The notes: generated by a model from the letters alone, not told the origin. Shown: positions 1-64,000, counted from the stretch's first letter. The stretch is DNA of 64,000 nt from Moniliella sp. 'wahieum' (GCA_003971905.1 RSEE01000017.1:496001-560000), one strand, 5' to 3'. Made by a program: numbers and translations.

Positions 1-3000
1 ACTCGGTGCGCTACTCGTTTACTGCGCCCCGCGTGTTCACCGCCCTGAACGCTATCAACATTATGGTCCAACCACTTGCTGAGATCGGGCAACAGATCGG
101 GTCACTAGTGGAGGCCTTGGCTAGCATCAAGCGGCTGGAGGAGTACCTCTTGTCGGATGAAAAGGTTGATGACGGCAATGATCTCCCATCCTCGAGTCTG
201 GACAAGGATGGCAAGTTGGAGATTGAAAGGAATGACTCGAGCTTGTGGGACCAATCGGGATCAGAAGCCATCCCCTTGGAGGAACTACCCAAAACCCCTA
301 ATATGGCTCCGAGTCTGACCTTGCCAACAACAGACGTGAAGGCCTCCCTATCACCTCTGGCCTCGCTCCATGTGTCGGATTCCCCTAACGAGCCGCGCTT
401 GGTGAACGCAAGCATTGGTTGGAAGGAAGAGACGGTCCTGTCTGATGTCTCCCTCGCCCTCGTCCCAGGGTTGACGATGGTCGTCGGTCGCCTCTCAGCT
501 GGCAAGTCGACACTCCTCAACGCCTTCTTGGGCGAGACGCGCATCCTGAGTGGCCATACCGAGCATCTACCTCGGCCAATCTCAGGGACGGAGCTGGTGG
601 GGTATGCACCACAAGACTACTGGACGCAAGAGACCATGACCATCCGTGCTAACATCGTATTCTACAACCCACTCGGGTACGATCCAGTGTGGTATGACCA
701 AGTTGTCGAGGCATGTGCCCTCAAACCCGACCTGGCCAAGTTTGAACTTGGAGACCAGCGTTTGGCCAAGAGTCTGAGTGGAGGGCAGAAGCAACGCATC
801 AACCTGGCCCGCGCGGTGTATGCCCGGCAAGCATTCATGTTTATCCTTGACGATCCGCTCAGTGCCGTCGATGCAAAGACTGAGGCGCACATTTGGACGC
901 ATTTGTTTGGCCCGAGCGGACTGCTCCAGGGCCGTCGTGTACTCCTCGCCTCCAACGCTGTCTTCCGTCTCAAAGATGCTGACCGTGTCGTTCATATTCT
1001 GCCGGGAGGGAAGGCCCTGCTACGCACCCCCAAAGAAGCATCTGCTGCTCTCGCTCACGACCTGGCACAGCAAGACGCAGCGGACACAGACACTCCTGCC
1101 GCCTTGACCGCTGGCACCGCTCCCGGAATTGTCCTGACTGTGGCAGAGGGACGCCGCAAACAGCTGCTCGAGGACGACATGCAAATTGGTCTTGGAGGGG
1201 AAGCGCAAGGTAAGGTCCAGATGGATCGTCTTGATATTCTCGAGGACATTGAAATGGACCAAGAGATGGTGGATGAAGACGAAGACCAAAACAAGATGGA
1301 TGAGGTATTTGAGAACCGGGTCGGCTTCTCGTCTTATTGGTTCTGGGTCACGGCAGCTGGGCCTTGGCGAGTAGCCGTTATGGTGGTCCTTCTCATTTTC
1401 ACTGCCATGTCGAACCTTGCCTACCAAATCTACATCCAGCACTGGACGGATCGGCGGGACGCGCTTGCACCTGGCACATATGGACCTATGATGGGTGGTT
1501 ACTTGGCTCTGTGGGCAAGCCTTTTCATCTTGTCGGCGATGTGCATCCAGTTTACTTTTGTCCATACCACGATCCCGGCCGGCTGGACCATCCATGAGCG
1601 CATCCTCCGCGCCGTTCTGGCTGCGCCCATGTCTTTTTTTAACGCCCGCTCTTCGGGACAAGTGGTTGCTCGACACTCGGGTGATCTCTTTATGGTTGAC
1701 ATGGAGTGGATTATGGCCCTGTTTGGATTCCTTCTTCTTGCCATCAGCCTGTTGGGAAGCTGCATCCTCATGATTGTCACAGCACCCTATACGGCTATCA
1801 CCTTTGTTGCAGCAGTGGCGATCGCGACCTTGATTCGTTGGATGTATCTTCCGAATTCGCGGCAAATGCGGCGTTTGGAGATGGCTTCTCGCTCCCCTCT
1901 TTACACCCTCTTTGGCGACTGCACCTCGGGATTGGCGGTGATTCGAGCTTTTGGGGCGGTGGAACCATTGCGAGATGATGAACACCAAGTACGCTACCAA
2001 CCTACAAAAGGCGACTTACTCCCTGTTCTCTGCCCAACAGTGGCTCCAAACCTGGCTTCAAATCGCAGCGATGCTCATGAATGTCACCCTCGTCCTCGTT
2101 GTCATTGGGCGGCGGCACTCTCACAGCGTCAACATGCTTGGTGTGGCACTTACTCAGACCGTTTCACTTTCCGGAGAAATCACCTGGGCAGTGACCAGTC
2201 TGATGGAGGTGGAGATTGTTGCCATCGTTTTTGAACGGCTCCAAGAGTTTGCCCAAACCGCATCCGAGTTCACCGTCGCTGCCGCTGCTGCGCGTCAGGC
2301 CGGGGTCAAACCCGTGGAGGAGGACCCTGCCAGCAATGGCGCCTCGTCCAAGGCTGATGTGGTTGAGAGCTCCGTGCACCGCGCGGGCGCCGAAATCGCT
2401 TTTTCGCACGTTGGTCTTGCGTATGATGACGGCCGTGAGGTGTTGCATGACGTTACCTTCACGGTACCCGCCGGGGTGCGTCTGGGCCTCTGTGGCCGCA
2501 GTGGGTCGGGCAAGAGCACGCTGCTGGCTGGTCTTTTGCGGATGCAGGAGATTTCGGCGGGCAGCATCTCCATCGACGGCGTTGATGTTCGTTCCATGTC
2601 CCTCGAGGAGCTGCGGCACATGATGACGGTAGTGGTGCAGGAGCCCTTCTTGGTGGACGGCCTGACGGTGCGGGACAACTTGTTGCTGGGTGGTGCCGAT
2701 CTCAATCCTGACCATGACAATGACGCGAAAGAGGCGAGCGGAGACGAGGCCATGTGGGCTCTGCTCAAGGAGACGGGACTGGAGGAGAAGGTGTCCAAGC
2801 TGGAAAATAAGTTGGCGACGCCTATGGAGGAGGCTGGCTTTAGCCGGGGCCAGTCCCAGATCCTGGCTGTCACGCGCGCTCTTCTGGGGGACAAGCCGAT
2901 TGTCGTACTCGACGAGGTGACGTCGAGTTTGGACCGCGAGAGTGACATGCAAATCCAGCGTTTGCTTCACGCGCATGCCAACAGTGGCAAACAGCGTGTT

Positions 3001-3175
3001 TACCATTGCTCACCGCATCGAGGACATTGTCGACTACGACGTGGTGCTCGTCCTCGACGAAGGGAAGGTGATGGAGTTTGGCCCACCTGCGCAACTTCTT
3101 GCCCGTCGGGATGGCATGTTCCGCACCTTGGCATCGCTGCAGGGTATCAATGTGGGCCGTCTGGATTCCCCATGA
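1..3175 (+). CDS. ABCC/MRP-type ABC transporter, 5'-truncated by the window (end of TMD1, NBD1, TMD2, NBD2); frameshifts near 1975 and 2990
   Basis: NBD1 has GRLSAGKST, LSGGQKQR and ILDDPLSAVD. TMD2 has LRAVLAAPMSFF and RQMRRLEMASRSPLY. NBD2 has GRSGSGKST, FSRGQSQ, VLDE and IAHR. Spread over ORFs 6..2234, 1951..3219 and 2942..3175. Confidence 0.95.
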
Positions 3176-3889
3176 CTTCCACTCTCCTAAATCCCCAAAC
3201 CATCGGGTTGGTTGGTTGATGGGGTTATGTCGGTTACGGGTTACAACAGTACGGTTATTTAGTTTCTTCTCACTTTTGTCACTGCTCATCAGCGCGCGCT
3301 TAACATAATTTTTCTACCATCATGTCCTGGGGCCTTTTGCTATGCTATGTCTTATTCTCCGCTCAATTCTCTCTGTTGTAGACTATTGCTCTTGACCAGG
3401 AAAGAAAGGAGAAGAAGGGAGAGTAGGGTCATGACCAAAACATGGAGAGAGCCCTTACCGACTGACACGTTCGAAGACATGTTGTCACAGAGCTCCGAGG
3501 TGGTACGTTGCGCACATGGAGATTACCCATGGCAGTCCTCACCTTCATAGTAGGTTATGCACGTTCACATCTAAGCTCCTCGAGTGATGATGCATCAATG
3601 AAGAGACACTAAAAGGCCACCGGGCCCACGGCCCGGTCAGCTGGTGAAGAGATATATATGCATGCCATCGACTATCGCAGATTTTCGTAATGTGTGGCAG
3701 CTACTCCGAACCAGTCGGAGAGGATGAATTGATGAATCCACGGAAAGACCCAGAAGACATATATAGGGAAGGGGGAGAGAAAGCTGAGCCCAACCAGTGG
3801 GTCTGCCATCAAAAAAGGGGGCACGCAACAACAAAAAGACGACCTTGACCAACGGGTGCACAGGGGGGAGGTGGGGATTGAGCCCGCTT

Positions 3890-5680
3890 TTAGATCCACA
3901 TCCCATTGCGAGCATGCATGGACTGCCGAGACCGGTGGTGGTGCATACGCTTTCCGAATGGGTAATCGAGGTGGCCTTGGGTGCGGGCTTGAACTGCTGC
4001 ATCACGTTCGGCACGAGTAGAGCGCCGGCGCTGTGACCCAGAACCCGACCCCGAACCCGAACCCGACCCCGACTCCGATCCTGAGTCCGATCCAGAGTCC
4101 GATCCTGAGCCCGATCCTGAACCCGAGCTGGACTCGGAGCCAGAGTCTTCTGAGCAAGATCCTGAGTCAGAACCGGTGTCAGAACCAGCACTTTCCGATG
4201 ATCCCGTGTCCGAGCCAGAGGAGTCGTCCGAGCATCCCGATCCTGAATTGGGGCCCGAACCAGAACCAGAAGAGGGAGCCTGTCCATTCTGGGATGAAGG
4301 CTTGGGGACGGCGGATGAAGCCGATGCACTGGCAACGCCGTACTGGCTGTGGTGGCCGGCCGAGGAAGCATGAGAAGCATGGGAAGCATGAGAGGACGCA
4401 GAAGAAGGCGCCGTGGAAGAGGCCGATCCAGATGAAGTGCCATTCGAGCTAATGGAACTCGATCCCGAGCCGGCAAACAAGGCGACGTTTTTGTAGTAGG
4501 TCTGCACCGCATTGGGGGTGGCCCATTCCGAACCCGACCCACCAAAGAAGGTGGTGAACATAATCTTGTCAACCCAGTTGCCAGACGAAGAGCCGCGACG
4601 GCCCAGACCGTTGGACCTCCGAAGGGAACGGCGCGAGTTAGACGATCCACTTCCCGAGCTGGATCCTGAGCTCGAGTCACTGGAGCCACCACTGGAGCCA
4701 CGGAAGGCAATGTTGTTCAAATGGATATTTGGGGTGGAGGCGCCATTCCAAAACAGTTGGACCATACCGTCGGCCTTTCCATCGGAGTTGAGCTTGACAT
4801 GCAAAGCCAAATCGTTCCACTTGCCCTTTTGGAAGGTAAAGGCCCCACGACCAATGGAGGTGCCATAATCGGAGTCGCAGATTAGCTTGGATCCCTGCGA
4901 TGTGGTTGAGTCCGCTGGGCAGAGCTTGTAGTTGGTACCTTGGAGGGAGGTGGGAATGTAGGCGTAAATCTCAGCTTCGCCATTGGTGCGCCACATGATA
5001 CGAGTAGACCAGCAGGAAGTTCCGACACCACCTTCTGACCCCCCCTCACAACCAGACGTATCAGCACTGAGGGTGCCTCCGCTTCCGCTAGCGACTGAGG
5101 AGTAAAGACCCGGGAGCTTTCCACCCTTTACGAAGTCGAAATCGTTTGGGAAGAAGACTGAATAGGCTAGCACCAGCTCCTGGCGCGAAGCGGAGTTGCC
5201 ACCCGAAGAGGAATGGGTGGCAGAGACGAATGGGTTGGAGGCCGAGCGAGAGTTTCCCGAACCCAAAAAGGGCTGAGAATAAAACGAAGTGCCACCGGAG
5301 GGAGTGGTATGCAAACCGTACGATTTCGCCCCATACTTGACCGACAGCACTTGACCCGAGCCCGCCGGGTCGTTGGTTAGGATCACATTGTCCGGGTTGG
5401 AGGAGATTTTGTTGTTGTACAGGTTGATGTGGCTGGCCAGCCAGCTTTCCGCAGGTTGATCGCCGCGCTTGGACGAATTGCCCCCGCCCCCACCAGAACT
5501 GCCGATGCCCCAAGACCAGCCTTGGGCATTCACACCGTTCCCGATGGCTCCGGCGGGGCCTCCGCCCACGGCAGAGGAGAGCGAGACAGACGTGGCAGTG
5601 AATCCAGTGTCGCTTTTTCCGGCGAGGACATTCACGGCGCCAACCAGGGCGGCGGTAGATGCAGTGAGAATCGTGCGCAT
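3890..5680 (-). CDS. Secreted polysaccharide lyase family 14 (alginate/glucuronan lyase-like) with Ser/Gly-rich tail
   Basis: Signal peptide MRTILTASTAALVGAVNVLA from ATG 5680. PL14 motifs YSVFFPNDFDFVKGGKLPGL, STRIMWR, YGTSIGRG and FTTFFGG. A TATA-like tatataaa lies about 180 bp upstream on the minus strand (~5857-5864). Confidence 0.88.
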   Translation of the reverse strand: MRTILTASTAALVGAVNVLAGKSDTGFTATSVSLSSAVGGGPAGAIGNGVNAQGWSWGIGSSGGGGGNSSKRGDQPAESWLASHINLYNNKISSNPDNVILTNDPAGSGQVLSVKYGAKSYGLHTTPSGGTSFYSQPFLGSGNSRSASNPFVSATHSSSGGNSASRQELVLAYSVFFPNDFDFVKGGKLPGLYSSVASGSGGTLSADTSGCEGGSEGGVGTSCWSTRIMWRTNGEAEIYAYIPTSLQGTNYKLCPADSTTSQGSKLICDSDYGTSIGRGAFTFQKGKWNDLALHVKLNSDGKADGMVQLFWNGASTPNIHLNNIAFRGSSGGSSDSSSGSSSGSGSSNSRRSLRRSNGLGRRGSSSGNWVDKIMFTTFFGGSGSEWATPNAVQTYYKNVALFAGSGSSSISSNGTSSGSASSTAPSSASSHASHASHASSAGHHSQYGVASASASSAVPKPSSQNGQAPSSGSGSGPNSGSGCSDDSSGSDTGSSESAGSDTGSDSGSCSEDSGSESSSGSGSGSGSDSGSDSGSESGSGSGSGSGSGSQRRRSTRAERDAAVQARTQGHLDYPFGKRMHHHRSRQSMHARNGMWI

Positions 5681-6513
5681 AGTGAAAGGGATGCGAAGGT
5701 GTGTGGGTGGTGAAGAGAGAATGAGGAGGGGAACAGGGGAGAGTGAAGGGGACCAAGCAAACCGACCAGCGGCAGGTGGGGTGGGATGGGAGAGAGTGAA
5801 GACGGTGGTGACGAGAGAGCTAGAAGGGGAGAAGTCTTTGGGGCGCACGAAAGAGTCTTATATACCTACGCCGTTCTCCCCTGGACTTGAAAAGGGAAGG
5901 TCGCTCTGCCGTTTATGGACAACAGACACGTTCTCGCGCTAGTCCCCGGATGGGCCGGGAGACTGACGAGCTGCGCCGGGCGAGATTGGCGCTCCCGACC
6001 TCTCCACCGTGGTTGTGCCCGCGCGGGGGCAGTGTGTGGCGCCAGGGCCAGGGTCCTCACATTTTGGGGAACAGGCGCACTGACGACCAGGTGGGGGGCC
6101 TAGGCACGGGGCCTCTCACAGCGAGCATCCGAGCCACTGGGATCGCCGGAACTGCCCTAGTGCCCTTCCACTGGCAGCCATCAGCGCATCTCCAAGCCTC
6201 GCCACCCTGTATTGGCGCTATTTGCCTCCGATGACTATCGATAACTATAGTACGTGCAGCCACCCTGGTTGTGGAAGTCTGGTATCGTTGCCCCACGAAG
6301 ACGAATATACACAAGATGGGCAATCGATGGAGTCACTCAATCCAAACCCGCATAGTCTGCCCGCTCCCCACAGCGCTCCTGGTGCCAGCGGGCAAGACAA
6401 AAACGAGGAGAATGGGCATTGGCATGTTGGAGCAGCTAAAGGGTCCCAGCATGGCCAAACTTATTGCGACTGTGCATTGCCCATTCGGCTCCGATGCCAG
6501 GATCCTGCCGCCA

Positions 6514-8945
6514 TCACACAGGCTCAAGTCTCAGGAAGAGGTGCTGCTGCAAAGTCATGCTTCCCAGCTGGTGCGCCAGCGCCGCCTCGTCCGCATCAAC
6601 TTGGTCCTCTGTATCCCCAGGCAAGGATGAAGGAGACGCAGTAGCCTTGGCCTTGGAGCGATCTCGCAGCACCCGGGTGGAAGGTGCAACCACAGTGCGA
6701 GAGTGGGAAGGACCAACTGTGCCGGGCTCTGCAACGGGGACTTGCCCGGGCAGAGAAATGGTCCAAGAGCGGAAGGTGGACAGAACCGAATCTAGCCAAA
6801 TTTGCTCCTTCTCCGCAGACTCGGTAATCAGACGTGGGATGGGTTTCTTGTTCCGTGATGATTGTTTCGTCCGGTCGACAACAACCATACCCCTTGATTG
6901 TGCGCTCAAACTGGTAAGGTGATGCACGTCCCACCATGATTGGAGTTCCTGGTTCAAGAGGGATGCTGGGGAAGGGGCAGCGAGGCCGACTGTATGGGCA
7001 AACGCTCCACTTGTGATAGCCCGATCAGCATACCCCCCCTCCATAAAGCTTACCAACTTGCCCTCGGCCACCTCATCCGCGAGCGCGGCAGCGTCCGACG
7101 CAAATTGATGATAGAATCCTGTCGGGACTGACTTTCCGTGCCGCTGCATCCCCGGATACTCGTGCTCGCATGCATCAAACCCGCAAGAGATGAGGACCAA
7201 TGAATGTTTCGGATCTGCGCCCTCAGCTTGGAAGAAGTGACGGGCCTTGGTAAAGAGCTGACTGTAGCGTGTTTGGTAGTGCTCGTAAAACTCCTCTGGA
7301 GAACCATATGGCGCGAGATGCACTGTTTCCTCCGAACGTCAGTCTTCTACCCCTACTCCTCTTCTCGCCCACCCAGTGACCAAACAAAAGGTGACATACC
7401 GTTCCAGATCCACTGTCCGTGGGCACCTTCAAGGCACGTGCTAGCCGCCATGACCATCTCAGCATCCCCCTGTTCGCATGGGTAGCTCTCAATGTCGTGT
7501 ACACTGCCATAGGAGATTTTGAGCCCGCGCGGGGGGATTGCGGCCGGTGGGGCAGGGGCGGGAGGGACAGTTCCCTTGCGGTGGCGAGAGGCTTGCTTAC
7601 GGGCCTGCTCGGCCTGTTGAATCAGAGACTCCCTTTTCAAGTCCTGCTGGACCGTGTCGGAGTTGATGCGCCAGGCCAGAGCCTGGGTACCATCTGGTGG
7701 AGGGATGAGCGATGCTCCTCAACAACAAGAGATAGAAGACGTACTGCCATGGTGAAGGTCAATATCAAGGATCGCCACGCGATCAATTCCGTGCTCGAGA
7801 TAAGCGTGAGTGGCAGCCACAACGGCATTGTTCACCCAACAAAACCCTGAGGTGCGTTCCCTGCACAGTGGTGTCCGGGAGGCCGGACGAGGACGAGAGC
7901 ACGCGGTGCCGGTGGTGGAACAGGATCCGCCGTACCTACTGAGACCAACGACGAAGTTACTTGCGCGTTGGCTCGGTGGGCTACGACTCGATCCACCCCG
8001 GACATGCATGCCCCCAAAGACGAGCGGATGGCTTCTCCGGATCCTCCCACATCCTTACGGATTGCGTCACTTAATCCTTCAGGGTCATCGATACTGGGAC
8101 CGCACAAATACAGATCGCCTTGGTGCATCGAGTCAGGGATTTCGCTGGGGGATAAATTCTTCGTCCGAATCTGAATCAGATGTCAAAAGGGTAGTGGATA
8201 CATCGGAGCGGGTAAAAGAGGTGGATCCCTCAGTCGTATCACCCTGTGAAGGGGCTTCACTCTTAGGTCCCAAGGCGGGCGACCTAGTAATGGGGATCGG
8301 TGCAGCAGGCGCTGCACGACAAAGCTTCTGGAGGTAAGAAGCGTATTCTCCTTCCCCTTGGAGGGAAGAAGAATACGGGCACCAGGGCCTCGGGAATAGG
8401 GTGTGTCGAGGTAAGAAATTAACTCGTTCTCATTTGCGTGAACGAGTGCCACGGCAGGATCCGCGGGGTCGAGGGACACTTGGCGCGTACTTTGAAGTAA
8501 AGGAATGCGTCGAGCTGGGGCAGCGAGGCGGCTCCCTGCCTGTTCATTTTCTGTGCTGTGCAACCAATTTTCATCCTGTTCTTCTTTGGTGGTAGCCAGA
8601 GGCACACCCGTTTCTTCGACCGCGTGGGGGGTCAGACGCGCAGTAGCTGCACAAACGCCTAGCAGGGCCGCACGGATGCGTTCGGGCCGTTCGACGATGG
8701 TGCTTAGGTCATGGCCGCGGACGAAGCGGTGTTGGACGGAGGCAGGGGCTACAACCACTTCTACGCCCACAGGCGGGGGCGTGGAGGGGGACACGGCAGC
8801 CTGGCTGAGGTGGGCAGGTTGACTGACGGAATCGACAGAGTCCTCGGGGTGGCGAAAGCGGCGATGAACCTAGCTGGGGTGAACCCGATCGAAGCTCGTT
8901 CTCAGGCGTCGCATGTGGACGCTGGATCTTGATCTTGAACACCAT
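6514..8945 (-). CDS. HOS3: Hos3-like histone deacetylase; intron 7694-7744; frameshifted, 3' end approximate
   Basis: Motifs HRFVR..DLSTIVERPERIRA, RPPGHHC, GFCWVNN, DIDLHHG|NGTQ (restored by the GTACGT..CAG intron), SVHDIESYPCEQGD, LISCGFDACEHE and MEGGY. Confidence 0.9.
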
Positions 8946-10004
8946 GCCAACTCCAAGAGCGGGGAGGCTGGGGGCAGTGGGCGGGTTAAAGGGGAAACAG
9001 ACAGATGGGTGGTGGTGGTATCTGTATTTGTGTCTGACTTGCCCCGTCCCCAACACGACCTCATCCATTCTGATCAACCTCATCGACCTGATCGGTGATT
9101 ATCGCGAAACACAAACACGAAGCCAACGCAACCGAGGGCACGTGACGGGGTGCGTAATTGTCGCCCCCATACTCTCGCCTATTGAAGCTGGCTATAGCCT
9201 GCTTTCAACTCCAGTTCTTGGCCAACTCTGTGCGTTCAGCCCACCCAGCGGTTTTGGCTACTTTAGCCTCTTTGGTCAACTGGGTAAACCTAATCAACTT
9301 AGCGCCACCATGCCGACCCAGTGCTTCTGTCCAGCCAAAAAAGCGCGTTTTATTGGAACCGTCATGTCTCCACAGCCGGTTGTTGTAGGAGACGCATGGT
9401 GCGCAGTTAGTTGTGCCCAGTCCGATGCTGTGGTGCGCTTGTATTATAGCCCCCCTTGCCTTTGGACTCCCCAAATGATAAGAACAAATCGGTTAGTGCC
9501 CTTTTACTCCCCTCCCAGTGCCCAACCCTAGGGTATTGAGAATATCAACTCCGGCAGCACCTGTCTCTATACCCATCTGCACTGACGAACACCAGTCCCT
9601 CTTCCGATCGATCCCAGATCAACGTTCAACACTCAAGGGCAGAGAGTTGATCAACTCCAGTTGCCGAAACCGATTACGGACGTTTTCTAGCAACTCGAGT
9701 TTTGGAAAGATTCTGGTGACTGAACCACCCTCGTAGGTGTGGTGAGTGCTCCATCGCGGTATACTCTATACTCCGTCTATGTCCCTGCTACACACATTGA
9801 GGAATGTTACCCTCCATGCCAAATGAGCTCAGCACAATGCGAGAGAAAAAAGGAGGGTAGAAACTCAACCCGACGAAGTTGAGAAACAGGACTGGGCTCG
9901 GGAGAGCAATGCGGAAATGATGTATCGGGTCCGGGTCTGAGAGGGGGAAAGAGACCAGCCGCGTCCGAAGGCTTTGTTTAAGGGGGGGTGAGACGGGTAG
10001 CAAC

Positions 10005-10970
10005 TTACGATCCTTCACTCTGCTTTTTTGCCCGTCCCTGCAACAATTCTTTGACATAGTCCGCTAAGTGACCATGCAAATCTGAGACAAGGAAAAGATT
10101 AGACCTTGTTGTCGTCTCGAAAGTAGAATCACACGTACGGTTGCCAAATGCCCAGGCAGATACGAGGGGTTACACCCCTGTACAAGCCTAGGAGTCCATT
10201 GTTGCTATAAATGTACTTGGCCGTGCTGGCGATGGTCATCTTAACCGGGCGGTTGGCATCCTTCGCCATGGACTGCATCTCGACGCGAATGACTTCGATG
10301 GGTTGGTTCCACGTCGCCAGGGCGCCACCGAGGGATGAGCAGACAATCCGCTCCGCCGCGGACAACTTCTCCGACTCAGACTTGCCGCTGATGCTACGCA
10401 CGGGGGCCTCAGCGAGACGTGCAAAGCCCATGCGGCTTCCCCAGTTGGTCATCTGACGAAAAGCAACCGCATTTACCCCTTTGTTGATGCCCCTGATACC
10501 TTCACGGCGATAAATGTCACCAAAGAGAGCCCAGGTGGAGGCAGCAGGTGCCCCTGTGGCCGCTTTCTTTGCCTCGTAATCTCAGCTGTCTTCATGGTGG
10601 TGCAGAATCCCATAGTGGCATACGCCTGTGCCACTCCTCCGCCCATACCGCCTAGAAGCCCGGCCCAAGCAGGGGCCAAGCCGGCCGATCGGGCGGCCGA
10701 ATCAATGCCAGACGAGGTCCAAATGAGCACCGCCCCTTTTGTCGATGCCTCGATCCAGGCCCAAGGGATGAGGCCTTGATAGAATCCAAACACGCCACCG
10801 CGCGACCAAACCGTTTTGAGTGCTTGCGCCATTGACTGGGACCGGTTCGAGGCCATCTGGGTCTTGATGACCTCGAACGGCTGGCCCAAAGTGGTAACCT
10901 CAAACATGTTCATGGCCGCGCCAACAGCGACATTGGACCAGGAGAAGCCTTTTTGCGGGGGAGGCGCCAT
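10005..10970 (-). CDS. YHM2: Mitochondrial carrier, Yhm2-like (citrate/2-oxoglutarate); intron 10082-10138
   Basis: Motifs [67 protein letters not shown] and LYRGVTPRI, including Px(D/E)xx(K/R) carrier signatures. Confidence 0.9.
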
Positions 10971-11816
10971 GATGCGGAAGCGGGAGTGTGTGGTGGAAGT
11001 GATGGTGGTGGTAGAAGGTGAGAGTAGAATGCCCCCCACAAGAAGACGCGACGTCCGGATAGGCCCGGCCCGCCCGGCCCCCTTGCAGTGGCCGCCGACG
11101 CACGCTCTGCTGTGATGCCTGCCATGCATCCTGGTGGGCCCGTGCAGCTCGAGTGGAGCAAAGACTGGCGCTGTGGCTGCGCTCTGCTCCACACATCCAT
11201 CGCTCTGTGAATATGAATATGACGCGACGAGGCCACCCAGGGGCTTCGCATGCTTCGCTTACTAAGGCAATTGCTGGGCATACGGATACTGGCACTAGTA
11301 GTACAAAAGTACGATATAATCCCCCTGGTCACTCGAAGCATCCCTGGCCTGCTCCGTGCGCGAGGATTTCCATGCGTGCTCGGGGCCTAGCGTGGCTGAT
11401 CTGACGCAGTCAACGTTCAACATGTGTCTCCCTCTGGCATTACTTTCCTGCTCGAGAAGACTTGCCACGGCCATTACTAGGTCACCCCGGTCACTATAGT
11501 CACGCTGACTGTCTTGTGGTTGAAAGCTTTCTCTTAAGAGGGCTGCTAGCCGCATGACCGGGTGCGATCTACAAGCGGCTAGGCGCCTCCCTCAGATGAA
11601 GAAGTAAATCGGGTCGGGCCAGGGCGGATATAGCCCCAAAGGGTGGGCCAGTTGGCGCGTGTAGTGAAATTGGAAAGGGCAAAAGTCAGACAAGTCAAGA
11701 GCCTTTGGCGTGTCAATTCCGTTAATCTAATTCCGACAGGAAATGCGTGCAGGTCCACCCGAGGACATGTTCTCTCCACGTTCTCGCTCGACCATCTCCA
11801 CACGTGGCCCAGCACA

Positions 11817-12749
11817 ATGAGCGCGCGTCTCGCCCTTCCGGCTACCCGCCCACTCTCACTCAGCGTGGCACGCGTGGGCCTTGCGCGCCAAGCACCTTGC
11901 ATCGCCGCGGGTCTTGCCCGTTCCGTGGTCGTGCCTACGCTGGTGCCGGCCGGATGCGCAGGCTCACCACCTCGTCTCTGTCCTGTCTAAGGAAGAGGCC
12001 AAGACAGCCACTGAGAAGCCAGAAAAGCCCGATCCAGCATATGAAAAGGTACTGGAGGGGTACGGGCTCCCGTCGCGGGTGTACCATGGCGCTATGGCCG
12101 GTGTGCTCAAGAGGCTCAAGTCTCTCTCTTTCTTCGCTCGCCCTGGCGTCAACCATGAGCCCCATTCTGATTTTTGGTGGTGACGGACGTGAGCGTGAGT
12201 GCGTTTGGACGAAGCAGCATGGTGTTTGTGACCCTCATGGCTAGCATCGCCTCGACCGCAATGATTACTACGTTCGCCAAGCCGTACGTATCGGAGATGC
12301 GGCTGTACAAGCCGACGCCAGCCGCGGCAGCGGCCGGGAAGGAGCCGATTCTCCAGATGGACACGAACGACTACCTCCTTCGCCAGCTAACCACAACGGT
12401 GTATGACCCGTCGTGGCTAGGCCCTGGTGCCGCCAAGCCGTGGGCGAGTTGGGCCTTGGCCAAGCGGGCGGACCACGCGCCTCCATTGACAGACCACGAG
12501 CTCCTGCCCATCAAGGGAAAGCCCGCTAAGCCTGATGAGAATGAGCGTTTGGTCGCTGAGACGGTCATGACCAAATCAGGCAAGCCGTCGGTCGTGTTGG
12601 GGTGCCTTGCAACCCGCCCACAACCTGTGGAAGCTCCGCAAGGAGGGCAACCCCGTGTGGCAATACCAAGTTCACGACCACCAGCTGGGCGAAGAGTGGC
12701 AGATTCTGTAATGGAATTGAACTGTTACCCTTCGAAGCAACCTGTATAA
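11817..12749 (+). CDS. Putative mitochondrial membrane protein, TMEM70/TMEM186/TMEM223-like; frameshifted
   Basis: Arg/Ala-rich presequence, then YHGAMAGVLKRLKSLSFF/SLALASTMSPILIF, a second TM segment ending STAMITTFAKPYV, and a downstream soluble domain. Confidence 0.55.
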
Positions 12750-13072
12750 TGCATGGTCCCGTATGCTGTTACTTCTCACATGCCTGACGGGGAGGCGTGG
12801 GTGTTCGGGTCATCCCGGTCATCATCTCCGGCATCGCCCATGCCGTGGGCGAACAGGCTGACGGTTTTTGAAATCTTAACCTGTTGAAAAGGCGCAGCTG
12901 TTAGTGGGGCAGCGGAATGAGAGCCCCGACGGAAGACTTGCTTGATTCCGCCCTTTCAGTAGGCAAATGTGGTGAAAATAAAAAAATTCAGACTGGCAAG
13001 GCTAAGCCGTTTTCCCCTCGTCCCTCCCCTTTCCAACCCACCTTCTATCGACCCTTGTTCCTCCAGCGCAAC

Positions 13073-13748
13073 ATGTCCTTCCGTGGTGGTCGTGGTGGTT
13101 TTGGTGATCGCGGTGGTCGCGGTGGATTCCGTGGTGGCCGCGGTGGTGCTCGCCCCTTTAATGCTGGCCCGCCCGAGACGGTACAAGAGATGGGCAGCTT
13201 TGTCCATGCCGTGGAAGGGAGATGCTGTGCGCCTCCACAGACCCCAAGCATGTCCCATACTTCAATGCGCCGATCTAGTGTTTTTCATCCTAATCGCTTT
13301 TTCCAGGTCATCTGGAATCTGACCCTTCTGCCCCCACAGCTTGCAAAACAAGTCCCAGATTGGCAAGGTGGACGAGATCCTAGGTCCGATCAACGAGGTG
13401 TTCTTCACGGTCAAGATGGACGCTGGTATGGTGGCCTCCTCCTTCAAGGCCGATGACAAGGTCTACATTGGCGGAGACCGACTGCTGCCTATTGAGCGGT
13501 TCCTTCCGAAGCCCAAGGCACCCAAGGCACCCAAGAAGAAGTCGGGCGCCCAACGTGGCGGGTTGGTGGTGGTCGGGCGCGCCCCGGGGCCGTGGTGGCT
13601 TTGCCAGCCGTGGTGGTGGCCGTGGTGGCTTTGCTAGCCGCGGCGGCGGTCGGGGTGGGTTTGGTGCGCCTCGCGGTGGACGTGGGGTGGATTTGGTGGC
13701 CGGGGTGGTGGTCGCGGTGGCTTCCGTGGTGGTCGTGGGGGCTATTAA
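13073..13748 (+). CDS. GAR1: H/ACA snoRNP subunit Gar1; intron 13278-13339
   Basis: N- and C-terminal RGG/FRGG repeats flank the core [51 protein letters not shown] and [11 protein letters not shown]. Confidence 0.96.
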
Positions 13749-15190
13749 TTGGTGTTCTGCTACGTACTCCCTGACCATCATGTTGCATCCTGGTCTCTCC
13801 CGCTGCATCGGAACCATCTCTTTGCATTCCCACACGCATGTGTCGACCACTTCAACGGACTGTGCGCCCCCTGCGAGTGCATGGGCCGCAGGGTTTGCCT
13901 ACCACCCAAAGTGATTCCTGTAGGCAAAGAAAAAAGCCTGTGGCACTCTACTTGGGTCATTACGGGGCAGTGTATTCTGCTCTCGTTGTAATCATATCCA
14001 TCCTGATTCTCATCCACGTGCAGCGGCTGTAAAAGAGGATGGGGTTTCTTGGCTGCTACGTAAGAAGTGTATCCCATTCAATCTACACAAACGCATTGTG
14101 AACGATAAGGAGATGTGTTGCGAGATGTCAGAGCGTGCCTCTCCTACCTACCCCCATACCAACCTAATGCAGGTCCTTGTAATTCAACTGAGCAGCTGGT
14201 ACCCCGGCGTTGCCTATCCGGATGAATATGTCGATGTGCAAGCTGGGCGGTCTAGCCAGGCGGAATGGTTCCCACGGGGGTGTGGAGAGTTCCTACTTCA
14301 ATTTCTGTTCCTCTCATAACATGTTGCTTCAACTCCGGTGCTAACTCTACGTATTGCCAGCTATAGCGATCGTCCAAATCACATGGAGCAGACTGGCAAT
14401 GCCGGAATGGGCAGGCGGGATCCTGTTTTAGTACAGCTCTCCAAGCTTCAGGTTGACAGGATGCATGAGATGCATTACGGTACCGACCTCGGTTACCGGT
14501 TTACCCATGCATGCGCGCGCCTACGTGGGTACGCCTGAGTGCGCCCAAAGACAAGCCAGCCAGACTATCCAGACAGACGGGCCCAGTAACCGGTGCTGTC
14601 CAAAGGCCCAAGGCCATCCATGTCCATATGGAACACCCACATGGCTTGGCTAAAACGGAGGAGACGTGGCGAAGCGTTTGACGCGCGACGCAGCTAACCC
14701 GTAACTAGTAACCCTATACCAACACCCACCTCGCCCAGGCCCAGTGTGGCATGATGCATGATGCATGATGTTCCTGATCGCCGTTCCCCGGCGAAAGGCC
14801 GCAAGGGGGCAGTGCTCGGGACTGGCCAGCTGGGACACGGCCCAGGGGCCTGGCCGCTTGTCAGCACGCGGCGGCCCACCACTCGACCGCCCTACTCCGT
14901 AAGCGCTAATAAGCGGATTTCCTTCTGCTGCACGCATGCCCCCAACACCCCACACTTCCCCCTGCCCCTCCGACCCAATCGGATCACAGTGGCTAACCTC
15001 GTGCCCTTCTGGCCACGGCCATCACCTGGGACTAGCCGCCTCCCCTCCGATCCGTCGCCGCGAGACGAGCGGGAAATACCTGCTACCATCTCCCTCCACA
15101 CACTCTTCACTTCCGTTTCCACCACCTCCTGCCCCCTCCCTCCTTTCCCAGCCCCTTCTTCCCCTGCTCACCCCCACACTCCTTCTGGAC

Positions 15191-16198
15191 ATGCACTTTT
15201 ACTACTGCTCTTCTCTACGTTTGCGGCGATCAGTGGACTTGCTCTGCCGGCTATCGCCGCCCAAGGTGAACATGCTCCACGTTTTGCTTTCCACCGTCGT
15301 GTGTGCTATGACGCTCATGCTCCCGGACTGGTGATGTGTTCAACGAAGGCAGCACTTGCACCGTAGTCCTTTGCTTGTTGTTGTGCCCGTCTCGTCCACT
15401 ACGCGGTGGCCATGCTGACCCGTCCGTTCCACAGGTATCTTGGGACCCCGACACGTCAGGTTCCCAAAAGTGGAAGTCGTTCACCCTGACTTACACTGGC
15501 TCCAACTTGGCGATGCAGAAGCTCACCACGTCGCTACCGGATTGGATGGCATCCTCTGGGCCTGGGAAGTACTCGGGACCTGTCCTGAGGTCAAGCCCAA
15601 CTCGGCCATCTACTTTACCAGGCTTCCATCGACGGGACCAAGAGTCCGCAGTGGACCATCGATTCGCCATTGCTGATACCAGCGTGCGACCACCCCCCCA
15701 GAACACGACAATCAGCCCACCCCAGTCACCCCGGCCGTGCCTTGGGGTTCCGGGCAGATCGTATCGACCGGTGCTGCGGGCAGCGCTGCTGGCTCCAGCT
15801 CATCGAATTCAACCGCGTCGTCGACTACTTTGCAAAGCGCTTCTTCCGTGAAGGGATCATCGTCGTCTTCATCCACCTCGACGTCCTCATCCACCTCCTC
15901 GTCCACCTCCTTGCCCGCATCCTCCTCCTCCTCTTCGGCTTCGGAGACACCTTCTTTCGACTTCCTCGACTCCTCCTCTACCGGGTCCAGGCACGGCGCC
16001 GCCACGTCGACGGCACTACAGCAAAGCGGCTCGGCTGCTACCTTGTCATCGAGCGTTGTGGCAGGGGAACCTACTTCCTCTGTCGCGTCGGGTACTACCG
16101 TTACGTCTTCGTCCTCGTCTCCTGCTGGCCACACGGGTCCAAGCTCGATGGTTGTTGTGGCTGGGGCTATTTGGGTCGCGGGAGTGATCCTGTGTTGA
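15191..16198 (+). CDS. Secreted Ser/Thr-rich, probably GPI-anchored cell-wall protein (Kre9/Knh1-like N-terminal Ig-like domain); intron and frameshifts
   Basis: Hydrophobic N-terminus, DVFNEGSTCT/VSWDPD, GSNLAMQKLTT, TCPEVKPNSAIYF and PWGSG, then a long Ser/Thr tract and a hydrophobic C-terminus (MVVVAGAIWVAGVILC). Confidence 0.75.
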
Positions 16199-17736
16199 GC
16201 ACAGGACAAAACCCATGACGTGCTCCGCACCTGCTCCACTTCTTTTCTTTCCCATCTGCCGTCTCTGCTCGTTACCGCCTCAGGCCTCAACCCAGCTCTG
16301 GCCTATCCAAAAGTATAACTCATAGGACCTTGAAGAGGCAAATCGACGCTTCCTGAACCCTCCCCCCCTCCCTCCACATTCTTTCTATATCTGGCTCCTC
16401 GATCCATCCTCTTTTGTTCCTACTCTACTCTACGTGTTTTTGCGTATCACTCCCAAAGAGCCGTACAGACCATTGGTCCTATACGTATCGATATCTGCGG
16501 CAGTAATATCCGGGGGCCTTACCTCGTTTCTTTTGGTTTCGCCCCAAAACCACACAACGGAGTAAGAGATGAACTGGTGTGTTGGGGGCGAGGAAGTAGT
16601 GCCCCGTTTTCTCCCCAACTTAAGAACTACGACTGCATCTCTACGGCGAGATGACCGAGAGACGATGCGGACGGGGATAACCGGCTCGGCGCGCATCAAT
16701 GTTTATCTCGAACTAAAGCGGTGAACCTCGTGATTGGGTGGTTGGTTCAAAGTCAGTCCGACCAAAACCCATATCTCCCAATGTATCCGTATAAAAGAGG
16801 AACAACAGTAGTGACTGGAGTGACCCGGAAAGACACATTGACATCCTGTCACCATTATAGAATAGGGAGTACCTCAGAGCTAATCCTATAGATATACTCA
16901 GCATTGATTGTTCTTTGAATGCCCCGCATAGCCCCCATTCTTTAGTAGTTTTCCCTATCGAACCTGCAAAAGGCGGCTTTGTTCCTTCGTTTCCCTGTCA
17001 TGCTCTCGGACTCCAAGCGGGGGGGTTCGCCCGTTTACTCGTTTCCCACGTTCACCACACTGTTAAGTTAGACGCTATATGAACCGTCGTCCTATGGCCG
17101 CCTTTGTTTCGTTGCCTGTATTTTCCAAGCCTTCACAACCCACACACATCCCGTGAAAGGCCAGAGGGGGTGTCGAAGCATGAGTTGGACGCACTACTGT
17201 ACTTACAATAGCTGTACTAGTACCAGGACACTGGCTCGGCCCATCTGCCTGCATGGGGTGCCAATTGATTAATGACCGAAAAATGTGACTGCAGACAGAA
17301 GAAAGTGGGCCCGTATATAGTAATACGAGCGCGAGGCCTCAATCTGAGGCCTATGTGAGATCTGAGATGGAACATGCATATTTCCATTCGTTTTCCCCGG
17401 GACTTGGGCCCAGGCACCACGGCTAGAAGAGGTGACAGGTGACAGGTGACCACGTAACATACGGTGGACGGGAGAAGCCACGACCGGCGTCTACCATGGG
17501 ATCTACAGTGTCGCTCTCGTGCTCACCGTGCGGCAGTGGAAAGAAAGAGGACAAGCGCCAAAAGATCACCAGCACGGCTCCAGCTCGCCGGTCCAAGTCC
17601 CCTGTGCATACACCGATCAAAGCGCGTAGGTGGGAGGACAGAGTAGATGAGAATGCAGCCGCTTCGCCGACAGGGGAGGGAATGAAGGTGGTAGATGAGG
17701 AAGGGTCCGGGGGCAGGGGAGGGGGGGGAGGGAAGA

Positions 17737-17822
17737 GCAGAAGAACAGAACAGAAGAACAGGGTGATAGAGGAACAAAGGAACAGAGGAACAGAGGAACA
17801 GAGGACGAGAGGAACAGGAAAA
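17737..17822 (+). repeat. Purine-rich (GAACAGAG)n-like repeat in the 3' flank of the NRPS-like gene
   Basis: gaacagaagaacagggtgatagaggaacaaaggaacagaggaacagaggaacagagg. Confidence 0.75.
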
Positions 17823-17843
17823 GGGAAACCAAGAGCAAGTAGG

Positions 17844-20800
17844 TTACTTGAGTGTGCTGCCCGATGCGGCGGAGGATGAGCCGCGGTAGAGCGGAAGGAG
17901 AGGTGCTAGGAACCCGGAACTTTTGCCCATGGGTTGGGCTAGGTTGTAGTCCGATTCGCGCTGTTGCGGCGTCGTCTTGCCCGGGGTAAGACCGGTGCTG
18001 GAACGGCGGAAGCGCATTTGCCTGGCGGGCCAACCAGCATAGACGCAGCCCGCCTCGGCAATCTCGCCTGACGCGACGAGCGTGTGTTTCGTAGAGCATC
18101 GAGTGCGGTTCCATGCTCGCGCCCGATAAAGCCGGGAGCCTGTTCGCAACGCACAGCCGTCCCCGATGGTGAGACGGTTGAGGCTAAACCTGCCGCGCGA
18201 GTTGATGTGGGCCACGACGAAGCATCGTCCAAGCTGACCTTATTGCCCATCGTGACCAACTCGGGTTCGGTTAGTTGCAAACTCGGTTTCCCCCCCGCCC
18301 AGATCGCACAATCTTCCCGATTGTCGCACCGAGCAGACGGAGGTAGAGAACGGCATACCAACTGCCCGAAATGCAGCCCACGATCCGCCCGCCAACCCGC
18401 GCCCGAGTAACCGTTGCAGCGAGAGGTGCAGTTGCCAGCGCTGGCAGTACGACGACATGTCCCAGTCGTACCGCCCCTCGCGCCGACGACCAATGATGAT
18501 CCATTTGGTCACGATGACCCAAGCAAAGGCCAACAACGCTAGCGTCGTCATGATGACAATGAAAGCAAGCGCAATGTACACATACACCAACGCTGGACGG
18601 TACCAGTGGTCCCAACAGGCCGGGCGCCTGTGCTCATAGTTCAACCGCGCGCGGTTGAGAATCACCACGGCAATTGGGGCGGGTGCAGCCCAGTAGACTG
18701 AACTGGCAGCGGCCATAAAACACATTGACCAAAACGATGAGGGGGTAGGGGAAAACAAGTAGGGCGCCTTGCGTTGGTAAACGCCCGACCAAACGGCGTC
18801 ACTGTGCTCTGGTCGGGGCGGATTTGCCAAAGCTGACTGGCTCACCTGCTTGGCCCCCATCCAGACCGATAACGCTCATAGTACCCGTTCCGGCGCGACA
18901 GAGCACCAGAGCCCATGACCGCTTGACGATCCACTGTTGTGCCAGGCAAGAGCGTCACGCGGTCCGCAATCATCGCCCCCGATGCGATGGAGATACGGTT
19001 GAAGCCAATCGAGTCGGAGGTAAACAGCTCGGAGCGCGAGCCAAACACCACATCGTCCCCTACACGGAGCAACTCTGGGTCAGGGCAGTACACGCCCGAG
19101 CCAGGCCAGTAGACCCTGCGGCCCACTTGTGCCCCCATCGCACGGTAGATGACCGAGGTCATTTCATAGTGGGTACAATGATGGCGAATCCGCGCCGTAG
19201 TTGGGGTTGGGAAAGAAGTTCCAAACACATCCATCTGCGGAACAGCGCCCATTGACTCGCATTGCGCATGGACCCTTCCTTGTTGCGCCCGAGAAGAGAC
19301 GCTTGACAAGGATACCAAGGATCATGTTGGAGAGAGGAGGCATACAGTTCCGCACGATGCGCGCGACAAAGTGCCAACCAATACGTTGTGGGTACGCAAA
19401 CCATGCAACGACACTTTGACGGAATCGGTCCGGTTGAACAAGAACGGCTGCGACAGCAGCATAAAGAGCGCAGCAAACAAGGGATGTAGCATAAGAACAT
19501 GATCCCATATTGATGGGAAGTCCAAGAAACACAATGAGGAAGATGTTGGGCTGGGGCACCTCACCCTTATTGTACGCGGCAAACCCATCTGCCGAAGGCT
19601 CCTCGTGCGAGGATGCCTGAGGTCCCCAGACCGTGCCATCGGGCAAGTAGGCACCCGGGGCAATTTGGGTAAACGTATTGACAATCGTGTGCCGTCCAAT
19701 CACCACCGGTTCAAGACGGAAGTAACCATCCCGCTCCACAGCAAATCCGCGGACCACACTACGATCGATTCGCGCGCCATCGTGGATTGTGAGCAAGTCG
19801 TACTCCGCCAACTTGGCAAACTTGTCAATCTTGACGTTGGTTCCAATGCGTGCACCAAGGAGGCGGTAGTATGCAATGCGGAGCGAGGGTGTAAGATTGA
19901 ATAACCCTTTGCCCGACATGGCCAGTGACTGGTTCACGATCCACCAACGCAGGTGGTAGTTGCACCACATGGGGTACTTGCCCGGACGATAGCGACCGAT
20001 CACGACCCATTTGAACAGGATAGCCGCAATGGGGCAGATGATCCGCGAAGTGAGACGAGCAGCAACAAGGAAGGCAAGCAAGACGCCCACCCGTTCCCAA
20101 AAGTTGTCCGAAATGTTAGGCGGAAAAGGCAAGGCCTTGCAAGATCACCGTCCATGTCCAGGCAGCCTTAAGAGGGTACATCAACATAAGAGGAAGGATC
20201 TGGACAAAAAGCACCCAGGGATGAGTTTGACTACGGGGCTGGTACCCGTGCGAATGCAGGTAATCTGGAATATCCCCATCCTGCTCGTAACCGTGGGCGG
20301 GGGAGCGAATGAAGCCATTTTTCTCGTCGGAATACCCGCTTGCCATGTATTCATCGTCATCGTCTGATCCCAGTTGTTCGTCAACCAGGCCAGCGATGCC
20401 GACAATGGTTGAATTGGTAAATACGGACGCCACTTCCAAGCTCGCTCCCGTCTCTTTCTTGATAGCATGGATCAGACGACCCAGGAGGAGAGAGTTTCCG
20501 CCCAAAAGGAAAAAGTCCGAGTCAGCGGTAATCGCACCTGAATCCATGTTGAGAAGCTTGGCAACACAGTCCCTCACGACCTGCGTAGAGTAGGACATAT
20601 CTGCTGCATTTTGCGCCCGCACCTCTTCGTTCATCGTGGCAAAGTCGAAACGGCCATCGCGAGTTCGGGCAAGGCGTTGACGGAAGACGTGCAACGGGTT
20701 GGGGACAATGTATCCATCCAGTACCCCAGCCAAGGCGCCATCAATATCAGCAGCATCGTACTCGGCATCTTCGTCAATGTGGAGGAAGGCTTCCGGTGCT

Positions 20801-22716
20801 CCGTCCGGCCGCATCTGCACGGCCACCTCTTGTACCCCAGGGATGCGAGCGCAGGCCCGCTCGATCGAGCTCAGGTCTATCCGCACCTTACGGCACGGGA
20901 TGGGAGTGCTGAGCGGGGCATTTTTGTCAGGCGCCCTGGCTTCAAAGTGGCGATCCAGCAGAGGAGTGTCGTCAGCGAGAGGCTGGATACCAAGGCGCTG
21001 GCCGAGCTTGATGCGAAGTGGTTTTCCGGCCTGGTTCTTGGGCAGTTCGTCCATGTAGACAATAGCGAACGGCCACTTCGAGGGGTGCAGTACATTGCGC
21101 AGCGTATTCTGTAGCTCCATCAACCCAATCCTTGGTTGGTTGGGCTGGGGCACTACCACTACACCAATTGTCTCTTGCAGAACTTCATGATCGATCGAAA
21201 AAGCAAGAGTTGCCTTGACACGTTCGCGCACATTGGCCGTGATGGCCTCCTCGATCTCAAAGGGGGAGATGACCTCACCACCCTTGTTGATGATTTCTTT
21301 TGACCTCGACGTCACGTAAAGGAAACCGTCGGCGTCCATGTGGCCTACATCGCCCGAGTCGAACCAACCAGCACGGGTAAAGCAAGATGTGTCCAGCTTC
21401 CCGGGCGCCACTTCGTATCCGTCAAACGTTGGCAGACCTCGAACACAATCGCACCATCAACACCAACAGGTACTGGTTTCTCCAATGTGCGAGGGTCCCG
21501 AATCGACAAGTCCGGACCGCAGGCTACCGGAGCACCCAGGACGCTCCAGCTGGTAGGTAACGGGCGGGGAAGCGATGGGCATACACTCGGTCATCCCATA
21601 CGAGGGAAGGATGGCACAGCGAAACGTGTCACGCATCTGCATCGCGAGCGTAGGGAGAAGACCACCAGCAGCGTTGCAAATCATCTTGATCTTAATGTCA
21701 CGCGCGACATTGATCTCCGGCTTGGAAGCAAGGATGGCTTGGTGCATTGTTGGCGCAGCGTAGTACCAAGTCGCGCCGAGGTTGCGTACCAACGTCCACC
21801 ATGTGGTGGCATCAAAGCCGGCACACATGATGGCACTGCCGCACGAAAAGAGGGGGGCCCACAGATTGCGGATAATGCCACCCACGTGGAATAGAGGCAT
21901 CATGTTCACTGGAGCAAAGGAAGGTCAGCGGACAATGTACACCAAAGGGATACGTCACCATGATGAACATACTATTGACCGATTCGGGTTTGAGCTGCCA
22001 CGAGTCCACAACACAGCAAGTGCCAACGATCAGGTGGCGCATGTGTAGGGGACGACCTTTTTGGTGCCAGACGTTCCTGACGTGTGAAGGACAAGGGCCG
22101 TGTCTTGGAGCTCATTGGGACGTGGTCGAGGCTGATTGCGCGTCGAAGGTGGGGCGCAGATGTCGTCGCCGTCGAGCACGGCCAGGTCAAAGAGACCGGC
22201 CGGACCGGTGAGGCGCATGTCGACAAAAATGACCTCGAGCCCATCGCGGGCATAGCAGGACCAAAGGTCGAGGCGCTCAATGGCGTCGCGGGTGGTGACG
22301 ATGGCGCGGGCGCGGAGACGACGAGCATCTTCGCGCAGCTCCTCGGACGTGCAGGCGGCATTGACGGGAGCGGCGGTATAGTAGGCGGAGATGGCCATGA
22401 GGGCCACTGCATTTTCGGGGCCGGTGGGCAGGGCAACCATGACGCGGTCGTTGCGTTGCAGGGGACGGGCGCGGGAGGAGACGGGAAGACGGAAGGCGGA
22501 GATGAGGGAGCGGAGCATGTTGTGGTCGAGGGGGGCGGTGGTGGAGGTCGGGGGACCAGAGGGCGGGGCGTGGGCTGGTGCAGAGACAGTCGAGGAGGGT
22601 GGTGATGCGGCCGCTGTCGGTAACGTGAGCTGCGACATGGGCGCCGAGGGGGTGGTGGCGGGGCGGGGGGGCAGGCGCCCCAGGATGGAGAGCGGGTATG
22701 CGCCCGAGGACGCCAT
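17844..22716 (-). CDS. NRPS-like enzyme: A domain, duplicated A-subdomain, T domain, then three Pls-type terminal domains with TM segments; intron 21909-21972; several frameshifts
   Basis: A-domain motifs LVLHTSGTSGTKKVVP, PLFHVGG, SYGMTE, WFDSGD, RSKEIINKGGE and LPKNQAGK. T domain DFFLLGGNSL. Terminal domains contain KWVVIGRYRPG..W / YYRLLGARIG, YRAMGAQVG, and KWIIIGRRREG..W / YLRLLGATIG, and the protein ends with YAGWPAR. Confidence 0.88.
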
Positions 22717-25700
22717 CGGAGGGGGGGAGCGATGGGCGCTGTGGTGGTGGTGGCAGCGGAGACGACGGCGGCCACGACGTAATGCGTAATGCAAGGCTGC
22801 GGCGGCTGCCTGCGCCCCGCCGGGCAAACGTGCGGGCGAGCAAAGTGCAGGCAGGCTGGGCCGGGGCTAAGTTGAGCCGCAGCGTGCTGCTGCTACTGAG
22901 TACCCGTGCTGAGTCCCACTGGCCGAGTGCGCTGCGCCTCCCTGCATGCATGCATGCCTATCGACTATCCAGCTCATGGGAAGCATTGAGCGCATCATGC
23001 ATCTGCATCATCGCATGCATCTCTCTCCCTGCAGCGCCCCCCGCAGGCATGCCCGTGACATGTGACGCGTGACGCCCAGCCTCAGCGCTGACGCTCACCG
23101 GTGACGCCGCTGCGACCCACCACCGCTTGGGGCCAGTGCCAGCCGCAGCTTGGGCCACCAGGCAGGTACCCACGAGTCACCCATCGCCCGCCCGCGCCTC
23201 AGCTCCAGCGCCAGCAGCTCAGCGCGCCGAGGCGCAGCGCCGCCGCGCCGCCCCAGTGCAGCATGTGGCCTTGTGTTGGAAGGCTGCCCCTCTGCCTGCG
23301 AGGAACCCGCCAGCGGACAGCGCTGCCAGGGGCGCAGTGCCCGCTGCCCCCTCTGGCCACCGGCCTCGTGGGGCTCCAAAGGGCACCGCGCGCCCACACC
23401 GCCGCTGCCTCCGACAGCGTGTCAGATCGGCGGGCGGCCGCCACCGGCACGGGCTTGCTCTTGGCAGAGTGGAGGGCAGTGCAGCCGTCGCTCCATCTCC
23501 GCGATTTGCAGCAGGCATGCAGTATGGCCCAGCGCTGAGCCTCAGCTGCGCTCAGCCTGAGCGCATCAGGTGGAACTACCAGTTGGCCCGCACTGGGCGG
23601 TGCGGGAGAGTGCTCTGGTGAGCCGCTGGGCTGAATCACGGAGTAGCGCAGCGCCTGAGAAACCCCCCGATCGCTGCTGCGCACACTGCCCATCGTCAAG
23701 CATTAAACGTTAAGCTTCCAGCTGCGAAACGAGCTACTCGCAGGCGGGGGGGCACCGTCTACCGGCTACTGGCCCTTCCACCGAACAAGCGATCACCGGC
23801 ACCAGATCACTGGCCCTGGCCATCGATCGAACCAAGCATGTCACACATCACACATCCCAAGTTACTAGTCCGTCTGGAGGCAGTGCGACAGTTGCGTTCA
23901 GCACTCGTGGCTACTGGCGTGCTTGCTGCCGGTACTGAGCTATTTCGTGCGTTGGCTCGACGTTTGCCACTGCCATCGGTGCTTTTTTGAAGCTGGAAGC
24001 TTGAAGCTAGCGAAGCTTGAATGTCGTCAACGTTCAACTTGACCAAGCTTGTACTACCTACGGTGACTAGGACTGGTAACCGGTGACCCGGCGACAGAGT
24101 ATCGTATACCCCACCGTGTCTTTTGCCCATCTCTCCTGGATCCTACAGACAGAAACACCATCTATCCCAAGACACGCATCTAATATCCTCAGCCGACCCG
24201 TTCATCCTGTTGGCCACCGCTGCATGACGAGATGTCATGATCCTCTCCGCAATGCGAAAAGAAGATGTCTGAACACACTGGAAACAACTTTACACGAAAC
24301 AAGACGGGCTGATGATTGATGATCGATGGGCCCGGATGAGCGGATACGCACTCTCTTCTGCCTCCTAGCTGGTATACAACAAGTTCTGCTCCCAATACGC
24401 AAAAGAGGGCTTCGGCACATCCAAACGCCGTGAGTAGGTCCCCTGTTTTGATGTGGGCCAGCCCACCCAAGGAGGATGCCATCTCCTCCCCGATGAAGAG
24501 ATGAGCAAGCCAACTAGCAATTTTGAGGACACGCCTTGTGAAGCGGAGCGTGTTGTCCCTTTGTACGCGTTTTTGTTGGTTTAGACCACCATCACCACTC
24601 GATTGCATTACCCTCGAGGACCATCAGGATTCCAGGTCTCAGATCTCACCAGTCCGACTGCCGAATCGCCTCACTTTCCGAGCAGAAGGCGGCTAAAAAT
24701 GGTAGCGACGCTCGGCTCGTGTATACACCACACCAACGTTACATGCGAAACGTTACAGCCAGGCTCTCATCCTGCAGAGTAACAACACAGTTGTCCAGGT
24801 GCGGGCATTATCGGGTGTGAGACATTGTGCGCGAACGCGAACTTCATCTGGTTCGTAACAAGAACACGGTACAATTGCTTGATGGGCCGTCCAGTGGGCT
24901 TGCATGATCCATCGCAACCAACACAAAGTTCCTCGCGCGCGATTTTGCGCATCCGAGGTCGCTGTGAAAAGAGCAGGCTCTGGTGACCCCGAAAGCTGTA
25001 AGCACACAAGACCGCTTCTTACTATGCACGTGCCGTTCCAGTTTTCCTACTTCGATCTCTAGCCCACGATCCTCGTTGATGCGCTGATGAACAAAGAACC
25101 TGGCGACTGGCACCTGTCATCGATCTCCATCTCTCCCGAGGGCGCGTATTGTGGTGGCGCAGTTCTTTCGACGATGGATCGGGGCGGCGAGCAGAGCGGA
25201 ACGGAAGGGCATCCACGGAGAGAATTGACATTTCAAGCCTTGCTGGCAATTCAATATTGACCGAGTAGTACTCACGTAATCAGCGATTCCAAACAAAGAT
25301 AGACAGTGCTCTTGGCCAGACTTAGTGCGCCTGTCTCCCTCTGCCCCCGGCTTCCCTCGATGCGATCGTTGATCAGCGACTATTAAGTGACGGTGGCGTT
25401 GGTTGGGCGGGGAGGGGGCGGGGAAGAACCAGATGCTTGGCTGGGTAATCCTACGCAGCTGGGTCCAGCGTCCAACATCCGACTTGCACTAATTCAGCGT
25501 CCCACAGCGGCCAGTCGCCGCTGTGCGCCTCTTACTCAGATCATGCTCATGCATCATGCATGTCACCCACTAGAGTCACTGTTTGGCCAAGGTCACGCTT
25601 CAAGTCCCCGCGTAGCCAAATCAGAGTCCGCTCTGCTCTGCTTGTTATCAGTACTGAGAGTACTTAGCAGGCCAGTTTGCCACACCACCACCACCACCAC

Positions 25701-25746
25701 CACTACCACCGCCACGGCCGTTGCCCTCTTCCCCATCTCGTTGACC

Positions 25747-27876
25747 ATGGCGGCACACCTGAAGTATGAAACGACGCTGTCGTTGTCCGGAAACCAAGTG
25801 GTGGATGTTGCGCCGCGGTGGGGCCCGCCGCAGATCGTGTCCACACCCACCGGTCCTCGAGTGAGCTATGTGCTGGAGCACACAGCCACCACGCTCGTGC
25901 TCCACACTCGCATGCCCGCTGCAGTTCATGCGATGCACATTCCCGGCTTCACCCGAGCCCACTTTACCGACTCCTCCTCCCCCCTCGTCGCACGCCCCGT
26001 GGTGCTTGGCTCGCTCAATTCCCTGCCCACCTGGGCCCAGGCCGAGTCCAAGATCCGCGCGGCCTGGTCGTTTGGCCCCGAATATTCCCTGACATTGTTC
26101 TATGCGTCGCAGGAGATGCACCAGCTGGTATCGAACGAGCTGGAATGGCAACTCTTTCCCAGCAGGGCCTCCCGCCCGTCACGCTTGTCGTGTCACCCCG
26201 GACCGAACCGACGCTGAAGCCCAAGGCGGAGCCCGAGTCGGACGAAGTGGCGGATTCTGCTTATCTAGCCCGCCTTTGTGACTTGAAGGAGGAGGATCCT
26301 ACCTTTGCTTGTATCAATCCCACATCTTCCGCCTCCACACTCTTGCAGTCGTTGCAGCGACCTATCCATTCGGTCTGCCGCGCGACCCCAGAGCGCGCAC
26401 TCGTTTCTCCCCCTCTGGCTCAGACGCAGGGCCCAGCGTTGGCCCCGCTGCTGCGCAAGCTGCCGCAATGCCCCTGTGGTGTTGGGGGACCACGAAAGCC
26501 CAGAGTCCAACGATTCGTCCCTTTCCCCTGTGCCGATCGAGCCGGTGAACCAAGAACCGCGTGAACTCACCGAGAACAATCAAGGCGATGTGGTCAAGGA
26601 CGATACAGCTGAAGACAAGAGGGAGATCAACGCATTGTCTGCTCCAAACGGCGAGGTGCGTACCTCACCTCACAATGGCGCGGACGCCACGATGCCCCCA
26701 CCGATCGGATCCGTGTCCACCCCTGCCCCCGGAGGTGCAGCTACAATCTCCCCGGTGCCACTCTCGAGCGCGCAGCCAGCCTTGGTCCCCGGACCCGGCT
26801 TTGGCAACGGCAGTCCTGCTCCAGCACAGGCCTCTGAAACTGCGACGAGCAAACCGAGCCCCTTTGGCGTTGGGCTTGCTGGGCCGACCCTCAACGTGTT
26901 TGGAGCGCCTACCAGGGTAGGTTATGTGGAACCCGTAGGTACTCAACCGTCTTACTTTGGGTTCAGCCATCCGGGCAAACCTGCCACAGCACAGCCCTCG
27001 GAACCTGTCATAGCACAACCCTCGCAACCCGCGGACAGTAAGCCGTCTTCCTTGGGGTTCGGCCAGTTTGGTAGGCCTGTCCCGGCCCAGCCCTCGGGAT
27101 CCACGGGCGGCAACTCGTCTCTCGTCGGGCTCGGCCAGTCCGGTCAACCTGTTGCAACGCAGTCCTCGCAACCCGGACACAGCAAGTCGTCTTCCTTCAC
27201 GTTCAGCCAGTTTGGTAGGCCTGTCCCGGCCCATCCCTCGGGATCCACGGGCGGCAACTATCATTTCTCGGGCTTTGGTGGGACGGCTACCTCCGAGTCT
27301 GTGAATGCTACACGTTCGCCCGGGCCATCTACAGTAGTGGGTGGATCGTTCCCTACTTCCGCAAGTACCCCCACGCCCTTGACTAGTACCGCCCCTGGCG
27401 TATTTGGGAAGCCGGTCGCTGTTGGGTCTCCGGCGTGGTGGAGTCTCCGGCGGCCCCTGCGGCTCCGTCTCATCTTGCAGCCAAACTGGAGCAGCAGGGC
27501 CCAACCGCACTGGGTAGTCCTGCGACTAATTCGGTCACTACGACGTCTGGAGTGTTTGGCAAGACAACTGGAGCCACAACGGCACCTGCTACCGCACCTG
27601 GTTCAACGTTTTATCTGCTTGGGACGCCTGTTGGCAGTGGCCCCCCCTCGGCCCAAGCGGGTAGTTCGACCAGTCGCGCCCTTTTTCTTTTGGAAAACCT
27701 TAGGTGACTGGGGTCGCGACGGCGCCTACAACGAGCACGGCATTTGGTCCATTCAAATCGGGCTGGTCGATTCTGCAGGCACCCAATCAACTCCCTCAAG
27801 TAGGTTTCTTTCCCTGGTCCCCACGTCACCAACGTTGCGGGGACGTCAACTTTTTTTACCGCTGTATACTCACTGA
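25747..27876 (+). CDS. Hypothetical protein with a Pro/Ser/Gly-rich, FG-containing low-complexity C-terminal half; frameshifted, ends approximate
   Basis: ATG 25747 (MAAHLKYETT) and overlapping long ORFs 25387..26217, 25818..26564 and 26305..27876. Repeated FG/FGQFG motifs. Confidence 0.55.
27004..27259 (+). repeat. In-frame internal duplication, 144-bp period (48 aa)
   Basis: gccagtttggtaggcctgtcccggccca.ccctcgggatccacgggcggcaact occurs at 27062 and 27206. Confidence 0.9.
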
Positions 27877-28478
27877 ACCCCCTCCAAGCTCCATGTCCAT
27901 ATTCATCCGACCCTTTCTAGAGCTCGCTGAAGCTGATGGGGAGCCGACCTTTTTGACTTATGATTTGCATTTACTCCCTGAGACCATTCCAAGTACCCAA
28001 CGTAGGCAGGAAATCACAGCACTATCAACCGTGCTGGCGTTATATTCACTGTTGGGGTGTTAACTTGCTTTTCGATTTTTAGACCGTCTGTCCCAGCAGG
28101 CCTGGGCTTATGCCCATACGGGATAGTGCAAGTAGCAGACCCTAAAGGGAGAACGCCCATGCCATCATCGATAGGTCCAGGGAGGTGGGCTGTGGCCTCC
28201 CAGATGCAGGCTGCGCTCCACCATCGTCTCATTGACACTACAGAGAGAGGATAGGGGATGATGATTTTCCCAGGGCCCCTATTCATTTGGCAGCGCTTTC
28301 GAGGTTCTGGCGGGTGCGGCTGGTCTGCAGTTGTAAATTCCCCCTGTGTTATTAGCGCGGCCGATGGGCGGAAAAGAAAATTCCGCGATGCCTCAGAAGT
28401 TTGGGTTCCGCCTTGGAGCCTTCAGAAGCTAGATCACTGCCTCGCCTCGTCTTCTTAACGCCCCGACATAGCGATCCG

Positions 28479-29471
28479 ATGCGGTTTGTGCGTGCCTTCT
28501 CCTCGTCCGCGAGGGCGAGCACGGCGGTGCGGAGCGCACTGGTCCTGTCGCGTGCGCCCACCCTGATCCGTGAGCCCACCGAGCTGGAGCAAGCCGTGTA
28601 CACGTACAACCAGAAACTCAATCGTCACCTTGCTGTGCCACTCAACAAGGAGTTTTACTTCAAGCCGGGTTCTTCTGCCGAGCTCGCCTACCTCAAGGCC
28701 GAGGCCGAGCGGACCAAAGTGGACTTTGCCACTATTCTCAGTCGCGGTGACTTGGATGCTACCGCGGCCGCCAACGGCGCCGCTGCCCAGAAGGGTTCGG
28801 CCGGCAGCCCTACGGCGGCGAACCCCGTCGAGTCGGTGATGGACACCAGCCCCGAGGGATCCGAGGAGGGCACAGATGGAGCATCGGTTGACTCGTATGC
28901 TCTGATGCCCGCCGTACCGAGGCCGACGAGAAAAATGACCAGACGTCGTTGGACCGTGCGGGCGACCGGACGCTGTACCTGCTGGTCAACTCGGAAGCCA
29001 CAGGCAATTCATGGAGGTTTCCCTCGGACACTGTGGACTTGACCACCAAGACCGAGTCGGTTCCCGACAAGAGCGAGGATGCTGCTGAGGATGCCATGGT
29101 GGATGTGACGCTGGCCACTGATACCCTTCATGCTGCCGCTCCTCGCGCTGTGACCAAGGCTTTGGGCGAAGCTATTGACGTGTGGCTCTTGAACCACTTG
29201 CCTGTGGGCCACACTAGCACCGCCGAGGAAAAGGTACGTTGTTTGCATCTTGGACGAAATGGGGAATTCTAATGTGTCTCTTTTGCTCTAGGTCTACTTT
29301 TTGGCCGGCCACGTGATTGCTGGTAATGCGGACAAGGAGGCTGTGCGCAAGTCGGGGACCAAGTATGCCTGGCTCAAGTGCGAAGAGATTGAGCAGCTCT
29401 TGACAAGGGACGAAGCGAGCGCCGAAGACAAGGGCTACTACGGTGACATTGCCCACCTGCTCAACGAATAA
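28479..29471 (+). CDS. MRPL17: Mitochondrial ribosomal large-subunit protein mL46 (MRPL17-like); intron 29234-29291
   Basis: Presequence MRFVRAFSSSAR, then ALVLSRAP, FYFKPGS, SLDRAGDRTLYLLV, WRFP, DVWLLNHLPVGH, KVYFLAGHVIAG and YAWLKCEEI. Confidence 0.85.
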
Positions 29472-29579
29472 AACTACTCCATTGCCTCATATGCATCATC
29501 GTCGATCGTCGTACAGCTTTCTCCTACATCGACCTACGTCCTGTATGGTACGTAACCAAAAAATGCCACGCGCGTGCAT

Positions 29580-30330
29580 TTGTTCATGGGAGAGATTCCG
29601 TGCACCAGAAGGACGAGGATGCCAGGCTGGCTGAAGATGAGGAAAGAAGTGCGTTTTTAGTTGTCAACCACTTACTATTCTCTACAACACACCCCGCTCG
29701 CCCGAGGTTTGTCTGGCTTTCGTAGCAATCAAGGCAGATCAGAATCTGCCAGTCATCACACTTCTTAAACGGGTAATAGTTCTCACACAGCACTGCGATA
29801 AACACTTGCAGTGACTAGAGAAGAGCTGGTACTGCTGTACTTGTTGAGGTGAACGTTGTCGCGACGTTGACCGTCCTGCGTCGCAATTTCCCCTTGACAC
29901 TTGGCGCGTTCCCACTTGGCATTATGCCACCGGGGGGCGCGACTCCCGCTGGCTGTCTTCTGCACATGTGATTCTCGATCGAAGCTGAGGGTCAATGCAT
30001 ACGTGCCCTCGCCGTCATGCGCGCACTAACTTCGTATCGACATTCGCGCATGCTTTACATCTGGGCCCAACAGGACGTATGCGAGCATCCCCCTCCTCAC
30101 CTCACCGCAGAAATTCGCCCCCTTCACCATAGACTGCCATGCAACTAAAATATCATACACGCGGCAGGTCCTGAAATGCTGCAAGCCACCAGACGTACTA
30201 GAGTTGTCCCCCACAGGGGTAGACATGCAATTTTCTTTGTGCGTAGGGACTGGTGCCGAACCATGTCCCGAGCCTAGAGCGGCCCGCGGGCCAAAAGTCC
30301 GTCGGGCCAGCAAGGACCAACAGATAGGTG
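29580..30330 (-). mobile_element. Possible degenerate hAT-like transposase fragment (BED-finger-like segment)
   Basis: Fragmentary frames read ..STSGGLQHFRTC.. and ..FIAVLCENYYPFKKCDD.., resembling hAT N-terminal motifs. The frames are interrupted by stops. Confidence 0.25.
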
Positions 30331-30459
30331 GTACCTTGACGGGAAGTCGGGGCCTTACGGCCCCTAATGGCATGGAGAAAAGGGAAACGCCAACTGTCAA
30401 ACGCCCCCAAAGGGACGTGAGAAAAGAAGAGCGATGGCGAGAGGATGCAATGCGGCCGA

Positions 30460-31080
30460 TTAACGGTTGCTCTTGGCCACACGCTCGAGCTCATCCTTCT
30501 TCTTAATAGCGTACGAGTTGGACGAACCCTTGGCGGCGTTGATCAGCTCGTCGGCAAGGCACTCCGAAATCGACTTGACGTTGCGGAACGCAGACTCGCG
30601 CGTGCCAATCGTCAAGAGCGAGATGGCCTGGTTAACGCGGCGCAGGGGCGACACGTCAACCGCCTGCCGACGCACGGTACCACCCGACCCAATGCGAGTC
30701 GAGTCCTCACGCGGACCAGTGTTGATGATGGCGTCAACCAGCACCTGGATCGGGTTCTGGTCGGTCAGGAGAGAGATGATCTCAAATGCGTGCGCAACAA
30801 TGCGAACAGCCATAAGCTTCTTGCCGTTGTTGCGGCCGTTCATCATCAGGGCGTCAACCAGACGCTCGACAATCGGCATCGAGGCCTTCTTGAACGCCTT
30901 GGACGCGTACCGACCGGCCGTGTGGGGGACGTAGACAGCGTTGCGGAGCGAGATGTAGTCCTGCAGCGACAAGTCCTTCACCTCAACGTCTTGCACATCG
31001 TACTTGCCAAAGAGCAGCACGGCGCCCTTAGGCGCGGCAACGGCCGCGGCCTCCTTGGGGATAGTTTGCACGGTCGCCAT
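30460..31080 (-). CDS. RPS5: 40S ribosomal protein uS7 (RPS5)
   Basis: Motifs [39 protein letters not shown] and [28 protein letters not shown] at 31080. Confidence 0.99.
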
Positions 31081-31090
31081 CTTGAGAATG

Positions 31091-31215
31091 CTACTAAGCC
31101 ATAAAAAAAAGTACCAAGTCAGTTTTTGCCGCTCACAGCACAGGAGGCAGAGGCACCGGCAACAGCATGATGCGCACCACCTAGGCTCGCCGGCGCGCTC
31201 GTCAGGATGACTTAC
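31091..31215 (-). other. Probable 5'-UTR intron of RPS5
   Basis: Donor AG|GTAAGT at 31215, CTGAC branch site near 31120, poly-T tract, and TAG acceptor at 31094 or 31091, just upstream of the ATG. Confidence 0.7.
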
Positions 31216-31480
31216 CTTGCTTGGCAGGACCGTCAAAGGTAGTTGTATCGCGCTTGCGTAGCTCCTTGCGAAGCTAGGCCACGAAGGTGGGAACCGCTGC
31301 AGGAGAACGAAATTCCGCCAAGCCGCAGCGACTGGATCGTAACACTGACGAAGTGCGGCATACTCCTGTATTAATTAGTTAGGGTACAACCCTATTCCAT
31401 CATGGCCTCCGGCGAGGTGTGTTTGCCCTGCTCGAGCCGGAAAGACCACCATACACCCACACCTCCCAAGCCCTCTCAAG

Positions 31481-31751
31481 ATGGAAGCTGTCTCGAAGCA
31501 ACCCGTCAAGCTGGCCAAGGTCACCAAGGTTCTCGGCCGCACTGGCTCGCGTGGTGGCGTGATCCAAGTGCGTGTTGAGTTCATGGACGACTCGACCCGC
31601 TCTATCATCCGCAACGTCAAGGGCCCTGTTAAGGTTGACGACATTCTTGCTCTCCTCGAGTCGGAGCGTGAGGCTCGGTGCGTACCCCGTCCGCAACTTG
31701 TGTTGGATGCGATGTACCTAACTCATTTTGTTTTTTAGCCGTCTGCGCTAA
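31481..31751 (+). CDS. RPS28: 40S ribosomal protein eS28 (RPS28); intron 31678-31738
   Basis: [41 protein letters not shown]...[12 protein letters not shown]. Confidence 0.99.
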
Positions 31752-32117
31752 GTGCCATGTTAACACTCTAGTTTCCCCTAACCCCCTAGTGGGTATGTTG
31801 GATGGACCCTCTCCCCGCCTCGGGGCTGACCCGTCCAACCATGAAACAGGGGGTACACCTCTACAGGTCCCACCGACTCGTTCCAGACCGCACTTGTATA
31901 GTGTGTGCCATCTGCTGTGCTGGCATGCTCAAGCTTGTACCTCTTATGTCCCTCAACCCCTGGGCTCTGCGACGGTTGGACTCCCACCTCCCAAAATTGG
32001 CATGTAATGGCTCTGCCAACACAATTGCTTGCCCTCCTGCTTACATCTGGCTATTGCCACAAACCAAGGTACATAGCATACAAGGCGTGTGCGTTCCTTG
32101 TCAATCATTAACTCGCG

Positions 32118-34387
32118 TCAGAGCAACCCTTGGACGATAGTCAGTTGCTCTTCCGACATGCAAAACAGTGCGCGACATGGCTTGGCCTGAGAGCCACCTT
32201 GAGTTGGAGCAAACTCAACCACATCCAGTAATTGGCCTGCATCTTCATGGCCCAGCGACATCACCCGGCTTTCACCCACACAACCAGGTGCCCGTCCGTG
32301 GTGGGCGGAGCGGTGTACATGAACAATGTTCCCGCCTTGCGTGTACCGCCTAATGGTGAGGGTGGAGGGACACGAAGGCCAATGCGACCGCTCGGGCCTC
32401 GCCTTCGGTAGCACTGGCTGCCGCGCCCGCTGGCGGCCGGGAAGTAAGGGTAGTGTAGAACAATTGGGCATCCGTCTTGCTAGCTAGCACGTAGGCCAGG
32501 CCAGGAAGGTGGCCCACATGCTTTGGGTTGTCCGGACCCATAGCAAACACTGCTCCATCCAGCCCTTGGCTGATAGTCAAACATCTGGGCACGGTATATG
32601 CGTTCTCTGCACCTTGCAAGCGAAAGGAAGTACGGCCAGGAATTGTCAGAGCCAGCATCGTTTCTTCAGGGCTGCCAGAGAGAGAGGGGGGATAGCAGGG
32701 GCAAAGTGGGTCACCTTCGTAACTTGCAAAGAGCGTCCCACCGTCGCATCTTCCTCCTCGAGCGGGTCGTGAAGTAAAGTCGTCTGAGTCGGAACATACC
32801 GGGTGCAAGCATGGGTCCCTCGTCCACCTGGTCTGATGTGTACTTCTCCAGTCCCTCGAGTGCGCGCACTAAATCGGACGGGCTGAGGGTTTCAAGAACA
32901 TCATCAGACAACCTGCCTTGTCGCGTCGGCTGATCGGCAAAGACCTGTGTCCAACGTGTACCTTCTTCTTCTTGGCGATAAAGAGTTTCAAGACACCAAA
33001 TTCGCCTGGCTCCTTCTTTCGATGAAACGATTTCCATTCCCACTTACATTTCGCCGCATCGATGGGAGCCCAGAGCTTTTGGTTGATATATCGGCCTTGT
33101 TGGAGTTCGGTGGCCAGTACGTTCTCCCAAGGAAGCGCGGGGCTTCCCCCCGGTGAAAATTGTACCACTTGTGGACCCACGTCGGCTGACGTACTGATCG
33201 ACAACGACAAGCCTGAGGGTTCGGTAAAATGGATGGAAATGTCCTCCGACTTCAAGCTGAGCGGGAGGGAAAAGGCGACAGTCACCATCTCGGAAGTTTG
33301 AGCCCATGTATAGGCAGGCTGCGATTGGGTTTGCAGAGCACGCACTGTCGTGGGGCCGGCTCCCAGACCCATGTGGGATACTGGAGTATAATGGGAGGAA
33401 GAGTCGAGGTTGGGGCCCTTGTACAGCTGGTATTTGCCAGCCGAGAGGAGGTACCAGGAAATCGGGTCATCGAGCGGACCAGGGATCTCGATCGCTTGGT
33501 AAATTGGGTCGGTGCCGCGAAGAATCCACAGGACCTCGAAATCTTCACCATAGCGGGCGTTGAGGTAGCGCTCGTCGGGAGAGGGCAGGCGCAAACGAAC
33601 CAGAGCAACGTTGAATTCGGTAGCGCGGTCCGCCTGGGCCGATCCTGCAGATTCCTTGCTTGCGGAAAACGTGGACTGGAACAGGATCAGAGCTTGAGTC
33701 CGACGCGAGTCGGCAAAACGGGCAGAGAGGAGAGATCCGACCTTGCCAAACCGGGAGAAGGACGATGGAGTTGGGTATTCTGCTACGGGCGAGCTGAGCC
33801 AGCGCTCATACGTGACCAGGGCATTCGTCTCCGCCTCATGAGCCTTGAGAAGCTTGAGGGTACTGTCTTCAGCACCGTCGTGGACCAGCCAGAGGTGGCC
33901 GCCTAGGCTAGCGGCACTGGGAGCTGGGAGGGGGAGTAGAGAGATGCGATGGATGGGGTGGGTAAGGGGGGTGAGCAGCCCCGTGTCCGGAGCAACCGAG
34001 ATGACCATAAGAACAACAAAGCCCTTGGCATCAATGTAGAGCAGGTGGTCGGCCTCATCGCGGCTGGGGATGAGGAAGCGGTGAAAGAAGCGAGCTTGGA
34101 GCTGCTTGGGGGGCATGGATGCGGCAGCCTGTTCTCGGGGTCCAAGCGCGGGAGGGGGGAGGGAAGGGGCCAGCTGGACTGGGTAATGGTGCCGTTGCGC
34201 AGGACGCGAGCGGTCGGGGTGCGCGGCCAGCAGCGCCATCGCCAGTTACGCCGAGGTGTGCTCGTCGTCACCACGAGGCGGTATGTGTCAAGGCGGGCTG
34301 GTAGAGGGCCGGGTTGCGCTCGAAGGAAAGGTCTGGGGGTGGGGGGACGGGGGGGTCGAGGGGGGCGGGCGAGGCAACGGCAGACAT
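32118..34387 (-). CDS. NudC-domain-containing protein 1 (NudCD1-like; beta-propeller plus CS domain); frameshifted
   Basis: CS-domain start PAYTWAQTSEMVTVAFSLP, then LWAPIDAAKCKWEW, RWTQVF, LVRALEGLEKYTS and HVGHLPGLAYVLASK. Confidence 0.75.
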
Positions 34388-35136
34388 GGCGGCCGACACA
34401 GGGGTGCGGCAGAGGCACGGTATCTAGCCGGGGGGGAGGAGGGGGGGGCAAGCCCAGCGGACGGGGTGGTGGCAGTGGGCAGCAAGGGTGGATGTGGGCG
34501 TGGACGATGCTGAGCAAGGGCGAGAGGGGGCGAGCCGAGGGGCGGTGCGGGGCGACGCAACGCAACGCATCCACCCGTCGAGAGCACAGCCAAGACCGGC
34601 GTGCTGCAGGGAGGCTTGGGGCAGGCAGGGGGCAGGCAGCGCAGGCAGCACGCCGGCCAGGCCAGCTGTGCTCTTTTAGATTAGCCCGCCCCTCGTCTCC
34701 CATGTGGCCAGTGTGGGACGCAGGCGGCCGCTTAACTAAGCAGCACTCCCCCGTGCTCCGTTGCCTCCGCGCAGCCAGCAGCAACCCACACCGCTACGTC
34801 AGCCATTTCAAACCACCTCCTCCCACTCCTCCTCCTCGGTCCTTGCCGCCCATGGCCGCCAGCATTGCGCACACGCACATCAGCACCACCAGCATGGCAC
34901 ACACCAACTTGTAACGACACTGATAGTGTAGGAGCATTGGCTTTCCGCCTCTCACTCTCTTGATCCGGCCGTTCTCATTCCTGCACTCCTCTTGGAAGAT
35001 TGGCTAGCGTCTTGCCTCAGTGACCATGCCCCATTCTCTAGCAACTACCAGTAAAAAACGAATCACGCTCCATGTGGCACACATAGACATTGCGCAGCCA
35101 CTTGCACAGGAGCCAATCACTCGCAGCGCTGCACCC

Positions 35137-36797
35137 TTAGCCGTTGAGGTACTTGGGCTTACCACGGTGGCCGCCCTTGCGTGGCCTCTGGCGAAGGACC
35201 ATAATGTTACCGCCCCGGTCGGTAGGGCGACGAGTACGGCCACCACGGGCCAGGTTGCCCCACCGATCCTTGACTGGTGGTTACCCTTGGATTTACCACG
35301 GCCACCACCGTTCGGGTGGTCACAGTGGTTCATAGCCACACCACGAACCTTAGGACGACGGCCGAGCCAGCGGGCACGACCAGCCTTACCCAGCTTGCGG
35401 TGCTGCCAGTTGGTATTGCTCACACGGCCAATCGTTGCCGCACCATTGACCGGCACCATACGCACTTCACCACTCTGCATCTTAATGACTGCGTGGGTGG
35501 CCGTAGGCTTGTCTGCCATAGCAAGCGCGCTTCCTTACCACCCAAGAGCTTCTCCAGTTGCTTCTCGCGGGGCAAGAGAGCGTTCTCCTCCGCATTACCA
35601 GGCAGCAGCTCGGGACGCGGGATGGCGTACCTTTCTCCGTCAACTCACCCATGAGCGGGCCAGGGCGGGCACCAGTTTTACGGTGCATAAAGCCCACCAG
35701 CTGACCGCAGGAACCAGCAGAACGAATGAGCTTACCCTTACCCTTGGCCGCAATGTCACATTGTGGATCTCGGTACCGATAGGGATGAGCGAGAGGCAAA
35801 CAGTTACCCGGGCGCAACGCCTGCATACGGAACATACCCAGGTCGAGCGGGGCCTTGGCAATCTCCTCTTCAGTGAAACGCGTGTTATCCATCTCGGGGT
35901 TGCGGAAGGTCGACAATCGCGACGGTAAGAGCGAACCGTGTCGCCAGCACGAAGACCATCGGCCGCAACGATGTACGAACGAACCTTGGTCTCCCGGTTC
36001 TCAATCAGTGCAACGTGGGACGAACGACCAGGATCATACTCGATGGTAAGCACGTCCTGAACACCGGGCTCCCAACGGGAAAAGTCCACGAGACGAATAC
36101 GTTGCTTGTGGCCACCACCAATACCACGCGTGGCGATCCGCCCATTTTCTGAACGACCACCCGACTTGCGCAGCGCAACCGTCAGGCCATATTCGGGCTC
36201 ACCGCGGTAGAGGTATGGGTTGTACAGCAGACGGGTGTGGCGAATACCAGGGGTGATGGGCTTGAAAGTCTTGAAAGCACCATCGACACGAACGTAGGGT
36301 GTTTGGATCCGGGTCTTGAGCCCCAGACGAGAGGCCAGTTGGGCTTCTTTCTTGGCTTCCTTAACAGCACGCATCATCCTCTTGCGCTCCAGACGACGCA
36401 CGCGTCTAGGCACCAGAGCTCGACCCGGGAGCGGGAATTTGTGACCAAAGTTGTATGTGCCCGACTCGCGGCTCGAGGGCCAAATTTTGTTGTCGGCAAG
36501 ACCGACAAGAGTCTTGTTAGGCTTTCCAACACGGTGGGAACCGTCGGCCAGAACACGAGAACGCAACGGAATGAAGCACTTGAAGCGCGCCTCAACCAGA
36601 GCATGGTTGCGCATGACGGGCGGATCGGGAAGCTGGCCCCAGGGCTGGTAGGCCTCATGGATCTCAAGCCGCCCGCCGTCGTCGGTGCGATCACTGACGG
36701 GAACTGGCGCGAGTGAGGCAAGCCCGCGACGAGCATGGGCCACACTGGCGCTCAGGGTCGGCACGCGGCCGACAACCGGGCGCACCAGACAACGCAT
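35137..36797 (-). CDS. RML2: Mitochondrial ribosomal protein uL2m (Rml2); frameshifted
   Basis: Motifs [56 protein letters not shown] and [37 protein letters not shown]. Confidence 0.96.
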
Positions 36798-37057
36798 GGT
36801 GGGCGGCGGTGCGAACAGGAAGACCAGCCGGTGGGTCGAGAAGGTTGCGCGCAGCCCGGCGGAATGAGGGAGAAGCGGAATTGGTCGAGCGGAATGGGGC
36901 GCTCTGGTTGGGCGTCTGGAAAGTGGGTGCTGCTGCCTTTTTTTTGCTGTGGCGGTTCCAATTTGGAAGACGGCAGAGACAGCGCCAGATCCACCTGGCT
37001 ACCCACTGCCTGCCCACCGATTGCCTACCCAGCCGCCACCCACGCCCAGCCCTGACC

Positions 37058-39095
37058 ATGGCCGCGTCTTGCTCGCTGTCCCACGCGCTGGCGCGCTGCA
37101 CCCTCGCCTCAGCCCCTGGATCGAGGATGCTGGCCGCGGCACGCACAATCCATGTCTCTGCCCGCGCGGCTGCGCCTGGGTCTTCGCGTGCGCCCCGCTC
37201 GGTCGGCACTCAATATGCATCGTCCTCTCCTGTCCCTCAGACACTCGACGAGCTGCCCTGGTTCATCGAACCTTCTCCCACCGGCCAGGAGCTGGTGGTG
37301 GAACCTAGCGCTGAGCAGTCTCTGCCTGGTTTCGACACCCAGTCCGATGCGATGGCTGTATCCGACGAGCTGCCTTGGTTTACCCAGGATGCCATGGAAG
37401 GCACCCCCGTTCCCAACGAAGATATCCTGCCCGTTGCTGCGTCTGAGTTTCGCGATGGCAGCGTGTACGATAAGGTACCCCGCCCTTCCATCTTGAGTGG
37501 TATGGACATACCCGGTACCGAAGCGCTGCAATACGTACTCCCAAGCCAGCTGGTGGACTTGTACGACATTCTACTCTGGCCCATCATCCCATCTCGTGGC
37601 GCCCCTGTCCCTCCCACCTCCAAATGGCTCATCTTTGGCTTCTTCTCCCTCTTCCTCCTCTGCCGCCCGCCCTTCCATTCGCTTTATTCATGCACCCTCT
37701 CTCTCGTCTGGCAAGCCCACAAAGACAGACTGGGTGGTCATTGTCGAAACTCGCTCCTCCGACAAGAATGACCTTCACACCTTGGCTCAACAGGTTGCCC
37801 AATACGTGCGTATTTCGATCATTCATCTTTTTCTTGACCTTCTAGATACTCACACGCGTTTGCGTACAGCTTGCCCATACTGCACCCCCTCAAACCGCCC
37901 AGGCCTTCTCGGAGGAGTTTAACCAATCTCTCACGCCCGTCTCTACGGACCGAGGAGACATGATCAATGCTCTGGACAACATGTTTAAAAATCCAGTGGG
38001 GCACTATTTCAAGGGCGATGGCAAGATGTACGACGAAGAGAAGGATGCCAAAGAGGTAGCTGGCAAAGCTTGGCGTCCAACGAGAATGCTCAGTCGGCCA
38101 ACGCAAGATGGGATGCGTATGCTTAACAAAGCTGATCCCGAATGTTTGATGTGGAGCATCTGTCACAAGCGTTTCACGTGTCGCAGATGGCTGTTCGCAA
38201 AATCTTAAGATCCAAGTGGACCCCGACGAGTGAAGAGGCCCAGAACCAAGAGAGGCGGCGGCTTGTCCGGAAGGGTTTGGACCAGGCCTCGGGTCCTCGC
38301 GCCCGCAAGCTCATGCTTCAGCGTCTGGAGGCAGCGTTGACGAAACATCGCAACATGCCTCTAAGCGGTGATCATTCAGTCCTAGGAGACGTCCTGACTC
38401 AGGGCTACGATCCACAAACCAAACAGCTCGTTGATTCTGTCAGACGCACTGCCCATCGCGATGCGGTGGAGATGGCGACTGGTCACAAAAAGGAGGCCCA
38501 AAAGTCAAAGGAGCCCAAACCGCTTCAGAAAGTCAAGTATCAAGGGTTGCTTCCTCCGAAGGAAGATCTCGAATCCGGTACGACCAGTGGTCCCAACGCA
38601 TATGTGGAGAATCGCAATGGACCTCGCCCGGGTGGGCCCTGGGCCATGGTGGATGCATCCTGGTGCCAGGTTCACATTGTCACCCCGGAGCTACGCCAGC
38701 GGTTTGAAGAGGAGAAGAAATGGGAAAAGCGAGCGGCTCACGTCGTTCACTATACCCTGGACGGTCTCCCGGAATCTGTCTTCCCTGAACCTCCCGCAGC
38801 GTCTGAGACCAAGCCTGCGCGGAAGGCACTTCCAAAAAGGGCGCTACCCCTCGGCGAGGTGGTAAAAAGTCTTCGCCGCACCCAACCCGGCGGAAGGGAA
38901 AGATGGAGGGGGCCCATGCTCCTCAAGCTTAACCAAGAGAGAGTGTCTTCATGGCCTATACGTCCTTCTCTATGTCGACTGCCAACATTCTCTCATCCCC
39001 CGGACACCACTCATATCTCACCGTATCTTTGTAGTTACAACATGATGATCAAAAGATGTGCCCCTGAGCCTGAACGTCTGAACGTAGCTGACTAG
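37058..39095 (+). CDS. Putative mitochondrial protein with RsfS/Atp25-like halves flanking an Rrg9/Neugrin-like domain; intron ~37806-37869; 3' end approximate
   Basis: Presequence, then DWVVIVETRSSDKNDLHTLAQQVAQY, WRPTRMLSRPTQDGMRML..PE.FDVEHLSQAFHVSQMAVRKILRSKWTPTSEE, and GPWAMVDASWCQVHIVTPELRQRF. Confidence 0.65.
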
Positions 39096-41594
39096 TGACT
39101 GGTCTTTCGCTCAGATTGTTCGCTCTGAGATGAAGGCAGCGGCAGCATATGATGGAGAAGACACAGCAGAGGTGTGGCAGTGGCTGGCGAGCAAGACAGG
39201 GGATGAGGTGGTGCGGATGCAATCAGGCGGAAGGCAGCTCGGAGGCGCAACAGGAAGGAGCGGAACAGAGGCGGAACGGGGCCACCTCGCACAAGCATAT
39301 GATGGAGAAGGACCATTAGTGCATTCGTGCACTAGCATGTGCATGATTGGCCCCCAGCCAGGGCCCTGACATTCATAAGTCCGCAGTGTGTCCCCGTGCG
39401 CAACACATACGAATCCTTCCTGGATCATTGATCAGATAGATCATGCAGCCCAGCGGCTCAGCCACTGAGCGGCCTTGGCAGAGTCACCTAGTCACCCGTC
39501 CGCGTCGCGCATCACGCATCACCTAGTGCAGCGGCTCATTTTGGAGAGAGGCGGGTGAAGCTTGAAGCTTTAAGCTTTAAGCTTGAAGTATGCCGCAACC
39601 CAGGAACACCCGCCCTCGGCTTAATAGTGGCTTTATTCTGCCGACTGAGATGCAGCAAGGATTAATAATGAGTCAAAATACTCCGCTGGAGGGCCATTTG
39701 TCCGCTAGAGCTAATTCTTACGACGAAATGACCCGAATAAACCCGCGTGGCGCCCCTGTTAGTAAGTGCCTGAATAGCCCGCTAGGCACATCTGTATAAC
39801 TTGCGACGATGGTCGATGAGGCCGAGGTCGATGGGGTCGATAAATGGAATGGGCCGAAGAGCCCGATGGACTTGACGACAACACAGGGGTATAGCGGTGA
39901 GGGGATAACATCAAAAGAGTAGCACAGCAGAGCATCCTCTTCCCTAATAGGTAGGTCGATCCAATTTATCGAACCCGGGGAGGCATCTTGTGACTACAGC
40001 GGGATGCATCTTGTGACTACAGCATCCTCATTATCTCTGTGCTGATGTGGTACCTGTGTTCCACCATTGTCGGCAATAGCGACGTGTTTGGGGTAACGGG
40101 TAACAGGGATATCATCGATCACTCGTGGAGTGCGGCCGCGGGAGTGTTACAGGAGAGGCGCGTGCACACGAACAATCTTGAAGTCGCCAGCGTATGAGAA
40201 GATGCCGTCACTAACCGTGTCCCGTATGAGAGTGGGGGTGGCTGTTGCGGTCGGATACACCAGGAGAGCACATCCATGGGAGGCATACGTGCGTTATGCG
40301 TTTTGAGCTCGCCCCCGCGTATTCAAGGCGTTGTTTTCCCCAACCGATCGACCTATGAATAATACGTGTAGCAATCGGAGTTACAAGGCAGGCCAAAGGC
40401 TAAAGCGTCAGCGCATCAGCGCCAAGAGCTTGTGCCTGCTTGTGCTGATCGCTGCCTTTTGTGGGTAAAGAATCGAAAACATGTAGACCTCAGAAGAGCT
40501 CTGTCCGGTCGCTTGCTATACAGAGAGAGGAAGCTTTGATGCATGAGCGGTTGAGCCCCTGTCAACGGCTTCGTCGTTCACCGTTTCTGGTGTGCTGGCT
40601 GTCCCCGGGTTTGCCCGTACAATCGGTTAGTCGCTGGCACAGCCAGTAAACACACTAACCTCTTATCATGTATCAAGCCTCAAGCATCAGGTGCATCAGG
40701 CCTCTGGCCCTGCATCAAATTCCAAGGCACATCTCCAAGCACATCTATCTAATCTTCACGGTTTGGGCTGGCGATTATCGTGCGGACAATATGACGCTTG
40801 AGGTGCTTGAAGCCCTTGGAAGGCGTATCGGAATTGTTGCATCAACCAGCTGTACCGGCCTCTCCCCCGTTTCCCGCATCGATTTGGATGGCGGATGTGG
40901 TCCTGAATCGTTAATCTTAATCACCGGGCTACTGAGCCCCTCTCGCTGAGACTATGAGCGGGTGATGGGTGACTGTTGCCCCGTGCGGTGCAGATGATCG
41001 ATGCCGAAGACCGAAGATTATGATGGCTGAGCGCGAGCGGTCGGATGGCTGATAGGCTGCGTGCGGCTTGGCGCTGCTGGCGATGCATCACGCCTTGCGA
41101 ACCCCGCTTCACTTCACTAGCTATGGCTGATCGATGATTGGGGACGATGCCCCAAACTCTTGTGCCGCGCTTGGGCCTTGCCTGTGCCTTGCCAGTGCCT
41201 GCCAGTGCCTTGCCTGCCTTGCCCCCACAGGAGCAGCTGCGCGATGCAGGACCTGGACGCGGGCGAGGCACTGGGTTTGTCCCGTGCGGCATACTGCATG
41301 CCCGCCCCAGTGGCTGGAGGCGCAGGGCCAGTCCCTCGTCACTTGCCCCTACTCTGTGATATGTGACGAGTCATGCATCATGCATCGTGCTCGCGTGGTA
41401 GTAGAGCCGCCTTGGCCCGCCCAGAACACCCACAGAATTCTTGCAGTTCTGTGACGCGTGACGTGTCTTCCAATCTAGCCAGCCATCAAGTCCGGGTTCT
41501 GTATAAAACCTAACGCCTTCCCGCTCGTTCATGCCGTTCAGCACCACCTCCACCACTCCGCCCTCCCCTCCGAACGCATTCCATCTTCTACACC

Positions 41595-43238
41595 ATGCAT
41601 TCGGAGTCGGTCATCTCTGCGTCCCCACCGAGCGCCTCGGGCGATGACTACTCCCAGTCGGAGAAGAAGGGGCAAGCTCCTTCCACGCATCACGACCCCA
41701 GCACCAAGGGCGACCTCGAGGTCACGAGCTATGCCTTGCCCTTGGAAGACGTCAAAGAGGTCTCTGACGAGGAAGAGAGGACGTATTCGAAGGCGGAAAT
41801 GTGAACTTCCGTACCATGTCCTGGTAAGTGTGCCCCCCGCCCCCTCTTGTCACAGTGCAAAACTTCATCCGTGAAATTGAGCGCGGATGAGCCCCCATGG
41901 GCCTGAGGCTAACCCAGCGCACTACTTCCCGATTTTCCAGGCCTTCAGCTGCTGTCTTGATTGCCAAGTTCCAGTTTGGTATTGGTGTTCTGTCAATCCC
42001 CGACCTTCTCCTCGCTGGGTTTCGTTCCCGGCCTCATCTCCCTCGCCATTCTCTCATTCATCACCACATACGGAGGCATTCTTATTGGCCGCCTGCGTGA
42101 GCGCCATCCCCATATCCACACTGTCTCGGACTTGGGTCAGATTCTGGGCGGCAAGGTGTGCCGTGACCTGTTTGGTGTGGCATATTGGATCCTTGTCGTT
42201 CTCACGGCTGGATCTGGAATCCTTACTGCGTCTATCGCCCTGCAGAACATCTCCGCCGGCCATGGTATCTGCTCTTTGGGATACTCGGGTGTCGTTGCTG
42301 CCGCTGCGTTGGTCCTCGGTGCATGGGCCCGGGAGATGAACAAAATCGCATATGCTGGTTGGGCTGGCATGACGTGCGTGTTCACCTCCATCATGGTACT
42401 CACCATTGCCGTCTTGGTGCGTGATCGCCCCGCGAGCGCTCCCCCTGGCCCAGTGCACAAGGAAGTCTACGCTGTCAACCACGTTCCATTCTACGTGGCT
42501 GTTTCGGCAGTGTCAAACCAAGTCTTTTCTCTCTTGGCCAACGTCACCTTCTACTCCATTGGTGCCGAGATGAAAAACCCGCGGGATTTCCCCAAGGCTG
42601 TTATCGCTGGGCAAGGATTCGTGATTATCTGCTACGTCTTTGTCGGCTGCGCTGTTTACGCTAAGCTCGGCAGTACATTGCCAGCCCTGCGCTGGGATCG
42701 GCTGGGCTCGTGTTCCGTAAGCTCTGCTACTCGATGGCTCTTCCTGGCTTGATTGTTTCCGTGATTATCTACACCCACATTGGTGCCAAGTGGATCTTTG
42801 TCCGTGCGCTTCGCGGTACCCCCCACCTGACCAACACGGGAGTTGTCCACTGGACTGCCTGGATCGGTTCCTACACTGGCTGCCTTGTCCTTGCCTGGGT
42901 CCTCGCCTGTGCGATTCCTATCTTTGATGACCTTCTCGGATTGATCGGCGCGACCGTCGGCTCGCTGTTCAGTATTGTCATTACTGGCGTGACGGCTTCT
43001 ACCTCCTCTCCTCGAAGGAAGACGAGCGCCACGGACGGGTAGCCTGGATCCGTTCTTCTTGGAAGAATGGATTCTCTTCGCCTCGGAAGATGGTCACTCT
43101 TACCGTCGCCTTACTGATCATGGCCGGTGGTGTCTTCCTCATCGGAGCGGGTGTGTACGGGGAGGCCGAGTCCATCGTGCAAGTTTACCGTAACCACGAG
43201 GCTGGCCGGCCTTTCGCTTGCGAAAGCCCAAAAAGTAA
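41595..43238 (+). CDS. AAAP-family (Aa_trans, Mtr-like) amino-acid transporter; intron ~41824-41940
   Basis: Motifs AAVLIAKFQFGIGVLSIP, RHPHIHTVSDLGQILGG, TFYSIGAEMKNPRDFPKA and AIPIFDDLLGLIGA, with multiple TM segments. TATAAAA at ~41502. Confidence 0.92.
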
Positions 43239-45842
43239 ACACTGGCCCGCCTGCGCTCTGTCTTTCATTTCTTCCCTTACATTGCGTGTGCACATTTTCA
43301 TCGCGCCCCTTACGTCCTATTCTGTATTATACAATACCAACTGCACGTTTCCGTTTCACCACACTCCCCTCTTTTCGTAACAGATGCAAATGGTTTTAGC
43401 TTCAATTCATATCAGGGCTTTGCAGTTGACATGGCGAGAAAGGTACTCCGGTTCGTGACAGAGAAAGGCCAGCAGTGGCAGAGACGAAGGGATCGAGAGC
43501 AAGAAGCTGAATAGGATCTTGAGAGCAATAGTATGGGACTAACCAACAGTGAGAGGGAAAAGGGAAGGAAACAGCAGCGACGGATATCCGTGAAGCTTGA
43601 AGCACCCTCCGGTTCACGCCAAGCCCCAACGCATCAAACGGTGGGTTCGCTTTTCATCTGCCTCATTTCCCCGACATGATATGTACAACCCCTATCTCAA
43701 CGCACCCATGTGTTGGGCAGAAGGGGGCTTTAGGCAAAACAGAGAAGTGTGAAGAGAAGCTAAATCGAGATCGAACAGTCTGCTCGCTCCATCTCATACA
43801 CATGTCGAACGTAACACCAGGCTCTAATATCCCCACATACATTTCACCTACACCCGATGCTATCTCTGTCCCGGGGCAATCTCATGGGGCGCGATGTTAT
43901 AAGCGCTTCATAGAAACTGTTCCGACAAAACGTTCTTGTGGTACAATGTTTTTCATGCGCACCGATGAGAAAAGGGCTGTTTCCTTTCGACGAATGGTGT
44001 GCTGTCTCAATAACTATCGATCCCAGGGACTGGCACTGGAAGAGCACACTCGGGGGATATAAATGAGACGATATCCATTCCAATACAACAAGTGCATCCT
44101 CTGTTTTCATAGGAAACAGAAAAAACTCAGTTTTCGCATTGAGCTCTCTGCAGGCGGTCATAGTGATCGCCACGGGCTGAAATCGCAGATATCACGTCTC
44201 GGACGCTAGCCCAACATAGTTGTTGTAAGTGGCTGAGAAGTGAGAGATCCCCTTTACCATCCTTCTGAACAAGAACGTCCGCTTCGGCTGCTCTTCCGTC
44301 TAGTCAAAGGTTTTTGTCTGATGGGGGGACTGTGTGTGGTCAACACCACGGACCCCCTTTTGATCCTGTACATTTCCTCAATATCCATCATGGCCTTGAT
44401 GTCGCCGATGTCGGAAACAATACTATTTATAGTTATGACATCCAGGGTGTCAGCGCCATCCCGGCTATCCACTGCTATCCCTGGTGGCAGTGTCAAGACG
44501 GACGCCACTGAGATCAAATCTGTTATTGACGATCACAAGGACATCCGTGCGATCGGTCTTCAAAGTTCAAGCAGGGCAATGGTCCCTCTGGACCTGCTTT
44601 TATGCAACCTCGATGGTGGCCGGTCAGAGGGGCAGACAGCCTCTCACATCGTATCTTTGTGCGAGGCGATGGCCCCGTGTTCCATCGCTGTTCCGCCTCC
44701 TTGGATGTATTTGCCGCGTATTCGCTACTTGGCCGCAGTTGACCAACGATGGGCCAGACATTTGTGCTCCATGCCTCACCCCACTAATTTTCTTTGCGTC
44801 TCGTCCAACTAACCGATCTGTGGGCGACCGCTATGCGCCTCACTAGGAGACCACCGGGCCCACGGACTGGTCTGTTGAGGCTTCGCCGCAGCCTGTTGGG
44901 CTGGGTTACCGGCGGCACCGTAGCCACCGATCCACCCACCGTTCCACGCTGGATGTCACAGGTGGGGCCTGCTAATAGGAAGAGGTTCACCCAGGTAGTT
45001 GGGGTACAATCCCTTAATGGACGGAAGGTCGACTTGTCGCTCTGAGGGAAGCACCAGAGGGCACAGGCTTCATGTTGGCACCAGAGGGCAGACCAGCTCG
45101 GCAGTACAATGAGTAACCACGCGTGATCACAAGCGTACAGGTGTCTCTCTGAGGGAGGCACCAGAGGGTGGGACGTCTCGGAAAGATGCGCGCCCCAGAG
45201 CGCAAACCAACTCCGTGCCGCATGTGCAAAAAGTGAGGTGTCATGTCCTCTTCGCCGGAGCACATCATGCCTTGCACCCGCACCCAGGCCCATTTTGGTG
45301 CGTTGCATGAGGCAGTAAAGGAAGCCCATTCTCCAGCTCGTGTGCTCCATCCCCGACACCCACCCACAACACGAACCTACTGCCGAGGAAGAGGATGGGA
45401 GGAGGCGCGGACGGAGGGCACAGCGCACTGGCAGGACTTGACTATACTGAATCTCAACAATGAAAATGGTTCCTCGCTCAATGTCTACCACGTTCATCCG
45501 TGTCCACACGCGCTACCTCGGGTACGGGGCCGGATGGCGAGCACCAGAGTGTCCTGATATCCTTGCGATTCAACAGGGGTGGCGCTACCAAGTAACACAC
45601 GCAAAAGATGGACGGGTCGGTTTATGAAGCGTCGCGTTTCCCTGTCCCATCAGCCTTTAAGCTCTGTCACCGGGTCACCCAGGGTGACTAGTGACTAGGG
45701 TGACCGGTGACTAGTGACTAGGGTGACTCGAGGAGGGTTTGCATCCCTCCCCTGAACAGTTCAGTTCCACTTGGATCCTTTCCTTTTTCATCGCCGCCGT
45801 TGCTGTTGGCCACCACCGACCAAACCGATCCTCGTGCCGAGC

Positions 45843-47600
45843 ATGGCCAGTCTTCCTCGCCCGCTCCCGTGCCCGCCAACTCTGGGACTCGGCCGATGCG
45901 GATGGCGTGGGTCTCGGTGTGGGTTCGCTCAGCCTCGACGAGCACTTTGACTCTCTTGGCGAGCACGATGCCCGGCCGCTGGTGCCTCTTCCCTCCTCGC
46001 TGGGGGGCGCTGCTCCTGCCGCGGCCGCGGCCGCGGCTCGCACATATGGTGCGCCCACCAGCGCGTTGCAGGCCTCGGCAGCTTCGCGCCTGGCCGACGA
46101 GCGTCGCCGTCTGCGCGAACTCGAGTTGCAGCGGCGCAAGAATCATGTGGGCCGGCGCAAAGAGCGGCGCGGCCTGAATGTGGCCTTGCTGGGCCATGGG
46201 CTGGGTGCGTTGCTGGAGGATGGACGAGGGGAGGAGGAAGAGGAGGACCGGCGTGGTGCTGGGTTGGCAGGGATGAATTCATGGAAATCCACGTTCCCTC
46301 TCCCGCTGCCGCCGGCGGTGATGCGCTTGTTGCACGATCATCCCGGGTCAGGGTTACCCTCGACGCCTCGGGCGGCGGGGAAGCGAGACAGGCCCCAGCA
46401 TCCCATGGCGATGGCTATGAGCAAGGCCACCTCCGTCCTGCATAGTATTGGACTGCAATTGTCCGACTTGCCACCAACAAGGGAAATCTGGCGCCGCTAT
46501 CCGCAAGCCGCACGTGCCTGGACCCCGCCCCAACCAGGACGGCAACCCCATCCAACACCCACCGCGCTCGTGGGTCAGGAGGAGGAAGGAGAGTTGCATG
46601 CGATGCCCAAGGTGGAGGCGAATGACTATGGTCCGCTCCAAATGGGTGTGATCCAAATGGCCTTGGACATATCTCGCTGGGCCGATTTGCTCGATGCGCG
46701 CGGACGCGCTCGACCAGACGAACTGCCCCTTCCCAGTTCGGACGACGACCCTGATGCGACAATTCACCCGGCCCCACCTGCATCCCAGGAAGGGGATCTG
46801 TCGAGGGACCTGGGTGGACTATGCGTAGAGCGAGACGAGGCTTCAAGGTACACCCAATTGGCCCAGACCCCTTCGTATTTGGTCTGGCATGTGCCTGACC
46901 GATTTGGACGCCTGCTGGTCCATGCCGTGGCAAGGGTGTACGATTGTGGCTCTTTTTCTGTCGAGTTGCCCGTCCTCCCTACTGCTACCGTTCCTTCCAC
47001 CCATCGGGATCGGCCTGGAACTGAGGAGGCCCACCCATCCACTTCCACTTCCACTTCCTTCCCCATCCCCCTCCAGCCCAGATAAAGTTCGGTACACGTT
47101 CCTCACCCATCCCTACCGTCGCTTGCCGTGCAAACGACACGAACTCCTCTCACCTGCACCACAGATCGCATCATTCTTTCTCCCCCACACGCCGGGGCGG
47201 AGCTCGTCGTCGTCGTGCTCCAAGCACCACCTCCGCCGCCTCCTCCGATCACTTCACCACTGCCTCCCTTGCCCATGCCTCCTCCCGCTCCCGCAGCCCA
47301 GGCACCAGCATCACGTCCGCTGCTTCGGTCTTGTCGGTGTCGGAGGAAGAGTGGTGGGAGGATGCTGAGGTAGAGGAAGCAAAGCAAGACTCAGAGCAAG
47401 AGCCTGAGGCAGAAGCAGAAGTGCCCATGGTACGCGTACATGCGCCGTTGCCAGGTGCGTTGGGACGGAACCGAGGTCGGAATGCTGGCTCGTGGACTGA
47501 GAGCGACGTTTCGGGGGCCGAGTCCTCTCGGCCTCCGAGGTGGAGGAGACATGAACATGTGGAAACGAGTACGAGCGGGCGCACAATCAGATACGGGTAC
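45843..47600 (+). CDS. R3H-associated (R3HDM4-like) protein; frameshifted, 3' end approximate
   Basis: GRRKERR motif in the N-terminal region, an R3H-like segment VWHVPDRFGRLLVHAVARVYDCGSFS, and an acidic low-complexity tail. Confidence 0.6.
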
Positions 47601-47852
47601 ACTGCCAAAGTGGTTGTGTGTGCACGTTTATGTTCCGATCCTGCTGTACTGTATGTACTTTCCTATGCCATCGGAGTCCCCATTTCCCTTTGTCGAATCG
47701 TAGCAGAGCAAAAACGGTCGAGTTCATTGTTTGGGGTAAACGTAAGAGTGGAATCACGAGTTTGCCCGCACAGCGGACGGGGTATGGGGGTTCTCCACCT
47801 CTGGTGCAGGTGATCCTTTTGGCAAGCCAGGGAAAGGAGCGGGACAAGGGAA

Positions 47853-47920
47853 GGAGCAACGAGCGGAGCAACGAGCAGAGCAACGAGCAGGGCAACGAGC
47901 GGAGCAAGGAGAGGAGCAAA
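47853..47920 (+). repeat. 12-bp tandem repeat (gagcaacgagcR)n
   Basis: gagcaacgagcggagcaacgagcagagcaacgagcagggcaacgagcggagcaag. Confidence 0.8.
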
Positions 47921-48399
47921 GAAGATAGAGCATGGTGTGAATTCTCACACAAGAGACGAAGCAATGCAGAGCAGAGATTTGGGGGCAGGGCGGGCGGGAA
48001 TCATTAATCACCCCCGGGAAGAACGAATGGGCAAGCGAGGCCGGCTGCGGTCGAGTCACGGGGACTTCAAGCGCCCGATGGTCAGAACTGATACGTGCCA
48101 GACCCAGTAGAGGGAATACGATCTTCAAACGAAGCAGGAGGCAAGAGGGAAGTCCTCACGGGTAAGCAAGCAGCTAGGTGGTTTGGTCATTTGCACCACC
48201 GCCATTCTCCTCTTTGAACTTGGTCAGGGTCCTGCTTCACCGCCCGCATCGTCCGTAGATCCAACGCCAGACCGACGTGCTGTCCCGTCCCCCCGCTCGC
48301 TTCCCCCCGTTCAGCCAAACTCGAGGGGCGGACAGGTCGAGCAGCCGAGCGGGGGGGCAGGGTGGGTTGGGTAACGAAGTAAGGAGGTGGAGCAAGCGA

Positions 48400-49828
48400 A
48401 GGCGCTCGTGTGGGAGCGCATGTTGGTCTTCCTCGGCCACAGGTGGAGCGGTAGACGATTGGCTCGGTCAGCGGCGTGCGTCAAACTCAAAGAACTTAGG
48501 TTGGCACCGAGAGAACGGACGTTACTGCCTCCCCTAGCCCGCGGGGGCGACGGCACCCCGCTCGTGCGTCCTGTCGAGGTAGCTCGGGCAGGTGCGGATG
48601 TGGACCCACCCCCACCGTCGTGCGGCACGGTGGTAGTGGCTCGTCGCCACATCGACCCAAGTTTGAACGACCAGACTCGGTGGGTTGGGGCACGCGTTTG
48701 GGCAGAGACCTAACCGGGGGATCTGGCGGAACGGCTTCGTCCCCCGGCTCGAGCGAGGCAGTGGAATCGACAGGTAAGGGAGGTAGGTGCAAGCGCGTCG
48801 CATGGGTGTACTCTTCCTGCTCTGGCGGGGAGGTAGTAGGGCCCAACCGCTGGACGCTGGATCGGGAGGCAACAGAGCAATGTACTCCTTAAGTGCTTTC
48901 AGACACACGTCCGAAGCCCACCGCGCTTCCTTGACTTGGTCCAGCTCGTCTCGCGTCTGGTTCAACTCGCTCCGCAGCCGGTCGAGCTCGGTACGTTGAG
49001 CGCGAGTTGGGCCTGCAGTCGTTCCGGGGACATGGGGGGTACACTAGTAGGCCGTCCGTTCACCCCGCCTTTTCTCCTTTTCGTCTGTGCCAAGCATACG
49101 GGCCGGACGCTGAGCCGCCTCTCCTTCGTGCGCGTCGACAGGACCAGGGCGCGCAATAGGAAAGTGCCTACGCCCAGACTAGGGGGACGGGAAGGGTGCT
49201 ACCGTGTAGCAGACCGAGGACGAAGAGAGGAGGCAATAGTGCTGAGCCCACGCACGCTGCTGGCAGTGCTGGGGTGGTTCGCGGTGTCCGATCCGGCGCC
49301 CAGACCGACAGGAGACGACGTAGACGTATCGTCCAACGAGGACAGGATGGGGGATGTACGGCTACCAGGGGTGGCAACGGGCGAGGTGGAGGTAGAGGCA
49401 CTGGCACTGGCCCGCGTGGTGGGTTGGGAAGCAGATGTGGTCGTTGTGCCCTGTTGGTCTGGGGGTTGCAACTGCCTACAGCCGGAGCGAGTCAGCCAAG
49501 CGTACGCAAGTCGCGCACTGTGCCCGCCTCTCGTTCCGCCCGGACCACCGCCTCGTCCCGCTCGTCGCACACACGCGCCAACTGAGCACGCAAAGGTCCA
49601 GTACCTCAGCCTGTTCCCGCCCGTCTGCTGGGCAGCTAGAGCGAGCGCCTCATCGTCCGCCTCGGCCGCTGCGCGGTGGCAAGGTGGTCGTGCGCGCGTG
49701 GTGGCACTCAGTGCGCGCGCTTGCCACGCAGCATGCACCAGAGCAGCAATGATGTGCCGCAGCTCGGACGGACTGTCACTGCTATCGGCGTCGGGGGTCG
49801 GGAAGGGTGGCGCGTCCGACAACGACAT
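48400..49828 (-). CDS. Hypothetical coiled-coil protein; frameshifted, 3' end approximate
   Basis: ATG 49828 (MSLSDAPPF), Ser/Thr-rich middle, heptad segment ELDRLRSELNQTRDELDQVKEARWASDVCLKALKEYI. Confidence 0.55.
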
Positions 49829-50797
49829 GATGGTGGAGCAGAGCAGAGCAGAGCAGGAGCAGAGCAGGAGCAGAGCCTTGGGCGCGCCATGGCGCCGCGG
49901 CAGCTTAGTTACTACGTCCTAGTAGTGAGGCGGGGGGGCAGTGACAAGGACGGTGAGTGGGACTGTCATGCATGTCACGAGTGATCTGCTGGTGGGAGGA
50001 CCGGCACTAGGGCGCATTGCCTGCTCCGCCTCGCCATCCCAGACAGGGTAGCAGGTATGGGCCCAGTGCATCCGCCTCCAGCCGCAGCGCAGCAGCCACT
50101 GGCTTTGCGTGGAAAGCTTACAGGTAGATATACCTTGGCCTTAGCGATCTTAATCTTAGCAGTCCAGCCGATCCAACGCCTAACTACCATCCGCCCTCGT
50201 CCCGCATCCACACCAGGACCGCCCAACCTCACCTCAACGTTCACTGTGTTCCTGGGGCTCGTTTATAACACCGGATCCCAGACTATGTCACGTCCTCCGC
50301 GTTCCTGCTGTCCTCCGCGTTCCTGCTTGGATTTCCAAAACGAGTTGGAGGGACTGCTGGTCCTGGAGGTACAAGTAAGGACGGTGGGCGGTGGGAGGGG
50401 GGGAAGGAAGGGGAGGGAAATGAGTGCATAATGCATGTAACCCCCAACATTGAGGTGAGGGGGACAAGGGTTTCAACAGGAAACGGGGCGGAAAGTGATC
50501 CATGATCCAAGTGATCCAAATCATCCGTCCGGAAGATGTACCAGTCGTTTGGGGGAGAGGAAGAGAGAAGCATCCACACGGCCACGTCCAGGGGGGGATA
50601 AGGGGGGGGGAGGGAGGACAAGCAGGGCCAAGCTAAAGAGGGAGGGTGGCTGCTGGCCACCCATCATCCATCACACATACACTGACATCCCGTCCCGCCC
50701 CCCCCCCGCGCCCCCCCCCCCGCCGACCCCTGCGCCAACCCCACCAGACCCAGCAAGCACGTGCACGGGAAGCGGGGGTTAGGCCTTAGGTTACCAA

Positions 50798-52395
50798 CTA
50801 CCAATCGTCGTCCGACTCCTCCTCGTCCGAATCGCCCATTTGGCCTTTGCGTTGGTTGAGGGCTTGGGACAAGGCATCTGCCAAGCCGGCGGGGGACTCG
50901 TCGCCTGCTGCTCCAGCTGCTGAGCCCGCCCCCAACCCCACAGCCCCACCAGCCGCAGCTCCCCCTACCCCACCCAAATTCGTCGAATTCGAATTCGGTC
51001 CGGGCGTCTTCTTGAGATCGCGAATCGACTTGCCCTGGATACTGGCCAACAACGCGCTCGTCCATCTTGCGGCGCTGGGAGACCAGATAACGCGTTGCCC
51101 CCACCGGCAGCAGGGGAGGGGGCGGGGCGGAGGCGCTCCACCAGAAGGAGGGGGGGGAGGAGGAGGCGCCCCACCAGAGGGAGGCGGAGGAGGCCGTGGA
51201 GCAGCCCCCATTGGTGCAGGAGGCGGTGGCGGCGGCGGTGCAGGTGGTGCACTGCTGCTTGGGACCGGAGGCGGGCGCGGCGGTGCAGGAGCACGCGCTC
51301 CAGCCGTTCGACCCGGTGGGGGAGGCGCAGGTGCAGCCGGCGCACTGCGCGGCGCTTTCTTGCTCCCTCCCACGGGGGGAAGACGACGAGGGGCAGAAGG
51401 CGCTGCTGGTGCGGGCCGGGGGAGCGGGTGGGTGGCGGTGCAGGGGCAGCAGCAGGCGCGGAGGTGGGGGTGGCGCGCTGGGAGCTGCAGCGGGAGCAGC
51501 AGGGGCATCGTCTTCGGTGTGCGTGGTGCCGAGACGGTTGGCGGAGCCGGCGGCGCAGGCGAGGCAAGCGGAGAAGACGGGGTATGGTACTGTACCGCCG
51601 GTACTCGCGGTGCGGGCGGGGAAGCCGGTGCAGAGACAGAGCCCTGGGTGCTAGAGTGGTAGGTGCGGCTGGTATGGGGAAACAAAGGGTTGCCCAGTCG
51701 CGCTTCGCATTGCCTCCCCCTTTCGTGGTTTGGTCGAGTTGGTACGACTGTGTCCGCCCGTCAGGTTGGTGAGCAACGAGGGCGCAGAATCGCTGTTACC
51801 GCCGCCCGAGGAGCCGCCGCTCTGGACCACGAACGCTTCGAGCATGGCGGTGGAAATGCTAGGATGGCCCGCTGTGCCATGGGCGTGCGGGACCGAGACG
51901 CCGCGGCCAAAGAATTTCTTGAACGTACTCCCACCGGATGCTTTCGGCTTGGCTGGAGGAGGGGGAGAGAGGAATCAGCAGGGCAGTCGCTACGCGAAGG
52001 GAAAGAGAGAAACAAACGTACCATACTTTTGCTTGTTGCCAATCCTTTTGGCTAGGACGGCAGCCTCAGCCTCGTCGGCAAAGGCGATGCCGACAAAACA
52101 CTCGTCGCCCTCAAAGTATGGAAAAAGGTGCGGTCGACATTGTACACAAAGCCCTCATACATCTCCTGCTCCCACAGCACGCCGCGGGAGCCAGGTCAAC
52201 GAGCTTGAGGTAGAAGGTGGAGCGGTCATAGTCGCGCACAAACGCCAGCACGCCTTCCAAGCCTGTGAAGGCCCAGGAAGAAGAGGCGCGGGGCGCAGCG
52301 TACACGCGCGCCACGGTAGCCATGACGATCTTGGCGCTCTCGGCGGGCACGGCGGCCTTGACCCGGTTCTTCTCGGCCGTGGTGAGGGTGGGCAT
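50798..52395 (-). CDS. LAS17: WASP/Las17 actin nucleation-promoting factor (WH1, Pro-rich, WH2, acidic); intron 51953-52021
   Basis: WH1 motifs KIVMATVARVYAAP..W..TGLEG and FEGDECFVGIAFA, polyproline tracts, WH2 ALLASIQGKSIRDLKKT, LADALSQALNQRK, and terminal SDEEESDDDW. Confidence 0.93.
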
Positions 52396-53540
52396 TGTGG
52401 ATGGAAGGGTGCGGCAGAAGACGAGACGGCGTGCGGTGGCTGCGCTTGCGGGGGGCAGCTGCGCGTGGCGGACGTCACCAGTCGTAGTTACGAATCACTC
52501 GCACTCGCAGCAGCCACTAGTCACTAGTCGTCGATTCGTCGCTGGCCAAGACCCCATGACGTAACAGAGTGCCCCCTGCATCCACGGGGGGGCGCACCAC
52601 GGGGGCGCCCATGTCAGCTGCCACCTGTCAGCTGTCAGCGCTCAGCCATGTCAGCGCTGAGGCTCAGCTTCAGGGTGGCATTGGTTCAAGTGCCTGTGGC
52701 GTCACGTGCCCCCAACTATATAGCACCGCGCACCCCCCCGCCTCCTGCATGGGCGCGTGTCTTCTGTCCAACACCCCTCAGCCACCCTGGCCGGCTCACA
52801 TCCAGTGGCTCGTGATGGGCATGCCGCGTACGAACGGCCTCCAAGAGGACACCCGAGTTGCTGTTGTCTGGATCCGTTCCCAGTGCGTGGGGTTGGGCTG
52901 CGCCAAAAAATGAGATTCGGCGCTTCTCGTTTTGGTGCCGTCTGTCATGTCATGCTCATGCGCGCTTGGATGAGGTTCTCAGTAGCAACAGAGGGACTTG
53001 CAGAATCGCCCCGGCGCAGGTACCGTCCCCACACTCCGTTCCCCTCTACATTCCTCGTGCCTCGCTTTGATGCAATGGTCCAATCGAGAGGCCATGCTGG
53101 GCAGAACGCAGAACAGATTCATCTCGGTGGGCGGAGGAAGCAATTTAGGACAGGGGGGATAGGGACGTTGGCGTACAACACCAAAGAAAGGGAGGAGAGG
53201 AGAGAATTGATAGCAGGGGACCTAGGTATCACAACCTGGATCGGTCGCTGGTCCCGCCCGAACTAGACAGGGGAGAATCACACGAGCATGCCTCCCGTCA
53301 ACAGAAAGGGGTAGCCCACAGAAAGCGGAGACACGCAAGGGAAGAAGGTAAGAGGGGGGGGGATTAGAAAGGAGAGGGTGTGGGAGCAAGTCCCAGAGAA
53401 GGTAGGGGAATCAAAAGGTGACGAGGAAAGGGTATGGGGCCAGGACAAGGCCTGAGGCAGTCTAGAGAGTGCAGAGCAAAAGGAAGGCACTTTGAAGCTT
53501 GAAGCTTGAACGCTGGTTGTGTGGGACAAGGAGCCGCGAC

Positions 53541-54335
53541 TCAAAAAAGGAAACATTTGGTCTTGGTGTCTGATTTGAACGGGTTCTTCTTGCCCTTTTT
53601 GGACTGCTTGACAATCTCGCCCCGTTGCTCGCGGATCAGGCGAACGACATTCAAGTACGCCTTTTCCACATTCACACACGTCTTGGCGGACGTTTCGACA
53701 AACTGGCATCCCAACCGACTGGCCAACGCCTGCCCTTCCTCCATCGCAACTTCCCGTTCCTCAGCCTTGTCGCACTTGTTGCCCACCAACATTGTCGGCG
53801 CATTCGAATCATCCTTGACGCGCGTAATCTGGTTCTTGAACCGCTCAATCCGCTCAAACGTCGGCCGACTCACAATCGAGTACACCAGCAAAAACCCTTC
53901 CCCCTCCCGTACCCATTGGTCCCGCAGCGCGTGTACTCTTCCTGCCCGGCCGTGTCCAGCACCTCAAGCATACACGGCTGATCGTCAATCACAGTTTGCT
54001 TGCGGTACGAGTCTTCGATGGTTGGGTCGTACGTCTCGACAAAGTGGTTCAGACAAAGCTATACAAGGGGAAAAAAGAGAAGAGGACGTGTGAGCGCAAG
54101 CGAAAGAGGGGAAGGGGGTACCACAAAAGGACCCAGCGAGCTGGTGAACAGGGTCAAGTGCCAAGTACCAAGTACCAAGTGGCAAGTACCAAGTACCATC
54201 ACCAAGTGGCAAGCACGGCCCCACCGAGTCTGTAGCGCACAACAGAACACTACGCACCTGGATCGTCAGGGCGGTCTTGCCCACGCCGCCGTCGCCGAGG
54301 ACGACAAGCTTGTAAATCATCATCTTGCCAGACAT
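53541..54335 (-). CDS. ras2: Ras-family GTPase, fungal Ras2 type; intron 54059-54257; one frameshift near 53930
   Basis: [34 protein letters not shown] and C-terminal CAAX (CFLF). Confidence 0.97.
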
Positions 54336-55419
54336 GGTGGGAGACGGGGCAGGAGGTGGTGGGGGGCAAGAGACACGCTCCCGCGACGCGATACGCGGTT
54401 AACCGGCTTACATCTCAACAGGTGGCAATTCTCACCGTAGTCTCACCGTCTCAACGTGTCAACGATCTTGCTTCGGCCGCACATTGTCCGCGGATGGAAT
54501 GCACGCGAGGAAGGAGGGGTACGTGTGCGGGGCACTGGGCACTGGGCACTGGGCACTGGGCGCTGGAGCCTCACCTTGCCTGGTCCAGCGCCCAGCGCCC
54601 AGCGCTTCTGCTTGGCCCGCTCGACGCCACAGGCAGCCGCAGGCAATGGAGATTGAATGGCCCAGGGCCACACCAGCGCGCGCGCCCCCGCCCCGCACAC
54701 AGACGCCCTGCCGCTGCTACTAAGCTCCCACGGCGCCGCCCAGCTGCTACCCGCTGGCTATGGACGCTGCGCACCGCTGAGTCTGAGCGCCTGTACGCCT
54801 GAGCCCGCTGACGCGCTCGCCACCCGGCCACCCGCAGATCATCCATCTGATGATCAATCAATCAATCATTAATCATCCACATCGATGTCGACCTCATCCA
54901 TCATGCACCATGCATCATGCATCATCGACCAGGCCAGATCCCAGTAGTCGGTACGACCAATCTACTCGCCGCGTTCGCCGTCCATGTGCCACCCGCAGGT
55001 CCAAGTCTTGGCCTGTCTTCGCCCTGCGCGGGCTCTGCACTGGCTTGCTCTGCTCCTCAGCCTACCCGACACTTCACAGCAGAGTCAAGTGCAACTCCCA
55101 GGCGGTTGGGTAGCCATAGATCGGTCGTTGTTGTGTCGTATGCACCAACCAGGCCAGACTCTACACACGCGCACAGTTCCTGCTCCTTTCCCGGGGCTAT
55201 AGCCACTAAGTTTACCAGACAAGACAAAAGGTCATGGAAATACAACGCCCGCGCTGCATGGAGACGACGTGCAAGCCGGACCTACTGAGGGCTGCGGCCG
55301 CGAGAGGTCACAGGGGGGGGGCGAACGCCACGCCCCCGTAGCATAGTGGGAGAGAAAAGAGAAAGAGAAAGAGAAAAAGACAGACAAAAAAACCACACGC
55401 CCCATCACTCTGAACCTCC

Positions 55420-55936
55420 TCATTCTTCCTCCTCCTCATCCTCTTCTCTTCTTCTTCTTCTTCTGTGCTTGAGCTTCTCGCCAATCGATCATCTCGTGCT
55501 CAGCACGCTCCTTGTCCTTCTCGGCCAGCTCCTTGAACGGCTGCTTCGCCTCGTCGTCCATCTCCTTCCACATCTGCCCGAGGATCCGACCAATGTCGCC
55601 TACCCACCCACAGAGCGTGCCAAAGAACCACAGGTAACAGACAGTCAGCCGCTGAATCCCTCCTGACAAGCAAGAAAGAGAAGAGAAGAGAAGCAAAAAA
55701 GAAGAGAAAAGAAAAGGGAAAAAAGGGAAAGGGGAGACATACCAAAGCCCGCCTCGGGGTTGTCCTCTTTACTTGGTTGCGCCTCTCTTGGCAAAAGAGC
55801 ACGTACGGGGTCAACGCACGCTTGGGCTTGTTTTGTCCTTCTTGGCTCGCTTTTTCTTGGGCTGCGCCGTCTTGCGCGTGGAAGAAGATGAGCTCTTCGA
55901 CGCGTTCTTCTCCGTTTTTTTGGTAGCACGCGCCAT
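55420..55936 (-). CDS. NHP6: HMG-box protein, Nhp6-like, with acidic tail; intron 55600-55742
   Basis: Basic N-terminus, then PKRALTPYVLFCQERRNQV.EDNPEAGFG|DIGRILGQMWKEMDDEAKQPFKELAEKDKERAE and a poly-Glu tail. Confidence 0.88.
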
Positions 55937-57173
55937 GGGGAAACTAACCAGGCGCCAAGCCACGCGTCACATAGGTCAGGTCACGTCAGGGCGGTCAGGT
56001 CAGCACGGCAAGGTAGGACAGCGCACCTACCCCCGCAACGCGCCGGGACACACGGGAAACGGGAAGCGGGAAGCGGGAAGCGGGCAGGGGGCAGGCAGGG
56101 GGCGGAGACGAGGAGATGGACGACGTACCAGACGGAATGGGAGGTGGGAGCTGTGCGGACGAGGGGGGGCGAGAAAGGCGACGCTGGAAGGAAGAGAGGG
56201 AGAAAGAAGGGCAGACGAGCAAACGGGCTTTATACGGGTCGGGAGCGCGAGCGCAGCGGCGTGGTGTGGGTGTATGCGCTGGGCTGACGCGGAGGCACGC
56301 GTGCGCTGGCGCTCCCAGTGCACCCCCGACAAGCGACAAGGCGCCTCGGCCTAGTGCCTGCCCTGCACCTTGCCTGCCTGGCCTTAGGCCTTACGTGGTG
56401 GAACGTTCAAGTTCGTTGCCAAACTAGTAACTACCGGCCCAAGCGCCGGCCCAGCCCAGCGGCCACGCCAACCTTAGGGTTAGCCTGCCCATCCATCGCC
56501 CACGGAGAATGCACGCCTGGGTCACGCCGGGCCAGGGCGGATGCGGGAGCTGAGATTGAGATGGGATCCATGGGCGCATACGCCGGCCTAGTGCTCCCCC
56601 CGGCCTGTCTGCGAATCGAATACGTGACTAGTCACTCCCGCCCTGCCGGGGGTGGTCTTTGCAAGTGGTGGCCCCACGCGTGCACTCATCCAATCGACAT
56701 TGAGCGCAGCGACAGGTTCGCGCATCGAGTAGGGGTGAACGATGATCGATGATCGATGACCTAAGCATCGGCCACTATTCAATGGGGCAGAGCGACGAAC
56801 CATATGCTACCGGGGCACAGGACTGTAGGACTGTACAAACAGATCTGGCATCGTAGATCGCACAACCCCAGCGCTGGGGACAGCAGAGTGGTGGATGGCA
56901 CTCCACTGGGCTGGCTCGGGCTTAGTAACGAACTGGCTAAGCGAACGCTAAGCGCGGACGGCCCGTCCCCACTTGAGTGTTCGACAGGCTAGCGCTGGGT
57001 ACCAGAATTGAACATTGCACGTATCTACACCTGTTTCACATTTCAAACTACCCCTTGCACGCCGCCCATTCGAGTGGCTAGTGGTAGTGAACCAAGCGCA
57101 TTGCACCGAGTCGAGCCTAACCCCCTCCTCAGACCCACCACCATCTCCTCCTCCTCCGGGCCCCCAGCCTACC

Positions 57174-57544
57174 ATGTCGTCGCCCCTGCGCCTGCGTCCT
57201 GTTGTAGGCATTGGAAGCGCCAGCTGCTGCACCGTCCTCAGCTCTTGGCGTCGTCTTCCTCGCCGTCATGGTTGGGGGTATGACCACGATGGGAAGGTAC
57301 GTCCCCCCCCCCCCCTGTTTACCTCTTACCTATCTACCTCGTACCTCGTTCACGTCCGCACTGAATCCACAACTGACTGCGCCTGCTGCCTCTGACCCAG
57401 CTTCATGGGATCCACGTCCGACCCAAAAGATGGCCATGCGGTCGCGCGCACATGCTACACTGTGGCGCTTATCTATGCCTGCTTCCTCGGCTTTGCGCAT
57501 GCCAAATCGGTGTCCACAAGCGCTACAGCCGCGTCCAAATTTGA
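57174..57544 (+). CDS. V-ATPase V0 subunit f / RNase-kappa-like small membrane protein; intron 57297-57400; frameshifted
   Basis: LRPVVGIGSASCCTVLSS.GVVFLAVM...|FMGSTSDPKDGHAVARTCYTVALIYACFLGF..CQI resembles yeast Ypr170w-b (RPVV..CCTVLS.FGVV; F.GS..DP.DG.AVA). Confidence 0.8.
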
Positions 57545-57611
57545 GCTTTGACCTTTGAGCTGGTACCACGGACCTTGGCCAAGTGGCTACGTTGCTTCTC
57601 TCCCTTTGAAA

Positions 57612-57677
57612 TGGGAGATGGAAGATGGAGATGGGAGATGGGAGATGGGAGATGGGAGATGGGAGATGGGAGATGGG
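57612..57677 (+). repeat. (GGGAGAT)n heptamer tandem repeat
   Basis: About 9 near-perfect copies directly after the subunit f stop codon. Confidence 0.9.
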
Positions 57678-59938
57678 ATTTTGCCATTCCATAGTCCAGG
57701 CTCTTGTCTTGCCACCCCATCCGAACCACCCATCCTGTTCTGTCACGGACCCGCGACGGCCTCCGCGCCTTCGTACGTTGCATGCATCTTCCTTGCCCTC
57801 TGCTGCATTGGACCTTGGACCTGTCCGATTCTTGATCTGGGGACCTCGGCGCACCATTATACGATTCGTTGATTCGTCCATTCGTCGGTTGGTCGACTCG
57901 GATAAAGTGCTGAGCGTTTCTGAAGCCCATTCCCCTCAATCGCCCCAGGTCGACCGCTTGGCTGCGCACTGCTTTCTTGCGTTTCCTCCGTAGGGCCTCC
58001 ATGCATTTTCCTCCTTGCGCGGCGCATAGTTCGAGCACGAAAAGGAAACGATACAGACCCAAGATACAGCCATGAAACTCATGCATCATGCATTATGCGT
58101 CAGGACGAATAGACCTACTGTCCTCTTTGCAGGAACGAGATTGACGGGAGACGAAGTCAAACTGGTTTGCCAAAACTTAAGATACCTGCTTGTCCATAGC
58201 ACAGACGTACCATGATGCATGACATGGTACCTTTTCTCAAAAGGACAGAATGCACATGCGTTTCACCAAACCCGTTCGGTATCCTATACCCCATCGTAGG
58301 CTATACCGCATTGCCCAGAGCACACACCCGCACCAGGCTCGTACCATCCCCGCCACCGTCCCCGATTGTCCGTCTCGCATCACGTTCCTTCCCATCGGCA
58401 CGGCACCGAAGAGGGGAGTAAGACGAGGTCGCAAAACTGATGAGACCTGGAGTCCTGGTGGTCCTCGAGGGTGATGCAATCGCACTGGTGGTGGTGGTGT
58501 GGCAACCAGCAATGCCTACAGAGGAACATTAAGCAGCGAGTCGCCACCGGGCCATCAGGGCTAAGCTGCGGGACAAGGAGGAAAAAGGAGAGGGGAAACA
58601 GCGGAACTCCAGGTCTGAGGAGGGGCTGAAGAGGGACATTGGCCAAAGCACGAGCTACCTAGCTCAGCAAAAACCAGTGCTACCGACCGATGCTGCTATT
58701 CCTGCTCCCCCCCCAACATGCCCAAGCCCGTCAACGTTCGTTTGCTCATGAGCACCTTCATTGGTAGTAGTGCGTTTAGTGACCCATGGACCTGTAGGCT
58801 ATATGCAGCACGCTAGCGTTTTGGCGGGGGCGCCTGCCCGGTTCCTCCGTCGGAAGCTAAATGAGGCTCGTGGTGGCCCAGCTGGACAGAAATAGATGGA
58901 CAGAAATAGATGGCCAGATGGAGATGCGAAAATGCACCTCTCGAACCAGGAGTGGGGAGGCCACCACAAAGGGAAAATTCGCACGGGACGTTGGTCCAGG
59001 TGGCTGGGTCACTGGTCTGGCAGACACTTGATGAGAGAAAAGTCAAGACAACATTCACGCCAGTCCGTGGCTAGGTTGGGTCGCTTTGGTGATTGAGATA
59101 AACTTCGGCCAGAAGGGGCGAGAGAGGAACTGGTAGTCGGGGAGACCAACGGTAATAGACAGGATGGTCGGCAAGGACCACAGCTAGCAAGCCTTTAGTA
59201 GACATGGCTGTTTATATACAGCAGAAGGAACCAGACCTCAAGTGCCTCTTGACAGTAGGTATAGAAAGAATGTGGGGCACTTCCCAGAGAGGTATAAAGA
59301 CGAATGCACGGCCCTTGCTCTCCAAGGCGCTGACGCTGCGGGAAGGGTTCTGACAAGACTGGACGCAATGGGCACAAGGCATCGTACCGATAAGCCCATG
59401 CGGCCATGGCGGGCGGATGATATTCGCAGCAAGGATAAGGTGTCGACTGGCTCTCTCTCGCTAGTCTAATCCGACTGACGCGTGTTGCCCTGAGATGTCT
59501 ACGACATGCGGGGCTCATCGTCCGGAGGTCGATGATCGATGACCGGAGCGCCCCGCACTAGTCACTAGTCACTAGTCAACGTTCAACTTGAACATCCAAA
59601 CAAACTGGGGCGGTGGTGACCGGTGATGCATGGGAAGCTCAATCGAGCTGAGTCGTCCGACGGGGTTCTCTATAGGTTGCGTGGCCATGTCACCGGCACC
59701 GGCGATCCTGCCTCCGCTTGTGGCGCAATAACAATTCCGCCCGCGGATTCTATCAAATCCACCCGGGGCCACACTGCATTATGTAAGTCCTTGGCGTAAA
59801 TGGCACCACAAAGCTAGATGACGCGATGACGCGTGAACGTTGAACGTTGAACTAACCTCGCCCTGGGTTGCTAGCTAACCACCATCTCGACCTGCCAACT
59901 CGTCGTCACGCCCACGCCCGCTACAGTCTGTGAGCATT

Positions 59939-62900
59939 ATGCCGCAGAATTCAGGGCCATGCACCTCTTCCTCACGTCGAGAATGAGCATCCTGGGGAGG
60001 AGCAAGGTATGAATGCCGAGTCTTCTCGGGGGGATGAAACGCGTATTCAACCTCTCACCCGCCATGAATTGGTTGATGATCACGTTACTCCGGTTGAGCT
60101 TCCCCTACCGACCCTCGATGCCCAAAACGAACCGGGGAGCAGCAACTTCAAGACACAGAATTTGTCGAGGCGGAAGATGAACAGTTTACCGACGTGGAAA
60201 TGAACCGTTTGCCGAGCCGGAAGATGAACTGTTTACCGACTCGGATGTTGAACAGCAAATTCAAGATAACTTTGCGGTTGTCAGGGCCACCCTATTTGGG
60301 CGCGAGGATGAGTATGACGATGTTTCAGACGATGTGCCTGAGGAGCCTGACAACCTTGTGGGCAATAATACACTGGATGGAGTGGAAGCTGCGCATGGCG
60401 ATCAGGCGGATCCCACGTTGTTCTGGGCCCCGATGCGTATTGCGCGTCAGCAGGCTGAAGAATTGCAAGGAGGTGCTTCTCTTCGATTCGCGGAAATGCA
60501 AGACGCCACTAAGAGGTTCATTCAAGAATCATCTTGTCCAACCGGGACTTGCCCTGATGGTCAAGACAGCGGCTGGTATGGTCTGGAAAAAGAGGTGGAG
60601 ACTGAAGTTAACAATACAAGACGGCTCGCTCGGCTCCAGCGTCCAACGTGGAAAGACGGGGGCATCATTCATGCGTGGATGTTCATGATATGCAGCCAAG
60701 GTGACACAACGTTATGGGAGACCTTTCGGATGTTTGTTACAAAGGGTGGTCCTGGTGTGAACGAGACGGGCAGCATCCAAACCGCGGAGCTGAAGGCGGT
60801 GCGACAATCTGGATATGGAGCGGCCGAAATCAGGTCTTGTCCCAAAATGTGTGGGTTGCTTCTCGGACCTGAGAACGAGCCGGTTAAGTGCGATTGCGGG
60901 CAGGTCGTTCCCCCCTTGCGAGACGCTGATCGTCGTATCAATCCTTCAGCTGTTTACGTCTCCATTCCAAGCATCATGAGAGCTTTTTCATGAGCAAAAA
61001 GAACGCAGAGATGATGCACTACCATGATCGGGCTTTCCGTGAATGGGAACAGACCCCGCCTGCTGAACGACGGATTACAGATTATTGGTGTGGATCCCAT
61101 TATCGAAAGTTGCGTGCCACGATCCCCGAACTTGTTCAAGATCCTCGCTATGGACTGATTGGGCTATCTATTCATGGCTCTCATTTCAAGTCAGCCCATT
61201 TCGACTCAGGCCGCAAGCACGGATACTGGATGATCAAGGCAACCCTCTACAACCTGCCTCCAGAGTTTAGGGCCCAGGAGGAATATTGTTGGACAGTGGG
61301 GATTATCCCAGGTCCCTTCAAACGCTGTACCCTCAAAAGCATTGACTCCTATCTGATGCCCGTGTTCAAGGATCTGGAGCGACTACAGCGAGAGGGAATC
61401 AAGCTGTTCGACGCGGCGCGGGGAGAGTTCTTTACCTGGAAGGCCAGCATGATCTTTCTCACTGGCGATCAGGAGACCTCAGCCCTTATCAATCCCCTCA
61501 GCCTTTTCCGAGGCCGAGCCGGATGTCTGAACTGTGCCTCACTGCGACGAGTCCTGAGCGACCAGTCTATTCCACTGAAAGAGGCGAGCTTCTCACACGA
61601 CGCGACGGGGATATGGCCGCTTTTGCATTATTTGCAGTCCCGCCCGGTTAGTCAACGCACGGCCACCGCCCAAGACATTCAAGAGAATACTGGCTTCCGC
61701 TTTAACATGAGGGACGGCGAGTATGTCCCTCCCTTGAGCTGCTTCGCCAACGCCTATGATGAGTTTGGAACGAGCCCTGTGGAGGCTACGCATCTGATCT
61801 GTCAAGACCTGTTTCGATACATGGTCACATTACTTGCGTCCCCATTTCGGAGGAACGGCCTGGAAAGGGACCATGTGTGTTTTGCAACTCCCGGAATCGG
61901 CCAAGAAACGGATGAATATGGTGTTCAAATCCAGCGACAAGCTCTGTCCACCAGACATTGGTCAGGCTGCCCCCCGCAGCCTTGACAGCAAAATTCGACG
62001 AAGCCGACAATGTGGGACACGCTCAAAATTGTTCAAGGGATTCTAGTACCCTTCTTGGTTGGCGAGCAAGTGCTGGTTCGATCTGGCGAGCTGCAGCCTG
62101 AGGATACCCTGCATCCTGATGGTGTGCAACTATGGAGCCTCCTAAGCAAACTTACTGCAATCGTCATGGATGCAAGCGGTCTTACGGAGGCCGACATGAG
62201 CGAGCTGCAAGAGACGCAAAAGGCCTATGCCGAACTGCTGGAGAGGCTTCTCGTAACCGATGCGGAGGGGAGCAGCGCAGCGAGCTCTACAAAAGAATGG
62301 CGTACGTACTCTTATGTGATGATTCCTCTTTACGGACCGAGCTGACCATATCGTAAACAGAATGTCCCAACACTCTCTCCTCCATCTGGTTAGACCAGAT
62401 ACGATGCGTTGGTCACCTTGTCTCACCTGGCCCACTCCCATGAAAGAAGCAACGAGCGGACGGAGGAAGAGATTAGTAACGAGACCCTTCCCTTCTGGCG
62501 TATCAAGCGGTCTACAAACGTGACTCGTGATCGACATGCTATCTTGGCGCAGGGACGAAACAAAACTTGGCCGCGAGGTGGACAACTGCGACGCGAGCAT
62601 CCCTGGCCAGTCGGGTTCCAACTCCAACGTCAATTCACGCCTTTGGAAACAGATGGAATGCGGAACCTGATCTCCAACACGGGCGATGAACGTTCGAAGT
62701 CTGTGGGGCCATGTGAGGCGAGACTTGCAGCCGACAAACGTTTGCACCTATACATTGCTATACGCCGCACCTTTGATCACTTTGAAAGTCTACTGTCCGG
62801 AGCAAATTTGTGGAAGAGAACACATTGAAAAAATGTCCTATGTAGCACTTGGCCATGATCAATCAGGAGGGACCTGTCCCCAAGGCAAAACCAAGAGGAA

Positions 62901-63227
62901 AATGACCTCTATCGCGCCCGAAACCCAACCTACGTTAGCGTCTTCTTTTTCCTCGCTGATCCTGAGCACCCCGAAGAGGCACAGGCAGCATGCGCTGTAC
63001 CTGACTCTGAGCCAGTGGTGGAGTCCGGTACGGTGCGCGTCCGCTTCACACCCTACCCAACTGTACTCATTCCTGTCCACCGGTTCCGGCTCCTACTCGG
63101 GTGTGTCGATCCTTTCGGCACACCAGGCGCCTATGCCAATGCGGACCACCGTCTGCCAGCCCACTTGGAGGGCAGCATCTTTGTCTATCGCGATCCGCGT
63201 CGACAGCACGTCTTTCCTGAGGCCTGA
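59939..63227 (+). mobile_element. CACTA/En-Spm (Transposase_21/Tnp2)-derived ORF; frameshifted; no TIRs identified
   Basis: Motifs CPKMC, DYWCGSHY, GLIGLSIHG, LYNLPPEFR...GIIPGP, IDSYLMPVFKDLERLQREGIKLFDA and LTGDQ..GCLNC, in the order seen in CMC-superfamily transposases. Confidence 0.8.
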
Positions 63228-64000
63228 GTACCAGTAAAAAGGCACGACCTCATCGATCGTCTTCTCGTGTGTTTTTCCAATGACATCTGGCCGTCTACCA
63301 TTTACAGCACTTGTAAACGTGGATCTAGTTGCGGTTGACTGGGGCATTTGGAGATGTGTTGATCACCGGTCAGTTTGGGACTTAGGGTGATTCCAAGCGC
63401 AGAGAGTATGGCTTATGGCACGCCCGGCATCGCGTCAGTCCCCTGGGGGGTGAGCGACGGGCACTTCAATTAGGCAAATAGTTCACTGTGGTTCAACGAT
63501 GCCGCCACCAACTTCGCCTTGGCTCCGTTGATGTCTTCTGTGCGCCTGGTCGACATAGGGCACGAACGCGCCACTGCGGTATGATATAGGACCCCCTCTC
63601 TCCCCAGGCCTCATGCATCATGTCCCGTATTTGAAACAGGCCATGCGGCGCGCCCTGTCCCATGGCTGACTCTGTTCCCGGCTTACAGTTCCTGCACAGC
63701 ATCCTGGATGAAGTGGACGTACGTGCATCTGCATCACACTCTTCCATCCGCTTTGGACAGACGCTGACGGCGCAGCCTTTCATTTACTTTCATTTCCTTT
63801 CTGTTCGCTCTGACAGCCACTGACTGTGCGCCCATCCGCGCCTGGTCCATACCCCGATACTAGCATTCTCAGTCGCGGCCAGGTAGCGCTCATCATTGGG
63901 CCGACGGGAACGGGCAAGCCGGCTCTGGTGGCGCACCTGCTTGCTCAGGTCTTGGTACCCCCTCGTGCGAACTCAGTGGGTGCACCGAGAAACGTCTGGA

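Follow-up and report, generated by a model that had tools for sequence, protein, structure and literature searches.

Gene model and assembly errors

The window (the whole 64,000-nucleotide stretch that was analysed, from Moniliella sp. 'wahieum') carries on its minus strand a gene for an NRPS-like enzyme in which adenylation (A) and thiolation (T) domains precede a membrane-embedded C-terminal part. The original prediction described a synthetase of the epsilon-poly-L-lysine synthetase (Pls) type, with an acyl-CoA-ligase-like A domain, acting in an uncharacterised polymerisation or acylation. Judging from sequence comparisons, we consider it probable (roughly 0.6) that the gene encodes an intact single-polypeptide membrane polyester synthetase which would load L-malate and polymerise it.

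An ORF-only gene model was dropped; tblastn gave frame changes without room for introns. The gene was modelled from frameshift- and intron-aware protein-to-DNA alignment against five homologues. All five alignments place the sole intron at the same position, where it interrupts the ATG codon of the methionine between ESVN and NMMPLFHVGG; its borders were read from the sequence. Two apparent frameshifts, at 21972 and 21907, reflect intron phase only and were left out of the count. The ATG at 22716 is the start, as first given, and bridging of the frameshifts yields a coding length of about 1590 codons. The stop at 17844 is provisional; beyond about 18003 the C-terminal tail shows little conservation, and the five homologues do not agree about a last frameshift near the 3' end.

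The alignments reveal 19-22 single-base frameshifts, at sites nearly identical for all five homologues. They are spread unevenly, 16 of them falling in the interval 19504-18001 and none in 21445-20118. This unevenness, and the fact that only two frameshifts are checked by reads, could speak for a decaying pseudogene in which the roughly 22 frameshifts are real. We regard such decay as highly improbable. Alignment with P0011 (Thecaphora frezii, 1595 aa) covers 1555 codons at 69% identity with no in-frame stop, identity to homologues is maintained in every segment of the gene, and other conserved genes of the window are broken alike. Contigs from X1, a public sequencing run possibly made from the same sample as the window assembly (share of words 0.08; 6 of 30 bins covered; low depth, 2.3-2.7), contain the missing base at both of the predicted sites that they cover. 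The alignment had already predicted these bases, at about 19297 and at 19413. Over 20628-21025 the X1 contigs do not differ from the window, and the sole substitution seen, at 19279, reads as synonymous. Since there is no stop in 1555 codons and both covered sites are repaired in X1, the frameshifts are assembly indels and not signs of decay.

The same two observations rule out a division into two separate genes, the broken frame being an assembly artefact. The claim of one gene stands, as does its start; the frame is not continuous in the assembly, and the 3' end is provisional as described above. Frame breaks without room for an intron were also observed in a histone deacetylase gene near 7850 and in an amino-acid transporter gene near 42700 of the same window. 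The assembly is in need of polishing.

Domain architecture

Table 1. Features of the synthetase gene and of its assembly, in window coordinates.
Feature	Coordinates	Strand	Basis or detail
Whole gene	17844..22716	-	A, second A_sub-like domain, T, (TM pair + LbH) x3
Sole intron	21909..21972	-	64 nt, GTATGT...CAG, phase 1
Adenylation domain, ANL type	21013..22461	-	Pfam AMP-binding on two pieces
Second, degenerate AMP-binding_C-like subdomain, between A and T	20653..20865	-	Pfam PF13193
Thiolation (carrier) domain	20386..20583	-	Pfam PP-binding, E 1.4e-13
TM pair 1 (TM1, TM2)	20034..20229	-	TM2 by hydropathy scan, residues 858-876
C1, first left-handed beta-helix (hexapeptide) domain	19506..20015	-	TIGR02353, E 1.3e-24
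TM pair 2 (TM3, TM4)	19300..19544	-	hydropathy scan; zone with three frameshifts
C2, second beta-helix domain	18880..19174	-	TIGR02353, E 1.2e-6; weak Pfam Hexapep
TM pair 3 (TM5, TM6)	18510..18765	-	hydropathy scan
C3, third beta-helix domain	18003..18509	-	conserved histidine, motif 18186-18218
Assembly deletion	19292..19293	.	extra G behind 19292 in run X1 contig; frame restored
Assembly deletion	19413..19414	.	extra C behind 19413 in run X1 contig; frame restored

The motifs quoted in the original prediction were all recovered from the minus-strand translation: LHTSGTSG, PLFHVGG (21877-21897), TWYYAAPTMHQAIL, KEIINKGGEVISPFEIE and GGNSL (20488-20502), together with the repeated KW..IGR and Y.RLLGA.IG motifs. 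Window pieces and homologues matched AMP-binding, AMP-binding_C, PP-binding and, weakly, Hexapep in Pfam. The same search found no C, TE or R domain in either, bearing out the reading of the enzyme as one that lacks these classical domains.

The A domain ends with the catalytic lysine motif (21013-21030), and its pocket motifs are PLFHVGG, NAAGG (21661-21675) and SYGMTECMP (21577-21603). PF13193 matched two stretches of a 446-aa piece; the best of them (residues 198-268, from which the coordinates in Table 1 were computed) lies downstream of the true A10 lysine and corresponds to the second, degenerate subdomain. The PP-binding match covers residues 292-357 of the piece 20119-21456. The phosphopantetheine serine is located within GGNSL and is conserved in 62 of 62 acyl-type rows of a 69-row alignment, the other seven rows of which are an amino-acid-type outgroup.

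In the membrane part, TM1 was read from a hydrophobic stretch that stays under the threshold of the hydropathy scan. C1 carries both repeated motifs. C2 has THYEMTS followed by a Y.R..GA.VG motif, and the piece 18845-19321 which contains it gave WcaF-like matches. The histidine of C3 is present in all acyl-type rows and in all seven outgroup rows of the same alignment.

The adenylation domain and its acyl pocket

The best NCBIfam models for the A domain are those of FadD7 and of long-chain fatty-acid-CoA ligases, with acyl-CoA ligases scoring at E 1e-19 to 1e-30; TIGR01733, the amino-acid adenylation model, reaches E 1.9e-4 only. PLFHVGG sits at the site where FDxS would be expected. Among 91 long representatives compared by phmmer, acyl-type and amino-acid-type A domains separate cleanly, and the A domain of the window gene obtains no score against 37 of them, the Pls/PosA-type ones being among those 37. 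Its nearest relatives in the PDB are oxalyl-CoA synthetases, including Pcs60p (E 9.7e-49, 6e-47 and 3.7e-40), followed by MatB malonyl-CoA synthetases, which agrees with the proposed acyl/oxalyl-CoA-ligase type. All these tests point, as originally suggested, to a non-amino carboxylic acid as the putative substrate.

The proposed likeness to oxalate ligases probably does not extend to the substrate. The oxalyl-CoA synthetases AtAAE3 (5ie0), LsOCS (6qjz) and yeast Pcs60p (8aff), like the MatB malonyl-CoA synthetases, share the gate histidine of PLFHV and the catalytic lysine with the window A domain. Ser289 and His319 (AtAAE3 numbering) are reported, in the literature covered, as conserved in oxalyl-CoA synthetases only. 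In the window gene Ser289 is replaced by Ala (Ala 34, Gly 7 and Ser 1 among 42 filled rows of the family) and His319 by Pro, as in 43 of 43 rows, while His216 of AtAAE3 corresponds to Gly. Oxalate is an unlikely substrate because both oxalate-specific residues are replaced.

Eight pocket positions mapped from AtAAE3 read V G A A G M P K in the family, in columns that are near-invariant (42-43 filled rows). At all eight the window gene is identical to the Aureobasidium protein considered below. There are also differences in construction. Pcs60/AAE3 enzymes are stand-alone proteins of about 55-60 kDa, whereas here the A domain forms one protein with a carrier and an 800-aa membrane domain. Unlike oxalyl-CoA and MatB synthetases, the window gene has the extra A_sub-like domain after the A domain, and its acyl acceptor is predicted to be the fused carrier rather than free CoA.

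The C-terminal membrane domain

TIGR02353, the NCBIfam model of the Pls/PosA NRPS terminal domain, matches two pieces of the window (Table 1) and five out of five full-length homologues, the latter at E 1e-49 to 3e-58 and in three or four stretches. The search proposed in the original prediction was positive for the C-terminal part, at scores below the curated cut-off of 423.1 bits (169.2-197.8 for the five homologues, 86.6 for the best window piece). According to PMC10522769, the Pls/PosA domain is defined by six TM segments in three pairs and by three soluble domains, C1-C3, of about 180 aa. The hydropathy scan, in which TM1 is sub-threshold, the AF2 model of the homologue P0054 and the TIGR02353 stretches agree on this layout, with three TM pairs separating C1-C3. 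The Pls-type layout that had been claimed from the sequence is confirmed by these three lines of evidence.

Pls/PosA enzymes and the window gene have in common an A-T unit and, behind it, a terminal domain (about 730-800 aa) built of three TM pairs and three beta-helices, together with the KW..IGR and Y.RLLGA.IG motifs and the C3 histidine. Identity between the proteins is about 22%. These sequence features mark the C-terminal domain as a genuine homologue of Pls/PosA. The two groups differ in the A domain, which is of the acyl-CoA-ligase type in the window gene and of the amino-acid type in Pls/PosA, and in the residues after the C3 histidine, which read H-I-N-S-R-G in the clade of the window gene and H-L-F-E-D-R in the amino-acid type. 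The likely product would also differ, being an anionic polyester for the window gene and a cationic isopeptide for Pls/PosA. That the window gene makes a cationic poly-amino acid like epsilon-poly-L-lysine synthetase, with which it shares the Pls/PosA C-terminal domain, is hardly credible: its A domain lacks FDxS, scores like acyl-CoA ligases and has no phmmer score against Pls/PosA-type representatives, and the acidic E-D pair after the C3 histidine is replaced by S-R.

The AF2 model of P0054 (pLDDT 84.5) has three pairs of long helices, with beta-helix strands after each pair; the helices of the first pair span 447-479 and 487-520. The window's own C1 piece was modelled with pLDDT 94.4. A Foldseek search with a 1158-residue model returned matches to the A domain only, and the C1 piece was then searched alone. 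Its best PDB folds are maltose/galactoside O-acetyltransferases and serine acetyltransferases, with probability up to 1.00 and TM-scores of 0.3-0.5, the scores of the matches as a whole being 0.16-0.50; only two counted matches have E <= 0.001, and the best of them (6.6e-4) is marginal. Searched by sequence against the PDB, C1 gave nothing useful (best E 0.82), and no solved C-terminal domain was found there. Hexapeptide O-acetyltransferases (maltose/galactoside, serine acetyltransferase, WcaF) resemble the C1 model in fold and also give weak sequence matches. They differ from the window gene, where a single chain joins all three beta-helices and anchors them by TM pairs, and in the acyl donor, which is acetyl-CoA in these enzymes and is predicted to be a carrier-bound thioester here.

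This resemblance to sugar and polysaccharide O-acetyltransferases (WcaF and HpsU matches, maltose/galactoside folds) is what one would expect of an acyltransferase which moves the acid once onto a hydroxyl of a membrane lipid or cell-wall polysaccharide and does not polymerise it. Conservation of the family from chytrids to mushrooms would likewise fit a housekeeping modification of the envelope. Nevertheless, the characterised enzymes with a Pls-type C-terminal domain in the literature covered (Pls, PosA and polymalate (PMA) synthetase) are homopolymer synthetases, and we think a single acyl transfer improbable.

Apparent relation to the Aureobasidium polymalate synthetase

PMAs of A. melanogenum (QHD40385.1; Wang et al., 2020) is described in citing papers as an NRPS-like protein with A-like, T and C-like domains. 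Accounts of the Aureobasidium enzyme mention six TM regions, the lack of a TE and a gene of 5049 bp, whose deletion leaves growth unaffected and whose restoration regains about a third of PMA production. As far as these accounts go, PMA synthetase and the window gene are alike in having A-like, T and C-like membrane domains, six TM segments, no TE and a length of about 1600-1690 aa. The work on Aureobasidium is the sole functional study of this enzyme class in the literature covered.

Two Aureobasidium clusters, P0353 and P0392 (1685-1690 aa), align with the window protein over the full length and have the same architecture. For P0353 (Aureobasidium pullulans) identity is 40.5% over 1271 residues and 42.6% over 270. 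At the N-terminus the window protein is shorter, with residue ~37 aligned to residue ~116 of P0353. P0353 is tied to QHD40385.1 by organism, length and architecture only. QHD40385.1 is absent among 15 listed of the 126 members of the P0353 cluster, those 15 bearing generic names only, and it was not found in a supplementary file of PMC11905612. The Aureobasidium proteins appear to fit the published description of PMA synthetase. The kind of enzyme can no longer be called uncharacterised, as it had been at first, since an Aureobasidium enzyme of the same architecture is described in the literature covered and the window gene belongs to the sister clade of the Aureobasidium proteins.

The host of the window gene is a basidiomycete and not Aureobasidium. 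Identity is only about 40%; therefore, the substrate could have changed. The same machine might take another monomer, such as malonate, oxalate, tartrate or another hydroxy- or dicarboxylic acid, and build an undescribed polymer. The nearest solved A domains do act on oxalate and malonate, and the substrate is proposed here by comparison. We find a change of monomer unlikely in view of the near-invariant pocket shared with the Aureobasidium protein at 8/8 positions; for oxalate in particular, its two specific residues are Ala and Pro, and acids without a hydroxyl or amine could not be chained by acyl transfer. A limited literature search found no report of polymalate from any basidiomycete.

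Distribution and phylogeny of the family

As the original prediction anticipated, homologues exist in other fungi. Proteins of about 1600 aa were found in Basidiomycota, Ascomycota, chytrids, Mucoromycota and some protists. Relatives were also noticed in a green alga, a dinoflagellate and a myxobacterial MAG, and the fungal range includes Malassezia and mushrooms. Physarum was absent among 30 representatives looked up by name, many representatives having no name.

Two trees were built, one of 69 rows with a faster alignment and one of 33 rows with IQ-TREE. In both, the Basidiomycota and Ascomycota clades have support of 100 each and are sisters at 100, with chytrids just outside the pair. The Aureobasidium proteins fall in the Ascomycota clade, sister to the clade of the window gene. 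The window gene is a basidiomycete (Ustilaginomycotina-type) member of a widespread fungal family, which appears to include the Aureobasidium PMA synthetase, and not an orphan.

Proposed function

For the polyester synthetase that we favour, we infer L-malate as the substrate, polymalate as the product and an ester-forming role of the C-terminal domain. The ANL-type A domain would adenylate a small hydroxy-dicarboxylic acid, most likely L-malate; the phosphopantetheine arm on the T domain would then receive the acyl group. The C-terminal machine, in which, as in Pls/PosA, six membrane helices carry three O-acetyltransferase-like beta-helices, would link the units by ester bonds and, with no thioesterase involved, release or extrude the polyanion at the membrane.

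Implications

New here are the finding that basidiomycetes, and organisms well outside them, have an enzyme sharing the acyl pocket of the Aureobasidium protein, the recognition that its A domain is probably not an oxalate ligase and the identification of its C-terminal domain as a Pls/PosA homologue. Industry has an interest in the Aureobasidium enzyme on account of polymalic acid, a biodegradable polymer for carrying drugs, and the family provides a candidate gene for polymalate-like polymers in many fungi. Anionic and cationic synthetases form a natural pair for studying the unsolved Pls-type polymerisation domain.

We tentatively speculate that one-enzyme synthesis of an anionic, polymalate-like polyester at the membrane is ancestral and near-universal in fungi. 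Such a trait may span chytrids and Mucoromycota to Malassezia and mushrooms; to date, attention has been drawn to it in Aureobasidium, Penicillium and Physarum only. Equally tentatively, the change beside the C3 histidine, from L-F-E-D-R in the enzymes of cationic polymers to I-N-S-R-G in the clade of the window gene, could set the charge of the polymer.

Domain architecture of the synthetase gene

The synthetase is encoded by a single large gene, the pieces of which are spread over all three stop-to-stop frames. Pfam places AMP-binding on two of these pieces and, on a 446-residue piece, AMP-binding_C in two stretches together with PP-binding; a weak Hexapep match lies downstream. No condensation, thioesterase or reductase domain was found by Pfam in the window gene pieces, in agreement with the layout lacking C, TE and R domains given by the original prediction, and all motifs quoted there are present in the window translation. 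The A-domain pieces match acyl-CoA ligase models of NCBIfam (FadD7, E 2.6e-19; long-chain fatty-acid-CoA ligase, E 6.5e-30), and the amino-acid adenylation model TIGR01733 reaches E 1.9e-4 at most. TIGR02353, the terminal-domain model of epsilon-poly-L-lysine and delta-poly-L-ornithine synthetases (Pls/PosA), matches two downstream pieces (E 1.3e-24 and 1.2e-6, NCBIfam).

A second, degenerate AMP-binding_C-like subdomain follows the true A10 lysine and precedes the carrier domain. The corresponding region of a Mycena homologue (P0058, residues 504-572) is also matched by PF13193. P0058 and many other Mycena/Agaricales homologues carry a C-terminally fused C3HC4 RING finger (residues 1477-1518 in P0058); none was found in the window gene within the frames examined. 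The N-terminal ~60 codons of the window gene are Pro/Ala-rich and include two frameshifts, and a local GC peak spans its 5' end and promoter side.

Coordinates in the window of the synthetase gene, its parts and other features discussed
Feature	Position	Strand	Remark
Synthetase gene	22716 to about 17844	-	
Intron	21909-21972	-	GTATGT...CAG, 64 nt, phase 1
Second AMP-binding_C-like subdomain	20653-20865	-	
C3 histidine region	18186-18218	-	
Contigs of public run, first region	19249-19445		extra G after 19292, extra C after 19413
Missing bases called by alignment	19297 and 19413		
Substitution in run contigs	19279		third codon position
Contigs of public run, second region	20628-21025		
GC peak	22000-24000		0.667; elsewhere about 0.55-0.6
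ABC transporter	3-3216	+	two overlapping frames
Polysaccharide lyase family 14	3893-5857	-	
Histone deacetylase	~7746-8182	-	frames overlap around 7850
Amino-acid transporter	~41961-43039	+	
Transposase_21 (tnp2 family) ORF	60930-61982	+	E 8.3e-14

Integrity of the reading frame

In tblastn with three homologues the contiguous protein alignment switches frame with few bases between, so we wrote a protein-to-DNA alignment permitting codons, frameshifts and GT..AG introns. The Thecaphora frezii homologue P0011 (1595 aa) was aligned over 1555 codons with 69% identity and no in-frame stops, at the cost of one intron and 22 single-base frameshifts (16 resembling a missing base and 6 an extra one). 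Four other homologues gave 19-22 events at nearly identical sites.

These breaks could be those of a real pseudogene; however, the 22 indels are accompanied by no nonsense substitution and every segment stays conserved, which looks unlike a decaying gene. Moreover, one public run covers part of the locus, and over the first of its two regions its contigs supply an extra base at both sites where the alignment had called a missing one, each time making a pair out of one base. Over the second region, where no frameshift was predicted, the contigs equal the window exactly. The sole substitution leaves Lys unchanged by our own reading of the codon. Being shallow (depth 2.3-2.7) and possibly derived from the window's own source sample, the contigs show that the missing bases are present in reads and are no evidence from a second strain.

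Two other conserved genes of the window are broken in the same way, with no space left for an intron: in the histone deacetylase gene, overlapping ORFs of different frames hold Pfam profile positions 76-122 and 116-154, and in the amino-acid transporter gene about 164 nt separate profile position 257 from position 318, which lies in a different frame. Indel errors are therefore window-wide, and the organism very probably carries an intact synthetase gene, the frame breaks being assembly error and not decay.

Among ORFs of at least 130 aa, no Pfam-matching neighbour was found within about 5 kb either side of the synthetase. The ABC transporter and polysaccharide lyase genes lie about 12-18 kb away, and a transposase-like ORF was also registered in the window.

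Family breadth and phylogeny

Of 8000 candidates scored in a search with the 446-residue piece, 314 proteins matched at E <= 0.001. The 120 top-ranking ones are mostly 1200-1670 aa long with 50-70% identity over the piece, and those named are nearly all basidiomycete (Ceraceosorus, Tilletia, Thecaphora, Violaceomyces, Malassezia, Trametes, Mycena and others). One homologue, P0032 (1395 aa), has 63% identity over the query piece and bears the name of the fern Adiantum nelumboides; it is probably fungal DNA contaminating the fern assembly.

With the piece covering C1, the first of three C-terminal beta-helix domains (C1-C3), a search of 1.84 billion representatives gave 1825 matches at E <= 0.001, of which 190 reach E <= 1e-30. 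Among the matches listed, 91 representatives of at least 1000 aa were scored against the P0011 A domain. Forty-two, mostly 1450-2200 aa, gave 214-843 bits and are of the acyl-CoA-ligase (acyl) type; 37 gave no score, many of them about 1300-1360 aa with the FDxS motif of the Pls/PosA type; 12 were intermediate. Acyl-type members occur in chytrids (Polychytrium, Nowakowskiella), Mucoromycota (Halteromyces) and many Ascomycota (Aspergillus, Penicillium, Fusarium, Colletotrichum, Erysiphe, Geopyxis, lichen fungi, Aureobasidium), so the homologues anticipated in other fungi do exist, and also in the protist Artemidia, the green alga Mesostigma, the dinoflagellate Gymnodinium and one Myxococcota MAG. 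The MAG protein (P0195, 1452 aa) has an acyl-type A domain and diverges close to the base of that clade, which hints that the acyl-type architecture is also present in bacteria.

FastTree (69 rows) and quick IQ-TREE (33 rows) topologies agree. In both, Basidiomycota and Ascomycota, the latter with Aureobasidium among them, each form a clade with support 100 and are sisters of each other (100); chytrids are next outside, and amino-acid-type enzymes form an outgroup on a long branch. The window gene groups with Ustilaginomycotina and Malassezia (100). Such a pattern is expected of a fungal gene that is old and has been inherited vertically.

C-terminal domain

TIGR02353 matches five out of five full-length homologues at 169-198 bits (E 1e-49 to 3e-58), the match being spread over three or four stretches. 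Judged by these matches, homology to the Pls/PosA terminal domain is clear, though at scores below the curated cut-off of 423; the Pls-type repeats proposed originally are thus borne out, as are the membrane segments, since a hydropathy scan places hydrophobic helices ahead of each repeat. For homologue P0054 (1158 aa, 43-row alignment) the AlphaFold model, with mean pLDDT 84.5, has three pairs of long helices (TM1-TM6), each followed by a short-strand beta-helix region. A like arrangement of helix pairs and beta-helix regions is described for the predicted PosA model in the available text of the PosA paper (PMC10522769).

C1 as encoded in the window (a 204-aa piece) gave a predicted fold with pLDDT 94.4. 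No sequence match to it was found among solved structures; those most like the model are maltose/galactoside O-acetyltransferases and serine acetyltransferases, with marginal E (6.6e-4 at best). Single acyl transfer onto a wall or lipid acceptor is a less likely, alternative reading.

The acyl-type family and the outgroup (seven amino-acid-type rows, Pls/PosA-type by architecture, one so named) have in common a KW..IGR...PG motif after TM2 and TM6 and a threefold Y.RLLGA.IG motif. A histidine in C3 is conserved in 62 of 62 acyl-type rows (fraction 1.0) and in all seven outgroup rows. It is followed by L-F-E-D-R in the outgroup but by I-N-S-R-G in the acyl-type family, a charge difference that would fit cationic versus anionic polymers and may mark a determinant of polymer charge. 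A cationic poly-amino-acid synthetase is a further, very unlikely reading.

Substrate pocket of the A domain

Among solved structures, P0011 is closest to oxalyl-CoA synthetases (6qjz, E 9.7e-49; AtAAE3 5ie0, 6e-47; Pcs60p 8aff, 3.7e-40), with malonyl-CoA synthetases next, as the proposed acyl/oxalyl-CoA-ligase type implied. Eight residues shape the AtAAE3 oxalate pocket according to the accessible part of a grass-pea oxalyl-CoA synthetase paper, and these were transferred via HMMER alignment onto the 43-row family alignment. In all 42 filled rows the family has Val or Ile at Val215, Gly at His216, Ala at Cys288, Gly at Ala313 and Met at Met314; Ser289 corresponds to Ala (34), Gly (7) or Ser (1) in 42 filled rows, and His319 and Lys500 to Pro and Lys, respectively, in 43 out of 43. 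So mapped, the A domain is a relative of oxalate or malonate ligases with a wider pocket and without the oxalate signature. Another small acid is a less likely monomer than malate. The window gene is identical to the Aureobasidium protein at all eight mapped positions.

Relation to polymalate synthetase

Polymalate (PMA) synthetase of Aureobasidium melanogenum (QHD40385.1, gene of 5049 bp) is described, in the portions of the literature available to us, as an NRPS-like protein that has A-like, T and C-like domains and six transmembrane regions and lacks a thioesterase. There it is reported as the key malate-polymerising enzyme, with a proposed course from malyl-AMP through malyl-S-enzyme to ester bonds; according to the available text of one review, deletion of the gene had no effect on growth and its restoration gave about a third of PMA production. 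The window protein likewise lacks a thioesterase and joins A-like and T domains to a membrane C-terminal domain. The Aureobasidium proteins of matching architecture recovered here, 1685-1690 aa long, fall into two clusters: P0353, with 126 members, and P0392, with 52. Alignment of the window protein to P0353 is full-length, with an identity of about 40%. We infer that these clusters represent the published synthetase, accession QHD40385.1 not being among the cluster members listed.

Overall, the window gene most likely encodes a membrane polyester synthetase that works as one protein. L-malate would be adenylated by the A domain and carried by the T domain, and the triple beta-helix domain would make the ester bonds and pass the chain across or along the membrane. 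We are highly confident of the architecture and family assignment; malate as substrate and polymalate as product are given a probability of roughly 0.6.

The original prediction was a correct reading of the sequence that made it look stranger than it is, as the kind is known and one member has been studied; many genomes already annotate it as 'NRPS-like' or 'acetyl-CoA synthetase-like'. In the sources available, a thin literature search turned up no basidiomycete reported to make polymalate. In the network of the PosA paper the fungal clusters are reported as under 1500 residues (PMC10522769). Relative to the parts of the literature examined, the basidiomycete and wider distribution of the family, its conserved non-oxalate pocket and the motif-level link to Pls/PosA are new.
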